A DNA stretch of 64,000 nucleotides from an uncultured Gammaproteobacteria bacterium (GTDB taxonomy: Bacteria; Patescibacteriota; Patescibacteriia; Magasanikbacterales; UBA922), in the NCBI GenBank assembly GCA_964597575.1, contig CAZQXB010000001.1, positions 206,792 through 270,791 on the forward strand, given 5' to 3'. The notes under the pieces are model-generated. The model did not search any database and was not told the origin of the DNA. It saw nothing but the letters and a program-made list of their open reading frames with translations. This document shows positions 1 through 64,000 of the stretch, one piece after another; positions within the stretch are counted from its first letter, which is position 1; the number at the start of each line of letters is the position of its first letter. Made by a program: the position numbers and the translations under genes.

Positions 1-85
1 TGAGGATGAAGAGGAGAAATCTTTTGGTGAAGTATTTGGTGAAAAAGCAAATCAGATAAAGGCCTTTCTAAAAAGAGGTGTACGT

Positions 86-1303
86 TTGCTATTTTCAAAA
101 CGAGTTATAAGAAGCGAACAGATGAGTGATAAGTTTAAACTGACGGGGCGAAGCACTTTTGAAGTAGAACGTGAGCAACGTGCCCTTGATGTACTTCGAA
201 AAGGAAGAAACAAACGAGGGGTAGGGAAAGGAAGTTCTCGTTCAGAAGCTGCGGCGAGCACTGGTTCAAGACCCGCCTCTTCAGAGAGTCGCTCAAGTTC
301 AGTTGCGTCTGAAAGAGTATCAAGTAGCCGAAGCAAACCCGCGATAGCTGCATCACAAAAGTCTTCGGGGTTGAAAAATGCGTATTTGGCAGGGGGGATC
401 GCTCTCGGAGGTATTGGCGCAGGCGTAGGAGCTGTATATTTATCAACAGATTCACCCACACAAGAAGCAAGGGTGAATGAACCACCCAAACCAAATCCGA
501 CACCAGGTGGTGGGGTCGAGGTTGTAACTCCTCAAGATACAAAGCGAATCTCTCCTCAGGCAGAAGTGAAAACTTCTTCTCGTGCAGTAGAGAGAGAAAA
601 GGAAGAAAGATTGGCCGGTCAAATAGATATATTGAATACCTTTGATACCTGGGAGAAAGGGCTTACTTGGAATCAGTCCGCGGGCGCAGGCGAGGCACGT
701 ATTTTTTCTAAAGACGATGCTCCGAAGATAAAAAATGGTCTCCGAGAAGCCTTGCGAGCGACAGAAGCAGACCCGCGCACGAAGTATGCCTTTAGCGACG
801 AATCTCGCAAGGTGGTCAACGATAATATTGGAGAAGCTATTCAAAAGGTTGTTCGGGAAAAAGCACTGCCTGATCGATTTGTTTCTATTTTGAAATCATA
901 CATTGCCGTTGAGGCTGAAGAAAAAGCTCGTGGTGCTGTGGAGAAAAAATCCAAGTCAGGTTTGGCTGCTGAAAAACAAGCCCTTTTGTTGGAACAAGAA
1001 TTTGTTAAGGCGGTGGTAGCTTTAGGAAAAGAAGGTTCCTTAGAAAAAGTAGCCTCATCCTTCGAAAATTTCTTACCTGAACCAGAATACCATGGTGTTA
1101 TTGAGGCTGCGGTGTTCGCGAGGGTAGCAGGAAAAAATATCGATTCCTATTTACCGAAAAGACGCTTAAAAGAGGGGGCTGATGTGTATGGGGCTATTGC
1201 TAAGGTTATTGCAGAGGGTGTGAGTGATCCTAAAAAAGCAAAGGATACGGAGGTCTTGCGCAAAGTGCTCGTAGGGAGAGAGTTATTTGAAAAGAAAAAC
1301 TAA
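86..1303 (+). CDS. Hypothetical membrane-anchored protein with a Ser-rich low-complexity N-region and one predicted TM helix (AYLAGGIALGGIGAGVGAVYL). The reading frame is open back to window position 2, so the true start may lie upstream of the window.
   Basis: Long ORF. No stop between nt 2 and the first Met at 86. Hydrophobic helix. No recognisable catalytic motif. Translationally coupled to the next ORF (stop 1303, start 1312). Confidence 0.45.
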   Translation: MLFSKRVIRSEQMSDKFKLTGRSTFEVEREQRALDVLRKGRNKRGVGKGSSRSEAAASTGSRPASSESRSSSVASERVSSSRSKPAIAASQKSSGLKNAYLAGGIALGGIGAGVGAVYLSTDSPTQEARVNEPPKPNPTPGGGVEVVTPQDTKRISPQAEVKTSSRAVEREKEERLAGQIDILNTFDTWEKGLTWNQSAGAGEARIFSKDDAPKIKNGLREALRATEADPRTKYAFSDESRKVVNDNIGEAIQKVVREKALPDRFVSILKSYIAVEAEEKARGAVEKKSKSGLAAEKQALLLEQEFVKAVVALGKEGSLEKVASSFENFLPEPEYHGVIEAAVFARVAGKNIDSYLPKRRLKEGADVYGAIAKVIAEGVSDPKKAKDTEVLRKVLVGRELFEKKN

Positions 1304-1311
1304 GTTTATTT

Positions 1312-2628
1312 ATGGAAAAAGCCCAAAAAAAGAATCACCCGGATGACGATCTCTTTCTTCGGTATAAAGGAGAAATTATTCGACAAAATGGTGACGACAA
1401 GCTCCGTGATCCTGAATTTATTGATAAAATGGAAACAGAATATGGTCAGGTCGCCAAAGAACTTACTCACCGTATGGCCGGTGTTTTGGGGGAAGAATTT
1501 TTTATTCATTTGAAAATAAAATTCTCCGCCGAAGACACGGGAGAGATTAAAAAGTCCGTTATTGACTACCTTGCTGCTCGGTTTAGTGAAGAAAAACATT
1601 CGGGTGACCAGACGCCAGCGGAGTGGTTAGAGAAGGTGAAAAATTTTGAAGAGTTACGGAAGCGCGTGGCTGATAAAGAGGACAAAATTGCTGCTTCTGA
1701 AGACTACGAAGCTCTCAGTGTTATGTCGGGGGAAGAAAAAGAGAAGCGTATCGCGGTATACGAAACACTTGCTGGGTTAAAAACAGATAAATTTTTTTCC
1801 GGAGGAAAAAAGTTGAAGTTGCTTCGTGGGTTAGGGGCCAAATCTCACCCTACATCAGCGGTACGCAAATGGACCGACATTCTTCGCTCTAAGGAAGAGC
1901 GAGATGCGCTTGATATTTACTTCTCGAAGCATGATGAGGTGGAAGGGGGAATGGGGCGTGAAATTGCCGATTTAGATACGGTAGAAAGAGATCTAGAAAC
2001 ATTAAAAAATATTCACGATGTCGCAGAGCTTCGTGCGCTTCGTGCAGAAATTTTAAATACATTTTCTGTAATCACGAATGTTCATAATAAAGTTGCACTG
2101 TGGTTCGGAGAAACACTGAGTGGAATCGAAGCTCGGGGAGGAAAAGACCGAGAGCGCATAGTTAAGTATCAAGCCCAAATTGATGAGTTAAATAAAGTTC
2201 GATCTCTGCAAAAAAAAGGAGTCTTCTTTACGGGGAATCCTTTGGACCTAGAGGATCAAGTTGGGGCTATGCAGGTGATAGATGAGGGTATTAATGAGAC
2301 AACAGGAAAGATAAAAAAACTTCTCGAGAAAGAGGTGAAAGATGAAATTACCCAATTTAAGTATTATGAGAGTAGAGATGCATCAAAGACTTTCAAAGGT
2401 GAGATGTCTCGGGTGCTCAGTCATTATTTTAAGCCAGAAAGGAGAATTGGAAATTTAAATACCGAACAAAAGCTGGCTTTTTTTGCTGAACTTTTTAAAG
2501 ATTTGTCCAAAGATAAAGATGTCGTGAACTCCCAAAGTGGCAAGGAAAAAATAGCTCTTTTGCAGGAAGCATATGTGAGACTTGAGGATGACGTAGAGGC
2601 TATGCGAAGTAAAAAAGCCAAGAAATAA
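1312..2628 (+). CDS. Hypothetical soluble protein, highly charged and coiled-coil-like (Lys/Glu-rich), function unknown.
   Basis: 438-aa ORF tightly packed between the flanking ORFs (1303/1312 and 2628/2632), suggesting a 3-gene operon. No motif recognised. Confidence 0.5.
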   Translation: MEKAQKKNHPDDDLFLRYKGEIIRQNGDDKLRDPEFIDKMETEYGQVAKELTHRMAGVLGEEFFIHLKIKFSAEDTGEIKKSVIDYLAARFSEEKHSGDQTPAEWLEKVKNFEELRKRVADKEDKIAASEDYEALSVMSGEEKEKRIAVYETLAGLKTDKFFSGGKKLKLLRGLGAKSHPTSAVRKWTDILRSKEERDALDIYFSKHDEVEGGMGREIADLDTVERDLETLKNIHDVAELRALRAEILNTFSVITNVHNKVALWFGETLSGIEARGGKDRERIVKYQAQIDELNKVRSLQKKGVFFTGNPLDLEDQVGAMQVIDEGINETTGKIKKLLEKEVKDEITQFKYYESRDASKTFKGEMSRVLSHYFKPERRIGNLNTEQKLAFFAELFKDLSKDKDVVNSQSGKEKIALLQEAYVRLEDDVEAMRSKKAKK

Positions 2629-2631
2629 TTT

Positions 2632-2943
2632 ATGAAAACTCTTTCCGACGTTCGGCAAAAATTGTTTGCAAAGTTTACGGCCTGTCTTGATGCTGGAGAT
2701 CAAGTGGGAGCAAAACAGGCCATGAAAGAATTATTTTTAGAACCGCTCACTAGTGTTGAGCGTGGAGAGGTGTATTTTTCTCTCATGACCGCGTACATGA
2801 ACGTCATGGCGAAAGCTGATGGTGCGTATGAAAAGGTGCTCGATGGTATGATTGAGCGTTTGGATTTAATTGAGAAGCGCGAAGGGGAGATTGGAGAAGA
2901 AAATCAAAAAGCTGCCGCGCGGCAGACTATTTCTGAACAGTAG
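2632..2943 (+). CDS. Hypothetical small protein (103 aa).
   Basis: ORF follows the previous gene's stop within 4 nt. A terminator-like hairpin lies immediately downstream. Confidence 0.4.
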   Translation: MKTLSDVRQKLFAKFTACLDAGDQVGAKQAMKELFLEPLTSVERGEVYFSLMTAYMNVMAKADGAYEKVLDGMIERLDLIEKREGEIGEENQKAAARQTISEQ

Positions 2944-2971
2944 GTTTACTATATATTGCTTGTTGCATCGA

Positions 2972-2998
2972 AGCCGCCCCATGGGCGGTTTTCCTTTT
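2972..2998 (+). terminator. Rho-independent terminator candidate (GCCGCCCC-atg-GGGCGGTTTTCCTTTT).
   Basis: GC-rich 6-7 bp stem with a short loop, followed by a T-tract on the + strand directly after the 3-gene operon. Confidence 0.5.
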
Positions 2999-3122
2999 CG
3001 CCGTGCAAATGCAAGAGTTCGGCTCATCAGTTCCGATACACAATCGGAAGAAGGAAGTTCCAGCGTCTAGAGCACCGTGAAGGTGGTAGACGCTGGGGAG
3101 AAAGAAAGGTCAGGTTTCGCCA

Positions 3123-5330
3123 TTAGTGGCCGGTATCGGCAGTGTCGATGTCTTCCGTTTCGTCGGCGACGGTGCTTGAATCCACGCTGGGGGCATAAGC
3201 CGTTGTGGCCGTGCTTGAGGTGCCGATCGGCGCTGCCAATCGAACCTCATCAATCACGACGTGTTCAATCCCTTCCGGCACGTCGAAGGTCGGCTTCGAG
3301 TATTCCGGCAAGAGACTGGCTTCTGCCATGAAACGAACCCAGAGTACTCGAGGGAGGTCGCCACCGGTGGCGCCCTTTCCGTTGGCCATAACGATCGGGG
3401 TATTATCGTCATACCCCACCCACACGCTGCCTCCGAGACTCGGAGTGAACCCAACAAATCGTGTCGTCCTCGACTCGTTTGTAGTTCCGGTTTTTCCGGC
3501 GATGGCCACCGGTACCTTTTTGGCAACAGGCTCTGCTACTTTCATAAGCGCGTCCGTAACGAGGTATGCGACCTCTGGGGTGAGCACTTGGGCCGGAGGC
3601 GCGAGGTTGTTTTTGAAGACCACGCTTCCATCACTGGCAAGGATTTCCTTTACCCAGTGAAATTGGGCCAACTTGCCCTGGTTCCCAAATGCCAAATAGA
3701 TAGACAAGACGTTGGTATCGCTTGCCTCTATCGCACCAATCATCGCCGACGGTTGAAAGCGCTCAATGATCCCCTCGTAGCGGAATTTTTTTGCCACCTC
3801 GATTACTGGCTCAAGATGGATCGTTCCTGGTCCCGCTGTCTCCCATTCTTCGTCGGAGATCTCGTCTTCCGGATGCCGAGAGAAGCCGAGTTTCGCCACC
3901 GTATACATCGTGCATACGTTCGATGACTTTTTGAGCCACTTCCACAAAGGAATATATCCTCCTTCCGTTTTTCCCTCGTAGTTTCGTGGTGTGTAGTCTC
4001 GTGGCGGCTTCGACTCGGCGATACGATACGTTCGACTCTCGTCGAGGCAGGCCCCAGGGAATCCGAAGATTTCTGGGTGTTCCATGGCCGCCGCGTATAC
4101 GAGCGGCTTAAAGGTCGAGCCAATCTGTCGTCGCGACTGGATGGCACGATTCCATTTTCCTGCTGCTCGTGCGGAGCGGCCACCTACCATGGCGATCATT
4201 TCTCCGGAAGGGGACATAACGGCAAAACCTGTTTCAAGCATCTTGCCCGGAGTCGAACGGACTTTGGTATCGAGTTCTTGGAGGCCTTCTCGAACCACCT
4301 TTTCTGCTATGGCCTGAACCTTCAACCGAAAGGTGGTGTACACCTTTAGTCCGTGCGCCGTCGCCTGCTCTGACCCGAGCACCTCGATGATTTGATTGCG
4401 TACATGCGTACACAGCCATCCGGTTGCATCGCCATCTGCCTCTCCAGGCGCGGTCGCAATGACAAGCGGAAACTGCTTCAGCAACGCAACCGACGAAGTC
4501 GCAACCTCGCCCATCTCGGCCATTCCGCTTAGAACATAGTTCCGTCGTTCGAGAGCCCAGTTTGGCCGGGTGGCGTTGTTGAACAGGTTGCTCGGGGCCT
4601 TATAGAGGCTTCCCAAGAACGCTGCTTCGACCGTTGTGATCTGGTCGAGTGGTTTAGCAAACCACACACGCGCGGCTTCACGAACCCCCTGAACATTGCT
4701 TCGGCCTGCACCTGCTCCATAGTTCGCGAGGTTGTGGTACATCTCGAGAATGTCTTCCTTCGAGAATACCTTTTCAATCTCGCGCGCCATTTTCAGCTCA
4801 AATCCCTTTCTCATCCACTTGTCGCCTTTCGGAACAAGATTTTGGTACGGAGCATTTGGGGCGAAGAAAAGCATCTTCACTACCTGCATGGTGATGGTCG
4901 AAGCGCCGCGCAGCTTTTTGCCGGTGCCGAGCGTCTTCACGTTGTCGTAGATTGCGGCGCCGAGGCCACGGTAGTCTACGCCATTGTGCTCGTAGAAACG
5001 TCGGTCTTCGGCGGCTAACGTAGCCTGGACCATGACCTTCGGAATTTCCTTAAACAGGACCGGTACCAGGGTGGGGGCATAGTGGGGCTTCCCGTCCACC
5101 ATCTTTTCGATGTACGGGAGCCGACAGATGATTTCCCCATCGGCATCGTATACTGTGGCATTCCGCCGCAACTCACTGCGGTAGTCCTTGACCACCGAAA
5201 TGTCCGGCATGCGCTGGCTGAAGTAGTGATCAAAGTAAAGGTAGGCCGCACCGGCCCCTACGAGAGCGATAATCCCGAGAAGAAACAAAATCACGAGAAT
5301 CTTCCAGAGCTTCTTCATGGTCGTTACCAT
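3123..5330 (-). CDS. Class A penicillin-binding protein (bifunctional transglycosylase/transpeptidase, PBP1A-type). The likely start is the second Met (MKKLWKIL..., about 5318), which begins a signal-anchor.
   Basis: N-terminal TM anchor. Transglycosylase motif EDRRFYEHNGVD. Transpeptidase SxxK (STFKP) and KTGT(T) motifs. The gene is much more GC-rich than its neighbours (hand-counted sample lines about 53-58% versus about 40%). Confidence 0.9.
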   Translation of the reverse strand: MVTTMKKLWKILVILFLLGIIALVGAGAAYLYFDHYFSQRMPDISVVKDYRSELRRNATVYDADGEIICRLPYIEKMVDGKPHYAPTLVPVLFKEIPKVMVQATLAAEDRRFYEHNGVDYRGLGAAIYDNVKTLGTGKKLRGASTITMQVVKMLFFAPNAPYQNLVPKGDKWMRKGFELKMAREIEKVFSKEDILEMYHNLANYGAGAGRSNVQGVREAARVWFAKPLDQITTVEAAFLGSLYKAPSNLFNNATRPNWALERRNYVLSGMAEMGEVATSSVALLKQFPLVIATAPGEADGDATGWLCTHVRNQIIEVLGSEQATAHGLKVYTTFRLKVQAIAEKVVREGLQELDTKVRSTPGKMLETGFAVMSPSGEMIAMVGGRSARAAGKWNRAIQSRRQIGSTFKPLVYAAAMEHPEIFGFPGACLDESRTYRIAESKPPRDYTPRNYEGKTEGGYIPLWKWLKKSSNVCTMYTVAKLGFSRHPEDEISDEEWETAGPGTIHLEPVIEVAKKFRYEGIIERFQPSAMIGAIEASDTNVLSIYLAFGNQGKLAQFHWVKEILASDGSVVFKNNLAPPAQVLTPEVAYLVTDALMKVAEPVAKKVPVAIAGKTGTTNESRTTRFVGFTPSLGGSVWVGYDDNTPIVMANGKGATGGDLPRVLWVRFMAEASLLPEYSKPTFDVPEGIEHVVIDEVRLAAPIGTSSTATTAYAPSVDSSTVADETEDIDTADTGH

Positions 5331-5429
5331 TTCCTTTCTTTCAAAGAGACCTTACCGTCCCGATTGTAAATGAACTTGCAAATCATTCTTCGGGTAAGCG
5401 AAGTGATCGGTTACTGGTTGTAACGGCTT

Positions 5430-5458
5430 AGTATAGCATAAAAACGCCATTTTGTCAA
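5430..5458 (-). promoter_or_regulatory. Sigma70-like promoter for the PBP gene (minus strand: TTGACA - 17 nt - TATACT).
   Basis: Reverse complement of 5421-5460 reads tcTTGACAaaatggcgtttttatgcTATACTaagcc. A nearly identical cassette sits upstream of rnpB. Confidence 0.45.
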
Positions 5459-5506
5459 GAAGGGGAGTGCATATCTTATTGGCTAAAATAAGCTCAATTA
5501 TGAGTT

Positions 5507-5543
5507 TTTTTCGGAAAACAAAATCCCTTCAATGAAGAAGGGG
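5507..5543 (-). terminator. Hairpin terminator downstream of gyrB (minus strand), possibly bidirectional.
   Basis: CCCTTC-aatgaa-GAAGGG stem-loop, followed on the minus strand by ATTTTGTTTTCC. Confidence 0.45.
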
Positions 5544-5589
5544 TTTTGCTGTTTGAATCGAGTTGAGAAAACGACTGGAATCGATGCCG

Positions 5590-7689
<2,100 letters not shown>

Positions 7690-7766
7690 CTAATGGTAGC
7701 ATGGCGACTAGGCATCTGCCAAGTTCTTTTACCCTCCCTTTTTCGAAGATGTGTTTGTGTGCTAGA

Positions 7767-8687
7767 ATGAAGGAAGCTATGCCAACACCAGAAGAAAAAT
7801 TGTTCACCCGCTACGTTGATCCGACTGGCGAGTTAAGCAACCGAAAGCTACGGCTTGGGACATGGTATGTGCGCCATGAGGAGTTCATGTACAAAATTGT
7901 GGTCGGACTTTTGTTTGTCTGGTCTATCTTTGCTGTCGGAGGAAGTGCACTATATATTCTTTCCTATGCAGCCGAAGGGTATTGGGCTGATGAAGCGAGT
8001 TTAACGGCTGAACTGAATCGCCCGGCAGTGAATGTGGCTGCGCGCACAAGGCTTTCCGCAAAGCCATTGAATTTTGGAAATATCGGTGTTTATGATGCCG
8101 CTTTTGAGCGGTGGAATATTGTGGCTGAGGCGGTAAACCCAAATACAGAGTGGATTGCTGTGGTGACCTACAAATTCCGCTACGATGGGGGAGAGACGCG
8201 TTCCGAAACAAGTGTGGTGTATCCAGGTGAGACCCGGCCGCTGCCACTTTTTGGTGCTGTAGAGGGGGTATTTCCTACAAACGTGAATCTTCATGTAGAG
8301 CATGTAGCCTGGCGTCGGATTAGTGCGCGAACAGTGATCAACCCCGAGACATTTATGGCGGAACGCAAAGATTTTATTTTATCAGAAGTAGTCATCGGAG
8401 CCCCTCCAGGGACAGAAACTCTGAGTGTGTTACCGGTGAAGGTGGTGCTTCAGAACCGCACCGCATATGGATATTGGGAGGTTTCTGGAGTTCTTGAGCT
8501 TCGTCGTGCTGGAGCGGCAGTCGGATATGCTCCGGTATATATTCAGGAATTTCGATCGGGGGATACGGAGACTGTAGATGTGCGGGTAAATGGGGTAGAG
8601 CCGCCGATTGACGAAGTGGTATTTTTTCCTAATATTGATTTTGTTGATACGTCAGCGTATATTCCCCCGGAGGTTCTTACCCCGTAG
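7767..8687 (+). CDS. Hypothetical bitopic membrane protein with a short cytoplasmic N-term, one TM helix and an extracytoplasmic domain of about 270 aa. Its stop abuts the SEDS gene start (8687/8690).
   Basis: The ORF-track start at 7677 would overlap the gyrB start. The first plausible ATG (MKEAMPTPEEK) is at 7767 and overlaps a TAGAAT -10-like element, so a leaderless start at 7779 is also possible. TM helix IVVGLLFVWSIFAVGGSALYIL. Confidence 0.5.
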   Translation: MKEAMPTPEEKLFTRYVDPTGELSNRKLRLGTWYVRHEEFMYKIVVGLLFVWSIFAVGGSALYILSYAAEGYWADEASLTAELNRPAVNVAARTRLSAKPLNFGNIGVYDAAFERWNIVAEAVNPNTEWIAVVTYKFRYDGGETRSETSVVYPGETRPLPLFGAVEGVFPTNVNLHVEHVAWRRISARTVINPETFMAERKDFILSEVVIGAPPGTETLSVLPVKVVLQNRTAYGYWEVSGVLELRRAGAAVGYAPVYIQEFRSGDTETVDVRVNGVEPPIDEVVFFPNIDFVDTSAYIPPEVLTP

Positions 8688-8689
8688 GT

Positions 8690-9805
8690 ATGCGTACTAT
8701 TGCCAGGTTTTTTGAGACATTTCGCCATCACGATTGGGTTCTTACGATTACGACTGTTCTCCTGACCGCGATTGGTCTTTCAGCAATCTACAGTATTGAT
8801 TTATCTCGCGGTGGTCCTCTTGTTCTTACTCCGAGACAAGTGGTTGCAGCGAGCCTCGGTATCCTTCTTATTTTTTTATTTGGGTCAATTCATGTCAGTA
8901 TTTATCGGCGAAGTGCAAAATTGTGGTACGTTGTTGCTCTCATCCTCCTTGCCGCAGTCCTTATTTTTGGTACCACGATTCGTGGTACCACGGGTTGGTT
9001 TCGTGTGGCTGGGGTTTCCTTTCAGCCGGTAGAATTTGCTAAAATCGCTCTGATTCTTTTTTTGGCGTTTCTTATCCATCGTCATGCACGGCAATTTGAT
9101 CGTATCGAGTTTTTGCTCAGCACCTTACTTGCCATGGCCATTTTGGCAGGATTTGTTCTTTTGCAACCAGATACTGGTTCTGCCCTTATCCTCGCTGCGA
9201 TCTGGTTTGGTATGTTTGCTTTGACGAAGACGCGGCCGCGGTATCTTTTAGGGGTGATATTCGGTGGGGTAGCGCTGGCGGGTATTGCCTGGCTATTTGT
9301 TCTCGCTCCGTATCAGAAAGATCGAGTGTGGGCATTTCTACAACCCGGGGCGGAAACGACCAACGCAGGATATAATCTCGAGCAATCAATTATCGCGATT
9401 GGTTCAGGGCAATTTACTGGCCGCGGTCTTGGGTCTGGTTCACAGAGCCAGCTCCATTTTTTGCCAGAAGCCCAAACCGATTTTATTTTTGCTGCAATCG
9501 GTGAAGAATTGGGCTTTGTCGGCGCCTTTGCGGTGGTTATTCTTTTCGTTATTCTTATTGGACGTCTTTTTTTTATCGCAACTAAGGCAACTGACGACTT
9601 TGAGGCGTATGTGGTGATCGGTATCGCTATCCTTTTATTTGTCCACTGTTTTATAAATATCGGCGGAGTTCTCCGTCTGCTTCCTCTTACAGGAGTCACG
9701 TTGCCTTTTCTCAGTTACGGGGGTTCGTCTCTTCTTATGAATTTTCTTCTCCTTGGAATTGCCCAGAGTATTGCCAGCCGTCGCGAGAGGGGATCTTCGG
9801 TCTAA
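8690..9805 (+). CDS. SEDS-family peptidoglycan polymerase (FtsW/RodA/SpoVE family).
   Basis: Ten-TM topology and the characteristic QPVEFAKIALILFLA and C-terminal SYGGSS motifs. It lies adjacent to the class-A PBP and gyrB. Confidence 0.85.
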   Translation: MRTIARFFETFRHHDWVLTITTVLLTAIGLSAIYSIDLSRGGPLVLTPRQVVAASLGILLIFLFGSIHVSIYRRSAKLWYVVALILLAAVLIFGTTIRGTTGWFRVAGVSFQPVEFAKIALILFLAFLIHRHARQFDRIEFLLSTLLAMAILAGFVLLQPDTGSALILAAIWFGMFALTKTRPRYLLGVIFGGVALAGIAWLFVLAPYQKDRVWAFLQPGAETTNAGYNLEQSIIAIGSGQFTGRGLGSGSQSQLHFLPEAQTDFIFAAIGEELGFVGAFAVVILFVILIGRLFFIATKATDDFEAYVVIGIAILLFVHCFINIGGVLRLLPLTGVTLPFLSYGGSSLLMNFLLLGIAQSIASRRERGSSV

Positions 9806-9811
9806 GAAAAG

Positions 9812-9823
9812 TGTGTTATACTA
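9812..9823 (+). promoter_or_regulatory. Extended -10 promoter candidate (TGtTATACT) upstream of giant protein A.
   Basis: The motif tgTGtTATACTata lies about 55 nt upstream of the 9880 start. Similar TGnTATACT motifs recur upstream of 29132, 35519, 38939 and 52396. Confidence 0.3.
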
Positions 9824-9879
9824 TACGTAGCGTTGGTGTGGCATTTTTAGATTGAGCCATATCCGCTCTGTTTTTTGGT

Positions 9880-12800
9880 ATGCGTGTGTCATTTCGGCAA
9901 ATTATTATCGGTGTTGTGTTAGCTGTTTCTTTCTCTGGGGTAGTTCGGGTTGCAGCTCTTCCCACATGTCCGCTAACTGAACTTCAGCCCTATAAAACTC
10001 AGGAAAGTTCTGCAGTGTGGTACATTTCTTCCGACTGTACAAAGAAAATTATCTCTAGTTCTGATCTCTTTTTTTCACATTTTCCATCGTGGCAGAGCGT
10101 TCGTTTCACTTCAGCGAAAACATTGGAAAGGGTGCCGACCGACGAGCGTACCCCGTTGCCGTGGGGTCCAAGACGAGTGTTCGAGAGTGGCTCTCTTATC
10201 AAAACGGTAGACGACCGCCGTATATTTTTAGTGTTAGGCGGGGATGTATACCCCATTGCCTCAGAGGAGGTTTTTCTCGGTATGGGGTATCAGTTTAATT
10301 GGGTAGAGAGTGTTACCCCGGACACACTCACTCAATACCGCGCGCGCCCAACCATAACTTCTGCGTCCAACGTGCCAGCAGCGTTAGTGTTTAAGTATCC
10401 AGACGCGCCGGATGTGTTTCGTTTGACAAGAGACGCGAGTGGGCAGTTGACTACTCGATACTTAAACACCGTGGAAGAAGTGCGGTCAATTTATCGACTT
10501 GACCGGATTGCCACGCTCCACGAGCGTCCTTCATTTCCTGGGGCAGCATCTACCGTGGTGTCGCGTGAAACAGGGGCGATTGCCAAAGCAACAGAGCAGG
10601 AAGTAAATATTGTAGCGAATGATCCCACGTTCGGTGAACTCGTTGACCCATTTCGTGCCCCAAAGGAAAGTGATGTTCTCCTTCCTCTCACCTTGTTTTA
10701 TCCCGAATTATTCCCAGAGCTTCTTGCCTTTTTACCTCTTCCTGTTCTTCCTCCTCCTCTTCCACCCCCTCCTCCACCGCCAACCGCATTACAGTCCCGT
10801 GTGGTGCTTGCCAATGCCTCTTCGGCCGTTGGGACAAATGTCATGCCTTTTACCGATTATTCAAATAATTGGCCATATGCGAATTTTTTTAAAGCCGCAC
10901 GCCCTTGGATTTCTGGTGAACGAAATGGTTGTTGGGATTGTGTAACTGGTCTTGATCTCGACGAACATGGGTGGGTACGTTCGCTCCAAAGCGGGCGCTC
11001 AAATGGCGGTCATGTAGCCCGTACTCCAATCCTCACCGCGGATTTCGGTTTTCTGTATCCTGGAGGACGGTATACTATTTTATACGAGGGGGAAGGTGTG
11101 ATTCAGTATTCAGGGTCAGGTGTTCTTAATACTGGTTTGTCTCGCCCTGGTCGACATGTGGTTGATGTGACTCCTCGAGAACGAGTTAGTCTTTTTTTGA
11201 CTATTACAGAAACCAATCCGGCTAATTATATTCGAAATATTCGCGTTTTTCCTCCAGGAGGTGCGTGTGCCAATGATCGTACACAGCTCTGTTCGACAAA
11301 TAGTGATTGTGGCGGAACGAATCAGTGTCTTCTTTTCTCTGAACATGAGAATGAAGTGCTGTTTTATCCTCCCTTTTTAGCAAACTCTCGTCACTACAGT
11401 GTGATCCGTTTTATGCAGGCCATGCGTGTGAACGGAGGGGATGTGCAGCGAATAGTGAATGTCGGCGACTATACAGAAATGGAAGACGCGGTATGGTCGA
11501 GAGTTCCTCCAGAAATGATTGCCCGTCTTGGTAATACCCTCCACAGTGATGTGTGGATAAATATCCCAGTGAATGCGTCAGATGCGCTCGTACGTTGGTT
11601 TGCGACACGGCTTGAGGCAACACTTGATCCAGATCGCCGTGTGTATGTTGAATATTCAAACGAAGCTTGGAACCTGGCTTTGCCATATGTAGAAGAACAT
11701 ACCGTTTTAGCAATTCGAGGCTGTCAAAATAATGCGGCACTTCAGGCCGGATGCGATACAGATTCCATGCCCGGAAACGGAGTGTACTGTGAAGGGCACC
11801 CAAGAACGCTTTTTAATCAGTCCTGTCAGCTTGCGGAAAGAGTACAGTTTAGTCAGCGCACCGTCGAAATCGGGCGCATATTTCGTGATGTATTCCATGG
11901 AAGTCCTCGGGTTGTTCGTGTGATGGGATCTCAGGGGGGGAACTCGAGCCTCCACAGTCGTCTCCTTGTTTCAAATGATGCATTTCTTGAAGTAGATGCG
12001 CTAGCGACGAATCCGTATTTTGGAGGTTACTTAGGAAATAGCACGACGGTGGCAAGCTGGACTGTCGATCAGGTATTTCGTGAACTTGAAAGTGTGGCGG
12101 TTCCATTCGCCCTGAGTGAGGTTCAGCGAGATGTTGACTTTCTGCGACAAAACTATCCCCATCTTGACCTTCTGGCGTATGAGGGCGGACAACACTTAGT
12201 TGGGGTCGGGGCACTCCAAGGAAATGATTCACTCATTACTTTGTTTCGCGCGGTGAATCGAGATCCCCGTATGGGAACACTTTATACCCAGCTTCTTCAA
12301 GGGTGGCGGGAGCGAGGTGGAAAGACTTTTGTCCATTTTGCTGACGTGTCTCCATCCACTCAATATGGTCACTTCGGTGCGTTAGAATCACAAAATCAAT
12401 TGCAAATAAGCGCTCCAAAGTATCTTGCGTTGCAGGCGTTTAGTAATGATGTTGCATGCTGGTGGACGAACTGTCAAAACCCAACACTTATTGGTACTGT
12501 TACTGCTTTTGCTCCGCGTCCAGTCCCTACTCCTCCGGGGGTAACACCGCCACCTCTTACCCCGCCTCCGGTCCTTCCGCCTTCACCACCTCCCTCTCTG
12601 GTAGTGCCAAATACGGCTGCCCTTCAGAGGATTTCTGGGTTTGGTGATGAATTCACAAATCGTGACACCGTCTCTCATTGGGTAAACCGCACTATTGCGG
12701 AGGGGGTTCCGTCACAACTATCACGATTTGATGTAAATCAAACCACGCCAGGAAATTTGGTCATGATACCAAATTCCGGAGGAGGTATGGGTTGGAATAA

Positions 12801-14961
12801 TGCCCTTCGGGGTGCCTTTGTGCATAAACACATTACCGGGGACTTTGTGGTGTCGGCCAGACTAAATGTTCATAGTCTAGGTGGTGTGGCAACGGCTCCG
12901 ACAAGGGTATTTAACCTTGGTGGACTTTTGGTTCGAAATCCGAACAGTGCTACTTCGCGTGAAAATTGGATTTTCGTAAGTTCGGGAACCCAAGATTATA
13001 TTGGCTCTGTTGGCACGGCCACGCTAAATACTACGGATAATGTGTCGAGTAATTTTCGAGTAGTGGCAGGGCCTCAGGATGTGGCTTTGCGCATTTGTCG
13101 TCTGGGAAGTACTTTTCGTTTGTATCGTTCTACTGATGGAGAGACAACCTGGATTGAATTGGGCTCATTTGTCCGAACTGATCTTCCAAATGGGCTCCAG
13201 GTTGGACTTTTTAATGCTGCGGGAGAGGTTGGTGCTTCAGATGTGCAGGTTGATGTAGAGTATGTTCGTGCAGGTATTCCGAGAAATCAAGGTGATTGCA
13301 CAGGTCAGCTTGAGGCTGAAACATACCCTCAACCTGTTGGATTAGGAACTATCCTTCCGCCTCCGCCACCACCCCCTGCACCTCCAGGAACCCCACTATC
13401 TCCACCAGTTGCGCCACCACCCCCTGCGCCTACTCCAACGCCACCTCCTGCTGGGTTACCTCTTATTGCTGGTTTTGGTGATGAGTTTGGGAACCAAAGC
13501 ACGTTATCTCACTGGGCGGTTCGAAGTGTTGTGGAAGGAACAGTTTCACAAATGAGTCGTTTTGATATTAACCAGAGTGTTCCTGGTTCTCTTAGTATGG
13601 TTCCATTTGCCGGAACAGCGTGGGTGAATAGTGAGCGAGGGCCGTTTGTTTATAAACACATTACTGGAAATTTCGTTGTTTCGGCTCGAATTAACGCACA
13701 TAGTCTGTCAGGAACTACTGTGGCGCCCGGGCGTACGTTTAATATTGGTGGAATCATGGCAAGAAGCACTGCAAGTCCTTCAACTCGGGAAAATTGGATT
13801 GTGGGCGACACTGGAACGCAACAATCACTCGGTAGCGTTGGAATGGCAGCATTTCAAACAATTGATGGGGTCTCGTTTGGGTATGTTACGAACAGTTCAC
13901 CGCACGATCTGTTAATTCGAATGTGTCGTTTTGATGGTCAATTTCGCATCTATCGATCAATTAATAACGGACAAACATGGTCTCAGACGGCGGCATACCC
14001 AAGAAATGAGCTCGGCGATACGCTCCAGGTAGGTATCTTCGGTGCTGCGGCAGAATTTGGTGCTGCCGATCTTCAGATCGATGTCGACTATATTCGTGCC
14101 GGCATTCCTACAAGTGTAAACGATTGTACTGCTGAGCTTCGTGCCGAAACAAACCCACAACCGATCAGCGAAACATCAGGAGGAGGAACTTCACCACCAA
14201 CCCCAAGTCCGACACCAACCCCTTCTCCAAGTTCGACACCAACCCCTTCTCCAAGTCCGACACCAAGTCCATCACCGTCACCTGTGCCAAATTTTAGTGA
14301 CGAGTTTTCAAATTCTGCTACTATTGCTAACTGGTTCAGTCGTCAACAAACAGAGGGAACCCTCGGTCAGCTTTCAACGTGGACGGTAAATAGTACGGTA
14401 CCTGGAAACATGGTACTCATTCCGTCGCAAAATAATGTAGCGTGGTGGAGTACTTCGGTCGGGCCCCTTATCTATAAAGAGGTAACAGGTGACTTCGTTG
14501 TCTCAACCCGACTAAATGTCCATAGTGTTGGGAATCCATCAATACCTCCCACCCAGGCTATTAATGGTGGAGGGCTCATGATCCGAACACCATCTACCTC
14601 TGGGGGTGATCAAAACTGGGTGGCAGTAAACGTGGGAAATGGAAATGCGCTTGCGATGGTAAATACAACCAATTCTTTTACTCCGTACACCCCGCCACCA
14701 TATACTGTTACTAACCTCAGTCTTCGGATGTGCCGTATCGGGTCATCGGTGCGTCTTTATCGCTCTACTGATGGTGAGGCAAGCTGGGAGCAGGTGAATG
14801 AGTTTACGAGGGCTGACTTCCCTCAGACAGTTCAGGTGGGAATGATGATTTTTGCAGCCAACACCTCCGGAAATCCAGATTTGCAGGTAGATTATGACTA
14901 TATTCGGGCAATTGTCCCTCAGTCGGTGTCTGATTGTACCGCGACCATCGGTCCACAATAG
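9880..14961 (+). CDS. Giant secreted protein A (1693 aa) with a signal peptide and an N-terminal module shared with protein B. A Pro-rich linker is followed by a large beta-sandwich plus putative (beta/alpha)8 glycosidase-like module, then three tandem ConA-like (DUF1349/GH43-C-like) beta-jellyroll repeats separated by PPPP/PTPS linkers.
   Basis: Signal peptide MRVSFRQIIIGVVLAVSFSG. Three repeats start with (I)SGFGDEF / FSDEF and end with DxDYIRAG...SDCT. Poly-Pro linkers (LPPPLPPPPPPP, PPPPPPAPPGTP, TPSPTPTPSPSS). Confidence 0.85.
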   Translation: MRVSFRQIIIGVVLAVSFSGVVRVAALPTCPLTELQPYKTQESSAVWYISSDCTKKIISSSDLFFSHFPSWQSVRFTSAKTLERVPTDERTPLPWGPRRVFESGSLIKTVDDRRIFLVLGGDVYPIASEEVFLGMGYQFNWVESVTPDTLTQYRARPTITSASNVPAALVFKYPDAPDVFRLTRDASGQLTTRYLNTVEEVRSIYRLDRIATLHERPSFPGAASTVVSRETGAIAKATEQEVNIVANDPTFGELVDPFRAPKESDVLLPLTLFYPELFPELLAFLPLPVLPPPLPPPPPPPTALQSRVVLANASSAVGTNVMPFTDYSNNWPYANFFKAARPWISGERNGCWDCVTGLDLDEHGWVRSLQSGRSNGGHVARTPILTADFGFLYPGGRYTILYEGEGVIQYSGSGVLNTGLSRPGRHVVDVTPRERVSLFLTITETNPANYIRNIRVFPPGGACANDRTQLCSTNSDCGGTNQCLLFSEHENEVLFYPPFLANSRHYSVIRFMQAMRVNGGDVQRIVNVGDYTEMEDAVWSRVPPEMIARLGNTLHSDVWINIPVNASDALVRWFATRLEATLDPDRRVYVEYSNEAWNLALPYVEEHTVLAIRGCQNNAALQAGCDTDSMPGNGVYCEGHPRTLFNQSCQLAERVQFSQRTVEIGRIFRDVFHGSPRVVRVMGSQGGNSSLHSRLLVSNDAFLEVDALATNPYFGGYLGNSTTVASWTVDQVFRELESVAVPFALSEVQRDVDFLRQNYPHLDLLAYEGGQHLVGVGALQGNDSLITLFRAVNRDPRMGTLYTQLLQGWRERGGKTFVHFADVSPSTQYGHFGALESQNQLQISAPKYLALQAFSNDVACWWTNCQNPTLIGTVTAFAPRPVPTPPGVTPPPLTPPPVLPPSPPPSLVVPNTAALQRISGFGDEFTNRDTVSHWVNRTIAEGVPSQLSRFDVNQTTPGNLVMIPNSGGGMGWNNALRGAFVHKHITGDFVVSARLNVHSLGGVATAPTRVFNLGGLLVRNPNSATSRENWIFVSSGTQDYIGSVGTATLNTTDNVSSNFRVVAGPQDVALRICRLGSTFRLYRSTDGETTWIELGSFVRTDLPNGLQVGLFNAAGEVGASDVQVDVEYVRAGIPRNQGDCTGQLEAETYPQPVGLGTILPPPPPPPAPPGTPLSPPVAPPPPAPTPTPPPAGLPLIAGFGDEFGNQSTLSHWAVRSVVEGTVSQMSRFDINQSVPGSLSMVPFAGTAWVNSERGPFVYKHITGNFVVSARINAHSLSGTTVAPGRTFNIGGIMARSTASPSTRENWIVGDTGTQQSLGSVGMAAFQTIDGVSFGYVTNSSPHDLLIRMCRFDGQFRIYRSINNGQTWSQTAAYPRNELGDTLQVGIFGAAAEFGAADLQIDVDYIRAGIPTSVNDCTAELRAETNPQPISETSGGGTSPPTPSPTPTPSPSSTPTPSPSPTPSPSPSPVPNFSDEFSNSATIANWFSRQQTEGTLGQLSTWTVNSTVPGNMVLIPSQNNVAWWSTSVGPLIYKEVTGDFVVSTRLNVHSVGNPSIPPTQAINGGGLMIRTPSTSGGDQNWVAVNVGNGNALAMVNTTNSFTPYTPPPYTVTNLSLRMCRIGSSVRLYRSTDGEASWEQVNEFTRADFPQTVQVGMMIFAANTSGNPDLQVDYDYIRAIVPQSVSDCTATIGPQ
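14206..14275. repeat. Tandem roughly 30-bp DNA repeats encoding a (TPSPSP)n linker inside protein A.
   Basis: gacaccaaccccttctccaagt(t/c)c is repeated in tandem with near-identity. Confidence 0.6.
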
Positions 14962-14988
14962 GGCTAAAGAGGGGGGAGCAAGACACTC

Positions 14989-15016
14989 TTGACTTTTTCT
15001 CTTAGTATGGTATAGT
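14989..15016 (+). promoter_or_regulatory. Sigma70-like promoter (TTGACT - 16 nt - TATAGT) upstream of the zinc-ribbon ORF and rplY.
   Basis: ctcTTGACTttttctcttagtatggTATAGTtctg lies about 15 nt before the ATG at 15030. Confidence 0.4.
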
Positions 15017-15029
15017 TCTGCCACCCTTT

Positions 15030-15401
15030 ATGACGGAACAAGATGGCACTCCTCATTCTGAACGTGATGGAGAAAAACCTTCCAAGTTTCTAAAGGACTG
15101 TCCGGTGTGCCAGGCCAAGTTTTCGGAAAAGCATATTCGGATTCTTACAAATACGCCAAAACGAAGATTGCTTCACGCAACCTGCGATGTCTGCCATCAC
15201 GCGCTTCTGTTTGTTCAGATTACAACTGGTGGAGCGAGTGGGGTAATGGGAATCGTGACTGATTTATCCGTCACAGATGTTCGGCGCCTTATGTCGGCCC
15301 CGCCCATCTCCGAGGATGACGTACTTCGTTTTCATCAGGCACTTGAGCATACCGATTTTATCAGTCACATTATTCGCGCCAATCGCGAAACAAAAGTATA
15401 G
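15030..15401 (+). CDS. Hypothetical small protein with a CxxC...CxxC zinc-ribbon.
   Basis: CPVCQAKF ... CDVCHH pairs. No other recognisable motif. Confidence 0.45.
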   Translation: MTEQDGTPHSERDGEKPSKFLKDCPVCQAKFSEKHIRILTNTPKRRLLHATCDVCHHALLFVQITTGGASGVMGIVTDLSVTDVRRLMSAPPISEDDVLRFHQALEHTDFISHIIRANRETKV

Positions 15402-15415
15402 TTTTCACTTATTGT

Positions 15416-16123
15416 ATGTCGTTTTCCATCACACTAAATACCAGAGGGAAGGAATCAGCTGATACTGTTCGAGCTACTGGAAAAATTCCGGCTGTTATTT
15501 ATGGCGCTGGCGGGGATCCCGTTTCAGTGTCGGCACCACTTGTGGCATTTCAAAAATTATTTGATACTGCCGGCACAGCAACGCTGATCGATGTGTCTAT
15601 CGATGCCGGTGCACCAGTCAAAGCCCTTATCCAAGATGTACAGTATGATGCTGTGCGGGGGGTAGCGATCCATGCCGATTTTCGCCGCATTGATATGAAT
15701 AAGCCTATGGAAGCAGAAGTTGAGCTTCGCTTTGTGGGTGAATCTCCAGCGGTAAAAGGTTTGGGTGGTACGTTCGTTGCAGGTCTTGAATCGATCCGAA
15801 TCACCTGTTTGCCAAAGGATTTGGTAAGCCATATTGATGTTGATATTTCAAAAATTGCCACTTTTGACGACACGATTCGTGTGGCTGATCTTGCTCTTGG
15901 GGCTGGTATTACCATTGATCAGGGTACTGATACGGTGGTGGCCAAAGTATTGCCTCCTCTTACAGAGGAGCAGATTAAAGCCATGGAAGAAAGCCAAGTC
16001 GGCGATCTTTCGAAGATTGAAGTCGAGAAGAAGAAAGGTAAAGAGGAAGCAGCTGAAGGTGCTGAGGCTCCAGAAGGAGCAGAAAAAGCTGAGAAGGCTG
16101 ACAAGGGCAAAGAAAAAGCCTAG
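15416..16123 (+). CDS. rplY: Ribosomal protein L25/general stress protein Ctc family, with a Lys/Glu/Ala-rich C-terminal tail.
   Basis: N-terminal L25 fold motifs (RGKESADTVRATGKIPAVIYG ... TLIDVSID ... VQYDAV.G..IHADFRRI). Confidence 0.85.
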   Translation: MSFSITLNTRGKESADTVRATGKIPAVIYGAGGDPVSVSAPLVAFQKLFDTAGTATLIDVSIDAGAPVKALIQDVQYDAVRGVAIHADFRRIDMNKPMEAEVELRFVGESPAVKGLGGTFVAGLESIRITCLPKDLVSHIDVDISKIATFDDTIRVADLALGAGITIDQGTDTVVAKVLPPLTEEQIKAMEESQVGDLSKIEVEKKKGKEEAAEGAEAPEGAEKAEKADKGKEKA

Positions 16124-16150
16124 TCATCACTTCATCACTATACTTTTGCA

Positions 16151-16178
16151 CACTCTCCGGAAGGAGAGTGTTGTTTTT
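16151..16178 (+). terminator. Rho-independent terminator after rplY.
   Basis: CACTCTCC-ggaa-GGAGAGTG perfect hairpin followed by TTGTTTTT. Confidence 0.55.
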
Positions 16179-16217
16179 GAGAGGAAGAAATTTCGTGGTA
16201 TTCTATAGACATTCTCT

Positions 16218-17312
16218 ATGAAGAAAAAAATACCACGCGCAAAACAGGCTACCTATTTTTACGCGCTTTCACTCGTCGTGGGGTTTTGTACCCTGCTTTT
16301 AGCGATCTGGCTTGGGGTGCGATTTTTGGGAAATAAAAAAATAACCAGAACAATACCAGTCGAGCTTCCTTCTATCGTGGAACCAGGAGCTATTTACCCT
16401 CCCTGTGAATTTATGCGCTTACTTGATGGGGCGTGTGTTCAGACTGCTGAAGAAAAGAATCCTGCGCTTATCGGGGTTATGATTGAAAATGCCCGTGATG
16501 CCTGGCCCTTAAGAGGGCTTTCCTCGGCTTCGGTTGTCTATGAAGCGCCAGTTGAGTCGGATATTCCACGATTTTTTGCCCTCTATCCGGTAGCCACTGA
16601 AGTTCTTGCAGTAGGACCAGTACGAAGCGCGCGACCATACTTTGTCTCTTGGGCAAAAGAGTATCCAGGATCAGTGTATGCTCATGTTGGTGGGTCTCCT
16701 GAAGCACTTCAGCTCCTTGAAAATACAGATGAGCTTATTGATTTAAACGAAATGACCAGAGGGTGGTATTTTTGGCGCGACGAAGAGAGGTCTATGCCGC
16801 ATAATACCTATATTTCTTCAAAGCTTTGGCAAAAGGCAGCTCAAACGTATGAAGCAGAAGCTCCGAAAGAGATTGGTTTTGTGTTTGAGCGACGCGAGCC
16901 CTGTCAAAAAAGATGCACCAAAGAAATCTTCATTGATTGGGGGGCTTCAGTTTATGATGTGACGTGGAAGTATGTGACAAGTTCAGGGAAGTATGTGCGA
17001 GTGCAGGGGAGTGGTAGGGAAGCGCACCACCCTGAAGCAGATCTAGAAGCAGGAACTGTTATTATACAAACAGTACCGGTAGCCGTGCTTGATGCCGTCG
17101 GTAGAAAAGGGATTAGCACGGTTGGTACCGGGAGAGCCGAAATCTTTGCTTTTGGTGAGCGTATTGTCGGTACATGGAGAAAAGAAGCAGAGGGAGAACC
17201 GACAGTGTTTGAAGATGCTGGAGGTAAAATAATTTCTCTTGCCCCAGGGCCGGTGTGGGTCGAGGCGGTTTCATCGCGCGTTACGGTTACGTCCTCAATA
17301 AGTGGAGAGTGA
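16218..17312 (+). CDS. DUF3048-family secreted or lipoprotein-like protein (YerB-like).
   Basis: N-terminal TM/signal. The motif ...IENARDAWPLRGLSSASVVYEAPVE...RFFALY... matches my recollection of the DUF3048 core (ENHP..RPQSGL..ADIVYE..VEGGITRF). Confidence 0.6.
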   Translation: MKKKIPRAKQATYFYALSLVVGFCTLLLAIWLGVRFLGNKKITRTIPVELPSIVEPGAIYPPCEFMRLLDGACVQTAEEKNPALIGVMIENARDAWPLRGLSSASVVYEAPVESDIPRFFALYPVATEVLAVGPVRSARPYFVSWAKEYPGSVYAHVGGSPEALQLLENTDELIDLNEMTRGWYFWRDEERSMPHNTYISSKLWQKAAQTYEAEAPKEIGFVFERREPCQKRCTKEIFIDWGASVYDVTWKYVTSSGKYVRVQGSGREAHHPEADLEAGTVIIQTVPVAVLDAVGRKGISTVGTGRAEIFAFGERIVGTWRKEAEGEPTVFEDAGGKIISLAPGPVWVEAVSSRVTVTSSISGE

Positions 17313-18189
17313 TAATTGAAATGTTACCGCAGGAATCACGCCGTACTTGCGTATCTACGATTATTTTTTCTGCACCTGTCTTTTCCTGTTCTCTAACAAA
17401 TGTTACAAATGTATCTTCTTGGCTTTGAAGCATCTCTATAATGGCGGTAATAGAGTGGTGGGGAAAATCTTTGGATAGAGAAAAAAGGTTGGTGACAAAT
17501 GTTCGGTACAGATCGAGTCCATCTGCTCCGCTCACAAGAGCGAGAATAGGTTCGTGATGAATGGAAGCCTCTTCCTGCCAAAGTTGTTTTGGCACATAGG
17601 GTAAGTTGGCGGTGATGAGAATTTCCTGAGATGTTCTCTCTGAGAGAAGTATTTTTTTGACTGGACTCAATAAGTTTCCCCGAAGAAAGGGGAGGGAAAG
17701 GGAGTGTTTTTTTGCATTGATTCGAGCAATACGAATGGCCTTCAAAGAAATGTCCGTTCCCCAGATCTGCAGTCCGTGTGTTTCTTTCGCGAGGGTAATC
17801 GGAATACAGCCACTTCCTGAGCCCACGTCAAAAACAAGTGTGTTTGGGTGCTTCTTAAGGAAGGTGAGCGCCTGTTCAATAAGCAGTTCAGTTTCAGGGC
17901 GAGGAATCAGTACTGATTTGGTGACAAAAAAAGACCGTCCGTAAAATGCCTTTTCCTTTGTAAGGTAGGCGATGGGAACTCCTTGGAGGCGTTGTTTTTG
18001 AAGATACCAAAAATGAATTCTTTTTCGAAAAGCCACCTTTTTTTCCGGATGCGCAATAAGAGTCTCTCGTGAAACTTGAAGAATGTGCGCTAAGAGCATC
18101 TCACGTTCCCCGTAATCTGGAAGAGAGGAGGTAGAAAGTACCCTGAACACGTTATGTGGTCGAGTTAGCCACTTCTTCTTTGGCTGCAT
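17287..18189 (-). CDS. prmC: Release-factor glutamine N5-methyltransferase PrmC/HemK.
   Basis: SAM-binding [15 protein letters not shown] and the catalytic NLPY (NPPY-type) motif. It lies immediately downstream of prfA on the same strand, overlapping it by about 38 nt. The start was chosen at MQPKKKW, but the ORF-track Met at 18225 is also possible. Confidence 0.8.
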
Positions 18190-19261
18190 AGTCCGCAGTG
18201 CGGAGTGCTTCGAGCATGGGCTCAATCTCTCCGTTTAAAATACGTTCAATAGAATTCCAACTTTGGTTAATACGGTGATCCGTGATGCGGTCTTGGGGAA
18301 CGTTGTAGGTACGAATTTTTTCGCTACGATCTCCGGATCCGATCTGAGCTTTGCGCGCTGCATCCATAGCCCCTCGCTGTTTTTCTTGATCAAGTTCAAA
18401 AAGGCGTGCGCGAAGAACCTGCATGGCTTTGTTGCGGTTTTGAAGTTGAGATCGCTCATCTTGGCACTGAACAACAAGCCCTGTTGGAATGTGTGTAATA
18501 CGAACGGCACTCTTGGTAGTATTTACACTCTGACCCCCTTTTCCCCCTGCACAATAGGTGTCGATGCGTAAATCGTTTGTGTTTACCGTAAGCTCAGTTT
18601 CTTCAAGTTCTGGTAAGACGGCGACACTCGCGGTAGAGGTGTGGATACGACCCGCTTTTTCTGTTTCAGGGACACGTTGCACACGATGGACACCCATTTC
18701 ATATTTTAAATATCGGTAGACGTCCTTTCCATCGATCGAGATAACCACTTCCTTGTAGCCGCCAATACCGATTTGGTGCTCATCCAGAAGCGATACTTTC
18801 CAATTTTTCTTTTCCGCGTACCGCATATACATGCGCAGGAGGTCTCCAGCAAAAAGGGCGGCTTCGTCGCCACCTACCCCTGCTCGAATTTCCATAATAA
18901 CGTTTTTGCTATCCATGGGGTCCTTCGGTTCAGTTGCTTTTTGGAGTGCATCGAACGATATAGCATGTGCCGATTCGAGTTCAGCGAGTTCAGCCTCGAT
19001 CATGGCGACGAGTTCCGGGTTGGTTTCTTCAGTGCGAAGTTTTTTTGTGGCCTCAAGGTTTTTTTCAAGTAACGCAAATTCCCGCACTTGTTCTGCGAGT
19101 GGGCGAAGGTCGGCATATTCCCGGGAGACTTTAGCAAATTGCTCATTATTATTGGCTGCCCCGGGTTTTGCAAGAGCCTCTTCAAGCGCTTCAAATTCTT
19201 TGAGAATGTGGGAGAATTTTTCGAGCATAGGAGTAAGAGTAGTATACCTGAATTCAGACAA
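18152..19261 (-). CDS. prfA: Peptide chain release factor 1.
   Basis: GGQ motif ([24 protein letters not shown]) and the RF1-type domain order. Classic prfA-prmC arrangement. Confidence 0.95.
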
Positions 19262-19279
19262 AGATGTTTACAATAGAAA

Positions 19280-19308
19280 AAGCAGACCCCAAACGGGAGG
19301 TCTGCCTT
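19280..19308 (-). terminator. Hairpin terminator between rpmE and prfA (minus strand).
   Basis: GCAGACC-tcccgtttgg-GGTCTGC stem followed by TTTTTCTATTG on the minus strand. Confidence 0.45.
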
Positions 19309-19322
19309 CATCTGCGGCGTAG

Positions 19323-19640
19323 CTACGCGGCCTGCTTCTTTTTGGTTGCACGGACCGCTTGTTTGGCTTTTTTACCTTTACGAGCATTCGCTGCGTCTTT
19401 CACCTGAGTAAGCTTTTCTTGGAACTTCTCAACGCGGCGAGCTGTGTCTACAAGCATTTGTTTCCCGGTATAAAACGGATGAGATGCTGAAGAGATTTCG
19501 ATGCGGTAGACATAATGCTTTACCCCATTTACCTCACGAGTTTCGTCAGAGGTAAGTGTTGAGGTGGTCACAAATTCGACCCCACATGAAGAGTCTACGA
19601 AGATAATTGGGTTGGTTTTTGGATGAATCCCATCTTTCAT
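19323..19640 (-). CDS. rpmE: Ribosomal protein L31.
   Basis: MKDGIHPKTNP...VCSS...HPFYTGKQ, a typical L31 sequence. The start was set at MKDGIHPK (an upstream in-frame Met in the ORF track is unlikely). Confidence 0.85.
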   Translation of the reverse strand: MKDGIHPKTNPIIFVDSSCGVEFVTTSTLTSDETREVNGVKHYVYRIEISSASHPFYTGKQMLVDTARRVEKFQEKLTQVKDAANARKGKKAKQAVRATKKKQAA

Positions 19641-19661
19641 ATATAAAAAGCTAGTGGGCAC

Positions 19662-19690
19662 ACTATAGCACAGGGTTTTTCTCCTGTCAA
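19662..19690 (-). promoter_or_regulatory. Sigma70-like promoter for rpmE (minus strand: TTGACA - 17 nt - TATAGT).
   Basis: Reverse complement reads aTTGACAggagaaaaaccctgtgcTATAGTgtgc. Confidence 0.4.
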
Positions 19691-19715
19691 TACGCCCTTC
19701 CCTAGAGAGGGGGGC

Positions 19716-19744
19716 TTGCCAAAAACCGCTTCCCATGGTACAAT
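19716..19744 (+). promoter_or_regulatory. Sigma70-like promoter for secG (TTGCCA - 17 nt - TACAAT), divergent from the rpmE promoter.
   Basis: cTTGCCAaaaaccgcttcccatggTACAATtcg lies about 20 nt upstream of the secG ATG. Confidence 0.4.
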
Positions 19745-19766
19745 TCGTTCATATCAATTTTCTTCT

Positions 19767-19988
19767 ATGATTCCGAAAGTACTCACGATTATCCAGGTTC
19801 TCCTCGGCCTTATCCTCATTGTAGCTATTCTTTTGCAACAAAAAGGAGCTGGTCTTGGTTTAGCGTTTGGTGATTCCAGTAATGTTTATTCCACAAAACG
19901 CGGTATTGATAAAGTCATTTATTTTGTAACGATTATTGTGGCCGTTCTCTTTTTCGGCCTTGGTTTGCTCAATGTTTTTTTAGGCTAA
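19767..19988 (+). CDS. secG: Preprotein translocase subunit SecG.
   Basis: MIPKVLTIIQVLLGLILIVAILLQQ-KGAGLG...S... has the typical SecG two-TM layout and conserved LLQ..KG motif. Confidence 0.8.
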   Translation: MIPKVLTIIQVLLGLILIVAILLQQKGAGLGLAFGDSSNVYSTKRGIDKVIYFVTIIVAVLFFGLGLLNVFLG

Positions 19989-20060
19989 TATTTTCTTAGC
20001 CGACACTAAAAAAACTCTGCAACCTTAATTTCGTAGCGAGTCACCCTCGCACGCTCTCTT

Positions 20061-22049
20061 GTGCGCTTACGTCTTCCACGCTTCGGGCGTCGGAACCGTC
20101 CGTCTGAACGCCTGTTGCCTCAGACCGACAAAGACCTTCAACTCATTCAAAAAGTGAATGGTCAAAAAGTTCCACGTTTGAAACAACTCCTTCATATTGA
20201 AAAAATTTTACCGCGCGGTGAGGCTCGTATTTTTCGTGGCGCTCTTTTTGGTCTTTTGATTGGGTTGGTATGGCTTGGAATAACGTTTGTTCTCTCTGGT
20301 CGAGAGCAAGGTCCAGCGGTTGGCGGAAGATATACGGAGGCGGTTATCGGGACGCCATCAGTAATTAATCCGCTCTATGCACCACTCAATGATGTTGATG
20401 CGGATATCTCTCGTCTCGTCTTTTCGGGCTTAATGCGATATAGCGAAGCGCAGGTGCTTGAGCCAGATTTAGCTGAAAGCTACACCCTCAGTCCCGATGG
20501 GAAGACCTATACGTTTACCCTTCGAGATGGTGTGGTCTGGCATGATGAAAAACCGTTTACCTCTCGCGATGTGGTGTTTACCTTTGACATGATTCAAAAT
20601 ACTGCAGCCGGAAGCCCGCTTATTGTTTCATTCCAAGGGGTGTCAGTAACAGCTCCTGATGAAAAAACCGTCGTGTTTACCCTGCCCGAACCGTTTGCTC
20701 CTTTTTTGGGAACACTCACTGCCGGGATATTACCTGAGCACCTTCTTTTTGATGTCTCGGCTGATCGACTTCGTTTGCATCGATTTAATACTCAACCGAT
20801 TGGCACTGGCCCTTTTCAGTTTAGTACGCTTACGAAAGCGGAAACCGGTTTTATTTCTCGCGTTGCCCTACATCGTTTCAGTAAATATTATCTCACCCCA
20901 GCCTTTTTAGAAGAAATTATCTTGGAATTTTTTGATGGGGACGATGCGTACGACCGAGCGATTCAAGCTCTTCGTGAGCAGAAAGTGGATGGGGTAAGTT
21001 TTGTTCCGACCACGCTCCGAAGTCGGGTAGAGAGAAAATACTTAACTATACACACGCTTCAGCTTCCGCAATATACCGGACTGTTCTTTAACAGCCGTCG
21101 AGCAAAAATTCTTGCGAGCGCCCCTCTTCGTCAAGCCCTTACCGAATCGCTTGATAAGGATCGTATCATCCGCGATGCCTTAAAAGGCGAAGGCGAAGTT
21201 ATCCATGGGCCAATTTTGCAAGGTTTTCCTGGGTTTGATAAAGAGCGAGGTAAGGTGGCATACGATCCGTCAGCTGCAAATAAACGGCTTGATGAGGTGT
21301 TTGCCCCTATCTCTCGTGAGGAGTTTGCTTCTACTAGAATTAACGCGCTTTTGGCAGCCTATGACGTAGCGAATCCAGGGGCGGCTTCCTCGACACCGAG
21401 TGGAAGTACGAGCTCCTCAGATATTCTTCTCGCTACTTCGACTCCTCGTGATATCGCCAAGGCAGAAATATCTACAAAAGTGTTTAGTGAAATGCAACCA
21501 GCGCAAACATTTTTTCGTCGGGATGCAAAAACAAAAGAATTGTTGACGCTTCGCCTCGTGACTGCCGACACAGAAGAGTATCGAAAGGCAGCGGAAACCG
21601 TGGCCGGATTTTGGCAGGAAATTGGCGTACACACCACGATTGTAACGGTCCCTCCAAAAGATATTGCAAGAACGGTCCTCAAAGATCGTGATTACGATGT
21701 CCTTCTCTATAGTGTCATTGTGGGGAGTGATCCTGATCAGTATCCATTCTGGCATTCAAGCCAGGGAACATACCCCGGCTTAAACTTATCGATGTACAGT
21801 AGTCGCAAAGCGGATGAATATCTTGTCTCTATGCGTACCGCGACAACGACAGAAACAGTGGCGAGTACTTCTCTCGCGTTTCAAGAGCAACTCTCCCTCG
21901 ATCGACCAGCAATTTTTCTTTATAGCCCAACATATACCTATGCCACGAATGTGGTTTTAAAAGGGGTAACGGTTAAAAGAATTTTTGAACCGTCAGACCG
22001 ATTTTCAGGTATTACTGGTTGGTATGTAAAAACAAAAGGTTCGTGGTAA
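20061..22049 (+). CDS. ABC transporter substrate-binding protein, family 5 (OppA/DppA/NikA-like), with an N-terminal membrane anchor. The start is uncertain because there is a 55-aa Arg-rich leader before the TM helix.
   Basis: SBP_bac_5-type motifs (YTFTLRDGVVWHDEKPFTSRDVVFTF ...). No cognate permease or ATPase genes are adjacent in this window. Confidence 0.75.
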   Translation: MRLRLPRFGRRNRPSERLLPQTDKDLQLIQKVNGQKVPRLKQLLHIEKILPRGEARIFRGALFGLLIGLVWLGITFVLSGREQGPAVGGRYTEAVIGTPSVINPLYAPLNDVDADISRLVFSGLMRYSEAQVLEPDLAESYTLSPDGKTYTFTLRDGVVWHDEKPFTSRDVVFTFDMIQNTAAGSPLIVSFQGVSVTAPDEKTVVFTLPEPFAPFLGTLTAGILPEHLLFDVSADRLRLHRFNTQPIGTGPFQFSTLTKAETGFISRVALHRFSKYYLTPAFLEEIILEFFDGDDAYDRAIQALREQKVDGVSFVPTTLRSRVERKYLTIHTLQLPQYTGLFFNSRRAKILASAPLRQALTESLDKDRIIRDALKGEGEVIHGPILQGFPGFDKERGKVAYDPSAANKRLDEVFAPISREEFASTRINALLAAYDVANPGAASSTPSGSTSSSDILLATSTPRDIAKAEISTKVFSEMQPAQTFFRRDAKTKELLTLRLVTADTEEYRKAAETVAGFWQEIGVHTTIVTVPPKDIARTVLKDRDYDVLLYSVIVGSDPDQYPFWHSSQGTYPGLNLSMYSSRKADEYLVSMRTATTTETVASTSLAFQEQLSLDRPAIFLYSPTYTYATNVVLKGVTVKRIFEPSDRFSGITGWYVKTKGSW

Positions 22050-22057
22050 AAACAAAA

Positions 22058-22141
22058 GGGCAAGTGGCGGAACTGGCAGACGCACTAGCTTCAGGTGCTA
22101 GCGGCCGCAAGGTCATGAGGGTTCAAGTCCCTCCTTGCCCA
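22058..22141 (+). tRNA. tRNA-Leu (anticodon CAG) with a long variable arm.
   Basis: Acceptor stem GGGCAAG/CTTGCCC. Anticodon stem CTAGC/GCTAG with loop TTCAGGT. T-arm GGGTTCAAGTCCC. Discriminator A. CCA is not encoded. Confidence 0.85.
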
Positions 22142-22217
22142 CACAAGATTATTTATATCTTTATTTTAATGTGAGAAGTACCACCGAGGTACCTCTTGCT
22201 CTGTATTTATTATTGGT

Positions 22218-24140
22218 ATGGTTACTGGACAAACAGAAGGAAACGCTGGAACAGCAGGTGTCAGTGTTCCCCAAAATACGCGAGGAGAATTTCCTCGTCA
22301 CGTGCGACGGAATTCCGGTCGTCCTGGAGGTGCTGAACGTCGTCCGTCATTTGGATCACGAAACGATTCTATGCGCCCGCGTACTGGCGGAGCTCCTCGT
22401 GGAGGTCGTGCTTCACAACACGGAGAAGGGCGCCCATTTGAGTTCGCTCAGGGGAGAGCGGTTGCTCCATTGAATGGCGGTACACTTCGCATTATCCCTA
22501 TTGGCGGGTGTGAAGAAGTGGGCCGCAACATGACGATTTACGAGTATGAAAATGACATCGTCATTTTAGATATGGGTTTGCAATTCCCAGAAGATAACAT
22601 GCCTGGAATCGATTACATCATTCCAAACATTAAGTATCTTCAAGGGAAAGAAAAGAAAGTGCGAGGGGTTGTATTTAGTCACGGACACCTCGATCATATT
22701 GGAGCTGCTCCAATTCTTCTTGAAAAATTAGGATATCCACCAGTCATTGGTATGCCGCTCACGGTTGCGATGATTAAGCACCGTGTAGAAGATTATAAAA
22801 AAGGATCAGGAAAAAACGTGAAGACAATCATGATTAAAAGCATTGGTGACACGATTGCTCTTGGTGCATTTCGTTTGCGATTTTTTCAAGTGGAGCACTC
22901 GATCATGGATTCCATGGGAACTATTCTCGAAACTCCAGCGGGAAGTGCCATTCATTTGGGCGACTGGACAATGGAGCGAGAAATTGATGGTGAAACCCAC
23001 ATTAAATACGATCATTTGGCTACGGCGAAGCGCCCGAGTGTGCTCATGCTTGAAAGTTTGGGAGCGTTAAAAGAGGGGCGCCACGCAACACATGATGAAA
23101 TGTATAAAAACTTGCATGACCTTTTATCGAATGCCCCAGGGCGGGTGATTTTGGCAACGTTTGCTTCTCAGGTTGAACGGGTGAAATGGGTGATTGAGGC
23201 AGCCGGAGAGCTCGGAAAGAAAGTTGCTTTGGGTGGGTTTAGTATGAAAAAGAATATTGAAATTGCGAAAGAACTCGGCTATGTGAAGCCGGCCAAAGAT
23301 ACGCTTATCGATATTCGCCAAATTGATGATTATCCAGAGAAGAATGTGGTGGTTGTATGCACGGGCGGACAAGGAGAGGAAAATGCAGTTCTGAACCGGA
23401 TTGTGATGGGGGAACATCGCGAAATTAAGTTTCGTAAATCAGATACCGTGATTTTTTCTTCATCGGTTATTCCAGGAAACGAACGCTCTGTTCAGCGTCT
23501 CAAAGATAATATTTATCGCCAGTGTGACCATGTCATTCACGGAGATCTCATGGATGTGCATGTTTCTGGGCATGGAACACGTCGTGATATTCTCGACATG
23601 CTTGATCAGTCAAAGCCGGACTACTTCATGCCAGTCTACGGAAACCACTTCTTCTTGAAAGAAGCGCAACAGTTGGCTATTCGTCATGGCTTTCCAGTAG
23701 AAAAAACAATTGTACCAGACAACGGACATGTGATTGACCTTACCCCTGAAAAATTAATTGTTCAGAAAGAAAAAGCCCCTGCAGACTATGTGTTTGTCGA
23801 TGGGCTTGGTATTAGTGATTCGCAACACGTGGTACTCCGTGACCGTCAAGTGCTTGCCGAAGACGGAATGCTCGTTATCATTGCGACCGTGGATACGCAC
23901 AAAGGAATTCTAACCCAAAATCCAGACATTATTTCTCGTGGGTTTGTCTTTATGAAAGATAATAAAAAACTCATTGAGGATATTCGTGCCCGTGTGAAGA
24001 AGTTGGTGACTGAATCAGATCCAAAATCATGGGCTGATAGCAATCAGATTCGAAACGATATTCGTGATAAAATTGGTCAGTTTGTCTTTACCAAAACAGA
24101 AAAACGACCAATGGTGTTGCCCGTTGTAATTGAAGTATAA
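22218..24140 (+). CDS. rnj: Ribonuclease J (metallo-beta-lactamase / beta-CASP RNase). An Arg/Gly-rich low-complexity N-terminal extension of about 85 aa precedes the conserved core (alternatively, a TTG start near 22462).
   Basis: LRIIPIGGCEEVGRNMTIYEYENDIVILDMG, the HxHxDH motif (FSHGHLDHIGA), and the beta-CASP and C-terminal domains. Confidence 0.9.
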   Translation: MVTGQTEGNAGTAGVSVPQNTRGEFPRHVRRNSGRPGGAERRPSFGSRNDSMRPRTGGAPRGGRASQHGEGRPFEFAQGRAVAPLNGGTLRIIPIGGCEEVGRNMTIYEYENDIVILDMGLQFPEDNMPGIDYIIPNIKYLQGKEKKVRGVVFSHGHLDHIGAAPILLEKLGYPPVIGMPLTVAMIKHRVEDYKKGSGKNVKTIMIKSIGDTIALGAFRLRFFQVEHSIMDSMGTILETPAGSAIHLGDWTMEREIDGETHIKYDHLATAKRPSVLMLESLGALKEGRHATHDEMYKNLHDLLSNAPGRVILATFASQVERVKWVIEAAGELGKKVALGGFSMKKNIEIAKELGYVKPAKDTLIDIRQIDDYPEKNVVVVCTGGQGEENAVLNRIVMGEHREIKFRKSDTVIFSSSVIPGNERSVQRLKDNIYRQCDHVIHGDLMDVHVSGHGTRRDILDMLDQSKPDYFMPVYGNHFFLKEAQQLAIRHGFPVEKTIVPDNGHVIDLTPEKLIVQKEKAPADYVFVDGLGISDSQHVVLRDRQVLAEDGMLVIIATVDTHKGILTQNPDIISRGFVFMKDNKKLIEDIRARVKKLVTESDPKSWADSNQIRNDIRDKIGQFVFTKTEKRPMVLPVVIEV

Positions 24141-24172
24141 TAGAGGTCGTTCTCAGTATTAGAACTCTTTTT

Positions 24173-24391
24173 ATGAAGCGTTTCTCTCGTATCAAACAGG
24201 GCGCCATTCTTGGGGGTGTGTGCACAGGACTTGCCGAGTACACAGGCATTGATGTGATGATTATTCGCATTATTACCGTGATCTTGCTTTTGGGAACAGG
24301 ATTTTTTCCGGTTGGTCTTGCGTACATTCTTGTCATCCTTCTTGTGCCGTACGAATCAGATAAAGACAGAAATGTAGTGTCTGATCAGTAA
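24173..24391 (+). CDS. PspC-domain membrane protein.
   Basis: L.R....IGGVCGGLAEY.G.D...IR has the PspC N-terminal consensus, followed by a TM helix. Confidence 0.65.
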   Translation: MKRFSRIKQGAILGGVCTGLAEYTGIDVMIIRIITVILLLGTGFFPVGLAYILVILLVPYESDKDRNVVSDQ

Positions 24392-24414
24392 AGAGGTAGA
24401 ATGAAAGATATCCA

Positions 24415-24446
24415 AAACGCCCCAAAGAGGGGTGTTTTGTTTTTTA
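24415..24446 (+). terminator. Rho-independent terminator after the PspC-domain gene.
   Basis: ACGCCCC-aaaga-GGGGTGT hairpin followed by TTTGTTTTTT. Confidence 0.5.
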
Positions 24447-24447
24447 C

Positions 24448-24476
24448 TTGCTTCAGAAAATAGAGTGTACTACAAT
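24448..24476 (+). promoter_or_regulatory. Sigma70-like promoter for trpS (TTGCTT - 17 nt - TACAAT).
   Basis: aCTTGCTTcagaaaatagagtgtacTACAATagg lies about 20 nt before the trpS ATG. Confidence 0.4.
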
Positions 24477-24495
24477 AGGCCTACATTCTTTATTT

Positions 24496-25479
24496 ATGCC
24501 GAAACCAGTCATTTTGTCCGGAATTCAGCCAACGGGAAATTTCCATATTGGAAATTATTTAGGTGCGGTTAAAAATTGGGTAGAACTTCAAAATAGCGGA
24601 ACATACGAGATGTTTATCTTTATTCCTGATCTCCACTCTCTCACAGGGGATCTTGGTGTAGAAGACCGTCGGAAGTATGTACAGACAGCTGCGGTTGAAC
24701 TCCTCGCCGCAGGAATTGATCCGCAAAAAACAACTCTTTTTGTACAATCCCATGTTCCAGAACATGCTGAACTCGGCTGGATTTTAGGGTGTACAACTCC
24801 GGTTGCTGAACTTGAACGCATGACACAGTTTAAAGATAAGTCAGAGCGTCAAGATAAAAACATTAACACCGGACTTTTAACGTACCCTGTGCTTCAAGCA
24901 GCCGATATTTTGCTGTATCACGGTACGGTTGTGCCGGTTGGGCAAGATCAGGTGCAGCACGTAGAGCTTACCCGAGATATTGCGCGGTGGTTTAATAATC
25001 GATTTGGAGAATATTTCGTTGAACCGAAACATCTTTTGTCTGAAGTACCAAAGGTGATGAGCTTACTTGAGCCCGAGAAAAAGATGAGTAAGAGTAAAGG
25101 GGAGGGGCATGTTATTAATTTAGTTGATACCCCAGAGATTATTCAGGCGAAATTGAAAAAAGCGGTTACGGCGACAACGGGTGGCGGTGAAGCTCCAGGG
25201 GTGATAAATTTACTATCATTACTTCATCATTTTGGAAAAGAAACCGTGTACACAGAATTTGTTCAAGCAGAATCGGATGGTTCAATTCGTTACGGGGATT
25301 TAAAAGCTGCAGTTGGGGAGGCCATTGCTGATTCGTTTGAAGCGTTCCGTACTCGTCGGGCAGAGCTTTTGGCAGATGAGAAAAAAGTCATTCAAATTTT
25401 AGAAGAAGGAAGAGTAAAAGCGAGTGCTGTGGCACAGAAAACAATACAAGAAGTGCGGCAAAGGGTAGGGTTACGGTAG
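24496..25479 (+). CDS. trpS: Tryptophanyl-tRNA synthetase.
   Basis: ILSGIQPTGNFHIGNYLGA (HIGH region, TrpRS-type) and KMSKS (KMSKSKGE). The start was set at MPKPVIL. Confidence 0.9.
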   Translation: MPKPVILSGIQPTGNFHIGNYLGAVKNWVELQNSGTYEMFIFIPDLHSLTGDLGVEDRRKYVQTAAVELLAAGIDPQKTTLFVQSHVPEHAELGWILGCTTPVAELERMTQFKDKSERQDKNINTGLLTYPVLQAADILLYHGTVVPVGQDQVQHVELTRDIARWFNNRFGEYFVEPKHLLSEVPKVMSLLEPEKKMSKSKGEGHVINLVDTPEIIQAKLKKAVTATTGGGEAPGVINLLSLLHHFGKETVYTEFVQAESDGSIRYGDLKAAVGEAIADSFEAFRTRRAELLADEKKVIQILEEGRVKASAVAQKTIQEVRQRVGLR

Positions 25480-25482
25480 GAT

Positions 25483-25510
25483 TAAAAAACGGCATTCATG
25501 CCGTTTTTTA
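25483..25510 (+). terminator. Rho-independent terminator after trpS.
   Basis: AAAACGGCA-ttca-TGCCGTTTTTT perfect hairpin with a T-tract. Confidence 0.6.
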
Positions 25511-25537
25511 ATCCCGAACCTTCTTTAGGGGAGGTTC

Positions 25538-25567
25538 TTGACAAATGCAATTAAGTTGCACTATAAT
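25538..25567 (+). promoter_or_regulatory. Sigma70-like promoter (TTGACA - 18 nt - TATAAT) upstream of the YibE/F-like gene and gap.
   Basis: tcTTGACAaatgcaattaagttgcacTATAATaga is followed by a leader of about 120 nt containing a CAAACG/CGTTTG hairpin. Confidence 0.45.
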
Positions 25568-25691
25568 AGACAGGCAAACGATATCTGTCGTTTGGGTATG
25601 TACACCAGGTACTGAGGTGCCGCAAAAAAAGTCTAGGGATAGGCTTTTTTTGTTTGGCTTGGTACTATGGAAGTATCAACCTATCGTATAT

Positions 25692-26825
25692 ATGCTCCAC
25701 TTTATTTCCCGTTTTTTCCTTCTTTTGGCAATTTTTCTTTCTGGATTTTCTTTTTTCCTCACTCCTTCAGTCTTGGCTGAGGAAGAAAGTTCGCTTGAAC
25801 CCATTCCGCTTAAAGACGAATTTTTTCGTGCCCGGGTGAGTGAGGTGATAGGTGAAAATACAGGAAATGATGGAGTAGGGGAAATAACGGTTCAAGAGGT
25901 TCGAATTGTGATAACCAAAGGGGAAGAAAATGGGAAAGAGGTGATTTTATCCTACGAAGTACCTCAAACCCAAAGTTCAAAGCTTCTGAAAAAAGGATCA
26001 GAGCTTATTTTGGGAAAAGCGATTATCGGTGGGGAGACAACGTACTATATCAGCGATGTTTATCGACTACATGCAGTCTATTGGTTTTTACTTTTGTTTG
26101 CTCTCCTTACCTTTGTGGCGGCGCGAGGTCGGGGAATGATGGCATTTGTCGGTCTACTTCTTAGCATTGCCGCGATTCTTTTCGTCATGATTCCTCTTCT
26201 GGTGCGAGGGTATAACCCGCTTCTCGTGTGTTTCGGGGTATCTGCACTTATTTCGTTTGCTACTATTTTTGTGGCACATGGATTTAAAAAACAAACACGG
26301 GTGGCAGCCCTCGCTACTATGATGACAGTCGGGCTTTCTCTTGGCCTTTCGTATCTTGCGGTCATTGGCACAAAGTTAGCAGGTCTTGGTACAGAAGAAG
26401 CATTTTTTTTAGGGGCGGCGGGCACTGGTCTTACCGATTTGCGAGGTCTTCTTATGGGGGCACTGGTTATCGGAACCCTTGGCGTGCTTGATGACGTCAC
26501 CACTGCTCAGGCAGCCACCGTGCATGAAATTGCAGAAGCGAATTCAACCTATTCTTGGAAGGAATTATATACGCGCGGTCTCCGGGTTGGCAGAGAGCAT
26601 ATTATTTCGCTCGTCAACACGCTGGTTTTGGCGTATACTGGAACAGCCTTGCCACTTCTTCTTTTGTTTCATGTGTACGAGCGCCCGTTGTGGGTAGTCG
26701 TCAATAGTGAGCTTGTGACGGAAGAAGTGATTCGGATGCTCGTCGGAAGCGCGACCCTTATGGTTGCCGTTCCACTGACAACCCTCCTTGCGGCTTTTGT
26801 TTTTGGAAGAAAACCTTCTGTTTAA
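25692..26825 (+). CDS. YibE/F-family integral membrane protein (N-terminal signal plus soluble domain, then a multi-TM domain).
   Basis: The start was set at MLHFISRFFLLLAIFLSG (a signal-like segment downstream of the predicted promoter). The multi-TM core and GLRGLLMGALVIGTLGVLDDV motif match my recollection of the YibE/F fold. Confidence 0.6.
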   Translation: MLHFISRFFLLLAIFLSGFSFFLTPSVLAEEESSLEPIPLKDEFFRARVSEVIGENTGNDGVGEITVQEVRIVITKGEENGKEVILSYEVPQTQSSKLLKKGSELILGKAIIGGETTYYISDVYRLHAVYWFLLLFALLTFVAARGRGMMAFVGLLLSIAAILFVMIPLLVRGYNPLLVCFGVSALISFATIFVAHGFKKQTRVAALATMMTVGLSLGLSYLAVIGTKLAGLGTEEAFFLGAAGTGLTDLRGLLMGALVIGTLGVLDDVTTAQAATVHEIAEANSTYSWKELYTRGLRVGREHIISLVNTLVLAYTGTALPLLLLFHVYERPLWVVVNSELVTEEVIRMLVGSATLMVAVPLTTLLAAFVFGRKPSV

Positions 26826-26829
26826 TTCT

Positions 26830-27834
26830 ATGTTTCGTATGAAAAAAATTCGCATCGCAATTAACGGATTTGGCCGTATTGGTCGTCATGCGCTTCGGGC
26901 AAGTCGATCGCATAAGGGGCTTGAGGTTGTGGCAATTAACGATCTGACGGACACCAAGACGTTGGCGCATCTTTTAGAATTTGATACGGCTTATCCCCCT
27001 ATGGGAGAAGCAATTTCCTTTGATGATCATGCTATTATCGTTGGTAAGCAAAAAATAAAAGCCTTTGCAGAAAAAGATCCAGCGAAGCTTCCGTGGAAAG
27101 AGTTGAAGGTTGATGTCGTGCTTGAGTGCACGGGTCGATTTACCGATACCGTCGGCGCCGGCCTTCATATACAAGCAGGAGCCAAAAAGGTACTCCTATC
27201 GGCACCAGGAAAGGATGATATGCAAACCTTGGTCTTAGGGGTAAATGATGTGGGATACAAGGGGGATGGGGTGGTAAACAACGCTTCGTGTACGACAAAC
27301 TGTGCGGCACCCATTATGCGTGTGCTTGAATCAGCTTTTGGTGTAGAAAAGGCAATGCTCACAACGGTACACTCGTATACGGCCGATCAAAATTTACAAG
27401 ACGGTCCGCATCGTGATTTGCGACGCGCTCGGGCGGCTGCACAAAATATTGTACCAACGTCGACCGGTGCTGCTGTCGCAGTCACGGAAACGATCCCTTC
27501 TCTCAAAGAGAAGTTTGACGGTTTGGCAATTCGTGTGCCAACAATTACGGTTTCGCTTACAGACATTACCGCCGTTTTAAAAAAGTCCGTCACGATTGAG
27601 CAGATTAATGAAGCATTTACTAAAGCATCAAAGACAAGTTTGAAAGGAATTCTTGCTGTGACTGAAAAAGAGCTTGTCTCGAGTGATTTTATCGGTTCTT
27701 CGTACTCTGTTACGGTAGACCTTCCTCTCACCATGGTTGTGGGGGGTAATTTAGTAAAAGTTGTGGGCTGGTATGATAACGAGTGGGGATATGCCAATCG
27801 TTTGATCGAGATGGCTGAGGTGGTGGGGAAATAA
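26830..27834 (+). CDS. gap: Glyceraldehyde-3-phosphate dehydrogenase.
   Basis: IAINGFGRIGR (NAD-binding) and the active-site ASCTTNCAAP. Confidence 0.95.
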   Translation: MFRMKKIRIAINGFGRIGRHALRASRSHKGLEVVAINDLTDTKTLAHLLEFDTAYPPMGEAISFDDHAIIVGKQKIKAFAEKDPAKLPWKELKVDVVLECTGRFTDTVGAGLHIQAGAKKVLLSAPGKDDMQTLVLGVNDVGYKGDGVVNNASCTTNCAAPIMRVLESAFGVEKAMLTTVHSYTADQNLQDGPHRDLRRARAAAQNIVPTSTGAAVAVTETIPSLKEKFDGLAIRVPTITVSLTDITAVLKKSVTIEQINEAFTKASKTSLKGILAVTEKELVSSDFIGSSYSVTVDLPLTMVVGGNLVKVVGWYDNEWGYANRLIEMAEVVGK

Positions 27835-27836
27835 GT

Positions 27837-29075
27837 ATGAACAAAAAGGTTCTGCCTCAATCGATTCGTTCGGTTAAACATCTTCGTGGAAAGCGAATAT
27901 TTTTTCGCGTCGATGTTAATGTCCCTCTTTTATCGGGAAAAGTGGCTGACGATACTCGTCTCAGAGCCATACTTCCGACTCTCACCTGGCTTCAAAAAAA
28001 AGGTGCCATTATTTTTATTATCTCTCACCTTGGTCGCCCCGAAGGGCGTGCCGTCCCTTCCTTATCGCTTCGACCGGTAGCAATTCATCTTGAGATGCTT
28101 TTAGGAAAGCCAGTTAATTTCCTTAATACCAAAGATTGGTCAAAAGAAAATTTTGATTCAGCTGTAACAGAGGAAGATGTTCAATCGGCAAAGCCTGGGG
28201 ATATATTTTTGGCTGAAAATATTCGTTTTTCGAAAGAAGAAGAAAAGGGTGAGATAAATTTTGCCAAAAGAATAGCAAAGTTAGCTGATGTATATGTAAC
28301 AGACGCATTTGCCGCTGTCCATCGAAAAGATGTAAGTGTGGCGAAAGTTCCATTATACCTTCCTGCATACGCTGGTTTTCTTTTAGAAAAAGAAATAGTC
28401 GGACTTGAAACCTTGAACCAAAGCACAGCAGCTCCGTATGTGGCTTTGGTCGGAGGGATAAAGCTCGAAACAAAAATTCCTCTCATAAAAAAACTTCTTC
28501 GAGAAGCCGATGGGGTTCTTTTAGGGGGTGGCATTGTGAATACATGCCTCGTTGCTTTGGGATACAGTGTCGGTACTTCACTTTACGATAAAAATTTTGT
28601 TTCAGTCGCTAAAACTATTGCGCGCCATAAAAAAGTATTTCTCCCGATTGATCTTATCGTGGGCGATAAAAAGGGGGATAGGGTGCGCCATATTGATGTA
28701 CCTATGGAACCCACACGCCTTTGCTCCAAAAACGAGGCTATATTTGATATTGGTCCGAAAACCATCGCTGCGTATTCCACGCTTCTAAAAGATGCAAAGA
28801 GGGTGGTTTGGAATGGCGCAATGGGGTATTTCGAAATGCCGGTTTACGCACAAGGGACGCGTATGATCGCGCGCACTATTGGCCTTCTTCGAAAAAAACG
28901 TACATATACTGTTGTTGGTGGCGGGGAAACTGCGCAAGCGCTTGAACAAGTAGGGCACGCGAACGATGTGCGACTACTCTCAACCGGCGGAGGAGCCATG
29001 CTTTCGTATATTGCAGGTGAGAAACTTCCCGGCATTGAAGTGCTTCAGAAAAGAAAAAAAGAAACAAACAAGTAA
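27837..29075 (+). CDS. pgk: Phosphoglycerate kinase.
   Basis: RVDVNVPL N-terminal motif and full-length PGK domain order. The start lies 3 nt after the gap stop. Confidence 0.95.
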   Translation: MNKKVLPQSIRSVKHLRGKRIFFRVDVNVPLLSGKVADDTRLRAILPTLTWLQKKGAIIFIISHLGRPEGRAVPSLSLRPVAIHLEMLLGKPVNFLNTKDWSKENFDSAVTEEDVQSAKPGDIFLAENIRFSKEEEKGEINFAKRIAKLADVYVTDAFAAVHRKDVSVAKVPLYLPAYAGFLLEKEIVGLETLNQSTAAPYVALVGGIKLETKIPLIKKLLREADGVLLGGGIVNTCLVALGYSVGTSLYDKNFVSVAKTIARHKKVFLPIDLIVGDKKGDRVRHIDVPMEPTRLCSKNEAIFDIGPKTIAAYSTLLKDAKRVVWNGAMGYFEMPVYAQGTRMIARTIGLLRKKRTYTVVGGGETAQALEQVGHANDVRLLSTGGGAMLSYIAGEKLPGIEVLQKRKKETNK

Positions 29076-29131
29076 AAAGGTGCGTGTTGTGGTATACTGT
29101 AGGTACTTGTTTTCAACTTTATTTTTTTCGT

Positions 29132-29974
29132 ATGCCTGTCACACGTCCGGGAGGTCAAGGAGCTCCACTGCTCCACCATGTTCACCATGGAATTGTGGGT
29201 CATAATTTTGGTCGAAAAATTATTCTAACGTTAGTCGGTGTTCTACTTGCATACGGCATTGTTTTGTTTGGAACAATGATTCGTAACAACCTCCGTCAGT
29301 TTGAGGTGATTGGGTACGCTCCCCGACAAGAAAGAAGCATTCGAATCGAGTCTGAGGGTAAGGTGACGGTAAAGCCAGATATTGGTTTAACAACCATTGG
29401 CATGGTGGCTGAGGGTAAGACTGTGGCTGAAGCCCAAGAAAAGAATAGTAAAGTTATTACTGATTTAGTGACTAAAGCAAAGGCTTTGGGAATTGCTGAA
29501 GCGGATATCCAGACCGCAAATTATAATATTTATCCAAAATATCGCTATTCAGAAAAAGAAGGCCAGGTACTTGATGGATATCAGGTGAATCAAAGTGTCG
29601 CCGTAAAAATTCGTGATTTAACTAAGGCAAATAGCGTCATTGCCCTTGCTGGAGAAGTGGGAGCGAACACCGTAAGTGGGCTTGATTTTACAATTGATGA
29701 CCGTGATGCGTATGTCGATGCAGCTCGGAGGGTGGCCATGGAAAAATTAGGTGAAAAAGCCGCCATGCTTTCGGAAACCCTTGGGGTAGACTTAGTGAGC
29801 GTGGTATCCTATGATGAATATGAGCAGGGTCAAAACAACCCCTCACCCTTTTATCGTGCGTCAAACATTGCCGTTGAGATGGATGCTGCTGGCGGAATGA
29901 AGGCGTCAACTGGGGTTGAAACGGGAAGTACGGACGTTATTCTTCATATTGCTGTCGTATTCGAAATTCGCTAA
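29132..29974 (+). CDS. SIMPL/DUF541-domain protein (26-kDa periplasmic immunogenic protein family) with an N-terminal TM anchor.
   Basis: The domain layout and conserved stretches (GYQVNQSVAVKIRDL ... VSGLDFTIDD) fit SIMPL. The start was chosen at MPVTRPGG, downstream of a TGnTATACT element at 29088-29099. Confidence 0.65.
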   Translation: MPVTRPGGQGAPLLHHVHHGIVGHNFGRKIILTLVGVLLAYGIVLFGTMIRNNLRQFEVIGYAPRQERSIRIESEGKVTVKPDIGLTTIGMVAEGKTVAEAQEKNSKVITDLVTKAKALGIAEADIQTANYNIYPKYRYSEKEGQVLDGYQVNQSVAVKIRDLTKANSVIALAGEVGANTVSGLDFTIDDRDAYVDAARRVAMEKLGEKAAMLSETLGVDLVSVVSYDEYEQGQNNPSPFYRASNIAVEMDAAGGMKASTGVETGSTDVILHIAVVFEIR

Positions 29975-30004
29975 AAACAGTTTAAATTTTGATGTTTCGA
30001 TTGT

Positions 30005-33000
30005 ATGAGAGGTGAGTTTTTTGAGAAAGTTTTGGTGGGGTGCGCTATTGTCGTTTTCGGCAGCGTCTTTGCGTTCGGGGTAAACTCAACCCTTCGTGCT
30101 CAAACCGCATCATGCCCACTACAAACCTTACTTCCTTATAAAACCCCTCAAAGTTCCGCTGTCTACTACGTCTCAAAAGATTGTAAAAAAAGGCCAATTC
30201 GAAATCCTGCAGTTTACTTTTCTCACTTTTCCTCTTGGAGAGACGTTCGTGTAACGAGTCAAACCGTTTTGAATCGTATTCCCGATCATGAATTATCCTT
30301 TTTGCCCTGGGGACCGAGACGGGTTTATGAAAATGGATCCTTAGTAAAAACTGTCGACGACTCCCGAGTGTTTATTATTCTCGATGGAATTCGTCTGTAT
30401 CCGATTGAATCAGAATTCGCTTTTCGTTCTGTTTTGGGATACTCATTTGATCAGGTGGAGGATGTGACACGTAATGTCATTGACCGGTATATTGTTCAAT
30501 CGACCCCGATTGAATCTCTGGAGACCATCCCTCCTTTTCTGGTATTTAAGTACCCAAATGATGCGAAAGTGTACGCTCTTGAAAGAGATGGTGAGGATTT
30601 GGCGAAGCGGTATGTATCTTCTTTTGCTCAGATTCGTCAGAATAATTTTCGTGCAGATCGTATCGCTACAATCCCAACAACACGGACTTTTGTTGATTCG
30701 GTTGGGTCGGCGCCACCGGCGCGACCATTGCCGCAGCCAGCACCAGTACCTACACCAACACCTGTCCCTCCGCCTTCTCCTCTTGTTCAAATTGTACCTG
30801 TACCGGTCCCAGTACCAGTTCCCGTACCAGTTCCAACACCGGTACCGGGAGTCGTTCCTCCAGTCGTGCCACCGCCTGCAACTCCGCCACCTGTGGTTCC
30901 TCCTCCTGCAACCCCAACCCCAACTCCGGTACCCATCACGCCAAATCCACCACCACCTGCGCCAACTCCAAGCCCTTCGTCGGCCCTGTCAGCAGATCCA
31001 TCCCTTAGTGATGAATTTAATTCTGCCTCAACGCTCGGTAATTGGACGATGATGAACAACGACCTTCTTTCATCTGTAAATATTGGAACTACTGTTGCGG
31101 GGAGACTGACCATGGTTTCTGCGCCTATTGATCAAAATGGGTGGTATTCCGATCGGCAGGGCGCGTACATGTATAAAACTGTCTCTGGAAATTTTGTGGT
31201 GGAAATGTCTGGACGTGTGGGGAGAAACAGCGACATGAATTCGGTGCCTTCTGGAACATTTAAGGAGGCGGGTATCATTGTCCGAAACCCCTCTGGCCCA
31301 GTTCGTCAAAGCGGAAGTTTGACTACCGCTGTTGCTCCGGCAGGGCAGCAGAATTGGGTCATGTATAATATTGGAAAACAAATTTTTCAGTATGGACGTC
31401 AGGCGAAAAGTACCCGATCAGGAAGCCCAGATACGCTTTCCACGCTTTACTACACCGACACTCCTTCTGGAGTGCGAAACGGGAGAATTCGGGTTTGTCG
31501 CGTTGGAACAACGATATATTTCTACCACATGATGGAGAACGAGTCGACGTGGGTAGAGGAGGCGTTTGAGAGCACGACTGGGGTTGATGGTAACGGTCGT
31601 AATTTAGCAACACCTGGAATTAGTGGTAATGCAGTAGGGACTCCGATCCGTTTTGTTCGGAGTGATTTTCCAACGACACTTCAAGTAGGGCTCATTGCTG
31701 GAAACTGGGATAGTCCGTATGACGGGAGGTCCGAGTTTGATTATGTGCGCATTGCACCAGTAAGCACTCAAAGTGATTGTACCCGAGATATGCCCGCTGC
31801 TGGAACGACCACCCCACCCCCTCCACCACCAGCACCAACATCCCTCCCTGCGATTAGTGGCTTTGGTGACGAGTTTGCAGACGCAGCGACCTTATCACAG
31901 TGGTCAAACAGACAAACTGTTGAAGGGGGAGCTTCGCAAATTTCTACTTGGAATATTAATACCACAGCAGCTGGTGCCATGGTGCTTACTCCATCTGCTA
32001 ATGTTGGGTGGTTTAATTCTTTGGTCGGTCCATTTATTTATAAACAAATTTCCGGTGATTTCGTTGTTACAACGCAAGTTTTAGCAAGAAGTGTCGCTTC
32101 TGCCAACCAGGCTCCATCGCAAGTTTCGAATGCGGCTGGGCTTTTGGTTCGAAATCCAGCGAGCGCAAGCGGGATTCAGAACTGGGTGACGAATAATGTG
32201 GGAACACACAATGGGGCGGTAGTCGGAACGACAAATCTGAGTACTGTTAATAGCTTAACGAATTCAGTGACAGCGACGGCCGGTCAATTTTCCGTTGCTC
32301 TCCGTATTTGTCGCATCGGTTCAACTATTAGAACCTACATCTCTCAGGATAATGAGCAAAGCTGGACACTCACAAACACTATTACCCGATCTGATTTTCC
32401 GACCACCCTTCAGGTGGGTATGATGGCTGTGGCTGCAAGTTCGGTTGCAGACATTCGCGCAGAATTTGCCTATATTCGTTCCGCTGTTCCTTCATCTGTA
32501 AGTGACTGTACAGAAACAATTGATCCTGCGATTTCAACTGGCGGTACGACACCAACCCCGCCACCTCCGCCACCTGCTCCACCTACAACCCCGCCACCTC
32601 CGCCACCTGCTTCAGTTTCTGCGATTAGTGGTTTTGGCGATGAGTTTGCAGACGCTGGTACCTTGTCCCAGTGGTCGAACAGACAAACCGTAGAAGGTTC
32701 AGTGTCTCAACTTACCACATGGGACATCAACAACAGTGCCTCGGGTGCGATGGCGCTCACTCCTTCACAAGGGAATATTCCTTGGTATAACTCTTCTGTT
32801 GGTCCATTTATCTACAAACAAATTTCTGGAGATTTCGTGGTATCAACACAGGTATTGGCGCGAAGTTTGAATTCACCAAGTCAGGGGCCAACCCAGCAGT
32901 ACAATGCAGCTGGTTTGTTGGTGCGTACTCCTGCAAGTGCTGCAGGTGTTCAGAACTGGGTGACGAATAATGTGGGTAATGTGAATGGTGTTATTGGAGT

Positions 33001-34105
33001 CGTAAATATTAACACATCAAATTCCGTATCAGGGGCAATTGTAAGTCAAGACTCTTCATTCTCTGCTGCTCTCCGTATTTGTCGCATCGGTTCAACTATT
33101 AGAACCTACATCTCTCAGGATAATGAGCAAAGCTGGACACTCACAAACACTATTACCCGATCTGATTTTCCGACCACCCTTCAGGTGGGTATGATGGCTG
33201 TGGCTGCAAGCAGCGGAAATGATTTGCGCGCTGAATTTTCCTATATTCGAGCCGGCTCCCCGACATCTGTAACAGACTGTACCGGAACTTTAGGTACTGC
33301 TGTGGCTTCCTCTCCATCGCCTGCGCCTACACCTCCTCCACCGGCACCCCCACCTCCACCACCAGCCAACCCACCACCTCCACCCCCACCACCTCCATCA
33401 GGTCCAGCCGCAATTTCTGGGTTTAGTGATGAGTTTAATAGCAATAGTACGATTGGGAATTGGACAAGCCGTCAAGTAGCTGAGGGTAGTGCAAATCAGA
33501 TTGCAACCTGGAACATCAATTCAACGGTTTCGGGCAACATGGTACTCATACCGGCAACAAATAACATCGCTTGGTATAATGCGCTCGTGGGGCCATTTAT
33601 CTATAAAAATGTTACAGGAAACTTTGTCGTGTCTCTTCGGCTCAATGCGCATAGTTTGAGTAACTCCGCAGCAAGTCCCGGTCAGATATACAATGCCGGG
33701 GGGCTTTTAGTGAGAAATCCATCTTCGGCCGGAAGTGCTACACAAAATTGGATAGAAATGGCTATTGGAAATCACGAGACAGCAAACGGTTTGGTAACAG
33801 TAAACACGACAAATTCAGCTACGCCGAATCTTAGTCCCATCGCCGGAGCAACGAACACAAGTGTTCGCATATGTCGTATTGGTTCAACATTTACTTTGTA
33901 CACCTCAACAGATAACGATCAGACGTGGAATTTGAGCGCAACGTATAACCGGTTCGATCTTCCGACAACGCTTCAGGTGGGTATGGTTGTTGTGGCGGCA
34001 AATGCTTCTGGAAGTCCAGATGTGCAGGTTGATTTTGATTATATCCGAGGGGTTGTGCCAACCTCATCTTCCGACTGTACGGCAGTCATTGGAGTCCAAT
34101 CATAA
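30005..34105 (+). CDS. Giant secreted protein B (1366 aa), paralogue of A. It has a signal peptide, the shared N-terminal module (about 230 aa) and a (PV)n/Pro-rich linker, then four tandem ConA-like (DUF1349/GH43-C-like) beta-jellyroll repeats each ending in ...SDCT.
   Basis: The N-terminal region aligns by eye with protein A (CPLxxLxPYKTxxSSAVxYxSxDC ... LPWGPRRVxExGSLxKTVDDxRxF ... LVFKYP ... ADRIAT). The repeats begin (L/I)SxFxDEF and end (E/D)FxYIRxxxPxSxSDCT. Confidence 0.85.
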   Translation: MRGEFFEKVLVGCAIVVFGSVFAFGVNSTLRAQTASCPLQTLLPYKTPQSSAVYYVSKDCKKRPIRNPAVYFSHFSSWRDVRVTSQTVLNRIPDHELSFLPWGPRRVYENGSLVKTVDDSRVFIILDGIRLYPIESEFAFRSVLGYSFDQVEDVTRNVIDRYIVQSTPIESLETIPPFLVFKYPNDAKVYALERDGEDLAKRYVSSFAQIRQNNFRADRIATIPTTRTFVDSVGSAPPARPLPQPAPVPTPTPVPPPSPLVQIVPVPVPVPVPVPVPTPVPGVVPPVVPPPATPPPVVPPPATPTPTPVPITPNPPPPAPTPSPSSALSADPSLSDEFNSASTLGNWTMMNNDLLSSVNIGTTVAGRLTMVSAPIDQNGWYSDRQGAYMYKTVSGNFVVEMSGRVGRNSDMNSVPSGTFKEAGIIVRNPSGPVRQSGSLTTAVAPAGQQNWVMYNIGKQIFQYGRQAKSTRSGSPDTLSTLYYTDTPSGVRNGRIRVCRVGTTIYFYHMMENESTWVEEAFESTTGVDGNGRNLATPGISGNAVGTPIRFVRSDFPTTLQVGLIAGNWDSPYDGRSEFDYVRIAPVSTQSDCTRDMPAAGTTTPPPPPPAPTSLPAISGFGDEFADAATLSQWSNRQTVEGGASQISTWNINTTAAGAMVLTPSANVGWFNSLVGPFIYKQISGDFVVTTQVLARSVASANQAPSQVSNAAGLLVRNPASASGIQNWVTNNVGTHNGAVVGTTNLSTVNSLTNSVTATAGQFSVALRICRIGSTIRTYISQDNEQSWTLTNTITRSDFPTTLQVGMMAVAASSVADIRAEFAYIRSAVPSSVSDCTETIDPAISTGGTTPTPPPPPPAPPTTPPPPPPASVSAISGFGDEFADAGTLSQWSNRQTVEGSVSQLTTWDINNSASGAMALTPSQGNIPWYNSSVGPFIYKQISGDFVVSTQVLARSLNSPSQGPTQQYNAAGLLVRTPASAAGVQNWVTNNVGNVNGVIGVVNINTSNSVSGAIVSQDSSFSAALRICRIGSTIRTYISQDNEQSWTLTNTITRSDFPTTLQVGMMAVAASSGNDLRAEFSYIRAGSPTSVTDCTGTLGTAVASSPSPAPTPPPPAPPPPPPANPPPPPPPPPSGPAAISGFSDEFNSNSTIGNWTSRQVAEGSANQIATWNINSTVSGNMVLIPATNNIAWYNALVGPFIYKNVTGNFVVSLRLNAHSLSNSAASPGQIYNAGGLLVRNPSSAGSATQNWIEMAIGNHETANGLVTVNTTNSATPNLSPIAGATNTSVRICRIGSTFTLYTSTDNDQTWNLSATYNRFDLPTTLQVGMVVVAANASGSPDVQVDFDYIRGVVPTSSSDCTAVIGVQS
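32299..32440. repeat. First copy of a perfect 142-bp direct repeat inside protein B (repeat units 2 and 3 of the jellyroll array).
   Basis: ctccgtatttgtcgcatcggttcaactattagaacctacatctctcagg...atgatggctgtggctgcaag is identical to 33071-33212. Confidence 0.8.
33071..33212. repeat. Second copy of the perfect 142-bp direct repeat inside protein B.
   Basis: Identical to 32299-32440. The flanks are about 85% identical. Confidence 0.8.
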
Positions 34106-34130
34106 AAGACAGAAGATAAAGATAAGAAAA

Positions 34131-34158
34131 AAGGTGTTTCCCACCTTTTTTCTTTTTA
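34131..34158 (+). terminator. Rho-independent terminator after giant protein B.
   Basis: AAGGTG-tttcc-CACCTT hairpin followed by TTTTTCTTTTT. Confidence 0.5.
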
Positions 34159-34189
34159 TGTTATGATATGTTCAATAATATTCATATCT

Positions 34190-35434
34190 ATGGAAAAAAT
34201 AAAACGCATTGCAGCTCGTGAAATTCTTGATTCTCGTGGAAATCCAACCCTCGAAACAACTCTTTTTTTGGAAAACGGAGGTCGGGTTGCAGCCTCAGTG
34301 CCAAGTGGAGCGTCGACCGGTTCCTATGAAGCGCACGAGTTGCGTGATGGGGGTAAACGATATGGGGGAAAAGGGGTGCAAAAGGCAGTAGATCATGTGA
34401 ATCGGGTGATCGGACCAAAAATTATTGGTTTTTCTGTAACCGACCAGGCAGGTATTGATCAGGAACTACTCCACCTTGACGGGACGAAGGAAAAGAAGAG
34501 GCTCGGTGCCAATGCGCTTTTGTCGGTATCTCTTGCTGCGGCTCGGGGCGGAGCTCTTGCTGAAGGGCTACCACTGTATCGGTATTTACGCGATAAATCT
34601 GGTTTAAGGGAGCGAGGGTGGCGCATGCCACAGCCCATGATGAATGTGATTAATGGTGGCCGACACGCGACGAATGGTCTTTCGGTTCAAGAATTTATGA
34701 TTCTGCCAAAACATCGGAATGTGGTGGAGCAGGTGAGAATTGGTTCAGAAGTATTCCATGCGTTGTCGCGTCTGCTTGAGAAAAAACGATATGCTACTGG
34801 GGTTGGTGATGAAGGAGGGTTTGCGCCGGCATTTCCCGAAAATGAATCTGCGTTAAAGTTTCTCATGACTGCAGTGAAGGAGGCCGGCTATACTCCTGGT
34901 GTGCATGTGGTTTTTGCTCTTGATGTGGCGGCGTCTGAGTTCCATAGCCGACGCGGATATTTGTTTGAAGGGAAGCGTCCTATCTCTTCCGAAAAAATGC
35001 TTCAGGCCTTTTCTGTTTGGATGAAGAAATATCCTTTGGTTTCCATTGAAGATCCGTTTGCTGAGGATGATTGGTCTCCGTGGGTCGAAATGACGAAAAA
35101 ATATGGTTCGCGCCTTGCGATTGTTGGGGATGACCTGTTTGTTACGAATATCGATCGTTTAGGGGAGGGAATAAAACAAGGTGCTGCAAATACTATTTTA
35201 ATCAAACCAAATCAAATTGGAACATTAAGCGAAACATTTGCGACGATTCGACAGGCAAAATCGGCAGGGTATCGTGTCATTGTATCTCATCGTTCTGGGG
35301 AGACTGCTGATACGTTTATTGCGGATTTGGCGGTAGCGGTGCATGCGGACGGCTTAAAAGCCGGTTCACTGTCTCGGAGTGAGCGGGTAGAAAAGTATAA
35401 CCGACTGATGCAAATCTCCCTCGAAGTAGGTTAA
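34190..35434 (+). CDS. eno: Enolase (phosphopyruvate hydratase).
   Basis: MEKIKRIAAREILDSRGNPTLE... is a canonical enolase N-terminus, and the protein is full-length. The start was set at MEKIK. Confidence 0.95.
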   Translation: MEKIKRIAAREILDSRGNPTLETTLFLENGGRVAASVPSGASTGSYEAHELRDGGKRYGGKGVQKAVDHVNRVIGPKIIGFSVTDQAGIDQELLHLDGTKEKKRLGANALLSVSLAAARGGALAEGLPLYRYLRDKSGLRERGWRMPQPMMNVINGGRHATNGLSVQEFMILPKHRNVVEQVRIGSEVFHALSRLLEKKRYATGVGDEGGFAPAFPENESALKFLMTAVKEAGYTPGVHVVFALDVAASEFHSRRGYLFEGKRPISSEKMLQAFSVWMKKYPLVSIEDPFAEDDWSPWVEMTKKYGSRLAIVGDDLFVTNIDRLGEGIKQGAANTILIKPNQIGTLSETFATIRQAKSAGYRVIVSHRSGETADTFIADLAVAVHADGLKAGSLSRSERVEKYNRLMQISLEVG

Positions 35435-35518
35435 GAGGGTTTATGCACATACCTGTTAGGGGTATGTGTGCTATACTATATAAGCATTAGCTTCTTGATT
35501 TTTTTAGTAGATTTTTCT

Positions 35519-38500
35519 ATGGTTTTATTTCGGAAACCTTTTTTGCATATTTCATGGAGTCGTGTTGCGGCTCTGATATTTTTTCTTTCTATAGCGGGGG
35601 TTCTTTTTTTTGCACGCACTCTCCCTGCACTTGTTGCTGTAAATACATGGCCATTTGATACTGCTGGGGATTATACATACAATACTTCCCTTGTCGATGT
35701 AACCGGTGGAGTTGCTACACTTGTAGCAATAACCGGGGGTACCACGACCACAAATCATAATGATAACGGAAGCACAGAATTTGGTGGGGGGACTTCAACA
35801 AGCATCCAGTGGGTGAGTGCCTCAAGTTCACTCCGGATATCGTCGGGAGTAAGTGGTACTTTTACTTCGGTTGTTATTGATGCCGGAGTAACAACCACCT
35901 GGCAAACATTGGCGTGGACACCTTTTGCCCCTTACGGAAAAGAACTTGTTACAAGTACTGCGGAAACTCAGTATAGTTTTGGTAACTTTACAAATACCGG
36001 CGCGATAGCAGCATACTGGCGTTTGAATGAATCGAGTTGGAATGGTACGACAAACGAAGTTCAAAACGCTGTTTCAACGACCTTGCATGGCTCGCGTCGT
36101 GGGGGTGCGACGACAAGCGGTACGGCCCAATTTGGGCGTTCCGGGTCCTTTCCTTTAGCAAATACGTCGTATGTTCATGTAACAACTACAAACTTTTTGG
36201 CAGATTCTCAGTCGGGTACGATTATGGCGTGGATTTTTCCAACAAGTACCGGTGGGGGAACATTCCGTCATTTTTTTGCCTCAACTGATGAGTCGACATC
36301 CGATGGTAACGGCAATCGCGTTGTTTTGGGAATGCTTGATTCTGCAAATCAGTTATTATTCTACCATGCAGATGGTTCTGGTTTTGATTCAAATATCGGA
36401 AATACGGTGATGGCAGCAAATGAGTGGCATCATGTTGCTATTACTAATAGCGGGGCAGCAAACGGCTATCGTATGTATGTTGATGGGGTTCTGCAAACAC
36501 TAACTACTTTCGGTGGGGGAAATTCCGGTGATTGGTTTGCTGATGCAAATGGTTCTGGGGCCACAAATAGAGATAACATCACAATTGGTGGTATACGTCA
36601 TATTACACCTGACCTTTTGTTTGATGGTCTTGTTGATGAGTTGGTGATATTTTCACAAGAATTATCCACCTCAACGATTCGTGACCTTTACCGCCGTGGA
36701 GCACAGCGCTTGAGTTTTCAGGTTCGTTCCTGTGATGATAGTGCATGCAGCGGGGAAACGTTTACAGGCCCAGATGGCACGGCTGCGAGTTACTATACAG
36801 AATCTACCACCACAACGGTTGGCCTACCGTCGAAGAGTTTAATCACTCTCCCAGCTAATCGATATTTTCAGTATCAGACACTATTTAACACAACTTCAAC
36901 CGAACTTTCTCCTGGACTTCTTAGTGTTACAACTACAGGTTTTGCCACAACAACCTACTCCACAACAAGTCCAACGATTATAAATAATACGGGTTTCAGT
37001 TTTAGAAATATTTCTGCGTTTACACATTCACTCGGCGCTGGGAATGCTGGTACGGTGGAGTATCAGGTAGCTGTTGGGAACACCTCTACATTCTATTACT
37101 GGAATGGGAGCAATTGGGTTACAGCAAGCGCCGGATATCCAACGCACACCAATACGGTTTCAGAAGTAAATTCAAACATTATTCAGCTTGATACTGATGT
37201 CGGTGTTGGCACCTTCTACTTTCGCGCCTTTCTCGCTTCGAACGGAGCGCAGCAGGTTCAGCTTTCAGAGGTTGCGATCATGACAACGTCAACCATTTCT
37301 TTCGCGGCAAGCAGTGGTTCAGCAAGTGAAGGAAGTGGTACGAGTACGATTGTTGTTCAGCTTGATGAAGTTTCTTCGAGTACGATGACGGTTAATTATG
37401 CGGTTACCGGAGGAACAGCAACTGCGACAAGTGATTATGTTCTTGCAAGTGGTACTTCTACTATTGCGGCTGGAAGCACAACAACAAGTATTAGTATTCA
37501 GCTTGTCGATGACTCTGTTATCGACGGGAGTGAGACTGTCATCCTCACACTTACAAATGCGATCGGAGGGCTTCTTGGGTCAACCACAACATTTACCTTA
37601 ACCATTACCGATAATGATACTGCAGGGGTGACACTCAATCCTTCTTCTGTTTCTGTAACAGAAGGTGGTTCGGATACTTCGTATACTATTGTTTTGAATA
37701 CTCAGCCATCGAGTACTGTAAGTATTACACTTGCCACCTCAACAGGCGATATTTCTTTGTCGACTACCTCAATTACATTTACTACAAGTACTTGGAATTC
37801 TGCGCAGACGATTACGGTTACTCCTGTAAATGATAGTGATGTTGAGGGTACACACTCTGATACTATCACCCATACCGCAAGTTCAACCGATTCGAATTAT
37901 CATGCCATTTCGATTTCTAATATGTCGGTGAGTGTTACTGATGATGATGCATCATCTTCTTCTGGAGGCGGAGGCGGAGGCGGAGGTGGTGGTTCATTTA
38001 TTCCTACGACACCAGCACCTCAGGGCTTTGGCGGAACTGGTAATGGGGAAATTCGAGCAGGGGAGGGAGCGGCGACAAACCTCCCTGTTTCCGAAGGTTC
38101 CTTCATTGATGCTACTAATCGAGCGGTAACAATATCGTTTGCTGTGGAAGGTGCGACTCGCATGGCGCTTTCAAACCAACCTGATTTTGCGCTGGCTACT
38201 CAAGAGCCGTATCGTCCGAGCGTCATTTGGGACGTGTGTGGGAATTCGACCGTATGTCCTGAGGGTATTTATACTCTGTATGCACGATTTTATAACAGCT
38301 ACGGAGTTTCTGGAAATGTTATTTCCCGCCAAATTCGATATCGACCAACTTCAAGCTCGGTTACCCTATCACCTAGCTTAGTTCGACTTTTGAAGTCTGC
38401 TGATGACCCTAAAGTGTTCGAGGTTATTAATGGTGAAAAGCGCTGGCTTGTAAACGAACAGGCGTTTCTTTCGCGAGGGTATTCATGGGGGGCGATTGAG

Positions 38501-38836
38501 GTGGTTCCCTCAAGTGTTCTTCGGGCGTTGCCAGATGCGGGCCAAATTTCAACTCCTGCATTATTACCACCTACAAATAGGTCAATTTCACCCGCGTTCC
38601 GTTTCTCTTCATATCTTTCGTTTGGCTCGCAGGGAGCGGCCGTTCGAAGCTTGCAGGTTCTTCTTGTGGATTTAGGGTACTTCCCTAGAACCGTTCAGCC
38701 AAATGGTGTATTTGGTCCAACTACCCGTGGGGCCGTACAGGCGTTTCAGCGTGCTAACGGTCTTACTCCAATTGGTGTTGTTGGTCCGCAGACTCGCGCG
38801 CTCCTCAACGGAATTTTAAGTGCAAGAGGGGAATAG
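35519..38836 (+). CDS. Giant cell-envelope protein C with an N-terminal TM anchor and a LamG-like (ConA-like) jellyroll domain. Calx-beta domains, a poly-Gly linker, a domain of unknown fold and a C-terminal peptidoglycan-binding (PG_binding_1-like) domain follow.
   Basis: LamG_3 signature ...WHHVAITNSGAANGYRMYVDGVLQ...DELVIFSQELS. Calx-beta signatures (TISFAASSGSASEGSGTSTIVVQLDEVSSSTMTVNYAVTGGTATATSDYVLASGT...; ITDNDTAGV...). G(n) run. C-terminal ...GAAVRSLQVLLVDLGYFP...GVFGPTTRGAVQAFQRANGLTPIGVVGPQTRALL. Confidence 0.8.
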   Translation: MVLFRKPFLHISWSRVAALIFFLSIAGVLFFARTLPALVAVNTWPFDTAGDYTYNTSLVDVTGGVATLVAITGGTTTTNHNDNGSTEFGGGTSTSIQWVSASSSLRISSGVSGTFTSVVIDAGVTTTWQTLAWTPFAPYGKELVTSTAETQYSFGNFTNTGAIAAYWRLNESSWNGTTNEVQNAVSTTLHGSRRGGATTSGTAQFGRSGSFPLANTSYVHVTTTNFLADSQSGTIMAWIFPTSTGGGTFRHFFASTDESTSDGNGNRVVLGMLDSANQLLFYHADGSGFDSNIGNTVMAANEWHHVAITNSGAANGYRMYVDGVLQTLTTFGGGNSGDWFADANGSGATNRDNITIGGIRHITPDLLFDGLVDELVIFSQELSTSTIRDLYRRGAQRLSFQVRSCDDSACSGETFTGPDGTAASYYTESTTTTVGLPSKSLITLPANRYFQYQTLFNTTSTELSPGLLSVTTTGFATTTYSTTSPTIINNTGFSFRNISAFTHSLGAGNAGTVEYQVAVGNTSTFYYWNGSNWVTASAGYPTHTNTVSEVNSNIIQLDTDVGVGTFYFRAFLASNGAQQVQLSEVAIMTTSTISFAASSGSASEGSGTSTIVVQLDEVSSSTMTVNYAVTGGTATATSDYVLASGTSTIAAGSTTTSISIQLVDDSVIDGSETVILTLTNAIGGLLGSTTTFTLTITDNDTAGVTLNPSSVSVTEGGSDTSYTIVLNTQPSSTVSITLATSTGDISLSTTSITFTTSTWNSAQTITVTPVNDSDVEGTHSDTITHTASSTDSNYHAISISNMSVSVTDDDASSSSGGGGGGGGGGSFIPTTPAPQGFGGTGNGEIRAGEGAATNLPVSEGSFIDATNRAVTISFAVEGATRMALSNQPDFALATQEPYRPSVIWDVCGNSTVCPEGIYTLYARFYNSYGVSGNVISRQIRYRPTSSSVTLSPSLVRLLKSADDPKVFEVINGEKRWLVNEQAFLSRGYSWGAIEVVPSSVLRALPDAGQISTPALLPPTNRSISPAFRFSSYLSFGSQGAAVRSLQVLLVDLGYFPRTVQPNGVFGPTTRGAVQAFQRANGLTPIGVVGPQTRALLNGILSARGE

Positions 38837-38852
38837 CTGAATGTTTTATCGC

Positions 38853-38888
38853 AACAGAAAAGAACTCTATATAGAGTTCTTTTCTGTT
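38853..38888. terminator. Long perfect palindrome / bidirectional terminator candidate after protein C.
   Basis: AACAGAAAAGAACTCTAT|ATAGAGTTCTTTTCTGTT (18-bp arms). Confidence 0.5.
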
Positions 38889-38938
38889 GCCGGATGATAT
38901 GCTTGTACGTTATACTGTGGCATAGTCCCTATAAAATT

Positions 38939-40507
38939 ATGAATACCCTTTTTCCTCGAAAAACTGCCCTCCTTATTTTGGATGGTTTTGGTCTTGCCCC
39001 ATTTGATCGCCCAGGAAATGCTATTCGCCCGGATACTGCTCCTCATATTTTTGAGTATAAGAAAAAGTACACGGCCACGGAATTAAATACCACTGGGGCA
39101 ACAGTGGGTCTCTTTCCAAATCAAAAGGGAAATTCCGAGGCCGGACATTTAACTATCGGGACTGGTCGAATTGTAAAACAAGATTTGGTACGAATTTCTG
39201 AAGCGATTAGTAATGGTACTTTTTTTAAGAATGAAGCCTTTAAACAGGCTACTCATCACGCCAAAAAATATCATACGGCGGCACACATTTTCGCCCTCCT
39301 TACTGATGGAAACAGTGCTCATGCATACCCAGAACATATTTTTGCCACACTTGAGTATCTTCGCCGCGAAGAAATTCGTGAAGTGTACCTGCATCTTTTT
39401 ACCGATGGTCGAGACAGCTCTCCGCATAATGCTCTGGTGTTTCTTCAGGCGCTTCGGGGTCATATGGTTGGGGGGGAGAAAATCGCGACAATGATGGGTC
39501 GCTACTATGGTATGGATCGAAATAAGACATGGTCGCGTACGAAAGAAGCTTATGAAGCTATTGTTTTTGGTAAAGGGGGTCATGTTGCCAAAAGTGCCGA
39601 GGAGGCGATAACTCTTGCCTACAGTCGAGGTGAGACCGACGAGTATATTACCCCAACCGTTATTGTTGATGACGAATCAAAACCTATCGGAACCGTAGAT
39701 GATAACGATGTTATTTTTTTTACAAATGCACGCAGCGATCGGGCAAGACAATTGACTAAAGCCTTTGTGCAAGAGGATTTTCAGAAACTAAATCCAGGAG
39801 CTTTTCGACGCTCTCGGGTACCAAAAAATATCCGTTTTGTTGCCATGACTGATTTCGGACCGGATTTGCCAGGAGTGTTCACTGCTTTTCCAAGTCCAGA
39901 TGTACCAAATGCTTTGGCTAAAGCAATTGGAGAGAGCTATCGCCAATTATTTATTTCTGAAACAGAAAAGTATGCTCATGTAACATACTTTATTAATGGT
40001 GGGTACGCTGAACCAATAAACGGGGAAAAACGAGAATTGGTTGCCTCGTCTCCAATTTTATCGTATGCAGATTTACCGGAAATGAATGCGGCAGTGCTTG
40101 CTGATCGAATTGCAAGTGCATTTAAAGAAGATGAATATGATTTTGTGTGTACTAATTTTCCTAATGCTGATATGGTGGGGCATACGGGAAATCTTTCAGC
40201 AGCCGAAACTGCGGTTCGGGCCTTGGATAACGCCGTGGCTTTGGTGGTTGAAACGACTCTCTCGCTCGGTGGTCAAGTAATGATTGTTGCCGACCATGGA
40301 AATGCTGAAGAGATGATTAATCTGGCCACTGGGGATATTATGACTGAACACACCAGAAACCTGGTTCCTTGTATTATTATCGGGAAAGGGTTTGAGAAGA
40401 TGCCGATAAAACCCGCAGGAACATTGGCTGATGTTGCTCCAACCTTGCTTCACATGATGGGACTTCCTCAACCCGAGGAAATGACAGGAAAATCATTATT
40501 ATTGTAA
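38939..40507 (+). CDS. gpmI: 2,3-bisphosphoglycerate-independent phosphoglycerate mutase (iPGM), copy 1.
   Basis: ALLILDGFG ... NSEAGHLTIGTGRIV ... iPGM phosphatase and transferase domain motifs. The start was set at MNTLFPRK. Confidence 0.9.
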   Translation: MNTLFPRKTALLILDGFGLAPFDRPGNAIRPDTAPHIFEYKKKYTATELNTTGATVGLFPNQKGNSEAGHLTIGTGRIVKQDLVRISEAISNGTFFKNEAFKQATHHAKKYHTAAHIFALLTDGNSAHAYPEHIFATLEYLRREEIREVYLHLFTDGRDSSPHNALVFLQALRGHMVGGEKIATMMGRYYGMDRNKTWSRTKEAYEAIVFGKGGHVAKSAEEAITLAYSRGETDEYITPTVIVDDESKPIGTVDDNDVIFFTNARSDRARQLTKAFVQEDFQKLNPGAFRRSRVPKNIRFVAMTDFGPDLPGVFTAFPSPDVPNALAKAIGESYRQLFISETEKYAHVTYFINGGYAEPINGEKRELVASSPILSYADLPEMNAAVLADRIASAFKEDEYDFVCTNFPNADMVGHTGNLSAAETAVRALDNAVALVVETTLSLGGQVMIVADHGNAEEMINLATGDIMTEHTRNLVPCIIIGKGFEKMPIKPAGTLADVAPTLLHMMGLPQPEEMTGKSLLL

Positions 40508-40511
40508 TGAT

Positions 40512-42083
40512 ATGGCTCGACCAAAACCAGTGGTGCTCGCAATTCTGGATGGCTGGGGAGTTGCGCCTGACGCTGAAGGTAACGCCATTACTCGTGCGCG
40601 ATTACCACATATTAGTCAGTTTATCCGCGAATACCCAGTCATGACCCTCTTTGCTTCTGGTACAGAGGTCGGTCTTTCTTTTGGAGAGATGGGAAATTCT
40701 GAGGTGGGACATTTAAATATCGGTGCTGGTCGTGTGTACTACCAAACATTTCCGCGCATTCAAAAAAGTATCTTAGACGATTCTTTTTTTACCAATAAGG
40801 CTTTTCTTGAAACGATCGAGCAAGTGAAGGCAAAAAAAACAGCACTTCATATCATGGGACTTGTTTCTCCTGGAAATGTGCATGCAAGCGATAAACATTG
40901 TTTAGCTCTTTTGAAATTGGCCAAACAGCACCGAATCAAAAATGTCTTCGTTCATGTATTTCTTGATGGGCGCGATACGGTATATAACGGGGGCAAAGAA
41001 TTTGTGGCCGCTCTTGAAACAGAAATGCGTCGCATGGGGGTCGGAAAAATTGCCAGCATCTCTGGACGATTTTATGCGATGGATCGCGATAATCGATGGG
41101 AGCGTATCGAGCAGGCCTACCGAGCTATTGCTGAAGGGAAGGGGCCTCTTATGCCAAGTGCGGCTTTGGCCATTGAATCTTCTTATGAGCGCGGAGTATA
41201 CGACGAAGAATTTGTTCCTGTTGTTATTGGCAAAGACGGTCCTACTGGCAAGGTTTCTTCTGGGGATGGCATTATTTTTTTCAATTTTCGCCCTGATCGT
41301 GCGCGAGAACTCACCAAAGCTTTCGTATTGCCGAGTTTTGCAAAATTTGAACGAACGTATATTGAAAATTTGGCTTTTGTAACCATGACCGAGTATGAAA
41401 AAGAAATTCCGGTCTCGGTGGCATATCCGCCACAAATCATTCATGGGTGTTTAGCCGAAGTGATCAGTGCTGCTGGTTTGAAACAGCTTCATGTCGCTGA
41501 AACAGAAAAGTATGCTCACGTTACTTTCTTTTTAAATGGAACGGTTGAAGAACCATTTCCTGGAGAAACGCGTCAAATTGTTCCGTCGCCCAGAGTAGCC
41601 TCGTACGACCAGGCACCAGAAATGGCCGCGGCTGACATTACGAAAATGGTCGTTGCGGCAATTGAGGGAGGAGAGTACGATGTTATTATTTGTAATTTCG
41701 CGAATGCAGACATGGTTGGGCATACGGGAAATTTTGAAGCCTCAGTAAAAGCGTGTGAGGCGATTGATCGATCGCTCGGTCTCATTGCCGATCATGTGCT
41801 TGCCAAAGACGGTGTGTTATTGATTACAGCAGACCACGGAAATGCGGAAGAAACGGTGAATTTGCACACAGGGACGATGGATAAAGAACACAGTAATAAC
41901 CCTGTTCCATTCATGATTATTGGGCACCGTTTTCGAGGCGAGGTAGGGCCGGCAGGTGATCCAATTAATGGTGACATCAGTTTACTTTCACCCGTTGGTA
42001 TTTTGTCTGATGTCGCGCCAACCATGTTGTCTATTTTGGGAATCAACCAACCTCCGGAAATGACGGGTCGGCCACTTATTTAG
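40512..42083 (+). CDS. gpmI: 2,3-bisphosphoglycerate-independent phosphoglycerate mutase (iPGM), copy 2, a diverged tandem paralogue.
   Basis: VVLAILDGWGVAP ... NSEVGHLNIGAGRVYYQ ... SETEKYAHVTFF ... ADMVGHTGN. It lies 5 nt after copy 1. Confidence 0.9.
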   Translation: MARPKPVVLAILDGWGVAPDAEGNAITRARLPHISQFIREYPVMTLFASGTEVGLSFGEMGNSEVGHLNIGAGRVYYQTFPRIQKSILDDSFFTNKAFLETIEQVKAKKTALHIMGLVSPGNVHASDKHCLALLKLAKQHRIKNVFVHVFLDGRDTVYNGGKEFVAALETEMRRMGVGKIASISGRFYAMDRDNRWERIEQAYRAIAEGKGPLMPSAALAIESSYERGVYDEEFVPVVIGKDGPTGKVSSGDGIIFFNFRPDRARELTKAFVLPSFAKFERTYIENLAFVTMTEYEKEIPVSVAYPPQIIHGCLAEVISAAGLKQLHVAETEKYAHVTFFLNGTVEEPFPGETRQIVPSPRVASYDQAPEMAAADITKMVVAAIEGGEYDVIICNFANADMVGHTGNFEASVKACEAIDRSLGLIADHVLAKDGVLLITADHGNAEETVNLHTGTMDKEHSNNPVPFMIIGHRFRGEVGPAGDPINGDISLLSPVGILSDVAPTMLSILGINQPPEMTGRPLI

Positions 42084-43209
42084 CGAGAAGGGGGAGTACC
42101 AATGCTTCCGCATCTTTTAAGTTGGTGTGCGATAAAAGCAGTCGCGCCTGGTGGGCATTGCCCTCTGGGTGAAGGCTCTGTAAAAGTTGTTTTGCATCAT
42201 CAGTCGAGCGAGTTGTTCGAAGAATAACATGAACCAATTGCGGAGTATTTGGGTCCTCAATAAAAAGAAGGATCTTTTTTGCTTCTGGCGCATTGGTAAT
42301 AAGCTCATCAATACTCTCAAGAGCATCAGCGACATTGGAACCACTGCGAGTTAATTCATCCCGCGTAACCGTGCTCGTAACGGTTTGGGTGCTGGGGTCG
42401 TGAGCCAGGTGTGAGAGGATACTTCCCCACAATTTAAGCGTGCTAATACGTTTGGTGTAAAAAAGCTGACGCACAATATGCCCTCGATCCGCTCCGTTTT
42501 CAATAAGTTCGCTCGCGGTGCGCAACGTAGCCGGAGCCAGGGTTCCCGATTTAAAACTGCGGGTGGCGGCAATAATACCTGTAAGGAGCATGGTGGCTGT
42601 TGTTTCGTGAATTGGTTCTTTGCTTATATGTTTAAATAATTCGTAGCACACCTCAGCGATTGTCGTTTTTGTAATATCAATAATATTGATGTGTCCGTAG
42701 CGGGTATGTTCGGTATTTCGGTCAATCGCGATGACCGGAGTTTCCTGAAACAGCGAAGTGTTGTTTTTGTAGGTATCATGAAGACTGTCAAGCGTTGGGG
42801 CGCCAAGCACAAACACCACATCGTAGAGAAATGGAGATTGCGCAGTTGTTACCAGGTGATGATCAATCGTACCTTGTTTTGGTGTAACCATGATCCGAAG
42901 CTGGTCATCTTTGACGTCGTAGCTTAAATCCTTTACTCCGTGGTCGCGCACATTGATCGTGATGACAAATTTTTGCTGAGGGGGGAGAAAAGGTTTGATG
43001 GTGTCACTTTGGGGTAAAAAGTGATAGGGATGATCTTTCGGAAGATCGGTTCCAACAATGTCAATTTGTCGACCTGGACGAGCAAAAAAGCGCGCACAGG
43101 CTAAGGCGCTACCAAGGCCGTCCCCACCACTTTCCCCAGGAAAAACAATCAGCACTCTTGCGGCAGAGGCCATTAGGTGGGCAACTTGTTCATATGCGGA
43201 AATGGCCAT
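42076..43209 (-). CDS. DHH-superfamily phosphoesterase (NrnA-like oligoribonuclease / pAp phosphatase family).
   Basis: The N-terminal VLIVFPGESGGDGLGSALA resembles the NrnA hhhxHxxPDxDxxGS motif, with a DHH motif (GTIDHH) and a C-terminal DHHA1-like region. The 3' end overlaps the gpmI copy 2 stop by 8 nt. Confidence 0.6.
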   Translation of the reverse strand: MAISAYEQVAHLMASAARVLIVFPGESGGDGLGSALACARFFARPGRQIDIVGTDLPKDHPYHFLPQSDTIKPFLPPQQKFVITINVRDHGVKDLSYDVKDDQLRIMVTPKQGTIDHHLVTTAQSPFLYDVVFVLGAPTLDSLHDTYKNNTSLFQETPVIAIDRNTEHTRYGHINIIDITKTTIAEVCYELFKHISKEPIHETTATMLLTGIIAATRSFKSGTLAPATLRTASELIENGADRGHIVRQLFYTKRISTLKLWGSILSHLAHDPSTQTVTSTVTRDELTRSGSNVADALESIDELITNAPEAKKILLFIEDPNTPQLVHVILRTTRSTDDAKQLLQSLHPEGNAHQARLLLSHTNLKDAEALVLPLLAK

Positions 43210-43284
43210 ATATTCAGCTCATAAGCGAATTTTTTAATTCGCTGATCGGATGAACACCTCCTTCCCACAGGTGGCGTGGGGGTG

Positions 43285-43650
43285 TTACTTATATCGCATA
43301 TCTGGGAATTCTGCGGAACCATGCTTGGTTTTTGGGCTTTCCTCTTCTTGAATTTGCCAGAGCCATGCCAGTGTAAACAAAGTGCCGGCTAGGCCAAGGA
43401 TACTGAACCAGTACCCTTCAAAATCCTTGAACCACTCCCAGGACAAAATGGCATAGAAACCCGTAGCGTATACCCAGGGCATGAGTTTTTTCGGGGTGAG
43501 AACAAATGCCGCGAGTGTCGTTACCGCCAAGAAGCACTCGCCAGAACCTAGTTGGTCCTGATAGTAGCTCACGAATTCGATGAACCATTTGCCCGTTACG
43601 GCAATAAAGAAAAGAGCAATAAGGAGTTTAGGGAAGAGTTTTTTCTTCAC
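43285..43650 (-). CDS. Hypothetical small membrane protein (about 4 TM helices).
   Basis: 121-aa ORF with four hydrophobic segments. No motif recognised. Confidence 0.4.
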   Translation of the reverse strand: MKKKLFPKLLIALFFIAVTGKWFIEFVSYYQDQLGSGECFLAVTTLAAFVLTPKKLMPWVYATGFYAILSWEWFKDFEGYWFSILGLAGTLFTLAWLWQIQEEESPKTKHGSAEFPDMRYK

Positions 43651-43759
43651 GGACTACCTACCTTTCTTATTTCTTTTATAGGTTGAAAAAACGAAGAAAG
43701 AGTGGTGCAGCGGTCGGGGATGAAATACCGACCGCTGCAGCGTGTTGTCTCGGCCTGCT

Positions 43760-43867
43760 TCATTTAGCCTTCCTTCGCTCCCGCTTGTTCTTCACGCGGC
43801 CGGTCATGGCCACCTGTCCGGTCGGGAAGAGAAGACCCATGCCAACATCGAAGATCACGTTTTGCAT
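43760..43867 (-). CDS. Candidate 35-aa small protein (MQNVIFDVGMGLLFPTGQVAMTGRVKNKRERRKAK) with a hydrophobic N-half and a highly basic C-tail.
   Basis: Not in the ORF track (below the length cut-off). Strong SD aGGAGGG 8 nt upstream of the ATG. A hairpin sits immediately upstream (43876-43900) and a 13-bp-stem terminator hairpin with a T-tract downstream (43705-43742). The local sequence is GC-rich relative to the flanks. Confidence 0.3.
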   Translation of the reverse strand: MQNVIFDVGMGLLFPTGQVAMTGRVKNKRERRKAK

Positions 43868-44082
43868 TAACGCACCCTCCTAAAGACGCGTTTCGCGTCT
43901 TTACCCGCACCTGCCCGAATTGGCCGGTGAAGGTAGAAAACGCCAAACCCTAACTCGAGAGTATAGAAGATTATTCTTTTTTTGTCAATAGAGCCAAATA
44001 TACCGCTTTGTGTATTAAAAAAGTGCTGAATAAAGCAAAAAACTTGCCTTTTATCGCTCTTTTTTATACAATAATAAATACT

Positions 44083-47000
44083 ATGAAAGAATTGTCAAAA
44101 GCCTTTGAGGCAAAACAGTACGAAGACTCTATCTATAAGCGCTGGGAAGAAAGCGGGTTTTTTAACCCTGATGTTTGTGTAGAAAAGGGGGTTACTGACG
44201 CTCGTGCTGAGGCGTTTACGGTTATTCTTCCGCCTCCAAATGTTACCGGAACTCTTCATATGGGTCACGCGTCCATGCTTGCCATTGAAGATCTTATGGT
44301 TCGGTACCACCGTATGAAAGGAGAGAAGACTCTTTGGCTTCCAGGAACCGATCATGCCGCCATTGCAACACAATCAAAGGTAGAAAAAATGATTAAAGAA
44401 AAAGAAGGAAAATCGCGCTACGATTTAGGCCGCGACCCTTTTCTGGCCCGAGTTCACCAGTTTGCGAAGGAATCCCATGATACGATTGTGAATCAGTGTA
44501 AAAAAATGGGCTCTTCGCTTGATTGGTCACGAGAAGCGTTCACGCTCGATGAGCCACGGAATCGGGCGGTACGAACCATGTTTAAAAAGATGTACGATGA
44601 TGGTCTGATTTATCGTGGGTCTCGTATTGTGAACTGGGATCCAAAAGGACAAACGACCATTTCAGACGATGAGCTTGTGTATGTTGAAGAAAAAACAACG
44701 TTTTATTATTTCAAATATGGGCCGTTTGTTATTGGAACTGCCCGTCCTGAAACAAAATTCGGCGATAAGTATGTGGTAATGCATCCAGACGATGAACGGT
44801 ATGCTGCGTATAAGCATGGTGATACCATTTCGGTCGAATGGATTAATGGGCCGATTACCGCCACAATTATTAAGGATACTGCCATTGATATGGCATTTGG
44901 AACAGGTGTCATGACGATTACCCCCTGGCACAGCGTGGTCGATTTTGAGATTGCTGAGCGCCACGGGCTCGAGAAAGAACAGATTATTGATGAGGCGGGG
45001 AAGCTTCTGCCGATTGCGGGAGAGTTTTCTGGTCTCCCCATATCAAAGGCGCGTGCCGGTATTGTGGAAAAATTGCGCACTAAGGGCCTTCTTGTAAGAG
45101 AAGAAGACTATGCTCACCAGGTAGCTACGGCTGAACGCACCGGTGCTTTGGTTGAACCACAAATTAAATTGCAGTGGTTTGTGAATGTAAATAAAGAATT
45201 TGAGCGCGATGGAAAAAAGACGACGCTTAAATCTCTTATGCAGGAGGCAGTAAAGAGTAAAAATATAGAAATTCTGCCCGATCGTTTTGAAAAGATCTAT
45301 TTTAGTTGGATTAATAATTTGCGTGACTGGTGTATTAGTCGCCAAATTTGGTACGGCCATCAAATTCCTGTGTGGTATCGCGGAAGCGAAATATATTGTG
45401 GCATCACTCCGCCTGCAGGAGAGGGGTGGGTGCAGGATTCAGATAGCCTCGACACCTGGTTTTCTTCAGGGCTCTGGACGTTCTCTACTTTAGGTTGGCC
45501 AGAAACGACGATTCATTTCGTGCGCCATGGGGAAGCAGAAAATAACGCTGCGAATATTGTTGACGACGGCACTGGTCCACGATCTTTTCCTCTTACAAAA
45601 AAGGGGCGAGAGCAGGTGAAAAAAACCGCCAAAGCGCTTGCGAAACAATCGATCGGTGTTATTATTTCTTCTCCCGTTCCCCGCGCTAAAGAAACCGCGG
45701 AAATTATTGCTTCAGAAGTTGGCGTGGAAATTATGTATGACGAAGCTCTCCGAGAAATTGGAATGGGCGATCTTCTCTACACTTCTCAAGATGAATTTCA
45801 TGCCAAACGTGGAGATTTTGATCGCTGGCACCACGATTCACCACACGGTGTCGAATCCTACGATGCACTTAAAGCACGTACTGCGGCATGTTTAGAAAAA
45901 ATTCTCGAAACGTACCGAGGTAAAACCGTTGTCATTGTGTCGCACGGAGACCCTATTGCTACCATGAAAAAACTCGGCACAAAATTACCTGATGGTGTGT
46001 ACGATTTGCCAGACACCGGTTCCGCCACGACCTGCACGTTTAATAATGCAAATACCCAGTCGACCGACTTCTCGGTATTTCACCCAACCTCAGTACTCGA
46101 GACCGGATATGACATCATCTTTTTTTGGGTGGCCCGCATGATTCTCATGGCAACATATGCGTTAGATCAAATTCCGTTTCGTACGGTGTACCTCCATGGA
46201 CTTGTGCGTGATGCTGAAGGGAAAAAAATGAGCAAATCCCTTGGAAATATTATTGACCCGCTCGACATGATCGAGAAGTATGGAACCGACGCTACACGTT
46301 TGTCGCTTCTTGTGGGGAATACTCCTGGAAACGACCTAAAACTTTCCGAAGAAAAAATTGCTGGATTTAGAAATTTTACCAATAAAATCTGGAACATTTC
46401 TCGCTTCATGCTTTTGAACATCGAAACGCCGCAGGCAGCAGTTACATGTCCAGAGCCAGAAACAGCGACCGATGCTTGGATTCTCTCTGAACTTTCAGCT
46501 ACGATTGAAGCGTACAGCGGACACCTTGATCAATTTGAGTACTCACAAGCAGGGGAGTTGCTTCGTGCGTTTACGTATGATACGCTGGCTGATTGGTATC
46601 TTGAACTTGCAAAACTTGAAGGGAGAAAAGATGTGTTACTCAATTATATTTTGAACACCCTCCTTACGCTGTGGCATCCGTTTATGCCATTTGTGACAGA
46701 AACAATCTGGCAAGAAATGTACGGCAAGGATGCGTTTCTTATGGTGCAGCGTTGGCCGGAGATAAAAAAAGTGAAGAAGTCAAAAAAAGAAAATCCGGTC
46801 ATGTCCGTACAAAAGGTGGTTTTAGCACTCCGTCAGTTAAAATCCGATTATCGTATTTCAAAAGCAGAAGAGGCCAGTATTGTGGCTGATAAAGGTGTGA
46901 AAAAAGAACTTGAATCGTTCCTTCCGCATATAGCGAAACTTGCCGGTGTAGTTACCATGACGTTTGCCTCAGAAATTCCAGATGGTGCCGTACATACGTT

Positions 47001-47244
47001 GGTACAGGGGGTGGGTAAAGTTACACTAACAGTAAAAGGACAGGTGGATACCGCAAAGGAAAAGATTCGTATTCAAAAAGAAATAGACTCAGTTGCGCCG
47101 TACCTCCAGGCCCTTAAAGGAAAACTTTCAAATGAAAGCTTTGTGTCGAAGGCACCGCCGCAAGTGATTGAGATTGAAAAGAAAAAACTTGCTGACGCGG
47201 AAGAAAAATTAATAAAACTTACGGAGCAACTCGCTTCACTATAA
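44083..47244 (+). CDS. valS: Valyl-tRNA synthetase carrying an in-frame insertion of about 190 aa: a histidine-phosphatase (phosphoglycerate-mutase superfamily) domain.
   Basis: HMGH (HIGH), KMSKS, tRNA-binding and the C-terminal coiled-coil are all present. Between the conserved ...WFSSGLWTFSTLGWPE and FHPTSVLETGYDIIFFWVARM blocks (normally about 7 aa apart) lies HFVRHGEAENN...SSPVPRAKETAEII...VVIVSHGDPI. The start was set at MKELSKAFEAKQYE. Confidence 0.9.
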   Translation: MKELSKAFEAKQYEDSIYKRWEESGFFNPDVCVEKGVTDARAEAFTVILPPPNVTGTLHMGHASMLAIEDLMVRYHRMKGEKTLWLPGTDHAAIATQSKVEKMIKEKEGKSRYDLGRDPFLARVHQFAKESHDTIVNQCKKMGSSLDWSREAFTLDEPRNRAVRTMFKKMYDDGLIYRGSRIVNWDPKGQTTISDDELVYVEEKTTFYYFKYGPFVIGTARPETKFGDKYVVMHPDDERYAAYKHGDTISVEWINGPITATIIKDTAIDMAFGTGVMTITPWHSVVDFEIAERHGLEKEQIIDEAGKLLPIAGEFSGLPISKARAGIVEKLRTKGLLVREEDYAHQVATAERTGALVEPQIKLQWFVNVNKEFERDGKKTTLKSLMQEAVKSKNIEILPDRFEKIYFSWINNLRDWCISRQIWYGHQIPVWYRGSEIYCGITPPAGEGWVQDSDSLDTWFSSGLWTFSTLGWPETTIHFVRHGEAENNAANIVDDGTGPRSFPLTKKGREQVKKTAKALAKQSIGVIISSPVPRAKETAEIIASEVGVEIMYDEALREIGMGDLLYTSQDEFHAKRGDFDRWHHDSPHGVESYDALKARTAACLEKILETYRGKTVVIVSHGDPIATMKKLGTKLPDGVYDLPDTGSATTCTFNNANTQSTDFSVFHPTSVLETGYDIIFFWVARMILMATYALDQIPFRTVYLHGLVRDAEGKKMSKSLGNIIDPLDMIEKYGTDATRLSLLVGNTPGNDLKLSEEKIAGFRNFTNKIWNISRFMLLNIETPQAAVTCPEPETATDAWILSELSATIEAYSGHLDQFEYSQAGELLRAFTYDTLADWYLELAKLEGRKDVLLNYILNTLLTLWHPFMPFVTETIWQEMYGKDAFLMVQRWPEIKKVKKSKKENPVMSVQKVVLALRQLKSDYRISKAEEASIVADKGVKKELESFLPHIAKLAGVVTMTFASEIPDGAVHTLVQGVGKVTLTVKGQVDTAKEKIRIQKEIDSVAPYLQALKGKLSNESFVSKAPPQVIEIEKKKLADAEEKLIKLTEQLASL
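45504..46077 (+). other. Histidine-phosphatase-superfamily domain inserted into ValS (RHG...R...SHG catalytic signature).
   Basis: RHGE(A)ENN, LTKKGREQ, ISSPVPRAKETA and VSHG motifs in the order expected for PF00300-type phosphatases. Confidence 0.75.
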
Positions 47245-47249
47245 TCACT

Positions 47250-48413
47250 ATGACAGATGCAATTACAGAACTTCTCACTCGAGGAGTGGGGGAGGTTATT
47301 GATGGAAGACATTTGGAAAAGCGTCTCCGTTCCGGAGAAAAACTTCGGGTAAAATTAGGAATTGATCCAACAAGCCCTCATTTGCACCTTGGTCGTTCTA
47401 TCCCACTACTGAAACTAAGGGATTTTCAGGAACTCGGGCATCATATTGTGTTCATTATCGGAGATTTTACGGGTGTTATTGGGGATACCTCAGATAAAGA
47501 TTCAGAGCGCCCGATGCTTACTCGAGAAACCGTGGAGGCGAATATGAAAACATACGCTGCGCAGGCGGGGAAGATTCTTGATATGGATAAGTGTGAAGTC
47601 CACTATAATAGCTCGGGTCTTGCTGCTCTTACCTACGCCGACATTTGTCGCCAAGCAGACGCTTTTTCTGTCGCCGAATTTATTGCGCGAGATAATATTT
47701 TTCGTCGTCTCGAGGCAAATAAACGTGTGTCTCTTCGTGAAATGCTGTACCCGTTAATGCAGGGGTATGATTCTGTGGTCGTAAAGGCAGATGTAGAGGT
47801 AGGGGGAACCGACCAGCGTTTTAATTTGCTCGCGGGGCGAACGCTTCAGGCCGCGTATGGGCAAGAACCGCAAGATATTATTACCAACCCTCTTATTTTG
47901 GGCACAGACGGAAGAAAGATGAGCTCAAGTTGGGGGAATACCATCACTTTGTCGGATACTTCCAATGATATGTATGGGAAGGTCATGTCGATTCCCGATA
48001 GTTTGATCATTTCTTACGCCACGATGACAACACGTCTGCCTATGGTTCAGGTAGAGGAGTGGAGGGTTTCCATGGACGGAGGAGAAAATCCACGGAATTT
48101 TAAAATGAAACTCGCGAAAGAACTTGTGCGAATGTATCATGGTGAGGAACAGGCGGTACAGGCGGAACAGTTTTTTATCGATACGTTTGCCAAAAAACAA
48201 ATCCCTACAGATATGGTAGAACTCACTCCGAGTGCATTCGACATTCTAACCATTCTTGTAGAAGCAGGTTTTGCCAAAAGTCGCGGAGAGGCTCGCCGTG
48301 ATATCGAGGGCGGAGGTGTGAAGATTAATGAAGAAAAAGTAGGGCTTGAGGCGGTTGCAAAAACAGGAGATATTGTGCAAAAAGGAAAACGATTTTTTGT
48401 TCGTATCCGATAA
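47250..48413 (+). CDS. tyrS: Tyrosyl-tRNA synthetase (with a C-terminal S4-like domain).
   Basis: GIDPTSPHLHLG (HIGH region) and KMSSS (KMSKS variant: KMSSSWGN). Confidence 0.9.
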   Translation: MTDAITELLTRGVGEVIDGRHLEKRLRSGEKLRVKLGIDPTSPHLHLGRSIPLLKLRDFQELGHHIVFIIGDFTGVIGDTSDKDSERPMLTRETVEANMKTYAAQAGKILDMDKCEVHYNSSGLAALTYADICRQADAFSVAEFIARDNIFRRLEANKRVSLREMLYPLMQGYDSVVVKADVEVGGTDQRFNLLAGRTLQAAYGQEPQDIITNPLILGTDGRKMSSSWGNTITLSDTSNDMYGKVMSIPDSLIISYATMTTRLPMVQVEEWRVSMDGGENPRNFKMKLAKELVRMYHGEEQAVQAEQFFIDTFAKKQIPTDMVELTPSAFDILTILVEAGFAKSRGEARRDIEGGGVKINEEKVGLEAVAKTGDIVQKGKRFFVRIR

Positions 48414-48438
48414 ATAAACTAAGGGAAATCGCACTTCT

Positions 48439-50166
48439 ATGAATCCCATTGAACAATATCTCAAAGAGGTCTTTAAAAGCGCTGGTATTTCTGAGCCAAT
48501 TGAATTTTCACGCCCACCAAAACCAGACATGGGTGATTTTGCTTTTCCTTGTTTTGCTCTTGCAAAAGCGTCGCAAAAAAATCCGGCTCTTGTGGCAAAA
48601 GAAGTTGCGTTACTGCTTTCAACAGGAGAATACGAGGGTATTGTTTCGGCCACACCTTTTGGTCCGTATGTGAACGTGACAATCGAAGCCGCGGTGATTG
48701 CAAGGCTCGTCCTTGAAAAGGCGACAACGAATACTTTTGGTATTCACGAAACAGGAAAGGGAAAATATATTTTTGTGGAATATGGCTGTTTGAACGTTTT
48801 GAAAGCCATGCATCTTGGTCACTTAAAAAATTTGATAACCGGAGAAGCGGTTGCGCGTTTACTCGAAAACAGTGGTTACCAAGTAAAACGTATTACCTAC
48901 CAAGGAGATGTGGGGATGCATATCGGCAAGGCACTTTGGGGGATTTTTGATTGGAAAGAAAAATTCGATGCGGTCGGTAATGGCTCAGTAGATGCGCGTG
49001 TCGAATTTTTAGGCAAAGCCTATGCCCATGGCGCACAACATTTTGAAAAAGGGGAGAAAGAAAAAGAAGAGGTTGTTCAATATAATGATGCAGTATACGA
49101 AGGCAAAAATAAGGAAATTATGGGGGTATACCTTCAGGCCCGAAGTTGGAGTTTAGAGTATTTTGAAGAAATGTATAAGAAACTCGGGACCAAATATGAC
49201 GCGTATTATTTTGAGTCTGAAATGTATAAGCGCGGCATAGAAATCGTTGATGAGTTTCTTCTCAAAGGAGTCTTTGAAAAAAGTGAAGGCGCTGTTATTT
49301 TTCCCGGAAGCCGTTTTGGTTTGCACGACCGTGTGTTTGTAAACAGTAAAGGACACCCAACGTACGAAGCGAAGGATTTGGCTCGATCTGAAGTGTACTT
49401 CAAAGAAAAGCCAACACCAGATGAGGTGATTCATGTCGTTGGTAAAGAACAGTCGGAATACTTCAAAGTTGTTTTTGCAGCCATGGAAAAAATGGGAGTA
49501 GCCGGGGCGGGGAAGGAAAAACATCTTATTGGAGGTTTTCTGCAGTTGAAGGGGGATCAAAAAATGAGTTCTCGAACGGGGCACATTATTACCGGGGATC
49601 AGCTTATTACTGAGGTGCAAGAAGAATTACGAGATAAAGTGTACCAAGTAACACTAGATGAAAAAATAAAAAGCTCTCCATTAGTACATGATGTGTTACC
49701 AAAAGTAGCCATGGCCGCGCTCAAATACGGCATGCTTCGTGCCAATGTATCTCAAGATGTGGCATTTGATATGGAAGAATCAGTCAGTGTGTCGGGGGAT
49801 AGTGGCCCGTATCTTCTGTATATTGTGGCTCGTATCAAAAGTATTCAGAAAAAGGCGGGTGTTAAGAATGCCGAAATTGTAACCGTTCCTCAAAAACCCA
49901 TGGTACCAACAGAGAAACAGCTTCTCCTTCTGCTTGCAAAATACCAAACGGTGACAGCGCAGGCACTGGAAGACCTCGACCCTTCGCATATCGCAAAATA
50001 CCTCTTTACCTTAGCGCAGGCCTTTAATTCGTTCTACCATGAGGCACAGGTGATCGATGAAAATGGCGAGGCTGACTCGTTTCGTTTGTCGATTATTCGA
50101 GCGGTTGAGACGGTCATGACGAGTGGACTTGGAATTTTAGGAATCGATACCGTTGATGCCATGTAG
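48439..50166 (+). CDS. argS: Arginyl-tRNA synthetase.
   Basis: N-terminal Arg_tRNA_synt_N-like region, an HLGH (HIGH) motif and the C-terminal DALK anticodon-binding domain. Full length. Confidence 0.9.
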   Translation: MNPIEQYLKEVFKSAGISEPIEFSRPPKPDMGDFAFPCFALAKASQKNPALVAKEVALLLSTGEYEGIVSATPFGPYVNVTIEAAVIARLVLEKATTNTFGIHETGKGKYIFVEYGCLNVLKAMHLGHLKNLITGEAVARLLENSGYQVKRITYQGDVGMHIGKALWGIFDWKEKFDAVGNGSVDARVEFLGKAYAHGAQHFEKGEKEKEEVVQYNDAVYEGKNKEIMGVYLQARSWSLEYFEEMYKKLGTKYDAYYFESEMYKRGIEIVDEFLLKGVFEKSEGAVIFPGSRFGLHDRVFVNSKGHPTYEAKDLARSEVYFKEKPTPDEVIHVVGKEQSEYFKVVFAAMEKMGVAGAGKEKHLIGGFLQLKGDQKMSSRTGHIITGDQLITEVQEELRDKVYQVTLDEKIKSSPLVHDVLPKVAMAALKYGMLRANVSQDVAFDMEESVSVSGDSGPYLLYIVARIKSIQKKAGVKNAEIVTVPQKPMVPTEKQLLLLLAKYQTVTAQALEDLDPSHIAKYLFTLAQAFNSFYHEAQVIDENGEADSFRLSIIRAVETVMTSGLGILGIDTVDAM

Positions 50167-50234
50167 GTTCCGTTATCCCCATAGTCCTTTACGAGACACC
50201 TAAAAAGGTGTATAGTGTACCCAATTGAAATTCT

Positions 50235-50432
50235 ATGCCACGAGCTAAAAAAGAGCCCGTTGAACGGGTCACAATTAAGCTTCCGAAGAGTGTTGCTGCG
50301 TATTTTCGCAAAGCATTTCCCCATGGTCGGCGAAGTGATTTTGTGCAGGATTGCATTTTGCAGTACCGGCATAACCAGGAAGTTACAGAAATGGAAGAAG
50401 CCCTTCGGACGGTTACTAAAAAAAGACAATAA
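50235..50432 (+). CDS. Small ribbon-helix-helix (CopG/ParD-like) DNA-binding protein, possibly an antitoxin or regulator.
   Basis: ERVTIKLPKSVAAYFRK has a beta-strand-then-helix pattern typical of RHH proteins. It is the first gene of a compact 3-gene AT-rich cassette after argS. Confidence 0.45.
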   Translation: MPRAKKEPVERVTIKLPKSVAAYFRKAFPHGRRSDFVQDCILQYRHNQEVTEMEEALRTVTKKRQ

Positions 50433-50445
50433 ATTTTAAAGGGGT

Positions 50446-50685
50446 ATGCAAGAAACTCTACCCAAGGAGGTGGAGGAACGGATTCGCGAAGCGTGTAAAG
50501 AAACAGATGAAAATACAAAAAAACTGTACGATTTTCTGGTGGGTCGGCTAGGGAAAGAAGCGGTGAGCGAAATCCCCCTTCTTTCAAAAGAAGATCAAAT
50601 CCAGGCGTGCCTTGATCATATCATTATTGGTTTCGAGGTAGGGGATATCGTAAAAGAAGATATTGAGCACATTATTAGTACATGA
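50446..50685 (+). CDS. Hypothetical acidic 79-aa protein immediately upstream of the MazF-like toxin, a candidate unconventional antitoxin.
   Basis: Its position and spacing are the only evidence (13 nt after the RHH gene, 12 nt before the toxin gene). No AbrB/MazE-like motif recognised. Confidence 0.35.
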   Translation: MQETLPKEVEERIREACKETDENTKKLYDFLVGRLGKEAVSEIPLLSKEDQIQACLDHIIIGFEVGDIVKEDIEHIIST

Positions 50686-50697
50686 CCTTAAGGAGGT

Positions 50698-51078
50698 ATG
50701 AACCCAATGATAGTAGATTGCGATAACATGTATTGCGGAATCATTCGGCGAGGGGATGTTTTTATGTATGAAAAACACGCGGATGAATTCCTGCCTGTTG
50801 TGGTACTCCAAGATAGTATCCTGAATGAAGGGTTGCCAACCGTAGTTTGTGCCTTGATTGATCTTGGTAAAAAAACGAACGATGGGTTGGTAAATGAAGT
50901 ATTTTTACAAAAAAAAGAAACTGGCTTGCCTAAAGATGGCGTGTGCATGCTTCATAAAATTGAAACGGTTGATCGACGACGCATGGTTGCAAAAAAAGGG
51001 GAGCTGCCACGAGAGCAATTAAAAAACTTATATAAAGCGCTCGATATTACGTTCGGGCGTTTTCGGGATATTGAATAA
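50698..51078 (+). CDS. PemK/MazF-family endoribonuclease toxin.
   Basis: N-terminal RRGDVFMY (RGDI/V motif), LPVVVLQDSILN (the hhVLS block) and PTVVCALID (the vvvPiTs block) are in MazF/PemK order and spacing. The protein is 126 aa. Confidence 0.6.
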   Translation: MNPMIVDCDNMYCGIIRRGDVFMYEKHADEFLPVVVLQDSILNEGLPTVVCALIDLGKKTNDGLVNEVFLQKKETGLPKDGVCMLHKIETVDRRRMVAKKGELPREQLKNLYKALDITFGRFRDIE

Positions 51079-51174
51079 ACAGTTGCGTTTCTCACAAAGT
51101 GAGGATGAGAAACGCAAAGACATGAGGATGGTCTTCGTGTCTTTATTCAACCTTGAGAACAGAGGAGGCGAACA

Positions 51175-52299
51175 ATGGCTTCGAAGAGCGTGGAGCTTGC
51201 GAGGCCGGAAGCCTCTCGAGCGCTTGTGCATAAGGGCCAGGGACGGAGTTTCTTTGGTCGTCACGCGCGTATTCTGTTTATCATCCTGAAATGGTGGTTA
51301 CTCAGGCGACCTGTCGATTTTCTCTTTCTGGTGTACGGAACAGAGAGTGATCGTAGGAAGATGCTCCCAGGCTTCCTCGGTCCACGCGTCGGGGACAGGG
51401 TGTTCCCTGGTGGCGTTATTTCGATGGGAACCCATCGCGGTTATATCGCGGTAACGTTCAAGGACCATAACCTGATTCGGGATGATCCGAAAATTGCCTT
51501 GGATATTTTGGAGCGGACCAAGCGTGTGTTCCGCCTTTCGCCCAAAGGAACCGTGGCATTGGCGGGTCAGCTACCTGGGTTTGTTTTGCGCCAAAGCAAG
51601 ATCGAGGCTCCGTTTGTCGTGGGAAACAGGGGAACGCGCTACGCCATGGTGCGATCAACTGAACTTCTTGCGAATACGGAATTTCGTGGCATTGCGCGCG
51701 AGGAACTTACCGTGGCCGTTCTCGGTGGCGCTGGGTTCACGGGCGGAAGTGTTGTTCGGGACCTTGCCCAGGTGTTCGGCGCCGTGATTGCGTTTGATAC
51801 GCGACATGGCGAAGGGGTACCTCCTTCAAGAAGTACTGGAGATATGCCTCGGAATGTGGAGTGTCGGAGTAACCCCGAAGCTTTGCGGAAGGCGGATATC
51901 GTACTGAACTTCCTCCCCAAAGGAGACGATGTTCAATCCCTTGTTCCGTACTTCCGAAATGGCGCCGTGTTCGGTGATGACACTCATCCGATGATGTCGA
52001 GAAAGGTACGGGCCGAACTTCGAAGCAAGGGAATCTATTTCTGGAAGCTCGTCATGGAGCGCCCGGAGACCCCGCTAGAGTACGACCCTCTCCTGCCTGG
52101 TTTTTCAAGAGGGAACATTCCTGGGTGCCTCGTTGAGGCGATTGTCACCTTGGAAACTGGTCGTCGGTTCGATGTTGACTCGCATGCGACTTCATACAGC
52201 CTCAAAGAGTTTGAGGCGCAAGCGGTGTTCTCAGACATTGCTGACCAGCTTGGTTTCCGCGCTCGCTTGGTTGACCCAGACCAAGAAATGATCGGTTGA
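51175..52299 (+). CDS. GC-rich, probably horizontally acquired gene encoding an NAD(P)-binding Rossmann-fold protein of unknown specificity.
   Basis: GxGxxG (VAVLGGAGFTGGSV). Strong SD AGGAGG 6 nt before the ATG. The local GC is markedly higher than the flanks. Confidence 0.45.
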   Translation: MASKSVELARPEASRALVHKGQGRSFFGRHARILFIILKWWLLRRPVDFLFLVYGTESDRRKMLPGFLGPRVGDRVFPGGVISMGTHRGYIAVTFKDHNLIRDDPKIALDILERTKRVFRLSPKGTVALAGQLPGFVLRQSKIEAPFVVGNRGTRYAMVRSTELLANTEFRGIAREELTVAVLGGAGFTGGSVVRDLAQVFGAVIAFDTRHGEGVPPSRSTGDMPRNVECRSNPEALRKADIVLNFLPKGDDVQSLVPYFRNGAVFGDDTHPMMSRKVRAELRSKGIYFWKLVMERPETPLEYDPLLPGFSRGNIPGCLVEAIVTLETGRRFDVDSHATSYSLKEFEAQAVFSDIADQLGFRARLVDPDQEMIG

Positions 52300-52395
52300 T
52301 CCCACCTCTGAACCTTTTTTCTCTCAGCGCGAGAAGGAGGGTTCGTTTTTTTTCTTCGGAAAATAAGGTATACTACAGGGCATCTGGTACACTCT

Positions 52396-54063
52396 ATGTT
52401 TGAGTTAGATTTTCGCAATTTTATCGTGGTCATTTCTCTCATTATTCACGCATCATTGCTGTGGATATTGTATCGGTATGGCCGGAGCACTCCGGGAGGA
52501 AAAGCATACTCAGTGGCAATTTTAGCTATTGCGGGATGGGTATTCCCCATGATTCTTTATCGGAGTCATGTATTTGATGCCACGATTGTTTGGGCACAGC
52601 TTCTCTATATCATGGCTTCCTTTACGTCGACGAGCTTTTTTTATTTTACGCTTACATTTACCCAAGCAAAGCGAGTGAAATGGTGGGGAGAGGTTCTTCT
52701 TTTTTTGGAAAATTTGGCCATTGTTTTTTTGTGTATCCACCCAACCGCCATGATTCAAGGAATCATGTTTTTAGAAGGACGGGAAACAGTTATTATTTGG
52801 GGTCCCTGGTATTGGGTGTATGTGCTCCATATTTCTGCTTTTTTTCTTGCGGGTTTTGTGGTGTTGCGTCGTTACATGCGACACGCAACGGGGTTGGCGT
52901 ATAATCAAGCCAGAAGTGTTTTTGTCGGGTATTTTTGGGCTTCGAACTTGGCCATGGCAACCAACCTTCTTTTGCCCTGGGCTGGTTATTTTGAACTGAA
53001 TTGGCTCGGGCAGTTTTTTTCTACCCTTGTCGCGGTGTCTACCACTTATGCTATTTTGCGCCATCAACTGCTCAACATAAAGGTGATTACCACCGAGTTC
53101 TTTCTTCTTCTCATTAACTCCATCCTCATTATTCAGTTTGCTGCCTCCAGTTCTTTTGCCCGCTTCGTGGTGAATGGGACCATTTTAGGTATGGTCATGT
53201 TTGTATCATATTTGCTTATTCAGAGTGTAAAAAAGGAGGTCGAGCAGAAGGAACAGATGGCATCATTGGCTGATTCATTGCAAAAAGCCAATGTTCGTCT
53301 GCAGGAACTCGATCGACAAAAGACCGAATTTTTATCAATTGCTTCGCATCAATTGCGTACTCCACTTTCGATTATTAAAGGGTATATCGAGCTTATTCAA
53401 GATGGGGCATATGGAAAAATCACCAAGAAAACCAATGAAATTTTGGTTAATATGGATGAGAGTAATGAACGACTCGTAAAGTTGGTCGATGACTTTTTGG
53501 ATGTTTCCCGTATTGAGCAAGGTCGGACAAAATTTGTGTTCATACAAGAAGATTTAAATGCAGTTATTACACCTATTGTGGCTGAACTTCGACAGCGGGC
53601 TGAATCACGGGGACTGAGCTTAGAGTGGAGTCCCTTACAAAAACCCGTTCTTGCAATTATCGATAAAGAAAAGATTTACCATGTGGTCTTCAATTATATC
53701 GATAATGCTATTAAATATACCGAAAAAGGGACTATTACCGTTTCTTTAAGTGAAGAAAAAGAGGGGGTAACTGTTCAGGTTATTGATACGGGTCTTGGTT
53801 TTGATCAAGAAGATTTACCAAACTTTTTTAACAAGTTTTACCGTGGAAATAATGTACGAGGCACCAATGTGAATGGTACGGGTTTAGGGATTTATGTATG
53901 TCGCCAATTTATTGAAGGGCACCAAGGCAAGGTGTGGGCAAAAAGTGATGGGTTAGGGAAGGGGAGCGAATTTGGCTTCTGGATTCCTTTTGACGCAAAG
54001 GGTCGGGAGAACATTCAACCTGCTCCTGAAGATGCACGTTTTATCGTGAATCAATACGGCTAG
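52396..54063 (+). CDS. Sensor histidine kinase (multi-TM N-terminal sensor, HisKA and HATPase_c). No response regulator is adjacent.
   Basis: About 7 TM helices. H-box FLSIASHQLRTPL. N/G boxes (VFNYIDNAIKYT ... DTGLGF ... GTGLGIY). Confidence 0.85.
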   Translation: MFELDFRNFIVVISLIIHASLLWILYRYGRSTPGGKAYSVAILAIAGWVFPMILYRSHVFDATIVWAQLLYIMASFTSTSFFYFTLTFTQAKRVKWWGEVLLFLENLAIVFLCIHPTAMIQGIMFLEGRETVIIWGPWYWVYVLHISAFFLAGFVVLRRYMRHATGLAYNQARSVFVGYFWASNLAMATNLLLPWAGYFELNWLGQFFSTLVAVSTTYAILRHQLLNIKVITTEFFLLLINSILIIQFAASSSFARFVVNGTILGMVMFVSYLLIQSVKKEVEQKEQMASLADSLQKANVRLQELDRQKTEFLSIASHQLRTPLSIIKGYIELIQDGAYGKITKKTNEILVNMDESNERLVKLVDDFLDVSRIEQGRTKFVFIQEDLNAVITPIVAELRQRAESRGLSLEWSPLQKPVLAIIDKEKIYHVVFNYIDNAIKYTEKGTITVSLSEEKEGVTVQVIDTGLGFDQEDLPNFFNKFYRGNNVRGTNVNGTGLGIYVCRQFIEGHQGKVWAKSDGLGKGSEFGFWIPFDAKGRENIQPAPEDARFIVNQYG

Positions 54064-54131
54064 TTTTGGTTGGTTATCCCCACATTTTCATTTTCGACTG
54101 CGTGTGATATGATAAGATCATACTCTGATGT

Positions 54132-54644
54132 TTGATTATGTTTCAAAAATCTTCAAGCAATTTCTCTCTTTCGTCCGAAGTCGATAGCCGTTCTCAAGCG
54201 CTCGGTAATCATAGTCATGATGAGGTTGAAACCGTTGTCGGCCCATCAGTTCATGTTGAGGGTGATTTTGTGTCTGAGGGGCATATCGTGGTTAAAGGAA
54301 TTGTGTCTGGGAGCGTGCTTACAAGTAAGCATCTTCAGGTCGAACAAGGTGCTAAAATTTTTGCGAATGTGAAGGCAGGAAGCGCGACGATTTCTGGAGA
54401 AGTAAAGGGAAATATTAAAGTACAAGATAAACTTGAATTAACCTCAACTGCGCAAGTGGCAGGAGATATTGACTGTCAGGTGCTTGTGGTTGAAGCCGGA
54501 GCCCTCCTTCTTGGAAAAGTGAGTATGAAAGGGGTTGAGATTCAGGGGGTAAAAAATTCACGCAAATTAGGTTTACGAAAAAGCCGAAGTGAAGAAGAAG
54601 GTGAAGATTCGGCCATGATCATGGAGCCAGCTCACGCTCTCTAA
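54132..54644 (+). CDS. Bactofilin-family cytoskeletal protein.
   Basis: Repeating beta-helical windings (VEGDFVSEGHIVVKGIVSGSV ... KIFANVKAGSATISGEVKGNIKV ... AQVAGDIDCQVLVVEAGALLLGKVSM) and a charged C-tail. Confidence 0.7.
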   Translation: MIMFQKSSSNFSLSSEVDSRSQALGNHSHDEVETVVGPSVHVEGDFVSEGHIVVKGIVSGSVLTSKHLQVEQGAKIFANVKAGSATISGEVKGNIKVQDKLELTSTAQVAGDIDCQVLVVEAGALLLGKVSMKGVEIQGVKNSRKLGLRKSRSEEEGEDSAMIMEPAHAL

Positions 54645-54676
54645 TGTGAGTCTCTTTTTTTGGGAGGAACACGACT

Positions 54677-55438
54677 ATGTACGTGTATCTTTACGATAAT
54701 ATACTCAAATCCCGACGGTTTGATAGTCAGGTGAAAGCCATGGAGGCTCGTCTCACTGATTTTGGTATTGCGGGAAAAATTATTCGCCTCCAACACTTTA
54801 CAAGTGCTCAGGCGGTGATAGAAGAAGAGGTGAAGCGGGGAGCAAGTACGATCGTTATTGTGGGCAATGACACCACCTTTGGAAATGTTTTATCGCGCGC
54901 TGCAGCTATTCCGACCGTGTTCGGTTTTCTTCCTCTTGGAACTGATAATGCCATTGCTGAAGTTCTTGGGATCCCTCTTGGGGTTGAGGCGTGCGATGTC
55001 TTATCGCGCCGGCGAAAAATTAATTTGGATGTGGGTTGGTTTAACAACCGATACTTCATTTCTGAATTGCATATTCCACCGAGCGATATCACCATTCGCT
55101 ACGATGATACTTTTCAGGTTTCTTCAAATAAAGGAAAGATGGAGCTCGTGGTGTGCAACCTAAAGCCATTTATTTGGCGCGAGCGTGGTTCGAAAGAATA
55201 TGTAGTTCACCCTCAGGATGGAAAGCTCGAGGCGTTTGTTCGCCCTATGGTTGGGCGTACCATGTTTAAAGAAATCTATGAAGAACCGAGCATTTTCCCA
55301 TTTGAAGAGATGGTCGTTACCGGACGGAAACCATTTGAAGTGGTGGCTGATGAAAAACACTCAAAAGAAACCGAAATTACTATTCGTTTAGCAAAAAAAA
55401 GAATAGAGATGATTGTTGGAAAAGGGCGAAAGTTTTAG
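54677..55438 (+). CDS. Diacylglycerol/lipid kinase catalytic-domain protein (DAGK_cat, YegS-like).
   Basis: IVIVGNDTTFGNV (GGDG-type) and LPLGTDNAIA (GTGN-type) motifs. Confidence 0.65.
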   Translation: MYVYLYDNILKSRRFDSQVKAMEARLTDFGIAGKIIRLQHFTSAQAVIEEEVKRGASTIVIVGNDTTFGNVLSRAAAIPTVFGFLPLGTDNAIAEVLGIPLGVEACDVLSRRRKINLDVGWFNNRYFISELHIPPSDITIRYDDTFQVSSNKGKMELVVCNLKPFIWRERGSKEYVVHPQDGKLEAFVRPMVGRTMFKEIYEEPSIFPFEEMVVTGRKPFEVVADEKHSKETEITIRLAKKRIEMIVGKGRKF

Positions 55439-55485
55439 GGTTGACACCTCAAGAAAATTAAGATATAATGGCGACACAAAAATAG

Positions 55486-55569
55486 GCTCAGGTGGCGTAA
55501 TTGGTAGCCGCACTACCTTGAGGTGGTAGCGCTCGCAAGGGCATGGAGGTTCGAGTCCTCTCCTGAGCA
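55486..55569 (+). tRNA. tRNA-Leu (anticodon GAG) with a long variable arm.
   Basis: Acceptor GCTCAGG/CCTGAGC. Anticodon stem CTACC/GGTAG with loop TTGAGGT. T-loop GTTCGAGTC. Discriminator A. Confidence 0.8.
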
Positions 55570-55644
55570 CATACTATAAAAACCCCATTTACTGGGGTTT
55601 TTATAAAACGTTTTTTGGTAAAAACAGGGAGTGAGTAGGAATCG

Positions 55645-55893
55645 TTATTTTCTAATTGCTTTTACAATCGCAATGAGAATCACGGCTCCAAGAAGTGCGA
55701 CGAGGAAGCTGTACAAATTAAATCCGTTTATATCACTTCCGCCAAGTATCGTCATGATCCATCCCCCAAGGAGAGCTCCGACGATCCCGACAATAATATT
55801 CATGACTCCACCTTGAGCTGCGTCAGTGTGCATGATTTTTGATGCGACCCAGCCTACGAGTGCCCCGAAAATGATCCAGAGAATAATTCCCAT
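55645..55893 (-). CDS. GlsB/YeaQ/YmgE-family (transglycosylase-associated) small membrane protein.
   Basis: GIILWIIFGALVGWVASKIM...GG...NIIVGIVGALLGGWI is a classic Transgly_assoc sequence. Confidence 0.7.
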   Translation of the reverse strand: MGIILWIIFGALVGWVASKIMHTDAAQGGVMNIIVGIVGALLGGWIMTILGGSDINGFNLYSFLVALLGAVILIAIVKAIRK

Positions 55894-55997
55894 AGCTTAT
55901 TCGGTTAGATGAATACTTTTTTAGTATACTCCTTTGTAAAAAGAAAAAGTAGAGAAGGTTTTTCAACAACAAACATCTCCTTTAGGGAGATGTTTGT

Positions 55998-56431
55998 GGT
56001 TTTTCTTCGATAAGCCGAATTCTGTTTTTGCTCTTACGAGCAAATGACGATCATTTCTCTGAGTTTCGATGTTACCATCGAAATCAAACGAGCGAACTTT
56101 TCCAAGCCTTCGCGACGGGCCTGCACCACCATTGTGTTGCGGGTTCGTCGCGAAGACAAGGCTGCTCTTTCTCCAGGTAGGGTTTACCACTCCGATACCT
56201 TGCGGGTCGGAGAGTCTGGTGGCCGTAAAGCCCCAGACACTTTTCACCTTTCTCTCCTCATATAAATATGAGGGGGTAGTATTGTCTCTGTGGCACTTTC
56301 CCGCTTCTCTCTTTTGCAAGAGAGAAGGGTGGGTGTTACCCACTGCCTTTGTCGGTAACCCTTGCGGGCTAACGGGAGTTCGGACTTTCCTCTCTAGCGT
56401 GACTGATAGAGCGATCATCTGAAGATAAAAC
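55998..56431 (-). ncRNA. rnpB: RNase P RNA (bacterial type A-like).
   Basis: The minus strand contains GAGGAAAGTCCGAACTCC (P4 5' strand, consensus GGAAAGUCCGGGCUCC) and AACAGAATTCGGCTTATCG (P4 3' strand, consensus ACAGAAcCCGGCUUA). A terminator hairpin (CAAACATCTCC-ctaa-GGAGATGTTTG) lies at the 3' end and a perfect TTGACA-17-TATAAT promoter at the 5' end. The overlapping ORFs are spurious. Confidence 0.75.
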
Positions 56432-56437
56432 AGGCTT

Positions 56438-56466
56438 ATTATAGCATATTTTTGCCATTTTGTCAA
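56438..56466 (-). promoter_or_regulatory. Sigma70 consensus promoter for rnpB (minus strand: TTGACA - 17 nt - TATAAT).
   Basis: Reverse complement reads ctcTTGACAaaatggcaaaaatatgcTATAATaagcc, a near-copy of the PBP promoter cassette. Confidence 0.55.
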
Positions 56467-56527
56467 GAGTACAGAAGCATACTTTCCGGTTGTCAATTCA
56501 GCCTTCTTGGGTTATGATACGGGGCAT

Positions 56528-57937
56528 ATGAAACGACTTGAACTTCTTCTTCTTATCATTCGTATTCCACTTGATATCCTCATGCTCCTTATGGCAGGAG
56601 TAGCAGCATATCTTGCTCGACATAGTGAGGCGATTACAGTGCTTCGTCCCGTCGTGTTTAGTCTGAGTAAAGAGGAATATCTCACCCGTCTTTTTCCTGT
56701 TATTCTTGTGACGGTTTTGCTTTTTGCGACACTCGGGTTGTATCGACCACGTCCAAGCAGGCTCATGGCCGATATCGGCCATATCGTTGCTGGACTTTCC
56801 ATGAGTTTAAGCGGAGTGGCGCTCGTACTTCTTTTTACGCAGAGTGTTTTTGATTCTCGGTTTTTGGTTGCGGCCACCTTCGGATTCGCCCTTATCACAG
56901 TAAGTTTTGGACGTTTGGTTTTGCATATCGTTCGGCTTTTTTTGTATCGGAATGGGTACGGAGTACGGCGGGTCATTCTTGTTGGGGAGGGTACCAGGGC
57001 CGATGCTCTTTCGAAACTCTTAACAGAGCGCTCTAGCTTGGGGTATCGCATTGTCGCCCACATCCCATTTTGGGTGCAACAGGAATTTTCTCACCCCTCA
57101 CCATTTGATCAGATCCTTTTTGTGGAGGGAACGGTCGCACGCGAAGGCGCACTTCAGGCAATGGAGTATGCGGCGAAGCACCACGTTATTTTTTCCTATG
57201 TCGCTGATATCTTCGATACCTTCAATTTAAACATGAGTATCCACCCGATTGGTGGTTTGCCTGTGGTTGAGCTTCGTTCCACGCCTCTTGAGGGTTGGGG
57301 AAGAGTAGTGAAACGGATTATTGATATAGCGGTGAGCGTGTTTTTCTTGATTATCTTTTCACCATTTTTTCTTCTTTTTTCTGCTTTGGTTTTTTTTGAA
57401 ACTGGTCGTCCGGTTATTTATAAGAACGAACGCATCGGGCTTCGGGCAAAGCACTTTTTCATTCTGAAGTTTCGTTCCATGTACCAGAAAGATTCGACTG
57501 GTCCGCAGTTTGGCGCAGCAGGGGAAGCAGCCCTTCTTCGTGAGGCCGACCTTATTCAGAAGAAAAATACTAAGACTGGGCCTATTTATAAAATAGGAGA
57601 TGATCCACGTGTAACCCCCATAGGTCGATTTCTTCGACGGTTTAGCTTCGATGAGCTCCCACAATTTTTCAATGTTCTCAAAGGGGAGATGAGTTTGGTT
57701 GGTCCTCGACCTCACCAACCTCGAGAAGTGGCGCAGTACGGCGATTCGTATCCTCATATTTTTGCCATTAAGCCCGGTATTACAGGTCTCGCTCAAATTT
57801 CAGGTCGAAGTGATTTGTCGTTTGAAGAAGAGATGCGGCTTGATACATATTATGTCGAGCGGTGGAGTATTTGGCTCGATTTTTTGGTCATGCTTAAAAC
57901 CCCCTTTGTCATTCTCCGTCGTCGTCGCGCTCTGTAA
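56528..57937 (+). CDS. Polyprenyl-phosphate sugar phosphotransferase (WbaP/bacterial sugar transferase family).
   Basis: N-terminal multi-TM domain. The C-terminal Bac_transf domain has KRIIDIAVS...[20 protein letters not shown] and SLVGPRPH motifs. The start was set at MKRLELL. Confidence 0.85.
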
Positions 57938-57944
57938 GTTTCTT

Positions 57945-59048
57945 ATGAAGATTGCTCTAGTCCACGACTATTTGGCCCAGGACGGGGGAGCAGAACGAGT
58001 GCTCGGCGTCCTTCATCGGCTGTATCCAGAAGCTCCTATTTTTGTTTTATTTCATAAGAAAGGTTCTGTTGCTGGTTTAGAGAAGGCAATAATTCGTGAG
58101 TCATTTTTAGCGAAGCTCCCCTTTGGTCGACGATTATATCAGTGGTACTTACCCCTCATGCCGCTTGCAACTGAACATCATAATTTGCGCGGGTTTGATG
58201 TGGTTATCTCTTCTGCCTCAGGGCTAGCTAAGGGAGTTCTCACGCGCCCTGAAACACTCCATATTTCCTATTGCCACACTCCAACACGCTATCTTTGGAC
58301 AGACACGCATGAATACGTGGCCGATTTAAAGCAAAATAAGCTCGTAAAGGTGTTTTTACCAGGATTGATCCATCGTTTGCGTTTATGGGATCGTCTCAGT
58401 GTTGATCGGGTCGATCGTATTGTGGCCAATTCCGAAACGGTGAAGCGGCGTATTGCGAAGTACTACCGACGTTCAAGTGAAGTGTTGTATCCGCCGGTTG
58501 ATGTAGAAAATTTTACTCCTGCAAAAACAATCGGTAATTATTTTGTGGCTGGGGGGCGCCTCGTTCCGTATAAACGAATTGATATTGTTGTTCAGGTGTT
58601 TAACCGTCTTCAGCTCCCACTGTTTATTTTCGGTGTCGGCCCAGAACTTGCTCGGCTAAAGGCTATGGCCCGAAAGAACATCACTTTTTTAGGAAGAGTA
58701 AGTGATGCCGAAAAGGCAAAAATACTTGCTGAAGCGAAAGCATATATTCATCCGCAAATTGAAGATTTTGGTATTACCGCTGTCGAATCGATGGCGGCGG
58801 GGCGACCAGTGATTGCGTATCATGGCGGCGGGGCGAAAGAAACAGTCGTGCCCGGAAAAACCGGCATTTTTTTTGAAGAACAAACTTGGGAATCTCTTCT
58901 TCATGCCGTGATTCATTTTGATCACACCATATGGAACCAAGAGGTACTTACCACTCATGCCACCTCTTTTTCTGAAGAGCGTTTTCAAAAAGCTTTTCAC
59001 GCTCTGGTCGCAAAAGAGTACCAGGCGCATCTTACGGAACAAGGTTGA
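57945..59048 (+). CDS. Glycosyltransferase family 4 (GT-B, retaining).
   Basis: MKIALVHDYLAQDGGAERV N-terminus and a C-terminal E..xxxxxxE-type region (VESMAAGRPVIAYHGGGAKE). The start was set at MKIAL, 8 nt after the WbaP stop. Confidence 0.8.
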   Translation: MKIALVHDYLAQDGGAERVLGVLHRLYPEAPIFVLFHKKGSVAGLEKAIIRESFLAKLPFGRRLYQWYLPLMPLATEHHNLRGFDVVISSASGLAKGVLTRPETLHISYCHTPTRYLWTDTHEYVADLKQNKLVKVFLPGLIHRLRLWDRLSVDRVDRIVANSETVKRRIAKYYRRSSEVLYPPVDVENFTPAKTIGNYFVAGGRLVPYKRIDIVVQVFNRLQLPLFIFGVGPELARLKAMARKNITFLGRVSDAEKAKILAEAKAYIHPQIEDFGITAVESMAAGRPVIAYHGGGAKETVVPGKTGIFFEEQTWESLLHAVIHFDHTIWNQEVLTTHATSFSEERFQKAFHALVAKEYQAHLTEQG

Positions 59049-62000
59049 TGTTGGGAAGAGTACTTGCAGAAGCATCTTCACCACTTGATTCTCCGCGCGA
59101 GAGGGTGATATTTTTGGTGATTGCACCTGCTTCAATGGAGGTAGGAAGGTTGAGAGGTATGCTTACTGAGAGGTAGCCTCGTTTTTCGACGATGAGGCGA
59201 TAGCTGCCACCCCCGACCAAAAAGACGTATTCGCCTTTTTCATTTGTGATTTTTGTGTCTACTAATTTTTTCAGAGATTCATTGTAGAGGCGGACCACTG
59301 CGCCGGCAACTGCCTCGTGGGTGTGTGCGTCGATAATAGCCCCAGAACGTTTTGGTGTTTTTACCTTCGCATATCGGTAGAAGAGAATGCCGAGTCCAAC
59401 GTGAACCAAGACAAAACCAAATGTCTTGAGGTTCGGGGTTACGGTAAATGAGACGCCGGTGGCTACTGCACCTGCCATGGCCATACCCTGTTGAAGTGCG
59501 CGAAGCGGTTGGTTAAAGTTAAACCGACTGCGAATCACCTTGTGGGACCCCGCACGATCAAGAGCAATGCTTTTTGCAATTGGTTCTCCGTCAGCTGTTG
59601 TTACGATCGGGGTGCCGTAGTAGAGGTCGGTATGCCGACCATCTGCTTCGCGGCCATCAAGCAAAGAAGAGGGGAATACAAAACCGTCTTTTACCACCTC
59701 AAGACGGTAAGTGCCGGCTTTTGGTGTAAACAAATAGCGACCATGCATATCCGTAACACGCGTTTGGATTACTTTCCCGTTACCCTCATCAATTAATCGA
59801 ACAATGGCCAGGTCAACCGGAAGTTTTTTGTCGGTATCGTAGACCTCTCCCCAAACTTCTTTTTTGCGAAGTCCTAAAAACATGAGTGGTTGGAGGAAGA
59901 GGAAGCGGAGAAGCGGAGTAATAATAGTCCATAGTGACGAGGTGACTGCAATGGTCGAGATTGTTGTTGCAACCGGAGCGGTTACCCGTGCGACCTGGCG
60001 CACCTCTTCAGTTTCTCGAACTTCCGTTACCACACTCACGATTTCACTGTATGTTTCTTCAGCTCGAAATACGACCGCTTCAGCGATGTTTTGAGGAATT
60101 CTTTGAGGTCGTGCTTCTTGAGGCTGTGGGGATTGAGATGGTGGTGGGGTAGGAGCAGGGGGTGGCGTGGATTCTAAACCAAGAGGAAGCTCTGGAAGAG
60201 GGGTTTCCTCCTCAGGCTCTGTGGTTTCTCCTGGAACTTCCGGAGTGGATGGAGGAGGGGTTGGTGCTATTCCGCCTGCTGGTGGAGGAGGGGTTGGATT
60301 TGTGGAGCCACCGCCAGTTGATCCGCCCCCTGAAGGGGTTGGTGTTGGGGCGGGTGCTGGTGGGGTTGCGCCTGGGCCAGGAGAAGGAGGTGGAGGATTT
60401 GGCGTGGTTGGTGTTGGGGTAGGTGTCGGAGGTGGTGGGTTAGGTGTTACCGGATTTGGGGTCGGATTCGGTGTTGGTGGTGGAGGATTTGGCGTGGTTG
60501 GTGTTGGGGTAGGTGTCGGAGGTGGTGGGTTAGGTGTTGGCGGTGGAGGGGCAGCGCTATCAATGTATTCAATGGTGTCAGAAGCATCTGACTGGCCTCC
60601 AACATTGGTGCGGAAGCGTGCGAACACAGTTTTCATGCCAAAACCAGGCGTAAGAACCCACGGCATGTTGTTTACATATGGTTCGTATGAGGCATCTGCC
60701 AAATCTGGAAGATTTGAAACTGCGATTTGGTCTGCGCTTGGAACATCAAACGTGAGTGTTACGTTTCGAGAAGGTGTGGTGGGGTCTCCATCATTAATGG
60801 TAATTGCCGGACCGTTGGAGTTTGCACCGCCACCTCCCCCCCCGGATGGACTTGGGTTAATAGGAGGAGGGGGTGTTGGGGTAAAGCCACCAACGGAAAG
60901 GGTAGAAAATGGTCCACCAGAAATGCTTGCTTCTTGGTTGTTCACATCACGTGCTACGATGGTAAAGGAGTAGGATTGGCCATTGTTTAATCCTGTAAAA
61001 CGGAATGAAGTAGCTCCGGTCCACCCCGACGTTCGACTTGGGTCGTCGGTATCATATACCTGGTATTGAGTGGTTTGATCGTTGCCATTTGTACCCCAAC
61101 TTACGGTCATTTCAGTTGGTGTGATATTTGACACGCCGGCATCGCTTACGGGGTTTGGAAGAGTGTAAAAGGCAGTGGGTGTTCCTGAAGCGTAATTACC
61201 ATATTCGTCGTACGCCCAAATATTAACCGTATATACTGAAGAGCGTGCAAGACCGCTAAGAACGATTCCTGTTGCTCCGCCGTAGGTGCTTGTGGCCAGT
61301 GCGCTTTCTGTGGAAGAGGTGACTCGTGAATCTGTTGTGGTTGGAGGTGTGAGGTCTGGGCGGTAAAAAATACGATAATCAGAAAAATTTGCATCAGAAG
61401 AGGGTGTGCCAAAAACGAGCCGTGCACTTGTTTGAGATCGTTCAGCTACCGTCAGGTCCCCCGGGGTAGTTGGGTCTGTAAGATCAATCATACCAAACCA
61501 TCCGTCTACACGGCCGCGATCAATCGCATACTGGCCAGATGCATCAATAAGTGTTGGGTGGATATTTCTATTTTGTATCACTTGCAAGAATCGAATGTCC
61601 CGAGTTCCTATGGGGTTAATAGATGCCTGAACAACATCATGCGCGCTTGCAGCACTGCTGTTGAGCGATGAGCGAATAGAAAGAAGCGCTGTTGATGATG
61701 TACCTTGAAGGGTAAGGGCTCCGTTGATCGTAGTTGTTACTCCGGCTGGAAAGAAGAATTCTTGACTATTGGTGGCTATTTTTGTTATTCCGCCGAACGT
61801 AAGGTCGTGGGACGAGAGAATTGCCTGACTTCCATTTCGGGTCAATAAAAGAGTGGTCGATGCAGCGTCGACGGTACCGATAATGCTCGTCGTCCGATAG
61901 TCAAAAACGATTGGAATGGGAGGGAGGCGAATAATACTACCCGTATTTACACTAAGAACGGTTAATGTAGAGGCTGCCGAGTATTGTCGGAGGGTAAGGC

Positions 62001-63357
62001 TTCGGGCCTGTGAAAAATCAATCAAACTTCCGGTTGTTCCGGAAAGCCGAACAAAAACTCCGACTTGGATATCTCCGGAACCAAAAGTAAGCTGGGCTCC
62101 ATTCGTAGCTTCAACAGCTTCGGTTTGGACATTTCCTGGACCCCCGTTAAAAAATGCAACAGCACTTTGCCCACTAATAGCATTAGTGACACGAAGATTC
62201 GCATCATTTTGATTAAATGTTCCCGCAAATATACCCATTGTGTTAATGGTAGTCGTACCTGTGCCATTAAAGTTTGCAACAGTACCTGTGGAAAACAGGT
62301 CGATACGAGAAAGGTTCGCATCGGGTGGAAATTCAAGAACTCGAGCAGGTCCAAAGACACGGATGATACTCTGACCTCCTCCCCAGGTAGAATCGTGAAT
62401 AACGGGTCCGTGGGCATCGAGAAAGATGTAGGTTGATAGTCCTGATCCTGGTGGAAGATATGCGCGTAATACGCCTCGGGCGAAGTGGGCTGTACCACTA
62501 ACGACGATGCGAGCGGCGCTATCGCTCAGATCCTCGTACTGGATACCGTCTGAGGAGAGGGTGCGGTTCACCGTAAGATTATTTAAATAAAGAACGCTCG
62601 CCGAGCTTGTCGCAAAGTTGATGAACGAGTCCCCAGTACCGTCAAAGAGGATTGTTCCGTCGTTGTGGGCAAATGTTCCCCCGGTCGGTCGAAAGTGGGT
62701 GGAAAAACTTGTGGTAGCGCTTGAGGCTCGAAATGTACCAGCAGTTTGAGTAAAAACATCATTAATATCAATAATGTCGCTGTTGCCTAAAAAAGTGCCC
62801 GCATCCATAGTAAATGGGCCGTTAACCGTTAAACTTCTACTTTGGGTGATTGTTCCGCTATATGTAGCCTCAATCGTTACTCCGGCCACTGTTCCTTGGA
62901 AAGCAGGATCAATCGTTGCGTTTGTGACGCTGGTGTCGTTAAAAAGAACAACATCGGTGCTGCCTGGTACCGTGTCGGTGCTCCAGTTTGTAGCCGTGCT
63001 CCATAGTCCGTCACCACTTGAATTATCCCAGGTTATGGTAATGGCCTGCACTCCGCTCGCGAAGTAAAAATATATCGCGATAAAAGCCATCGTGGGCATG
63101 GCAACCGAAACAGTAACTCGTTTTCGGAGTCGGTAAAGGGAATACGCGCATCCTGTTTGGTTAAAAAAAGAAGGTGGGGTTTTCGCTGTATCGTAAAAAA
63201 AATAGAGTGGCAGCGCAATGATTGCGAGACACAACTCTAAAACAAGAATTGAAATTGTTTTTCCAATACCTCGGAAAGGGGAGGTAGAAACAAATTCTTG
63301 TTTTTGACGATGAATTTCTTCAGAAAGATTCGCGAGAATCTCAAACCACGCGTTCAT
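59032..63357 (-). CDS. Giant cell-surface protein D (1441 aa) with N-terminal TM segments, autotransporter-like beta-helix repeats (PATR-type) and two FN3-like domains. A poly-Gly run, a PT-rich linker and two transthyretin/CarboxypepD_reg-like domains placed between C-terminal TM helices complete the protein.
   Basis: ITWDNSSGDGLWSTATNWSTDTVPGSTDVVLFND (PATR-like). FN3-like blocks (YRIFYRP...VYTVNIWAYDEYGN; YQVYDT...SYSFTIVARD). (PPPPTPNPT)n. GEVYDTDKKLPVDLAIVRL...GRYLF and AGAVVRLYNE...GEYVF beta-sandwich signatures flanked by hydrophobic helices. Confidence 0.8.
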   Translation of the reverse strand: MNAWFEILANLSEEIHRQKQEFVSTSPFRGIGKTISILVLELCLAIIALPLYFFYDTAKTPPSFFNQTGCAYSLYRLRKRVTVSVAMPTMAFIAIYFYFASGVQAITITWDNSSGDGLWSTATNWSTDTVPGSTDVVLFNDTSVTNATIDPAFQGTVAGVTIEATYSGTITQSRSLTVNGPFTMDAGTFLGNSDIIDINDVFTQTAGTFRASSATTSFSTHFRPTGGTFAHNDGTILFDGTGDSFINFATSSASVLYLNNLTVNRTLSSDGIQYEDLSDSAARIVVSGTAHFARGVLRAYLPPGSGLSTYIFLDAHGPVIHDSTWGGGQSIIRVFGPARVLEFPPDANLSRIDLFSTGTVANFNGTGTTTINTMGIFAGTFNQNDANLRVTNAISGQSAVAFFNGGPGNVQTEAVEATNGAQLTFGSGDIQVGVFVRLSGTTGSLIDFSQARSLTLRQYSAASTLTVLSVNTGSIIRLPPIPIVFDYRTTSIIGTVDAASTTLLLTRNGSQAILSSHDLTFGGITKIATNSQEFFFPAGVTTTINGALTLQGTSSTALLSIRSSLNSSAASAHDVVQASINPIGTRDIRFLQVIQNRNIHPTLIDASGQYAIDRGRVDGWFGMIDLTDPTTPGDLTVAERSQTSARLVFGTPSSDANFSDYRIFYRPDLTPPTTTDSRVTSSTESALATSTYGGATGIVLSGLARSSVYTVNIWAYDEYGNYASGTPTAFYTLPNPVSDAGVSNITPTEMTVSWGTNGNDQTTQYQVYDTDDPSRTSGWTGATSFRFTGLNNGQSYSFTIVARDVNNQEASISGGPFSTLSVGGFTPTPPPPINPSPSGGGGGGANSNGPAITINDGDPTTPSRNVTLTFDVPSADQIAVSNLPDLADASYEPYVNNMPWVLTPGFGMKTVFARFRTNVGGQSDASDTIEYIDSAAPPPPTPNPPPPTPTPTPTTPNPPPPTPNPTPNPVTPNPPPPTPTPTPTTPNPPPPSPGPGATPPAPAPTPTPSGGGSTGGGSTNPTPPPPAGGIAPTPPPSTPEVPGETTEPEEETPLPELPLGLESTPPPAPTPPPSQSPQPQEARPQRIPQNIAEAVVFRAEETYSEIVSVVTEVRETEEVRQVARVTAPVATTISTIAVTSSLWTIITPLLRFLFLQPLMFLGLRKKEVWGEVYDTDKKLPVDLAIVRLIDEGNGKVIQTRVTDMHGRYLFTPKAGTYRLEVVKDGFVFPSSLLDGREADGRHTDLYYGTPIVTTADGEPIAKSIALDRAGSHKVIRSRFNFNQPLRALQQGMAMAGAVATGVSFTVTPNLKTFGFVLVHVGLGILFYRYAKVKTPKRSGAIIDAHTHEAVAGAVVRLYNESLKKLVDTKITNEKGEYVFLVGGGSYRLIVEKRGYLSVSIPLNLPTSIEAGAITKNITLSRGESSGEDASASTLPNINLVP
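60391..60540. repeat. Tandem DNA repeat inside protein D: a unit of about 58 bp present twice with about 92-bp period, encoding the PPPPTPNPTP linker.
   Basis: ggaggatttggcgtggttggtgttggggtaggtgtcggaggtggtgggttaggtgtt occurs at 60391 and again at 60483. Confidence 0.75.
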
Positions 63358-63529
63358 AGAATGGTCAAAGCGTTGGGTGGATTTTATTCCAGTATAGCAT
63401 GGAGATTACTGATTGACAAAAGAGGTAAAATGAGTTATGCTTCTGCCCACTTAAGGTGGTCAACCAGCCTTAAGTTTTGTAAAGGTCGATTGTGTTGAAT
63501 GTACTTTTAAACAGAAACTTTGGCGTGAT

Positions 63530-63832
63530 ATGCTTCTTTTTATCATTGGTATAATCGAAATGGTGATTATTGCTAGTTGGACCAAGGCTGTGTCTGACAC
63601 CAAAGTGCTCGCAAGCGGGGTTATAACCCTCATGAACGTTCTTGTGTGGTACTATGTGCTTCAAACAATCCTCGAAGATGTGACCAATTGGCGCATGGTC
63701 GTAGGGTATGCGCTTGGATGTGCAATCGGAACCATGATAACGACTATGTGGCACCGTTTTCGAGATACTCCCTCGTCAAAATCTTCAGTAACTGAAGAGA
63801 ATGGCGTAACTGCCGATAAGGCATTACTATGA
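63530..63832 (+). CDS. Hypothetical small membrane protein (3 hydrophobic segments).
   Basis: 100-aa ORF with TM-like segments. No motif recognised. Confidence 0.35.
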   Translation: MLLFIIGIIEMVIIASWTKAVSDTKVLASGVITLMNVLVWYYVLQTILEDVTNWRMVVGYALGCAIGTMITTMWHRFRDTPSSKSSVTEENGVTADKALL

Positions 63833-64000
63833 GCGTAGCGCTCCTTTTATCTCTCCCGTCACAAGATGACGGTGATGGATCTAGATAAACCACCTGAGTG
63901 TTTCAGAAACAGCAGGTGGTTTTTTAGTTTTGTAATGTGTGTATAGATATATCTTTTTCCTTCTATACGTCTGTGGTATACTACGATTGCTTTTCCTTGT

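Follow-up and report, generated by a model that had tools for sequence, protein, structure and literature searches.

SLH triplets are helical and consist of three repeats of about 55 aa; a genome encodes many of them, at either terminus of surface proteins and secreted enzymes. The wall-binding domains (CBDs) of phage lysins, including PlyCB (4f87), LysIME-EF1 (6ist) and Lys170 (7d55), reach multivalency as homo-oligomers, and eight PlyCB monomers make up a ring. A structural study of EccB1 pointed out the likeness of its repeats to PlyCB and the possibility that they bind peptidoglycan (PMC4769845). In EccB (PF05108; 3x3m), four repeats are arranged around a core. Glycosidases of clan GH-A, among them families GH51, GH39 and GH79, have in common a (β/α)8 barrel with an N-E pair after strand β4 and a Glu in strand β7, and the DUF1349/COG3506 family comprises ConA-like domains of the yeast Ree1 type.

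In the present study, two proteins, A and B, encoded in a 64-kb stretch of DNA (64,000 nucleotides, hereafter the window), were compared with these systems. The overall design of the proteins, with an anchor, linkers, an enzyme and a lectin array, is conventional, and two of the component families are undescribed. According to the best explanation, to which we give an even chance, A and B are wall-anchored modular surface proteins. The N-terminal module (N-module) would be the anchor and the proline-rich segments the spacers, while protein A would carry a clan GH-A-type enzyme and the DUF1349 arrays would bind glycans.

Proteins A and B and their common N-module

The genes of both proteins and the features of their N-terminal parts are as follows.
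9880..14961, + strand: ORF of protein A, 1693 aa, intact
9880..9957, + strand: putative signal peptide of A (aa 1-26; basic n-region, hydrophobic core, VAA/LP; read from the sequence)
9958..10551, + strand: N-module of A (aa 27-224; three EccB/PlyCB-like units of ~55 aa; invariant Cys30-Cys53)
10552..10812, + strand: linker 1 of A, terminating in a poly-Pro run
30005..34105, + strand: ORF of protein B, 1366 aa, intact
30005..30103, + strand: putative signal peptide of B (aa 1-33; read from the sequence)
30104..30706, + strand: N-module of B (aa 34-234; Cys37/Cys60)

Proteins A and B share a signal peptide, an N-module of ~200 aa, proline-rich linkers and arrays of DUF1349 domains (three in A, four in B). 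The N-termini of both look like Sec signal peptides, and the proline share of the linkers is 33-58%. A BLASTP comparison of A against B aligned the N-modules (A8-219 with B16-229) at 45% identity with an E-value of 6e-50, and the repeat regions at 30-43% identity with E-values down to 3e-177. As judged from these alignments, the resemblance of the two proteins is far above chance. The description of A and B in the earlier, sequence-only reading, as two paralogues with signal peptides, poly-Pro linkers and a homologous N-module, is thus borne out.

The three units of the N-module are mutually homologous, as revealed by hhalign (92%, 98% and 78%). The AF2 model of the N-module (pLDDT 95, pTM 0.87) predicts a mixed β/α fold for the unit. 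The sequence-only reading had proposed a structure comparison for this module, and in that comparison the model matched the repeats of EccB1 as well as PlyCB, LysIME-EF1 and Lys170, the wall-binding domains of phage lysins, with the units being structurally similar to the PlyCB-like wall-binding fold. At the level of sequence, no similarity of the N-module to the three phage domains is detectable. Moreover, the N-module contains three diverged units in one chain, whereas the phage domains rely on homo-oligomers. Its unit 1 has a predicted dedicated disulfide, unlike the phage CBDs, and the protein carrying it is not a lysin. In the alignment of N-module homologues, the Cys pair of unit 1, the P.G of the LPWGP loop and one Lys are invariant.

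The Pfam search at E<=10 found zero families in the N-modules of A and B, EccB, SLH, LysM, SH3b, PG_binding_1 and CWB2 included, and there was no match in NCBIfam, PHROGs or, by sequence and by profile, in the PDB. A match to a well-known domain of the SH3b or CBM type, named beforehand as an outcome that would speak against the module being a novel one, was therefore not obtained. The search of phage GenBank sequences by tblastn and the scan of IMG/VR found no relative of the N-module, that is, no phage lysin by sequence. A sequence bridge between the N-module and EccB is provided by a database protein of 1423 aa (P0187), which comprises about ten tandem copies of the ~55-aa unit. It matches the HMM of the N-module with an E-value of 1.6e-43 and Pfam EccB (PF05108) with 39.3 bits at a cutoff of 27. 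It also matches phrog_9616, a family of unknown function, with an E-value of 2.8e-86, and therefore a phage protein family built from the ~55-aa unit appears to exist. Only this multi-unit relative reaches PF05108, which A and B themselves do not match. In contrast to EccB, A and B have no TM helix, no EccB central domain and no T7SS context; no T7SS genes are present within the 64-kb window.

A word-indexed homologue search with the N-module of A returned zero matches. This is a sensitivity artefact, since the exhaustive HMM search among 1.84 billion representatives (clusters at 50% identity) recovered 954 proteins at E<=1e-3 and 249 at E<=1e-30. The supposition that the N-module is special to A and B has to be abandoned, because a terminal module of this kind is carried by 954 clusters. 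The view of the module as unassignable and undescribed stands as far as Pfam, NCBIfam and PDB sequence matches are concerned, but the module is widespread and belongs to a recognisable class of folds.

The position of the module was counted in the best 150 of the 954 matches, 149 of which are full-length. It is N-terminal, right after the signal peptide and starting at about residue 25-40, in 95 of these proteins and occupies the extreme C-terminus in 54; internal or duplicated modules were encountered in none of the 150. The proteins bearing it are from ~230 to 4666 aa long. The sequence-only reading recommended looking for the N-module fused to other domains, and the scan of 61 proteins did find diverse secreted partners: fn3 (12 proteins), Big_7 (7) and PG_binding_1 (5), as well as Big_13, esterases, LamG_3, GH44, DUF1996, Kazal and dockerin. 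A peptidoglycan hydrolase was not found as a partner among the 61 proteins scanned. The glycosidase-like (GH) module of A is present in 10 of the top 150 N-module proteins, and DUF1349-like repeats are present in 4.

The middle module of protein A

The following features were delineated between linker 1 and the repeats of protein A.
10813..11364, + strand: β-sandwich sub-domain and Cys-rich loop (aa ~312-495; from AF2 secondary structure; C463 and C477 nearly invariant)
11365..12489, + strand: predicted (β/α)8 barrel of clan GH-A type (aa ~496-870)
11662-11664, + strand: candidate acid/base E595 (YSNEAWN, after β4)
12181-12183, + strand: candidate nucleophile E768 (AYEGGQH, in β7)

The NE(A)W and YEGG motifs, which the sequence-only reading found reminiscent of a GH-A barrel, are both present, as YSNEAWN at A592-598 and AYEGGQH at A766-772. 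Residues E591, N594 and E595 of the former and Y767, E768 and G770 of the latter are invariant in 65 aligned GH-module sequences. The AF2 model of the module (pLDDT 94.4) consists of an N-terminal β-sandwich and a (β/α)8 barrel, the fold of clan GH-A. According to DSSP of the model, the N594-E595 pair immediately follows the fourth barrel strand and E768 is part of the seventh, and all Foldseek matches of the model belong to clan GH-A. The resemblance noticed in the motifs thus extends to the predicted fold.

At the family level, the module matches no Pfam family at E<=10, GH51, GH39 and GH79 included, and has no match in NCBIfam or PHROGs; the 65-sequence profile found no PDB sequence. It differs from the nearest families, GH51, GH39 and GH79, by an identity of only 9-14%, by the N-terminal location of the β-sandwich and by the presence of the Cys-rich loop. 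The word-indexed search yielded 1557 homologues, mostly stand-alone, unannotated proteins of ~550 aa, a few of which are labelled 'cellulose-binding protein' by their sources. One homologue (P0006) bears SLH where A bears the N-module, and another (P0085) contains a dockerin; judging by these architectures, this fits an interchangeable anchor slot. In A-like relatives, an esterase and Big_7 domains stand in place of DUF1349, which is a faint hint that the substrate of A is a polysaccharide of the hemicellulose type or an acetylated one. It seems that A may be a retaining glycosidase of clan GH-A type from an unclassified family, preceded by a β-sandwich, in which E595 would act as the acid/base and E768 as the nucleophile. 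Such an enzyme would cleave a β-linked (or furanosidic) glycan by the retaining mechanism with two Glu residues.

The DUF1349 repeats and their cysteines

Local HMMs set the boundaries of three repeats in A and four in B, all of them on the + strand.
12622..13308, + strand: A repeat 1, DUF1349-like, ConA-type (aa 915-1143; Cys1073/Cys1140)
13456..14136, + strand: A repeat 2, DUF1349-like (aa 1193-1419; Cys1349/Cys1416)
14275..14946, + strand: A repeat 3, DUF1349-like (aa 1466-1689; Cys1618/Cys1686)
30986..31789, + strand: B repeat 1, divergent, with two insertions (aa 328-595; Cys498/Cys592)
31844..32518, + strand: B repeat 2 (aa 614-838; Cys769/Cys835)
32615..33289, + strand: B repeat 3 (aa 871-1095; Cys1026/Cys1092)
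33404..34087, + strand: B repeat 4 (aa 1134-1361; Cys1290/Cys1358)

Each of the seven repeats opens with xDEF...W and closes with (D/E)(F/Y/V)xY(I/V)R...DCT, so that the number of repeats and the terminal motifs given in the sequence-only reading proved to be right. Three stretches in each protein match Pfam DUF1349 (PF07081, ConA-like clan), with 65.5 bits (E 6e-18) for A and 102.3 bits (E 3e-29) for B at a gathering threshold of 32.4 bits. The ConA-like nature proposed for the repeats is thereby supported, and no placement in an unrelated fold was observed. An orthologue of B (P0121) scores 114 bits with DUF1349 and bears the JGI name 'regulation of enolase protein 1 (concanavalin A-like superfamily)'. 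The PDB profile search with the repeats found nothing, and the literature search found no published function or ligand for DUF1349. Glycan binding by the repeats may be proposed by analogy, from their superfamily membership.

Every repeat in the window contains exactly two Cys residues, one in RxCRxG and the other in the terminal DCT. An alignment of 81 domains was composed of the seven window repeats, the repeats of relatives and 67 database homologues; the latter are mostly stand-alone proteins of 250-350 aa from Pseudomonadota, Myxococcota and other phyla. Both Cys residues are present in 60 of the domains and both are missing in 21, which also have no C-terminal tail, while not a single domain has only one of them. 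Because of this perfect co-occurrence, the two residues almost certainly form an intradomain disulfide stapling the C-terminal tail to a core strand. The same observation rules out the DCT Cys as an inter-domain disulfide, lipid or thioester site, which had been considered possible previously. The paired Cys residues and the tail define, by alignment, a sub-family of DUF1349 that is not unique to A and B. The repeats of A and B thus belong to DUF1349/COG3506 by a match above the gathering score, but differ from the rest of it in being secreted, in forming tandem arrays and in belonging to the sub-family with a predicted disulfide-bonded tail. Both the second conserved Cys of the repeats (in RxCRxG) and the invariant Cys pair of the N-module were overlooked in the sequence-only reading.

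A patch of 153 nt is 98% identical between B repeats 2 and 3 (32287-32439 and 33058-33210), whereas the flanking repeat DNA is 72-74% identical. This suggests recent gene conversion between the repeats.

An enolase gene (34163..35434, + strand) follows B after 57 nt, and in a related contig (L006) the B orthologue P0121 is likewise followed by enolase (4443-5690). DUF1349 corresponds to COG3506, 'regulation of enolase protein 1'. A functional link between B and enolase was judged unlikely, since B is predicted to be secreted; for this reason, and because the two genomes are close relatives, the adjacency is probably a coincidence or inherited synteny.

Genomic context and possible function of the N-module

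A third surface protein of the window contains a unit of the same type.
38378..38551, + strand: single ~55-aa N-module-type unit in ORF 35468..38836

This ORF (+ strand, 1122 aa) encodes LamG_3, Calx-beta, one EccB/PlyCB-like unit and a C-terminal PG_binding_1 domain (nt ~38630-38806), and the unit is located immediately upstream of the latter. The ORF lies within a glycolysis run composed of GAPDH, PGK, SIMPL, B, enolase, the ORF itself and two iPGM genes, which are tandem paralogues of cofactor-independent phosphoglycerate mutase (38894..40507 and 40512..42083, + strand).

Tandem clusters of N-module genes were detected in metagenome contigs (L015 has three such genes, L010 at least two and L008 two), and one contig of 833 kb carries at least six N-module genes. 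In contig L007, a B-like gene (9743-13810), encoding the N-module and four DUF1349 domains, is directly followed by an A-like gene (13789-18870), encoding the N-module, the GH module, an esterase-like domain and a Big_7 array. Unlike these adjoining counterparts, A and B are 15 kb apart in the window. This suggests a tandem origin of A and B and later swapping of passenger domains.

Several other features of the window were recorded. The ValRS gene (44008..47244, + strand, 1078 aa) contains an unusual insertion, a histidine-phosphatase domain (His_Phos_1, aa 502-656, E 3e-37), between the matches to the tRNA-synthetase catalytic domain and upstream of the anticodon-binding domain. A giant ORF (59032..63357, - strand, 1441 aa) encodes fn3, SdrD_B-like and CarboxypepD_reg-like domains and has no N-module. 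The bacterial class A RNase P RNA was located at 55995-56430 (- strand, 146 bits), and two tRNA-Leu genes with the anticodons CAG and GAG at 22058-22142 and 55486-55570 (both + strand). Genes for RNase J, DUF3048, YibE/F and HisKA_7TM are present, and no outer-membrane genes were found in the 64 kb. As far as can be judged from these genes and from the contigs of 0.83-0.91 Mb on which relatives lie, the bacterium would be of the monoderm type and might have a small genome.

By analogy with the described systems, we infer that the N-module is a non-covalent cell-wall anchor. Proteins A and B would be exported by the Sec pathway to the cell surface, where the disulfide-pinned module of three units would bind a wall polymer next to the membrane. 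Whereas the phage CBDs gain avidity by oligomerisation, the N-module would gain it by the fusion of its three units. In other bacteria, SLH triplets, CWB2 or LysM repeats fulfil the role envisaged here for the module, which the lineage would use again and again at either end of many different secreted proteins. The likeness to SLH triplets includes the number and the length of the repeats (three of ~55 aa), their terminal position in secreted enzymes and surface proteins and the many copies per genome, but the predicted mixed β/α unit has no Pfam match to SLH. The proline-rich linkers would project the passenger domains away from the wall, and the disulfide-stapled DUF1349 arrays would most likely bind glycans multivalently, in the manner of a CBM or a lectin.

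Other functions of the N-module can be considered. Among solved structures whose role is known, those nearest to the module are wall-binding domains of phage lysins, which attach to the wall from its outer side. The module might thus be an adhesive head that binds the wall of another bacterium, the host or prey of an episymbiont, with the GH and lectin domains acting on the envelope of the partner. The density of large surface proteins in the window would agree with such a lifestyle, as would the relatives' contigs of 0.83-0.91 Mb, which hint at small genomes. However, the location of the module after the signal peptide or at the C-terminus of unrelated passengers, such as Ig/fn3 stalks and esterases, is the pattern of an anchor. 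The co-occurrence with PG_binding_1 and the lack of a peptidoglycan hydrolase partner among the 61 proteins scanned also argue against an adhesive head, and we consider this function unlikely.

It is rather improbable that the N-module is a CBM for an insoluble environmental polysaccharide and that A and B are secreted freely instead of being attached to the wall. Such a function would accord with GH44, esterases, dockerin and the GH module of A being among the partners, with the 'cellulose-binding protein' labels of some GH-module homologues and with the position of CBMs, which are likewise found at the termini of enzymes. A structural or oligomerisation element without glycan binding, belonging to an S-layer lattice or to an envelope-spanning scaffold as proposed for EccB, is very improbable: the window contains no T7SS genes, and the module, always present once per protein, accompanies passengers of great variety. 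The preferred reading is that of a wall anchor.

In its broader form, which we put forward tentatively and hold to be somewhat less than evenly probable, the N-module would represent a new wall-targeting family in which three EccB/PlyCB-like units are fused. A lineage with small genomes, probably monoderm, would use it in place of SLH or LPXTG as its general means of anchoring proteins for display on the surface. Independently, the middle module of A would found a GH-A family with more than 1500 members. If this is true, the EccB repeats would gain their first functional context. Two abundant families, the N-module (~950 clusters at 50% identity) and the GH-A-like module of ~550 aa (more than 1500 proteins), stand without a Pfam or NCBIfam entry or a solved relative. 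Confirmation of the catalytic activity would add one more family of glycoside hydrolases, and confirmation of the N-module as an anchor would explain the display of the whole set of surface proteins and would provide a testable function for EccB-type repeats.

Follow-up and report, generated by a model that had tools for sequence, protein, structure and literature searches.

Why would a bacterium with a very small genome carry two iPGM genes back to back, and what are giant surface-protein genes doing among its genes for lower glycolysis? Most of the metabolism has been lost in CPR bacteria, which are left with few ATP-yielding routes, lower glycolysis among them. We addressed both questions at a locus in a 64,000-nucleotide stretch of DNA, analysed in full and referred to here as the window, by comparing its genes with profile models, solved structures and related loci.

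The glycolytic gene string and its neighbourhood

The string described in an earlier note on this DNA is real: eight genes follow one another on the + strand between positions 26830 and 42083, and each is confirmed by Pfam or NCBIfam models.

26830–27834, + strand: gap, type I glyceraldehyde-3-phosphate dehydrogenase (Pfam Gp_dh_N/Gp_dh_C; TIGR01534, 411.6 bits against a cutoff of 367.2)
27837–29075, + strand: pgk, phosphoglycerate kinase (PF00162, E = 1.8e-111)
29084–29974, + strand: SIMPL/DUF541 protein with an N-terminal membrane segment (PF04402, E = 4.8e-41)
30005–34105, + strand: giant B, 1366 aa, with an N-terminal hydrophobic segment, Pro-rich linkers and repeated DUF1349 (ConA-like) domains (PF07081 in three stretches)
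34163–35434, + strand: eno, enolase (TIGR01060, 545 bits)
35468–38836, + strand: giant C, 1122-aa ORF, with a membrane anchor, Laminin_G_3, Calx-beta and a C-terminal PG_binding_1 domain (Pfam)
38939–40507, + strand: iPGM1, gpmI paralogue, 522 aa (TIGR01307, 498.8 bits; 1EJJ match, E = 5e-123, residues 4–509)
40512–42083, + strand: iPGM2, gpmI paralogue, 523 aa (TIGR01307, 630.3 bits; 2IFY and 1EJJ matches, E about 1e-143)

The true start of gap is probably the Met of MKKIRIAING at 26839, and those of eno and giant C probably lie at 34190 and 35519, respectively; the eno start would give a protein of 414 aa, and orthologues are called at 414–415 aa. The earlier note raised moonlighting surface display of enolase/GAPDH as another possibility; after start-codon correction, neither the eno nor the GAPDH protein has an N-terminal extension. 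The pgk product carries no fused TIM domain, the bifunctional PGK/TIM model matching over the PGK part only. The ORF of iPGM1 reaches upstream to 38894 from its called start at 38939, and iPGM2 starts 4 nt past the end of iPGM1. The exact 522-aa iPGM1 protein is on record (P0001), on a 14.5-kb Logan contig whose sequence matches the window exactly, and an exact protein look-up with iPGM2 returned no matching record.

The earlier premise of a minimal genome is plausible, the named iPGM1 orthologues being those of Candidatus Magasanikbacteria, and the host looks like a tiny-genome, CPR/Magasanikbacteria-like bacterium. The string would represent the lower-glycolysis neighbourhood of Magasanikbacteria-like CPR bacteria, inherited vertically; its conserved order is gap-pgk-SIMPL-eno-gpmI-gpmI, after which come a DHH-like gene in convergent orientation, valS and tyrS. 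SIMPL, which also lies between pgk and eno in L006–L009, L014–L021 and L084, is the sole non-glycolytic gene conserved in the string across many relatives. The ValRS encoded near the string has an inserted histidine-phosphatase domain.

The central glycolytic operon of Bacillus subtilis is gapA-pgk-tpiA-gpmI-eno, and the Bacillota-type loci that we fetched have the order gap-pgk-(gap)-iPGM-eno. As in the Firmicute operon, the lower-glycolysis genes of the window are clustered in one orientation; unlike in that operon, eno precedes gpmI, tpi is missing from the string, pgk and eno are separated by SIMPL, gpmI occurs twice, and lineage-specific insertions and internal terminators divide the string into what are probably several transcription units.

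Family membership and active sites of the two iPGMs

The earlier note called the two iPGMs paralogous yet substantially diverged, citing the peptides SEAGHLTIGTGRIV and SEVGHLNIGAGRVYYQ, both of which occur in the window, and our comparison agrees: the proteins are 42–44% identical (42% by BLASTP, E = 3e-135), and both score well above the curated cutoff of 330.65 bits for the NCBIfam iPGM equivalog TIGR01307 (pgm_bpd_ind / GpmI). They share the architecture of the solved GpmI/GpmM enzymes of Geobacillus stearothermophilus (1EJJ) and Bacillus anthracis (2IFY), in which a PF01676 (Metalloenzyme) core, spanning residues 23–525 in iPGM1 and 5–512 in iPGM2, is interrupted by PF06415 (iPGM_N; 101–321 and 83–297, respectively). 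Both align with the solved iPGMs from end to end, and identity to 1EJJ is 43% for iPGM1 and 47% for iPGM2. Given that these matches are full-length at E = 1e-123 to 1e-143, the fold is fixed.

For the active site we used residues which we take to be those seen in the structures of Jedrzejas et al. (2000), namely S62 as the presumed phosphoserine nucleophile; D12, D403, H407, D444, H445 and H462 as presumed di-Mn ligands; and H66, H123, R153, D154, R185, R191, R261, R264 and K336 as residues that presumably bind phosphoglycerate. iPGM1 and iPGM2 each retain all 16 of these Bacillus-enzyme residues, those for catalysis and those for binding Mn and substrate alike. Across 110 aligned iPGMs (34 iPGM1-type, 31 partner and 45 other sequences), the 16 positions are invariant in 34/34 iPGM1-type proteins and likewise in the 31 partners, save for one alignment gap at H462; in the 45 others, the sole change is Thr for S62, in three outgroup sequences. 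The suggestion that one copy has altered specificity or chemistry thus finds no footing in the active site, since both copies are fully canonical at the nucleophilic Ser, the Mn ligands and the substrate-binding positions, and these are invariant lineage-wide. Given the complete Ser-phosphoenzyme and di-Mn apparatus and the full set of phosphoglycerate-binding residues, iPGM1 and iPGM2 are both most likely active 3PG↔2PG mutases.

Two other identities were rejected. A pseudoenzyme reading of iPGM1 runs counter to its scores and residue conservation. Phosphopentomutase (DeoB) belongs to the same alkaline-phosphatase superfamily and shares the metal-binding core domain, which is the source of weak NCBIfam matches, but the phosphopentomutase models reach only 20–49 bits against cutoffs of 254–341, and both window proteins have the iPGM_N transferase domain and all phosphoglycerate-binding arginines.

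Age and possible roles of the tandem pair

We collected 35 non-redundant related CPR loci carrying an iPGM1-type gene, with titles naming Magasanik-, Falkow- or Kerfeldbacteria or generic Patescibacteria. An iPGM2-type gene lies directly downstream in 33 of the 35, with the aligned segments 5–502 nt apart, and in 34 when the fragment of L029, where an iPGM2-type start is visible at the contig end, is included; eno lies upstream of the pair in 32/33 loci. In our tree of 113 sequences, which was built by neighbor joining (NJ) only and midpoint-rooted, the upstream copies form one clade with a bootstrap of 100/100, and its Magasanik subclades have values of 99 and 98. As judged from this clade and the 33/35 loci, the duplicates are ancient and lineage-wide.

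Such a pair is unexpected in a minimal genome, as had been supposed: it occurs here in a genome of ~0.9 Mb, and duplicate bacterial-type iPGMs were found in only 4 of 702 genomes by Foster et al., who reported PGM paralogues chiefly where genomes are large (Foster et al., 2010; PMC2964296), an association that the tandem pair in small genomes goes against. Of those four duplicates, one includes a pseudogene, one is recent (90% similarity), and two were attributed to LGT. The loci described here likewise have two bacterial-type iPGM genes per genome, whereas the pair is old, adjacent, intact in both copies and present in 33–34 of 35 small-genome CPR loci; known bacteria with GpmI/GpmM normally have one copy. 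We searched the literature for paired iPGMs in CPR bacteria or Magasanikbacteria, and no relevant paper turned up. That nearly all loci retain the pair speaks against redundancy of the copies.

The two copies diverge in step and at different rates. Their inter-genome distances correlate (r = 0.87), the iPGM1 distance exceeds that of iPGM2 in 93% of the 435 genome pairs (ratio 1.2), and iPGM1 lies further from the outgroups (0.96 vs 0.83 for iPGM2). For both, dN/dS, which with saturated dS is an upper-bound indicator only, is below 0.1, indicating strong purifying selection, and dN is lower for iPGM1 (0.18–0.19) than for eno (0.26). Two intact, adjacent iPGM genes, kept across many CPR lineages under selection that matches that on enolase in strength, would mark the 3PG/2PG step as one where these CPR bacteria need two different enzymes.

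iPGM1 differs from the solved GpmI/GpmM enzymes in second-shell substitutions specific to its clade and in small indels. Conserved changes stand beside functional residues, namely V64A (by S62/H66), V122A with a 1-aa insertion (by H123), D192N beside R191, and P262S between R261 and R264; in addition, the clade has lost G177, gained an NPG insertion and changed by P310S and E349A. Two of these states are almost absent elsewhere, V64A being found in 1/76 and V122A in 0/76 other iPGMs. With such second-shell changes, sub- or neofunctionalisation of iPGM1 is possible, and they could reflect a changed substrate preference, beyond kinetics alone.

The explanation that we favour, and consider probable, is a vertically inherited glycolysis string with an ancient gpmI tandem duplication, in which both copies are active, subfunctionalised mutases and the giants are local insertions. 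One ancient duplication in the ancestor of several CPR orders would have produced the pair, with iPGM2 as the slow-evolving, ancestral-like copy and iPGM1 as the derived copy, which would have diverged asymmetrically before coming under strong purifying selection. The pair would have been kept as subfunctionalised isozymes, differing, for example, in kinetics, metal/pH dependence or expression, without different chemistry in one copy; we infer this subfunctionalisation from the sequence comparisons.

The faster evolution of iPGM1, its distance from outgroups, its clade signature with several indels, and the upkeep of both copies in tiny genomes, though bacterial iPGM paralogues are rare (PMC2964296), would also be expected if iPGM1 had been neofunctionalised, turning its phosphoserine/di-metal chemistry to another phospho-acid or sugar phosphate or acting mainly as a phosphatase, with iPGM2 alone carrying flux. 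We regard this as unlikely, however: all glycerate carboxylate and phosphate contacts of the Bacillus enzyme are invariant in iPGM1, which scores 499 bits on the iPGM equivalog against 20–49 on phosphopentomutase models. In L022, the sole iPGM seen beside eno is of the iPGM1 type, and in L042 the single eno-adjacent iPGM falls in the extended iPGM1 clade, with tblastn scores that do not separate the types; both suggest that the iPGM1 type can serve as the glycolytic enzyme. We are similarly doubtful that the iPGM1 clade is a distinct, undescribed subfamily, always paired with a canonical gpmI across a class-level CPR group and doing a different job, for example on another phospho-acid substrate, in a phosphatase/phosphotransferase role, or in obligate cooperation with iPGM2. 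If that were so, the reduced central metabolism of these episymbionts would include a step that has so far escaped notice.

Lateral transfer of iPGM1 from an unsampled lineage, with the gene landing beside a resident gpmI instead of arising by tandem duplication in situ, appears very unlikely. In the midpoint-rooted NJ tree, the iPGM1 clade does branch outside all the other sampled iPGMs, as their sister group, instead of beside the CPR iPGM2 clade, and of the four known iPGM duplicates two were explained by LGT in the survey of Foster et al. (2010; PMC2964296). This outside placement fits an older or foreign origin, but acceleration after duplication accounts equally well for the long stem branch. 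The best non-CPR matches of iPGM1 (Bacillota and similar) are 40–47% identical, no closer than iPGM2, and, given the exact, co-oriented adjacency and the tight co-divergence of the copies, any transfer would predate the radiation of these orders.

Giant genes and transcription units

The window holds four ORFs longer than 1100 aa, which make up ~26% of its bases. Giant B is 43% identical to a 1693-aa giant at 9880–14961, which sits between ftsW and rplY among the housekeeping genes of the window, and the fourth giant adjoins glycosyltransferase genes. Giant B has a 63% identical orthologue in L084, and giant C has orthologues of 59–68% identity, identically placed, that are confined to L082/L083 and L084/L085; the giant that precedes eno in L082 is built differently, with Big_7 repeats. 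Surface-gene linkage thus recurs, with giants in place, only in the two nearest relatives (L082–L085), and in the wider relatives it is missing: neither giant B nor giant C occurs in the string of L001–L021, of which L001–L013 are the thirteen closest Magasanikbacteria-type species-level loci, or of other related loci. By a crude hypergeometric estimate, at least two of four giants would fall in 6 of 44 gene junctions with P = 0.083, and the interleaving of giants and glycolysis is not clearly beyond chance.

Hairpins and −10-like boxes lie at several junctions of the string.

34124–34154, + strand: intrinsic-terminator-like hairpin with a 13-bp stem and U-tract, giant B/eno junction (top terminator-scan match)
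35445–35469, + strand: weaker hairpin, eno/giant C junction (fold z = −1.9)
38851–38890, + strand: 18-bp perfect hairpin after giant C (fold of 38837–38938: −37.2 kcal/mol, z = −7.3)
38906–38919, + strand: conserved −10-like box TACGTTATACTGTG upstream of iPGM1 (invariant columns in the window, L084 and L082)

Given that the scan totals showed no excess over shuffles (promoters, 32 vs 27.8 ± 5.5; terminators, 27 vs 20 ± 4.2), we used only individually strong, positionally conserved hairpins. The hairpin at the giant B/eno junction has a fold z of −4.3, was matched in stability by 0/200 shuffles, and is followed by a TATGAT −10-like box; L084 has a terminator of different sequence at this junction and a much stronger hairpin (z = −5.7) at the eno/giant C junction. 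Canonical terminators stand at the giant C/iPGM1 junction of both L082 and L084, and the relatives' terminators at shared junctions are non-homologous in sequence. A promoter scan match lies at 38887–38916, upstream of iPGM1. As a shared promoter motif upstream of eno and iPGM1, TATGATAT was rejected, being not enriched (2 matches vs 1.4 expected).

From gap through pgk and SIMPL to giant B, spacing is 2–30 nt with no hairpin between, so that giant B may share a transcript with gap and pgk. The internal hairpins and −10-like boxes argue against a single string-wide transcript, and we infer boundaries that would yield the units gap-pgk-SIMPL-giant B, eno, giant C and iPGM1-iPGM2.

The earlier note had proposed that lectin-like surface proteins, putatively capturing host sugars, are coupled to and co-regulated with glycolysis and lie inside the string for that reason. 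In its favor are the order kept in two more species-level relatives with ~77% iPGM1 identity (giant C in both; giant B in L084), the 30 nt without a hairpin between SIMPL and giant B, and the ConA-like domains DUF1349 and Laminin_G_3; against it are the absence of giants from the string in all wider relatives, the hairpins or terminators and −10-like boxes at the giant B/eno and giant C/iPGM1 junctions in three species, the paralogous giant and the fourth giant elsewhere in the window, the Big_7 giant of L082 and the chance estimate, and we consider it highly improbable. No glycolysis-plus-surface-protein operon of conserved gene membership emerges, and a story of surface lectins co-regulated with glycolysis can be set aside in favor of giants that would be lineage-specific local insertions with their own terminators. 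Giants B and C would have entered two string junctions in a recent ancestor of the window genome and its two nearest relatives. Other lineages have unrelated insertions in the string, namely AsnRS/AspRS with ScpA and a DD-carboxypeptidase, or an ADP-forming acetyl-CoA synthetase.

Gene string and catalytic residues of the two iPGMs

Gene calls, Pfam and NCBIfam confirmed the order of eight genes that the earlier note had proposed for 26830-42083, all on the + strand and each with its identity confirmed, and the iPGM peptides quoted there were found. The contig itself also occurs in sequencing run SRR13355620.

Genes of the glycolytic string (window positions; identities from Pfam and NCBIfam)
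26830-27834, +, gap
27837-29075, +, pgk
29084-29974, +, SIMPL/DUF541 gene, membrane-anchored product
30005-34105, +, giant B, surface-protein gene, 1366 aa
34163-35434, +, eno
35468-38836, +, giant C, surface-protein gene, 1122 aa
38894 (ORF) or 38939 (gene call) to 40507, +, iPGM1, upstream gpmI paralogue
40512-42083, +, iPGM2, downstream gpmI paralogue

By Pfam, giant B consists of repeated DUF1349 (ConA-like) modules separated by Pro-rich linkers, and giant C carries Laminin_G_3, Calx-beta and a C-terminal PG_binding_1 domain; both start with a hydrophobic segment. The SIMPL/DUF541 gene was the sole non-glycolytic gene stably kept within the string, lying between pgk and eno in at least 13 related loci (L006-L009, L014-L021 and L084), and its linkage to the glycolytic genes was far better conserved than that of the giant genes.

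The two iPGMs share 42% identity, in agreement with their description as paralogous yet substantially diverged. Both exceeded the TIGR iPGM equivalog cutoff of 330.65 bits (iPGM1, 498.8; iPGM2, 630.3) and aligned over their full length to the Geobacillus stearothermophilus structure 1EJJ (E = 5e-123 and 7.5e-143, respectively). In this alignment, D12, S62, H66, H123, R153, D154, R185, R191, R261, R264, K336, D403, H407, D444, H445 and H462 were present in both copies, so that the Ser nucleophile and the Mn ligands are conserved in each. These 16 positions are taken to be the functional residues of the Bacillus-type enzyme, after the structures of Jedrzejas et al. The list is independently supported by the near-invariance of the same columns across 34 iPGM1-type, 31 partner iPGM2-type and 45 other iPGMs, the exceptions being three outgroup sequences with Thr in place of S62 and a single alignment gap at H462. 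Phosphopentomutase models scored only 20-49 bits against both iPGMs (cutoffs 254-341). Given the retained functional residues and these low scores, we found no sign in the sequences that the chemistry of either copy was lost or altered, and both appear canonical; the proposal that one of them had changed specificity, for example toward a phosphopentomutase-like or phosphatase function, was not supported.

Age, retention and divergence of the iPGM pair

In a genome set with a single representative for each GTDB species, a scan identified 80 loci, which were mapped against the window proteins. Given that record titles in the genome collection were inconsistent, loci were judged by synteny and identity; L001, L003, L008-L011, L013 and L015, for instance, had clear CPR synteny and 60-66% iPGM1 identity under the titles 'uncultured Gammaproteobacteria' or 'Candidatus Udaeobacter', which look mislabelled. 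Orthologues of iPGM1 were abundant (61-77% identity), the named ones belonging to Candidatus Magasanikbacteria. An iPGM2-type gene lay directly downstream in 33 of 35 non-redundant loci bearing an iPGM1-type gene, with aligned segments 5-502 nt apart, and eno was upstream of the pair in 32 of 33; in L029 the downstream copy begins at the contig end, and L022 was the only locus without an iPGM2-type gene within 10 kb. Pair-bearing loci were titled Magasanik-, Falkow- or Kerfeldbacteria or generic Patescibacteria. Uhr- (L035) and Doudnabacteria (L056) loci, left out of the 35 on tblastn score, also had two adjacent iPGMs, with upstream copies within the extended iPGM1 clade. A single iPGM was found in other CPR classes (Microgenomates-type, Saccharibacteria, Moranbacteria and Dojkabacteria) and likewise in Bacillota.

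A neighbor-joining tree built from 113 sequences placed the upstream copies in one clade (100/100 bootstrap), with Magasanik subclades at 99 and 98. The branching orders of the iPGM1 and iPGM2 clades mirrored one another, and their inter-genome distances were correlated (r = 0.87). Of 435 genome pairs, 93% had iPGM1 as the faster-evolving copy, at a ratio of 1.2, and iPGM1 lay farther from outgroups (0.96 vs 0.83). Comparison of the window with its nearest relatives gave dN/dS below 0.1 for both iPGMs, with dS saturated, and dN of iPGM1 (0.18-0.19) was lower than that of enolase (0.26). Synteny, clade structure, co-divergence and low dN/dS together indicate an ancient, lineage-wide tandem duplication that was inherited as a unit and whose members are both strongly constrained. 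Elsewhere, an Actinomycetota contig (L061, 4307-7704) carried an independent tandem iPGM duplicate, and in L034 (7207-9809) two tandem eno genes precede the iPGM pair.

Column comparison revealed few positions that set the iPGM1 clade apart from all other iPGMs. These were V64A (Ala in 1 of 76 other iPGMs), V122A with a one-residue insertion (GNS-AH; Ala in 0 of 76), the missing G177, D192N, NLRSDRA instead of NFRPDRA (F259L and P262S), an NPG insertion around residue 279, P310S and E349A. Several are sequence-adjacent to the functional residues S62/H66, H123, R191 and R261/R264. Such a signature would fit either an adjustment of kinetics or a change in substrate preference and demonstrates neither.

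Foster et al. found bacterial-type iPGM duplicates in 4 of 702 genomes (a pseudogene, a recent duplicate and two cases ascribed to LGT) and reported PGM paralogues mainly in large genomes (Foster et al., 2010; PMC2964296). Our literature search for the CPR pair found no paper describing it. What stands out is that very small genomes have kept two diverged iPGMs over a long time and almost without exception, which implies non-redundant roles. We consider it fairly probable that iPGM1 and iPGM2 are subfunctionalised isozymes. That iPGM1 has acquired a genuinely new function, for which its clade signature could speak and its intact catalytic residues do not, seems unlikely.

Giant surface-protein genes and transcript signals

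The earlier note had read the interleaving of surface-protein and glycolytic genes as suggesting co-regulation. The thirteen closest species-level loci of Magasanikbacteria type (L001-L013) and their sister group (L014-L021) had no giant gene in the string; SIMPL, eno and iPGM1 were adjacent or less than 0.7 kb apart, except for a SIMPL-eno gap of 2.7 kb in L014 and an eno-iPGM1 gap of 2 kb in L004, neither of which holds a large ORF. The giant-bearing arrangement was kept only in the two nearest relatives (iPGM1 77% and iPGM2 82% identical). L084/L085 carried orthologues of both giants (giant B, 63%; giant C, up to 68%), and L082/L083 had a giant C orthologue (59%); the giant before eno in L082/L083 is a different one, at least 1739 aa long, with Big_7 repeats and one terminal DUF1349-like module. 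Unrelated genes also occurred within the string elsewhere, such as AsnRS/AspRS, ScpA and a DD-carboxypeptidase between gap and pgk in L015, L016, L019 and L021, and an ADP-forming acetyl-CoA synthetase between eno and iPGM1 in L031 (7942-9984), while L006 had an fn3/Ig giant upstream of gap.

Two further giants lie in the window.
9880-14961, +, third giant, 1693 aa, DUF1349 modules, 787 aa aligned to giant B at 43% identity
59032-63357, −, fourth giant, adjoining glycosyltransferase genes

Given that the third giant sits between ftsW/rodA and rplY (ribosomal protein L25), the family is scattered among housekeeping genes. Giants make up ∼26% of the window, and a crude estimate of the chance that two of four fall inside the string gave P = 0.083.

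Candidate signals were found at the giant gene junctions.
34124-34154, 13-bp hairpin and U-tract after giant B, fold z = -4.3, first rank in the terminator scan
38851-38890, 18-bp perfect hairpin after giant C, fold z = -7.3

A weaker hairpin lies 3' of eno. Canonical terminators occur at the same junctions in L084 and L082, with sequences unrelated to those of the window, and a −10-like box (TACGnTATAnTGTG) upstream of iPGM1 is invariant in the three species (window, L084 and L082). From gap through pgk and SIMPL to giant B, the genes are spaced by 2-30 nt, with no hairpin among them. Across the whole window, terminator and promoter counts were no higher than in shuffles. The likely transcription units are gap-pgk-SIMPL-giant B, eno, giant C and iPGM1-iPGM2. 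The interleaving is best described as a local, apparently recently fixed insertion with its own putative signals, and co-regulation of surface proteins with glycolysis was not borne out by either the restricted distribution of the giants or their hairpins and −10-like box.

Neighboring genes

A 377-aa gene at 42076-43209 (−) is convergent with iPGM2 and overlaps the last 8 nt of that gene. Its sole DHH match fell below threshold (E = 1e-4), but the gene was kept at the same position in nearly all Magasanik-type loci (35-54% identity). Two genes downstream of iPGM2, the ValRS gene (44083-47244, +) contains a histidine-phosphatase domain of 191 aa (PF00300, dPGM-like, E = 3.4e-37) at ∼45505-46077, inserted cleanly in the catalytic core between GWPE and FHPTS, at the site that corresponds to Thermus ValRS residue 473. 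The phosphatase RHG/SHG and the ValRS HIGH/KMSKS motifs appear intact. The insertion was also present in L082/L083 (45% identity) and L009 (42%) and absent in 13 other related loci spanning the site; its closest relatives were free-standing CPR histidine phosphatases of ∼188 aa, and a literature search on such a ValRS insertion found nothing.

Genes for TrpRS, ValRS, TyrRS and ArgRS all lie within 26 kb (24448-50166) around the string, and the nearest relatives share the order valS-tyrS-argS downstream of the DHH-like gene. When compared with the window, TyrRS showed a bimodal spread of identities (L082, 85%; L009, 71%; L012, 65%; other syntenic loci, ∼36-50%), unlike the smoothly varying iPGM and eno identities; this may point to a second type of TyrRS or to a replacement. 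Finally, RNase J (22218-24140, +) has an Arg/Gly-rich N-terminal extension of ∼90-100 aa before its metallo-beta-lactamase domain; Pfam matches begin only at residue 102.

Follow-up and report, generated by a model that had tools for sequence, protein, structure and literature searches.

A 144-bp exact repeat in adjacent DUF1349 units of a secreted protein: most probably a short gene-conversion tract

How can two neighbouring units of one gene differ at many of their positions, and share a long block of DNA without a single difference? This question is raised by a gene in the 64-kb stretch of DNA analysed here, from now on the window, which comes from an uncultured bacterium. The original prediction was that the block reflects recent intragenic gene conversion, or else a hotspot for recombination that drives length or phase variation of a surface protein. 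As described below, the two halves of this prediction fared differently.

The protein and its repeat

The host gene, here called protein B, encodes an N-terminal hydrophobic signal/anchor, an N-terminal module of about 200 residues, Pro/Thr-rich linkers, and four DUF1349 units, U1 to U4 (Table 1). Going by the predicted signal/anchor, which was read by eye from MRGEFFEKVLVGCAIVVFGSVFAFG..., protein B is a secreted or surface multi-domain protein. Pfam finds DUF1349 (PF07081, from the ConA-like lectin/glucanase clan) in three stretches of it, at 102.3 bits against a gathering cutoff of 32.4.

The units had been described as jellyroll repeats, and this is right. Besides the Pfam match, there is an AF2 model of U2 (pLDDT 84.9, pTM 0.85), a beta-sandwich for which Foldseek gives as top matches 3o12 (yeast YJL217W/REE1; E 4.7e-9, TM 0.68/0.79) and 3mep (ECA2234). 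Searching the PDB by sequence alone gave no match; the sequence identity to these folds is 14-16%. Both solved structures are single-domain proteins, whereas protein B carries four units on Pro/Thr linkers behind a signal/anchor. The solved members of DUF1349 are believed to be cytoplasmic.

The maximal exact direct repeat in the gene is 144 bp long, with one copy in U2 and one in U3. It is also the longest exact repeat of the window, the runners-up being 60 and 28 bp. It holds 47 whole codons (ALRICRIGSTIRTYISQDNEQSWTLTNTITRSDFPTTLQVGMMAVAA), with one extra base on the 5' side and two on the 3' side. A perfect direct repeat had indeed been predicted, but as 142 bp at 32299-32440 and 33071-33212. 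These two intervals are not identical; the second is off by one base, and positions 32440 and 33211 are mismatched. Similarly, the peptide originally given is encoded by the block except for its final S, for which one copy has the codon AGT and the other has AGC. The DNA identity of U2 and U3 had been put at 75-85%, which is too high: it is 74% over 657 aligned nucleotides if the block is included, and 66.7% (342/513) if it is not.

The two copies fill the same alignment columns, which means that one replaced the other in register, with no sequence gained or lost. From the 5' end of the block to its 3' end and beyond, the units are offset by 771 bp, in frame; the closest indel lies upstream, where the offset is 774.

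In the model, the block spans unit residues 148-194, which form four consecutive core strands (E146-154, E157-163, E171-177 and E184-193; pLDDT 92-96). It is the most conserved protein segment across the family. The 5' edge of the U2 copy adjoins the segment in which U2 and U3 diverge most. That segment holds strands E122-131 and E139-142 plus loops, and is modelled with lower confidence. Just upstream of this hypervariable segment there is a 28-bp exact run, which on its own is not significant.

Table 1 Features of the protein B gene, in window coordinates
Feature	Position	Strand	Basis or remark
Host gene (protein B), 1366 aa	30005..34105	+	ORF, translation, Pfam
U1, divergent DUF1349 unit with insertions	30995..31783	+	33-39% aa identity to U2-U4
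U2, 219 aa	31856..32512	+	unit alignment; AF2 model
28-bp exact run, motif QNWVTNNVG	32175..32202	+	shared with 32949-32976
U2 segment most divergent from U3	32203..32295	+	45-50% nt identity, one codon indel
Probable conversion tract, U2 copy, 144 bp	32296..32439	+	100% identical to 33067-33210
Pro/Thr-rich linker U2-U3	32513..32626	+	sequence
U3, 219 aa	32627..33283	+	unit alignment
U3 most divergent segment, counterpart of 32203-32295	32977..33066	+	U2/U3 alignment
Probable conversion tract, U3 copy	33067..33210	+	exact-repeat match
U4	33416..34081	+	50-51% aa identity to U2/U3; 63% nt in block region

Divergence and descent of the units

The identity of the block is far beyond chance. When the 171 differences between U2 and U3 were permuted 200,000 times, the longest run was 51 nt (mean 18), and none reached 144. 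Synonymous sites give the same picture. Among degenerate codons that specify the same amino acid in both units, 0 of 44 differ synonymously in the block, against 59 of 111 outside it. Given the amino-acid identity, zero synonymous change in the block has a probability of around 3e-15. By the Nei-Gojobori method the flanks have a pS of 0.674, a dS of 1.72 and a dN of 0.26; the block shows no difference at any of its 34.3 synonymous and 106.7 non-synonymous sites.

For comparison there are P0001 (P1), P0002 (P2) and P0003 (P3), which together with the window (W) are the only four lineages in the databases searched. All three have U1 to U4. P0001 and P0002 share the gene neighbourhood of protein B, and so do the P0003-lineage loci L005 and L006, on the upstream side. 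A genome scan and a metagenome scan each yielded one locus, both from the P0003 population, and no further lineage. In an exhaustive search of representatives the domain family came to 1042 clusters at E<=1e-3, with four-unit orthologues in two clusters only. A word-indexed search with U2 alone as the query returned one distant match and missed the known orthologues.

Units keep their own signatures across the lineages, for example QQYNAAG, which every U3 has, and Q[LIV]SNAAG, which every U2 has. With synonymous sites saturated and both units found in three other lineages, the duplication that gave rise to U2 and U3 is evidently old. In the tree of the flanks, W_U3+P1_U3, P2_U2+P3_U2 and P2_U3+P3_U3 each have 100% bootstrap support, and W_U2+W_U3 has 0%; the placement of W_U2 among the U2 orthologues is weakly resolved (37%). 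In the tree of the block, W_U2+W_U3 has 100%. Flanks that group by orthology and a block that groups by genome are the classic signature of gene conversion. Within P2 and P3 the block regions of U2 and U3 are 69.5% and 63.1% identical respectively, and there is no identity block.

The prediction of recent intragenic gene conversion therefore holds up: the duplication predates the divergence of the four lineages, the trees are incongruent, and at synonymous sites the flanks are saturated with changes where the block has none. Very probably, the block is a short non-reciprocal conversion tract between the paralogous units U2 and U3, 771 bp apart. In the lineage of the window, 144 bp were copied in register from one unit to the other after the split from the nearest known relative, and the length stayed the same. 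U4 takes no part in this. We tentatively take U3 as the probable donor; three of five informative nucleotides are U3-like, where informative sites are defined on P2 and P3, number only five in the block, and have a noisy mosaic upstream. The amino-acid states TLTN, TTL and GMM are also U3-like.

From what is generally known of such events, the direct repeats may have paired homologously during repair or replication, by RecA-type strand invasion or by template switching, after which the heteroduplex would have been corrected. The tract lies in the four core strands, the most conserved part of the domain, where the DNA identity of the paralogues could suffice for pairing. Replacing one core-strand segment by another would presumably be neutral for function. 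For the 5' edge there are two options. First, mismatches in the most divergent segment might block extension of the heteroduplex. Second, selection might remove conversions that erase unit-specific surface residues. Among the window ORFs scanned with Pfam, no RecA or equivalent recombination machinery was found. The outcome is a fold core that is locally homogenised, with variable segments that remain distinct.

Recurrence, and other readings of the repeat

The nearest relative has a tract of its own. In L001, positions 2617-2708 and 3388-3479 are identical at 88 of 92 sites, which none of 20,000 permutations matched, and this tract is nested in the same region as the block of the window. It is decayed, older than that of the window, and independent of it. 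Because the window and its relative are only 81.5% identical in the columns of the relative's tract, both conversion events postdate their split. The proposed recombination hotspot is partly supported by this independent 92-nt tract in the same region. Conversion recurs there, with two events among the four lineages behind the recurrence.

The length or phase variation that was also proposed finds no support. Four is the number of units throughout: in the window, in P1 to P3, and in L005 as well as L006, the two full-length assemblies of the P3 lineage. Units of length-variable surface proteins of the cagY / alpha-C type are near-identical in their DNA over the whole length; here only 144 of every 771 bp per unit are identical, and the remainder is 67% identical. 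The one polymorphism in length that was observed concerns a (TP)n linker. Since 771 bp is 257 codons, the product of a crossover between the copies stays in frame, and such an event could not silence the gene. The perfect direct repeat could now support in-frame loss or gain of units, of which there is no evidence so far.

It could be argued that selection maintains the block as an anchor for recombination, so that lectin-like units or their variable segments can be deleted, duplicated or reshuffled in frame, as a form of programmed surface variation. We consider this very unlikely. The spacing does keep every crossover in frame, and there is a precedent in Helicobacter pylori cagY (PMC2194252), but the constant unit number and the lone linker polymorphism speak against it. 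Similarly, the most divergent segment does lie between the 28-bp and 144-bp runs, the longest two stretches of identity, but the shorter one is by itself not significant. Conversion did repeat at the same place in two lineages; P2 and P3 lack the identity block, however, so the gene does not conserve it. That pairing should start at the block is sufficiently explained by its being the family's most conserved protein segment.

A variant of this, which we regard as quite unlikely, is that the anchor is recurrently renewed, with the 144-bp and 28-bp runs bracketing a divergent and probably surface-exposed segment of about 90 bp in each unit. The only hint that this could be so is that two of the four lineages have a tract in the same position. 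If true, variable segments could be swapped between units, and lectin-like units dropped or added in frame. This would give population-level variation of a host- or substrate-binding protein, in a small genome with giant surface proteins.

An artefact of assembly or polishing is another option; reads may have been assigned to the wrong unit, with a falsely homogenised consensus, or strains may have been merged into a chimera. Repeats of such length are known to endanger assembly, and the hazard anticipated for this locus is real: contigs of the same strain break exactly at the edges of the repeat. We take these contigs to be De Bruijn assemblies with k=31, made by the Logan pipeline. One contig from SRR13355622, 66.9 kb long, matches the window at 100% identity and stops at 32325, so that it includes exactly the first 30 nt of the first copy. 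The other outer edge is reached by a contig from SRR13355620, which occurs in 3 samples and begins at 33181, so that it includes exactly the last 30 nt of the second copy. Over 13.2 kb and 5.7 kb, the same-strain contigs from these two runs are 100% identical to the window. The terminal 30-mers are each found in both copies, and the 31-mer at the upstream contig end is unique.

Such ends, 30 nt inside both outer edges, are what a true exact repeat should give, although these breaks cover the two outer edges only and the order A-R-B-R-C is taken from the assembly of the window itself. A collapse would moreover have removed the 771-bp interval, and not left two copies with different flanks. The gene collection has no entry with the exact sequence of protein B; still, a similar, decayed tract is seen in the separate assembly of the nearest relative. 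All in all, an artefact is highly improbable.

Constraint on the nucleotides themselves would also predict zero synonymous change. The block might then be a functional DNA or RNA element that is present twice, such as an RNA structure, an internal regulatory site, or the TR/VR pair of a DGR, whose repeats are similar in length. There is no such constraint across lineages: the orthologous blocks differ from those of the window at 22-29% of positions, and their synonymous sites are saturated. In addition, the copies are in-frame homologous parts of paralogous domains, and the homology continues on both sides. We consider a functional element exceedingly unlikely. The RNA element was rejected on a fold z-score of -0.09 and the lack of an Rfam match in the host gene. 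A DGR was rejected as well, since Pfam finds no reverse transcriptase domain in the 34 ORFs of at least 170 aa in the 64-kb window, and since there are no adenine-specific mismatches, the copies having no mismatch at all.

Finally, U2 and U3 are the most alike pair of units (74% aa), but the idea that a whole unit was duplicated recently and then diverged very fast outside the block has next to nothing going for it, as the divergence of the flanks is mostly synonymous and saturated (pS 0.67) and not driven by amino-acid change, unit-specific orthologues of U2 and U3 exist in three other lineages, and W_U3+P1_U3 has 100% support in the flank tree.

Known systems and practical consequences

Gene conversion in protein B is an ordinary instance of a known process, and reveals no new mechanism. 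Ectopic gene conversion between bacterial paralogues is known from the duplicated tuf genes of Salmonella and from rRNA operons. There too, short non-reciprocal tracts erase synonymous divergence within a chromosome, with edges where the identity falls. Those are, however, separate genes that are nearly identical throughout, and in protein B the partners are neighbouring domains within a single ORF, with an identity of about 67% outside the tract. Conversion in protein B is also rare and patchy, and not continuous.

Homogenisation of repeats within proteins by gene conversion, also called concerted evolution, was surveyed by Persi, Wolf and Koonin (2016, PMC5120217). In that work, an unchanged number of repeats between species marks the class where mechanisms other than recent duplication can be inferred. 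Protein B resembles these cases in that paralogous repeats are closer than their orthologous counterparts, in its constant number of repeats, and in homogenisation in two related orthologues. It differs in that a 144-bp sub-segment of a 657-bp unit was homogenised, and not whole repeats. Furthermore, detection here is by DNA and synonymous sites and not by protein trees, and the host is an uncultured bacterium, with only four lineages to compare.

Size variants from recombination between repeats within cagY of H. pylori have been observed within hosts (Aras et al. 2003, PMC2194252). Like protein B, that gene has direct DNA repeats in the gene of a surface-exposed protein, and all recombination products are in frame. 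But cagY contains a large number of near-identical repeats; protein B has a single 144-bp pair, a conserved number of units, and no size variant observed. In yeast, ectopic recombination among the FLO adhesin paralogues produces chimaeric alleles (Christiaens et al. 2012, PMC3512402), and it likewise exchanges segments between paralogous sequences in genes for lectin-like cell-surface adhesins. That system differs in being eukaryotic and intergenic, and in its demonstrated phenotypic consequences.

What the locus adds is a case of partial gene conversion, below the scale of a whole domain, between neighbouring domains of one giant secreted protein, in a lineage of uncultured bacteria. The same core-strand segment can be converted more than once, and the variable segments next to it nevertheless keep their differences. 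As a clean textbook example, the locus is mainly of practical value. For the annotation and evolution of repeat proteins, it means that unit trees that span a conversion tract mislead. Such tracts also break short-k-mer assemblies exactly at their edges, and the resulting fragments end up in public catalogues as truncated 'proteins', here of 773 aa (L008) and 307 aa (L007).

As for the surroundings of the locus, the neighbouring enolase and SIMPL genes do have exact-protein matches when they are read from their likely true starts. A gammaproteobacterial affiliation, as given for L005, seems doubtful in view of the RNase J gene, the strong single-strand orientation of the genes, and the giant surface proteins interleaved among them.

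The repeat and its reality

The studied gene, whose 1366-aa product carries four repeat units (U1 to U4), holds a long perfect direct repeat, found both by reading the sequence and by a repeat search. By script, the maximal exact match is 144 bp long, with one copy in U2 and the other in U3, offset by 771 bp. It is the longest exact repeat of the window, the runners-up being 60, 28 and 26 bp. The original prediction was right about a perfect intragenic repeat. The two intervals it gave are not identical as stated, however: the second sits one base out of register, and the final position no longer matches. The peptide it gave for the block stands, except that the two copies use different codons, AGT and AGC, for the final serine.

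Coordinates of the features discussed (in the window unless a locus is named)
Feature	Position	Strand	Remarks
Second giant protein	9880-14961	+	1693 aa, DUF1349 domain at its end
Match to contig L008	19132-32325		100% identical
Studied gene and enolase	29132-35434		conserved adjacency
Studied gene	30005-34105	+	1366 aa
N-terminal module	30107-30700		aa ~35-230
U2	31856-32512
Exact repeat, copy 1	32296-32439		144 bp
U3	32627-33283
Exact repeat, copy 2	33067-33210		144 bp
Match to contig L007	33181-38880		100% identical
First iPGM paralogue	38894-40507	+
Second iPGM paralogue	40512-42083	+	4 bp after the first
Exact match in both iPGM paralogues	39957/41497		22 bp
Valyl-tRNA synthetase	44008-47244	+	1078 aa
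Spurious ORF	55963-56496	-	177 aa
RNase P RNA	55995-56430	-	bacterial class A
fn3/CarboxypepD_reg protein	59032-63357	-	1441 aa
Tandem array	60386-60550		imperfect, 21/42/48 nt
Exact repeat in the array	60389/60479		60 bp
P0001, with Big_7 domain	L001 52-4350
P0001 tract, U2/U3	L001 2617-2708/3388-3479		92 nt
(TP)n comparison	L005 4105-8205, L006 4141-8205

Overall, U2 and U3 are 74% identical in nucleotides, and 66.7% (342/513) outside the block. When the 171 differences were shuffled 200,000 times, the longest identical run averaged 18 nt, with a maximum of 51. Among degenerate codons for the same residue, synonymous differences occur in 59 of 111 outside the block and in 0 of 44 inside it, which has P ~3e-15 even given an identical protein. 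This contrast is the decisive evidence that the block goes beyond chance or protein-level conservation. Nei-Gojobori estimates for the flanks (the remainder of both units) are pS 0.674, dS 1.72, which is saturated, and dN 0.26; none of the block's 34.3 synonymous sites differs.

The identity might instead have been induced by polishing, or come from assembly collapse. A collapse is unable to create two copies with different flanks. Polishing is addressed by contigs of the same strain, located in Logan assemblies by exact look-ups of neighbouring genes. One of these, L008, comprises the final 13,194 bp of a 66.9-kb SRR13355622 contig. It ends exactly 30 nt into copy 1, where its 30-mer occurs at 32296 and 33067 and the 31-mer is unique. 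The other, L007, comes from SRR13355620, an identical contig being present in three samples. Its start takes in exactly the final 30 nt of copy 2, and this 30-mer is found at both 32410 and 33181. The Logan pipeline assembles on a k=31 graph, and breaks of this kind are what such a graph produces at the outer limits of a genuine exact repeat. The contig ends confirm the two outer repeat boundaries in read-level data, and speak against a polishing artefact; the block interior and the order of the copies are as given by the window's own assembly. They also bear out the assembly hazard that had been foreseen.

The other end of L007 lies in the intergenic gap between a LamG-type giant gene and the first gene for cofactor-independent phosphoglycerate mutase (iPGM). 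No repeat of at least 20 bp within the window accounts for it; a strain variant is one possible cause, a repeat outside the window another.

Gene conversion in two lineages

The four-unit gene was found in only three other lineages: P0001 (locus L001), the nearest known relative; P0002 (L002 and L003); and P0003 (L004). Genome and metagenome scans gave L005 and L006, two assemblies from the P0003 population with 99.8% nucleotide identity between them. A profile-free exhaustive search finds the domain in 1042 representative clusters, only 2 of which contain four-unit orthologues. Below, W is the window's gene and P1 to P3 are the three orthologues.

All four units are present in every lineage, and the gene order around the gene is conserved within the limits of each contig: L002 shows all of the neighbourhood, L001 has enolase after the gene, and L005 and L006 share the genes that precede it. 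The motif QQYNAAG occurs in all U3 and Q[LIV]SNAAG in all U2 of the four lineages, which makes the U2/U3 duplication older than these lineages.

Neighbour-joining trees with codon bootstrap were made separately for flanks and block. In the flanks, W_U3 groups with P1_U3, P2_U2 with P3_U2 and P2_U3 with P3_U3, all at 100%, and W_U2 with W_U3 at 0%. In the block, W_U2 and W_U3 group together at 100%, and P1_U2 and P1_U3 at 57%. Incongruence of this kind is the classic mark of gene conversion, and dates the event in W to after the split from P1. With zero synonymous change inside the block, this upholds the recent intragenic gene conversion originally proposed. A recent duplication of a whole unit is excluded by the orthologous U1 to U4, the unit-specific motifs and the tree groupings.

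In P1, the top-scoring U2/U3 segment is 92 nt with 4 mismatches. It is nested in the window's block region, and was matched by 0 of 20,000 codon permutations. Identity between W and P1 over those columns is only 81.5%, so the P1 event also postdates their split and is independent of the window's. The same scan shows no significant U2/U3 tract in P2 and P3, where the block region is 69.5% and 63.1% identical between units, no better than the flanks. Of the four lineages, two have undergone conversion at this one place in the unit.

Constraint on the nucleotide sequence itself is very unlikely. The block RNA folds no better than shuffled sequence (z = -0.09), and Rfam finds only the RNase P RNA and two tRNAs in the whole window. 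Synonymous sites are saturated between the orthologous blocks and the window's, so there is no cross-lineage constraint at this level. The copies are not a diversity-generating (DGR) repeat pair, given zero mismatches between them and the lack of a reverse transcriptase domain in the window's 34 scanned ORFs, each of at least 170 aa.

Length or phase variation, also part of the original prediction, finds no support across the lineages compared. Crossing over between the repeats would add or remove one unit in frame, the 771-bp spacing being 257 codons. Such loss or gain is feasible, but it could not act as an on/off switch. All lineages and assemblies examined have four units. Length was seen to vary only in a (TP)n linker upstream of U1, by 12 residues between L005 and L006; within this gene family, linkers rather than domain units are where real length polymorphism is seen.

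The tract is very probably real, with overwhelming statistical support, and adds one more example of a process already well known. Its recurrent location and the clean read-graph confirmation of its outer edges add modest interest. In the survey by Persi, Wolf and Koonin, about 30% of repeat proteins were homogenised, mostly, by their account, through recent duplication; only few, with high homogenisation and low repeat-number variability, let gene conversion or other mechanisms be inferred (PMC5120217). Compared with that survey, the studied gene has a constant repeat number and a tract resolved at sub-domain scale. Unlike cagY of H. pylori, an example of an actively length-varying repeat gene, it lacks features of active length variation (PMC2194252). 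Ectopic recombination in yeast FLO adhesins is a eukaryotic analogue (PMC3512402).

The host protein and the place of the tract

The product starts with a hydrophobic segment, read as a putative signal or anchor, then a module of ~200 aa common to many other giant proteins (matches spanning 14-21% of the query). Four units follow, with Pro/Thr-rich linkers between. The module has no Pfam match. At 40-61% identity it also opens numerous giant proteins that otherwise differ (P0004-P0018), and it may serve them in common for anchoring or export. P0001 has an extra Big_7 (PF17957) domain between this module and U1, absent from the window's gene.

The units are DUF1349 domains of the ConA-like clan (Pfam, 102 bits). 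An AlphaFold2 model of U2, made from a 16-sequence alignment of units, has pLDDT 84.9 and pTM 0.85. Its best PDB matches are 3o12 and 3mep, two solved DUF1349 proteins, followed by the C-terminal beta-sandwich of GH43 xylosidases and legume lectins, so calling the units jellyroll repeats was correct.

In this model the block is unit residues 148-194, covering four consecutive strands (E146-154, E157-163, E171-177, E184-193) that are its most confident part (pLDDT 92-96). Many invariant family residues lie within it: R150, R153, G155, W170, R178, D180, Q186, V187 and G188. Directly upstream is the least similar U2/U3 stretch, with 45-50% nucleotide identity and one codon indel. Pairing would begin where the paralogues stay most alike, and the tract end may be set by mismatches or by selection for unit-specific residues. 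Three of five informative nucleotides in the block are U3-like, as are the residue states TLTN, TTL and GMM, weakly suggesting U3 as donor to U2.

Neighbouring genes

The neighbours are housekeeping genes, in the order GAPDH, PGK, SIMPL, studied gene, enolase, a LamG/Calx-beta/PG-binding giant protein and two iPGM paralogues. Enolase is directly downstream in the window, L001 and L002. In JGI, P0001 bears the name 'regulation of enolase protein 1', taken from REE1, a DUF1349 protein of yeast; this is probably name transfer only, since the protein looks secreted. L002 has one complete iPGM (522 aa), then a gene cut by the contig end.

The second giant DUF1349 protein shares no exact match of at least 20 bp with the studied gene. 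The valyl-tRNA synthetase has a full histidine-phosphatase domain (His_Phos_1, residues 502-656) between its catalytic and anticodon-binding parts, an unusual fusion or insertion. The spurious ORF overlaps the RNase P RNA gene. The tandem array is a low-complexity linker array within the fn3/CarboxypepD_reg protein.

The window encodes RNase J, its genes are strongly biased to one strand, its GC skew is positive all along, and housekeeping genes are interspersed with those for giant surface proteins. This content fits poorly with the Gammaproteobacteria label on the syntenic L005 MAG (CAZYEQ010000005.1).

Follow-up and report, generated by a model that had tools for sequence, protein, structure and literature searches.

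Type I toxins are small hydrophobic peptides with a transmembrane helix. Their mRNA is overlapped by an antisense or divergently transcribed small RNA with a promoter of its own, and its ribosome binding site (RBS), which is sequestered in the primary transcript, is freed by processing. Next to these systems (hok/sok, tisB/istR, aapA1/IsoA1, zorO/orzO), the closest described counterparts of the locus reported here are 5′ stem-loop stabilisers and leader hairpins such as those of ompA and aprE, the leader-peptide attenuators of trp, erm and cat, and dual-function small RNAs such as RNAIII/hld, SgrS/SgrT and SR1/SR1P. The locus lies in a stretch of 64,000 nucleotides, called the window throughout. 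On the minus strand, the order of its elements is promoter sites, hairpin leader, RBS and open reading frame (ORF), stem-loop and small membrane-protein gene. This arrangement, called the cassette below, comprises the following features:

43970-43999, minus strand: conserved block TTTGGCTCTATTGACAAAAAAAG with a second, weaker promoter-like site, overlapping the main site
43960-43988, minus strand: main promoter-like site, TTGACA-17-TATACT, with 11 of 12 consensus matches
43868-43954, minus strand: 5′ leader of 87 nt, beginning at the conserved GTTAGGGTTT (43945-43954); start deduced from the -10 spacing
43890-43948, minus strand: long imperfect leader hairpin of 59 nt with helices P1, P2, P2b, P3 and P4 and the loop AAUUCG, from folding and covariation
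43882-43902, minus strand: alternative local hairpin AAAGACGCG-AAA-CGCGUCUUU (arm also given as CGCGTCTTT), abutting the RBS
43875-43881, minus strand: Shine-Dalgarno sequence AGGAGGG, 7 nt before the ATG
43760-43867, minus strand: small ORF of 35 codons plus stop, MQNVIFDVGMGLLFPTGQVAMTGRVKNKRERRKAK, from translation and codon periodicity
43704-43741, minus strand: GC-rich stem-loop with a 10-nt loop, -23.8 kcal/mol, beginning 18 nt past the stop codon
43684-43703, minus strand: pyrimidine/U-rich tail ACUCUUUCUUCGUUUUUUCA, predicted to pair with the Shine-Dalgarno sequence when the full-length transcript is folded
43285-43650, minus strand: gene of a 121-aa membrane protein with GTG start at 43650 and its own RBS, from transmembrane-grade hydropathy windows

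With type I toxin mRNAs the cassette shares an ORF of fewer than 60 codons that has a strong RBS and is missed by annotation, a long structured 5′ leader with alternative pairings, and a predicted pairing of the RBS with a 3′ pyrimidine stretch. It differs from them in that a transmembrane helix is missing from its peptides, which in two of the four lineages are hydrophilic, that it is single-copy at a fixed position and followed by a membrane-protein cistron, and that no antisense promoter was found. As in the ompA and aprE leaders, a stable hairpin lies a few nucleotides from the inferred 5′ end of a strongly promoted mRNA, and in the cassette it is kept through compensatory changes. Unlike these leaders, the cassette also keeps a second, mutually exclusive hairpin, which a simple stabiliser would not need. 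We know of no RNase or binding protein for such a leader in this lineage. Leader-peptide attenuators likewise consist of a short ORF with a poorly constrained peptide, a stem-loop and a gene, and the spacing from stop codon to stem is conserved in the cassette. However, the cassette ORF is long (35-51 codons) and ends 18-23 nt before the stem without overlapping it, and neither a conserved anti-terminator nor a run of regulatory codons nor an adjacent U-tract was found. Dual-function small RNAs resemble the cassette in their size of about 250-300 nt with a small ORF, and in an RNA better conserved than the peptide. In contrast to them, the cassette transcript probably runs into a second gene, and no target or base-pairing seed is known to us.

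We consider it reasonably likely that the minus strand here carries a lineage-specific operon of two genes and that the GC-rich patch forms its promoter-proximal half. The cassette is real, conserved, unannotated and very narrowly distributed, and its general kind is already known. It was found between the DHH gene and valS in this genome and in L002/L090, L082 and L092, so far four related Patescibacteria genomes. L002 is the same sequence as L090, unmasked, and both were counted as one lineage; four lineages were compared in all, two of them close, from a thinly sampled branch. Layout and position were the same in the four genomes, which is beyond chance, and the chromosomal position was unchanged across the carriers. 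In the remoter relatives L003, L011 and L083 the DHH gene directly adjoins valS without the cassette, which thus appears to be present or absent as a whole. A valS probe of the GTDB genomes gave 80 loci, with the cassette only in L002. The DHH protein alone gave no matches as a probe of the GTDB genomes; among 5.8 billion protein clusters, just two of its relatives exceeded 50% identity. A leader covariance model (R1) detected no additional copies over 96 loci, and within the window the cassette is single-copy. No similarity to phages and plasmids was found by blastn of the cassette. Searches of RNA, protein and structure libraries gave no match to any cassette part, ARAGORN called neither tmRNA nor tRNA at the site, and no resemblance to SRP RNA, 6S RNA, tmRNA or T-box motifs was seen by eye. 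A literature search on the cassette gave nothing specific.

Several observations were made on the surrounding genes. L002, L003, L033 and L037 are labelled ‘uncultured Gammaproteobacteria bacterium’, probably wrongly, since they are Patescibacteria-like in valS, gene order and closest relatives. The valyl-tRNA synthetase (44083-47244, plus strand) contains a complete histidine-phosphatase domain (His_Phos_1, PF00300, E 3e-37). As an insertion it interrupts the catalytic core between ...GLWTFSTLGWPE and FHPTSVLETGYDI and takes up residues 477-631 (about nt 45511-45975). The valS matches in L002 and L003, with about 3.2 kb, are similar in length; most other valS loci in Patescibacteria measure 2.1-2.7 kb and appear to be without the insertion. 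Beside the DHH gene, two tandem paralogues of cofactor-independent phosphoglycerate mutase (iPGM) were found (38894-40507 and 40512-42083, both plus strand), and the insertion in valS is another phosphatase of the mutase superfamily near this pair. A bacterial class A RNase P RNA was located at 55995-56430 on the minus strand (146 bits); the 177-aa ORF that overlaps it (55963-56496, minus strand) is probably spurious.

The main promoter-like site had been absent from the preliminary description of the locus. Its hexamers and their spacing are the same in L082, L092 and L090. The second match (43970-43997) reads TTGGCT-16-AATAAT in the window and TTGGCT-17-TACAAT in the relatives, and in the block around it 20 consecutive bases are identical between the window and L002. 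Both overlapping matches are of the sigma-70 type and conserved, and strong tandem promoters would drive the operon. On the opposite strand inside the cassette, a scan of the window, L082, L092 and L090, which sees consensus promoters only, detected none. The motif GTTAGRGTTT, 4-7 nt after a consensus TTGACA-N17-TATACT, was also encountered at about 10 unrelated promoters from metagenomes, including one that lies upstream of rpmH, and two distinct viral sequences have it after a consensus promoter. The idea that GTTAGGGTTT is a general promoter-proximal motif was rejected: it occurs once in the window, and its outside matches are about what chance gives, considering redundancy and the abundance of promoters.

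The leader is 79-87 nt long over the four loci. Between L082 and L092 promoter and leader are 84-92% identical, though the adjacent valS shows a dS of about 0.9. For the same pair nucleotide identity was 44-54% in the ORF, 40-60% in the membrane gene and 64-74% in the stem-loop region. The long hairpin was the best fold of each of the four leaders folded separately (-26 to -36 kcal/mol). Using a hand-made structural alignment, 9 of 18 homologous hairpin pairs were found changed on both sides in a compensatory way, with one non-pair cell. Three of the both-sided changes fall among the three closer sequences and are thus independent of how L002 is aligned. A covariance analysis of both flanking hairpins had been proposed before; leader hairpin and downstream stem-loop alike turned out to be conserved with compensatory changes. 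Model R1 scored 97-99 bits on three loci and 15.4 bits on L002 (E 0.047, filters off). In its architecture the leader is a single long imperfect hairpin with only single-nucleotide bulges and a variable loop (AAUUCG, AAUCGG, AAUCCG, GCGUU). A multi-helix ligand pocket with invariant unpaired nucleotides, by which a riboswitch would be recognised, was not found in it. Rfam returned no family, neither at the gathering threshold in the window nor at permissive thresholds at the site. Weak Rfam matches in the region and in L082/L092 (sRNA41, E 0.06, overlapping the promoter, and mir-455) were dismissed as unrelated hairpin look-alikes.

A second hairpin abutting the Shine-Dalgarno sequence had been placed at 43876-43900; it exists, with the coordinates 43882-43902. 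In the best predicted fold it loses to the hairpin at 43890-43948, which uses the same AAAGACGC strand. Because this strand, the 3′ strand of P2, is shared by both, the alternative hairpin excludes helix P2. It is kept at four of four loci, as AGACG/CGUCU in L082 and L092 and as GAGGU/ACCUC in L002. Three strands changing together suggest a switch. The leader hairpin would set mRNA stability or translation, and the leader may flip to the alternative hairpin beside the RBS. In the predicted full-length folds the probability of the RBS being unpaired was 0.09-0.28, and at three of the four loci the RBS pairs with pyrimidine stretches near the 3′ stem-loop. Whole-transcript folds had a z-score of -3.7 in both the window and L002. 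When the first 25 leader nucleotides were removed, the unpaired probability of the RBS went from 0.28 to 0.26, from 0.49 to 0.54, from 0.38 to 0.49 and from 0.47 to 0.76. Release of the RBS by removal of the 5′ strand of the hairpin was discarded as an idea, the in silico outcome being inconsistent across the loci. Also discarded was a closing helix of 5′ GUUAGGGUUU with 3′ GCCGAGACA, obtained with RNAalifold from two sequences; L082 and L092 do not have GCCGAGACA. Across the ORF region the same number of sequences yielded no consensus structure.

Both the 35-codon ORF for a 35-aa peptide on the minus strand and the AGGAGGG sequence in front of it had been reported earlier, and both are present. 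The spacing given for the latter, 8 nt, counts from the GGAGG core; from the full motif it is 7 nt. At all four loci a GGAGG-type site lies 5-8 nt ahead of the ATG, and the homologous ORFs of the other three have 46, 51 and 39 codons (range 35-51). Start signals and open frame are conserved at the same place in four lineages. The GC contents of the three codon positions (GC1/2/3) were 0.56/0.39/0.72 in the window ORF and 0.53/0.39/0.82 for the four loci pooled, a strong three-base periodicity (p 1e-15). Aligning the L082 and L092 peptides gave a score of 71 for the ORF frame versus 47 and 40 for the other frames and 19 ± 4 for shuffled sequences. Gaps between L082 and L092 measured 3 and 18 nt in the windows covering the ORF and 1 and 5 nt in the two windows following it, the first of which overlaps the last 16 nt of the ORF. 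The motif RI.MT..G...W..LQ.FW...GI is common to three of four peptides. Judged from these sequence features the small ORF is very likely translated. By a rough estimate, the chance that 35 codons following a given ATG stay open at this composition is about 0.3.

The ORF was skipped by gene callers in the window genome. In L082 a public gene call (1514-1984, plus strand) merges the ORF region and the membrane gene into a 156-aa ORF in another frame. This fused call looks like an annotation artefact of a stop-poor GC-rich stretch. The locus shows how gene callers fail, by skipping an ORF in one genome and by a wrong-frame fusion in the other.

Constraint on the encoded peptide was found to be weak. 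For L082 and L092 the ORF had a dS of 0.92 and a dN/dS of 0.70, while valS had 0.90 and 0.06. The other locus pairs gave dN/dS values of 0.31-1.46 for the ORF, all of them rough, since the alignments are short and partly saturated. Purifying selection on the amino acids, with a dN/dS well below 1, was not found for the ORF. The preliminary description had named two observations that would speak against a protein-coding function. The first, substitutions that are not dominated by synonymous changes (dN/dS about 0.7-1.0), was largely what we saw, and as to the second, leader and stem-loop are much better kept than the reading frame. On the substitution pattern, then, the peptide is barely constrained. 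Similarity of the window peptide to that of L082 or L002 was no better than to shuffles. The window copy is without the C-terminal motif W...LQ.FW...GI of the other three and ends in a basic tail.

The suggestion to search for the peptide was borne out for related genomes, with the cassette in three others; in protein sets no homologue was found beyond the entry of L092. Specifically, the window peptide matched none of 1.84 billion cluster representatives and had no exact match in assemblies, and a profile of the four peptides, run against 5.8 billion proteins, returned only the L092 entry itself. A single-sequence AlphaFold model of the L092 peptide showed a helix, three strands and a helix (pLDDT 70.6); compared with the PDB by Foldseek, it gave nothing significant (best E 0.64). 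Neither protein of the cassette had a match in Pfam, PHROGs, PADLOC, NCBIfam or PDB sequences. A likeness of the peptide to AbrB/SpoVT, CsrA or leaderless bacteriocins, noted by eye, was given up as it had no library support. The highest Kyte-Doolittle means over 19 residues were 1.30 for the window peptide and -0.24, 0.34 and 0.96 for the others, all below the threshold of 1.6, and no membrane helix was predicted in any of the four. Net charge was +6 in the window peptide versus +2, -3 and +2 in the others, and with GRAVY values of -0.91 and -0.83 the peptides of L082 and L092 are hydrophilic. A hydrophobic half with a basic tail is peculiar to the window copy. The ORF would give a small, soluble, rapidly evolving protein and not a membrane toxin.

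Past the ORF, a hairpin with a 13-bp stem at 43705-43742 had been described. The hairpin is real; it spans 43704-43741 and has 12 continuous pairs (43706-43717 with 43728-43739), a C/C mismatch and one outer G-C pair. Stem-loops of 12-14 bp were found at the four loci, 18-23 nt past the stop codon and with -20.6 to -27.6 kcal/mol. Their lower stem is conserved, with one pair occurring as A-U, G-U and G-C. Its earlier designation as a terminator with a T-tract did not hold. The T-tract is not adjacent to the stem, the tail being CCACTCTTTCTTCGTTTTTTC, the first 8 nt after the stem contain only 3-4 U in every locus (L002 has AAAAUUUCCCC), and a terminator scan called the site neither in the window nor at any homologous locus. 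With no adjacent U-tract, the stem-loop is not a canonical Rho-independent terminator; it probably acts as a 3′-end, attenuator or stabiliser element. The tail is alike in L082 and L092 and different in L002. The membrane-protein gene, probably the second cistron, begins 54 nt beyond the stem-loop. In its product, the last two hydrophobic segments and the acidic ...TKHG.A.F tail can be aligned with proteins of 67-76 aa encoded in the same place in L082, L092 and L090. The window protein is longer at its N-terminus by about 50 residues, which include two further hydrophobic segments; these shorter versions lack that part. Searched against 5.8 billion protein clusters, the 121-aa protein found only itself. 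The stem-loop would end or stabilise most transcripts, so that less membrane protein is made. With most transcripts ending or protected there, we propose that the small protein is in excess over the membrane protein.

The GC-rich stretch on which the preliminary description had centred was confirmed, with a GC content of 0.53-0.60 in 100-nt windows across 43700-43950 versus 0.463 for the whole window. Three sources may account for it, namely the structured leader, the G/C-ending codons and the stem-loop. The ORF consists almost wholly of G/C-ending codons, with a GC3 of 0.72 in the window copy and 0.91, 0.81 and 0.82 in the others; the host genes in the window had a mean of 0.41 (range 0.34-0.64). 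High GC3 as a mark of high expression was considered and rejected: ribosomal protein L25 has a GC3 of only 0.38, so high GC3 is not the high-expression signature of this host. Since a GC3 of 0.7-0.9 is retained in four diverged genomes against an AT-leaning background, it suggests that selection acts on the RNA. Apart from the ORF, high GC3 in the window is confined to the gene of a class A penicillin-binding protein (3123-5330, minus strand, GC3 0.64) and a 374-aa ORF without Pfam match (51175-52299, plus strand, GC3 0.57), both of which may be of foreign origin.

Other explanations of the locus were weighed against the two-gene operon. If the ORF were a cis-acting leader ORF, the act of translation and not the peptide would matter, and ribosome traffic would gate expression of the membrane gene. 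This agrees with a dN/dS of 0.7-1.0 in an ORF far less conserved than the leader, with a stop-to-stem distance held within 18-23 nt at four of four loci, and with a window copy that is without the C-terminal motif yet keeps RBS, ATG and open frame. We nevertheless regard it as unlikely. Judged from footprint size, ribosomes at the stop codon would stay short of a stem that begins 18-23 nt further on, and reading the four sequences did not reveal any conserved pairing of the anti-terminator kind. In the window ORF there is a CCGACCG repeat that could compete for the stem; it was not seen in L082. Moreover, GC1 and GC2 are those of ordinary protein composition, and a motif is common to three peptides. 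Were the product chiefly a regulatory or dual-function RNA, structured and about 250-300 nt long, the ORF would be incidental or secondary. Leader and stem-loop as the best conserved parts, whole-transcript z-scores of -3.7 in the window and L002, and G/C-ending codons kept in four lineages against an AT-rich background, which indicates selection on the RNA, would all be in line with this. However, three-base GC periodicity and in-frame indels are unexpected of a non-coding RNA, RBS and ATG are conserved, no Rfam family matched, and two sequences gave no consensus structure over the ORF region. Such an RNA seems quite improbable to us.

The type I toxin or small membrane-active peptide checked by an antisense RNA, of which the preliminary description had been reminded, fared worst and is very unlikely. 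The N-terminal half of the window peptide is moderately hydrophobic and its tail basic, the mRNA is highly structured with an RBS that is mostly paired in full-length folds (unpaired probability 0.09-0.28), and pairing of the RBS with 3′ pyrimidine stretches at three of four loci recalls the hok and aapA1 mRNAs. Yet no window of membrane-helix grade exists in the peptides, those of L082 and L092 are hydrophilic, charge varies from -3 to +6, the basic tail is not shared, and the consensus scan found no antisense promoter at any locus scanned. The cassette is also single-copy in the window, and little weight attaches to the predicted pairing of a purine-rich site within a GC-rich RNA of such length. 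Should there be a membrane-active partner, it is the downstream protein, with its transmembrane segments and a tail shared by four loci. Another reading is an antagonistic pair (toxin and antidote, or peptide and immunity protein), in which excess soluble protein would neutralise or partner the membrane protein. The two genes have diverged much more rapidly than those next to them, with the regulatory RNA and DNA conserved, gene order and the intervening stem-loop would give the first product in excess, and the cassette is present or absent as a unit. Against this, PADLOC, Pfam, NCBIfam and PHROGs gave no match for either protein, there are no export or processing genes nearby, weak constraint explains the fast evolution equally well, and the cassette has a fixed chromosomal position without phage or plasmid similarity. 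We give such a pair little credence. A more elaborate version is a long shot: a compact RNA-controlled antagonistic module of episymbiotic Patescibacteria, in which a leader switch of three strands (A, B and C) would keep both hairpins, selection on mRNA structure would hold the G/C-ending codons (dual-function RNA), and the two proteins would co-evolve as a so far undescribed type of toxin-antidote-like pair.

The practical reach of the cassette is small, because only four lineages carry it, with no function assigned. To a reduced Patescibacteria genome, in which any accessory module still retained is informative, it contributes a small gene that had gone unannotated and a conserved leader RNA. 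Strong conservation of promoter, leader and stem-loop around two very fast-evolving small genes makes an unusual contrast, and one that can be tested.
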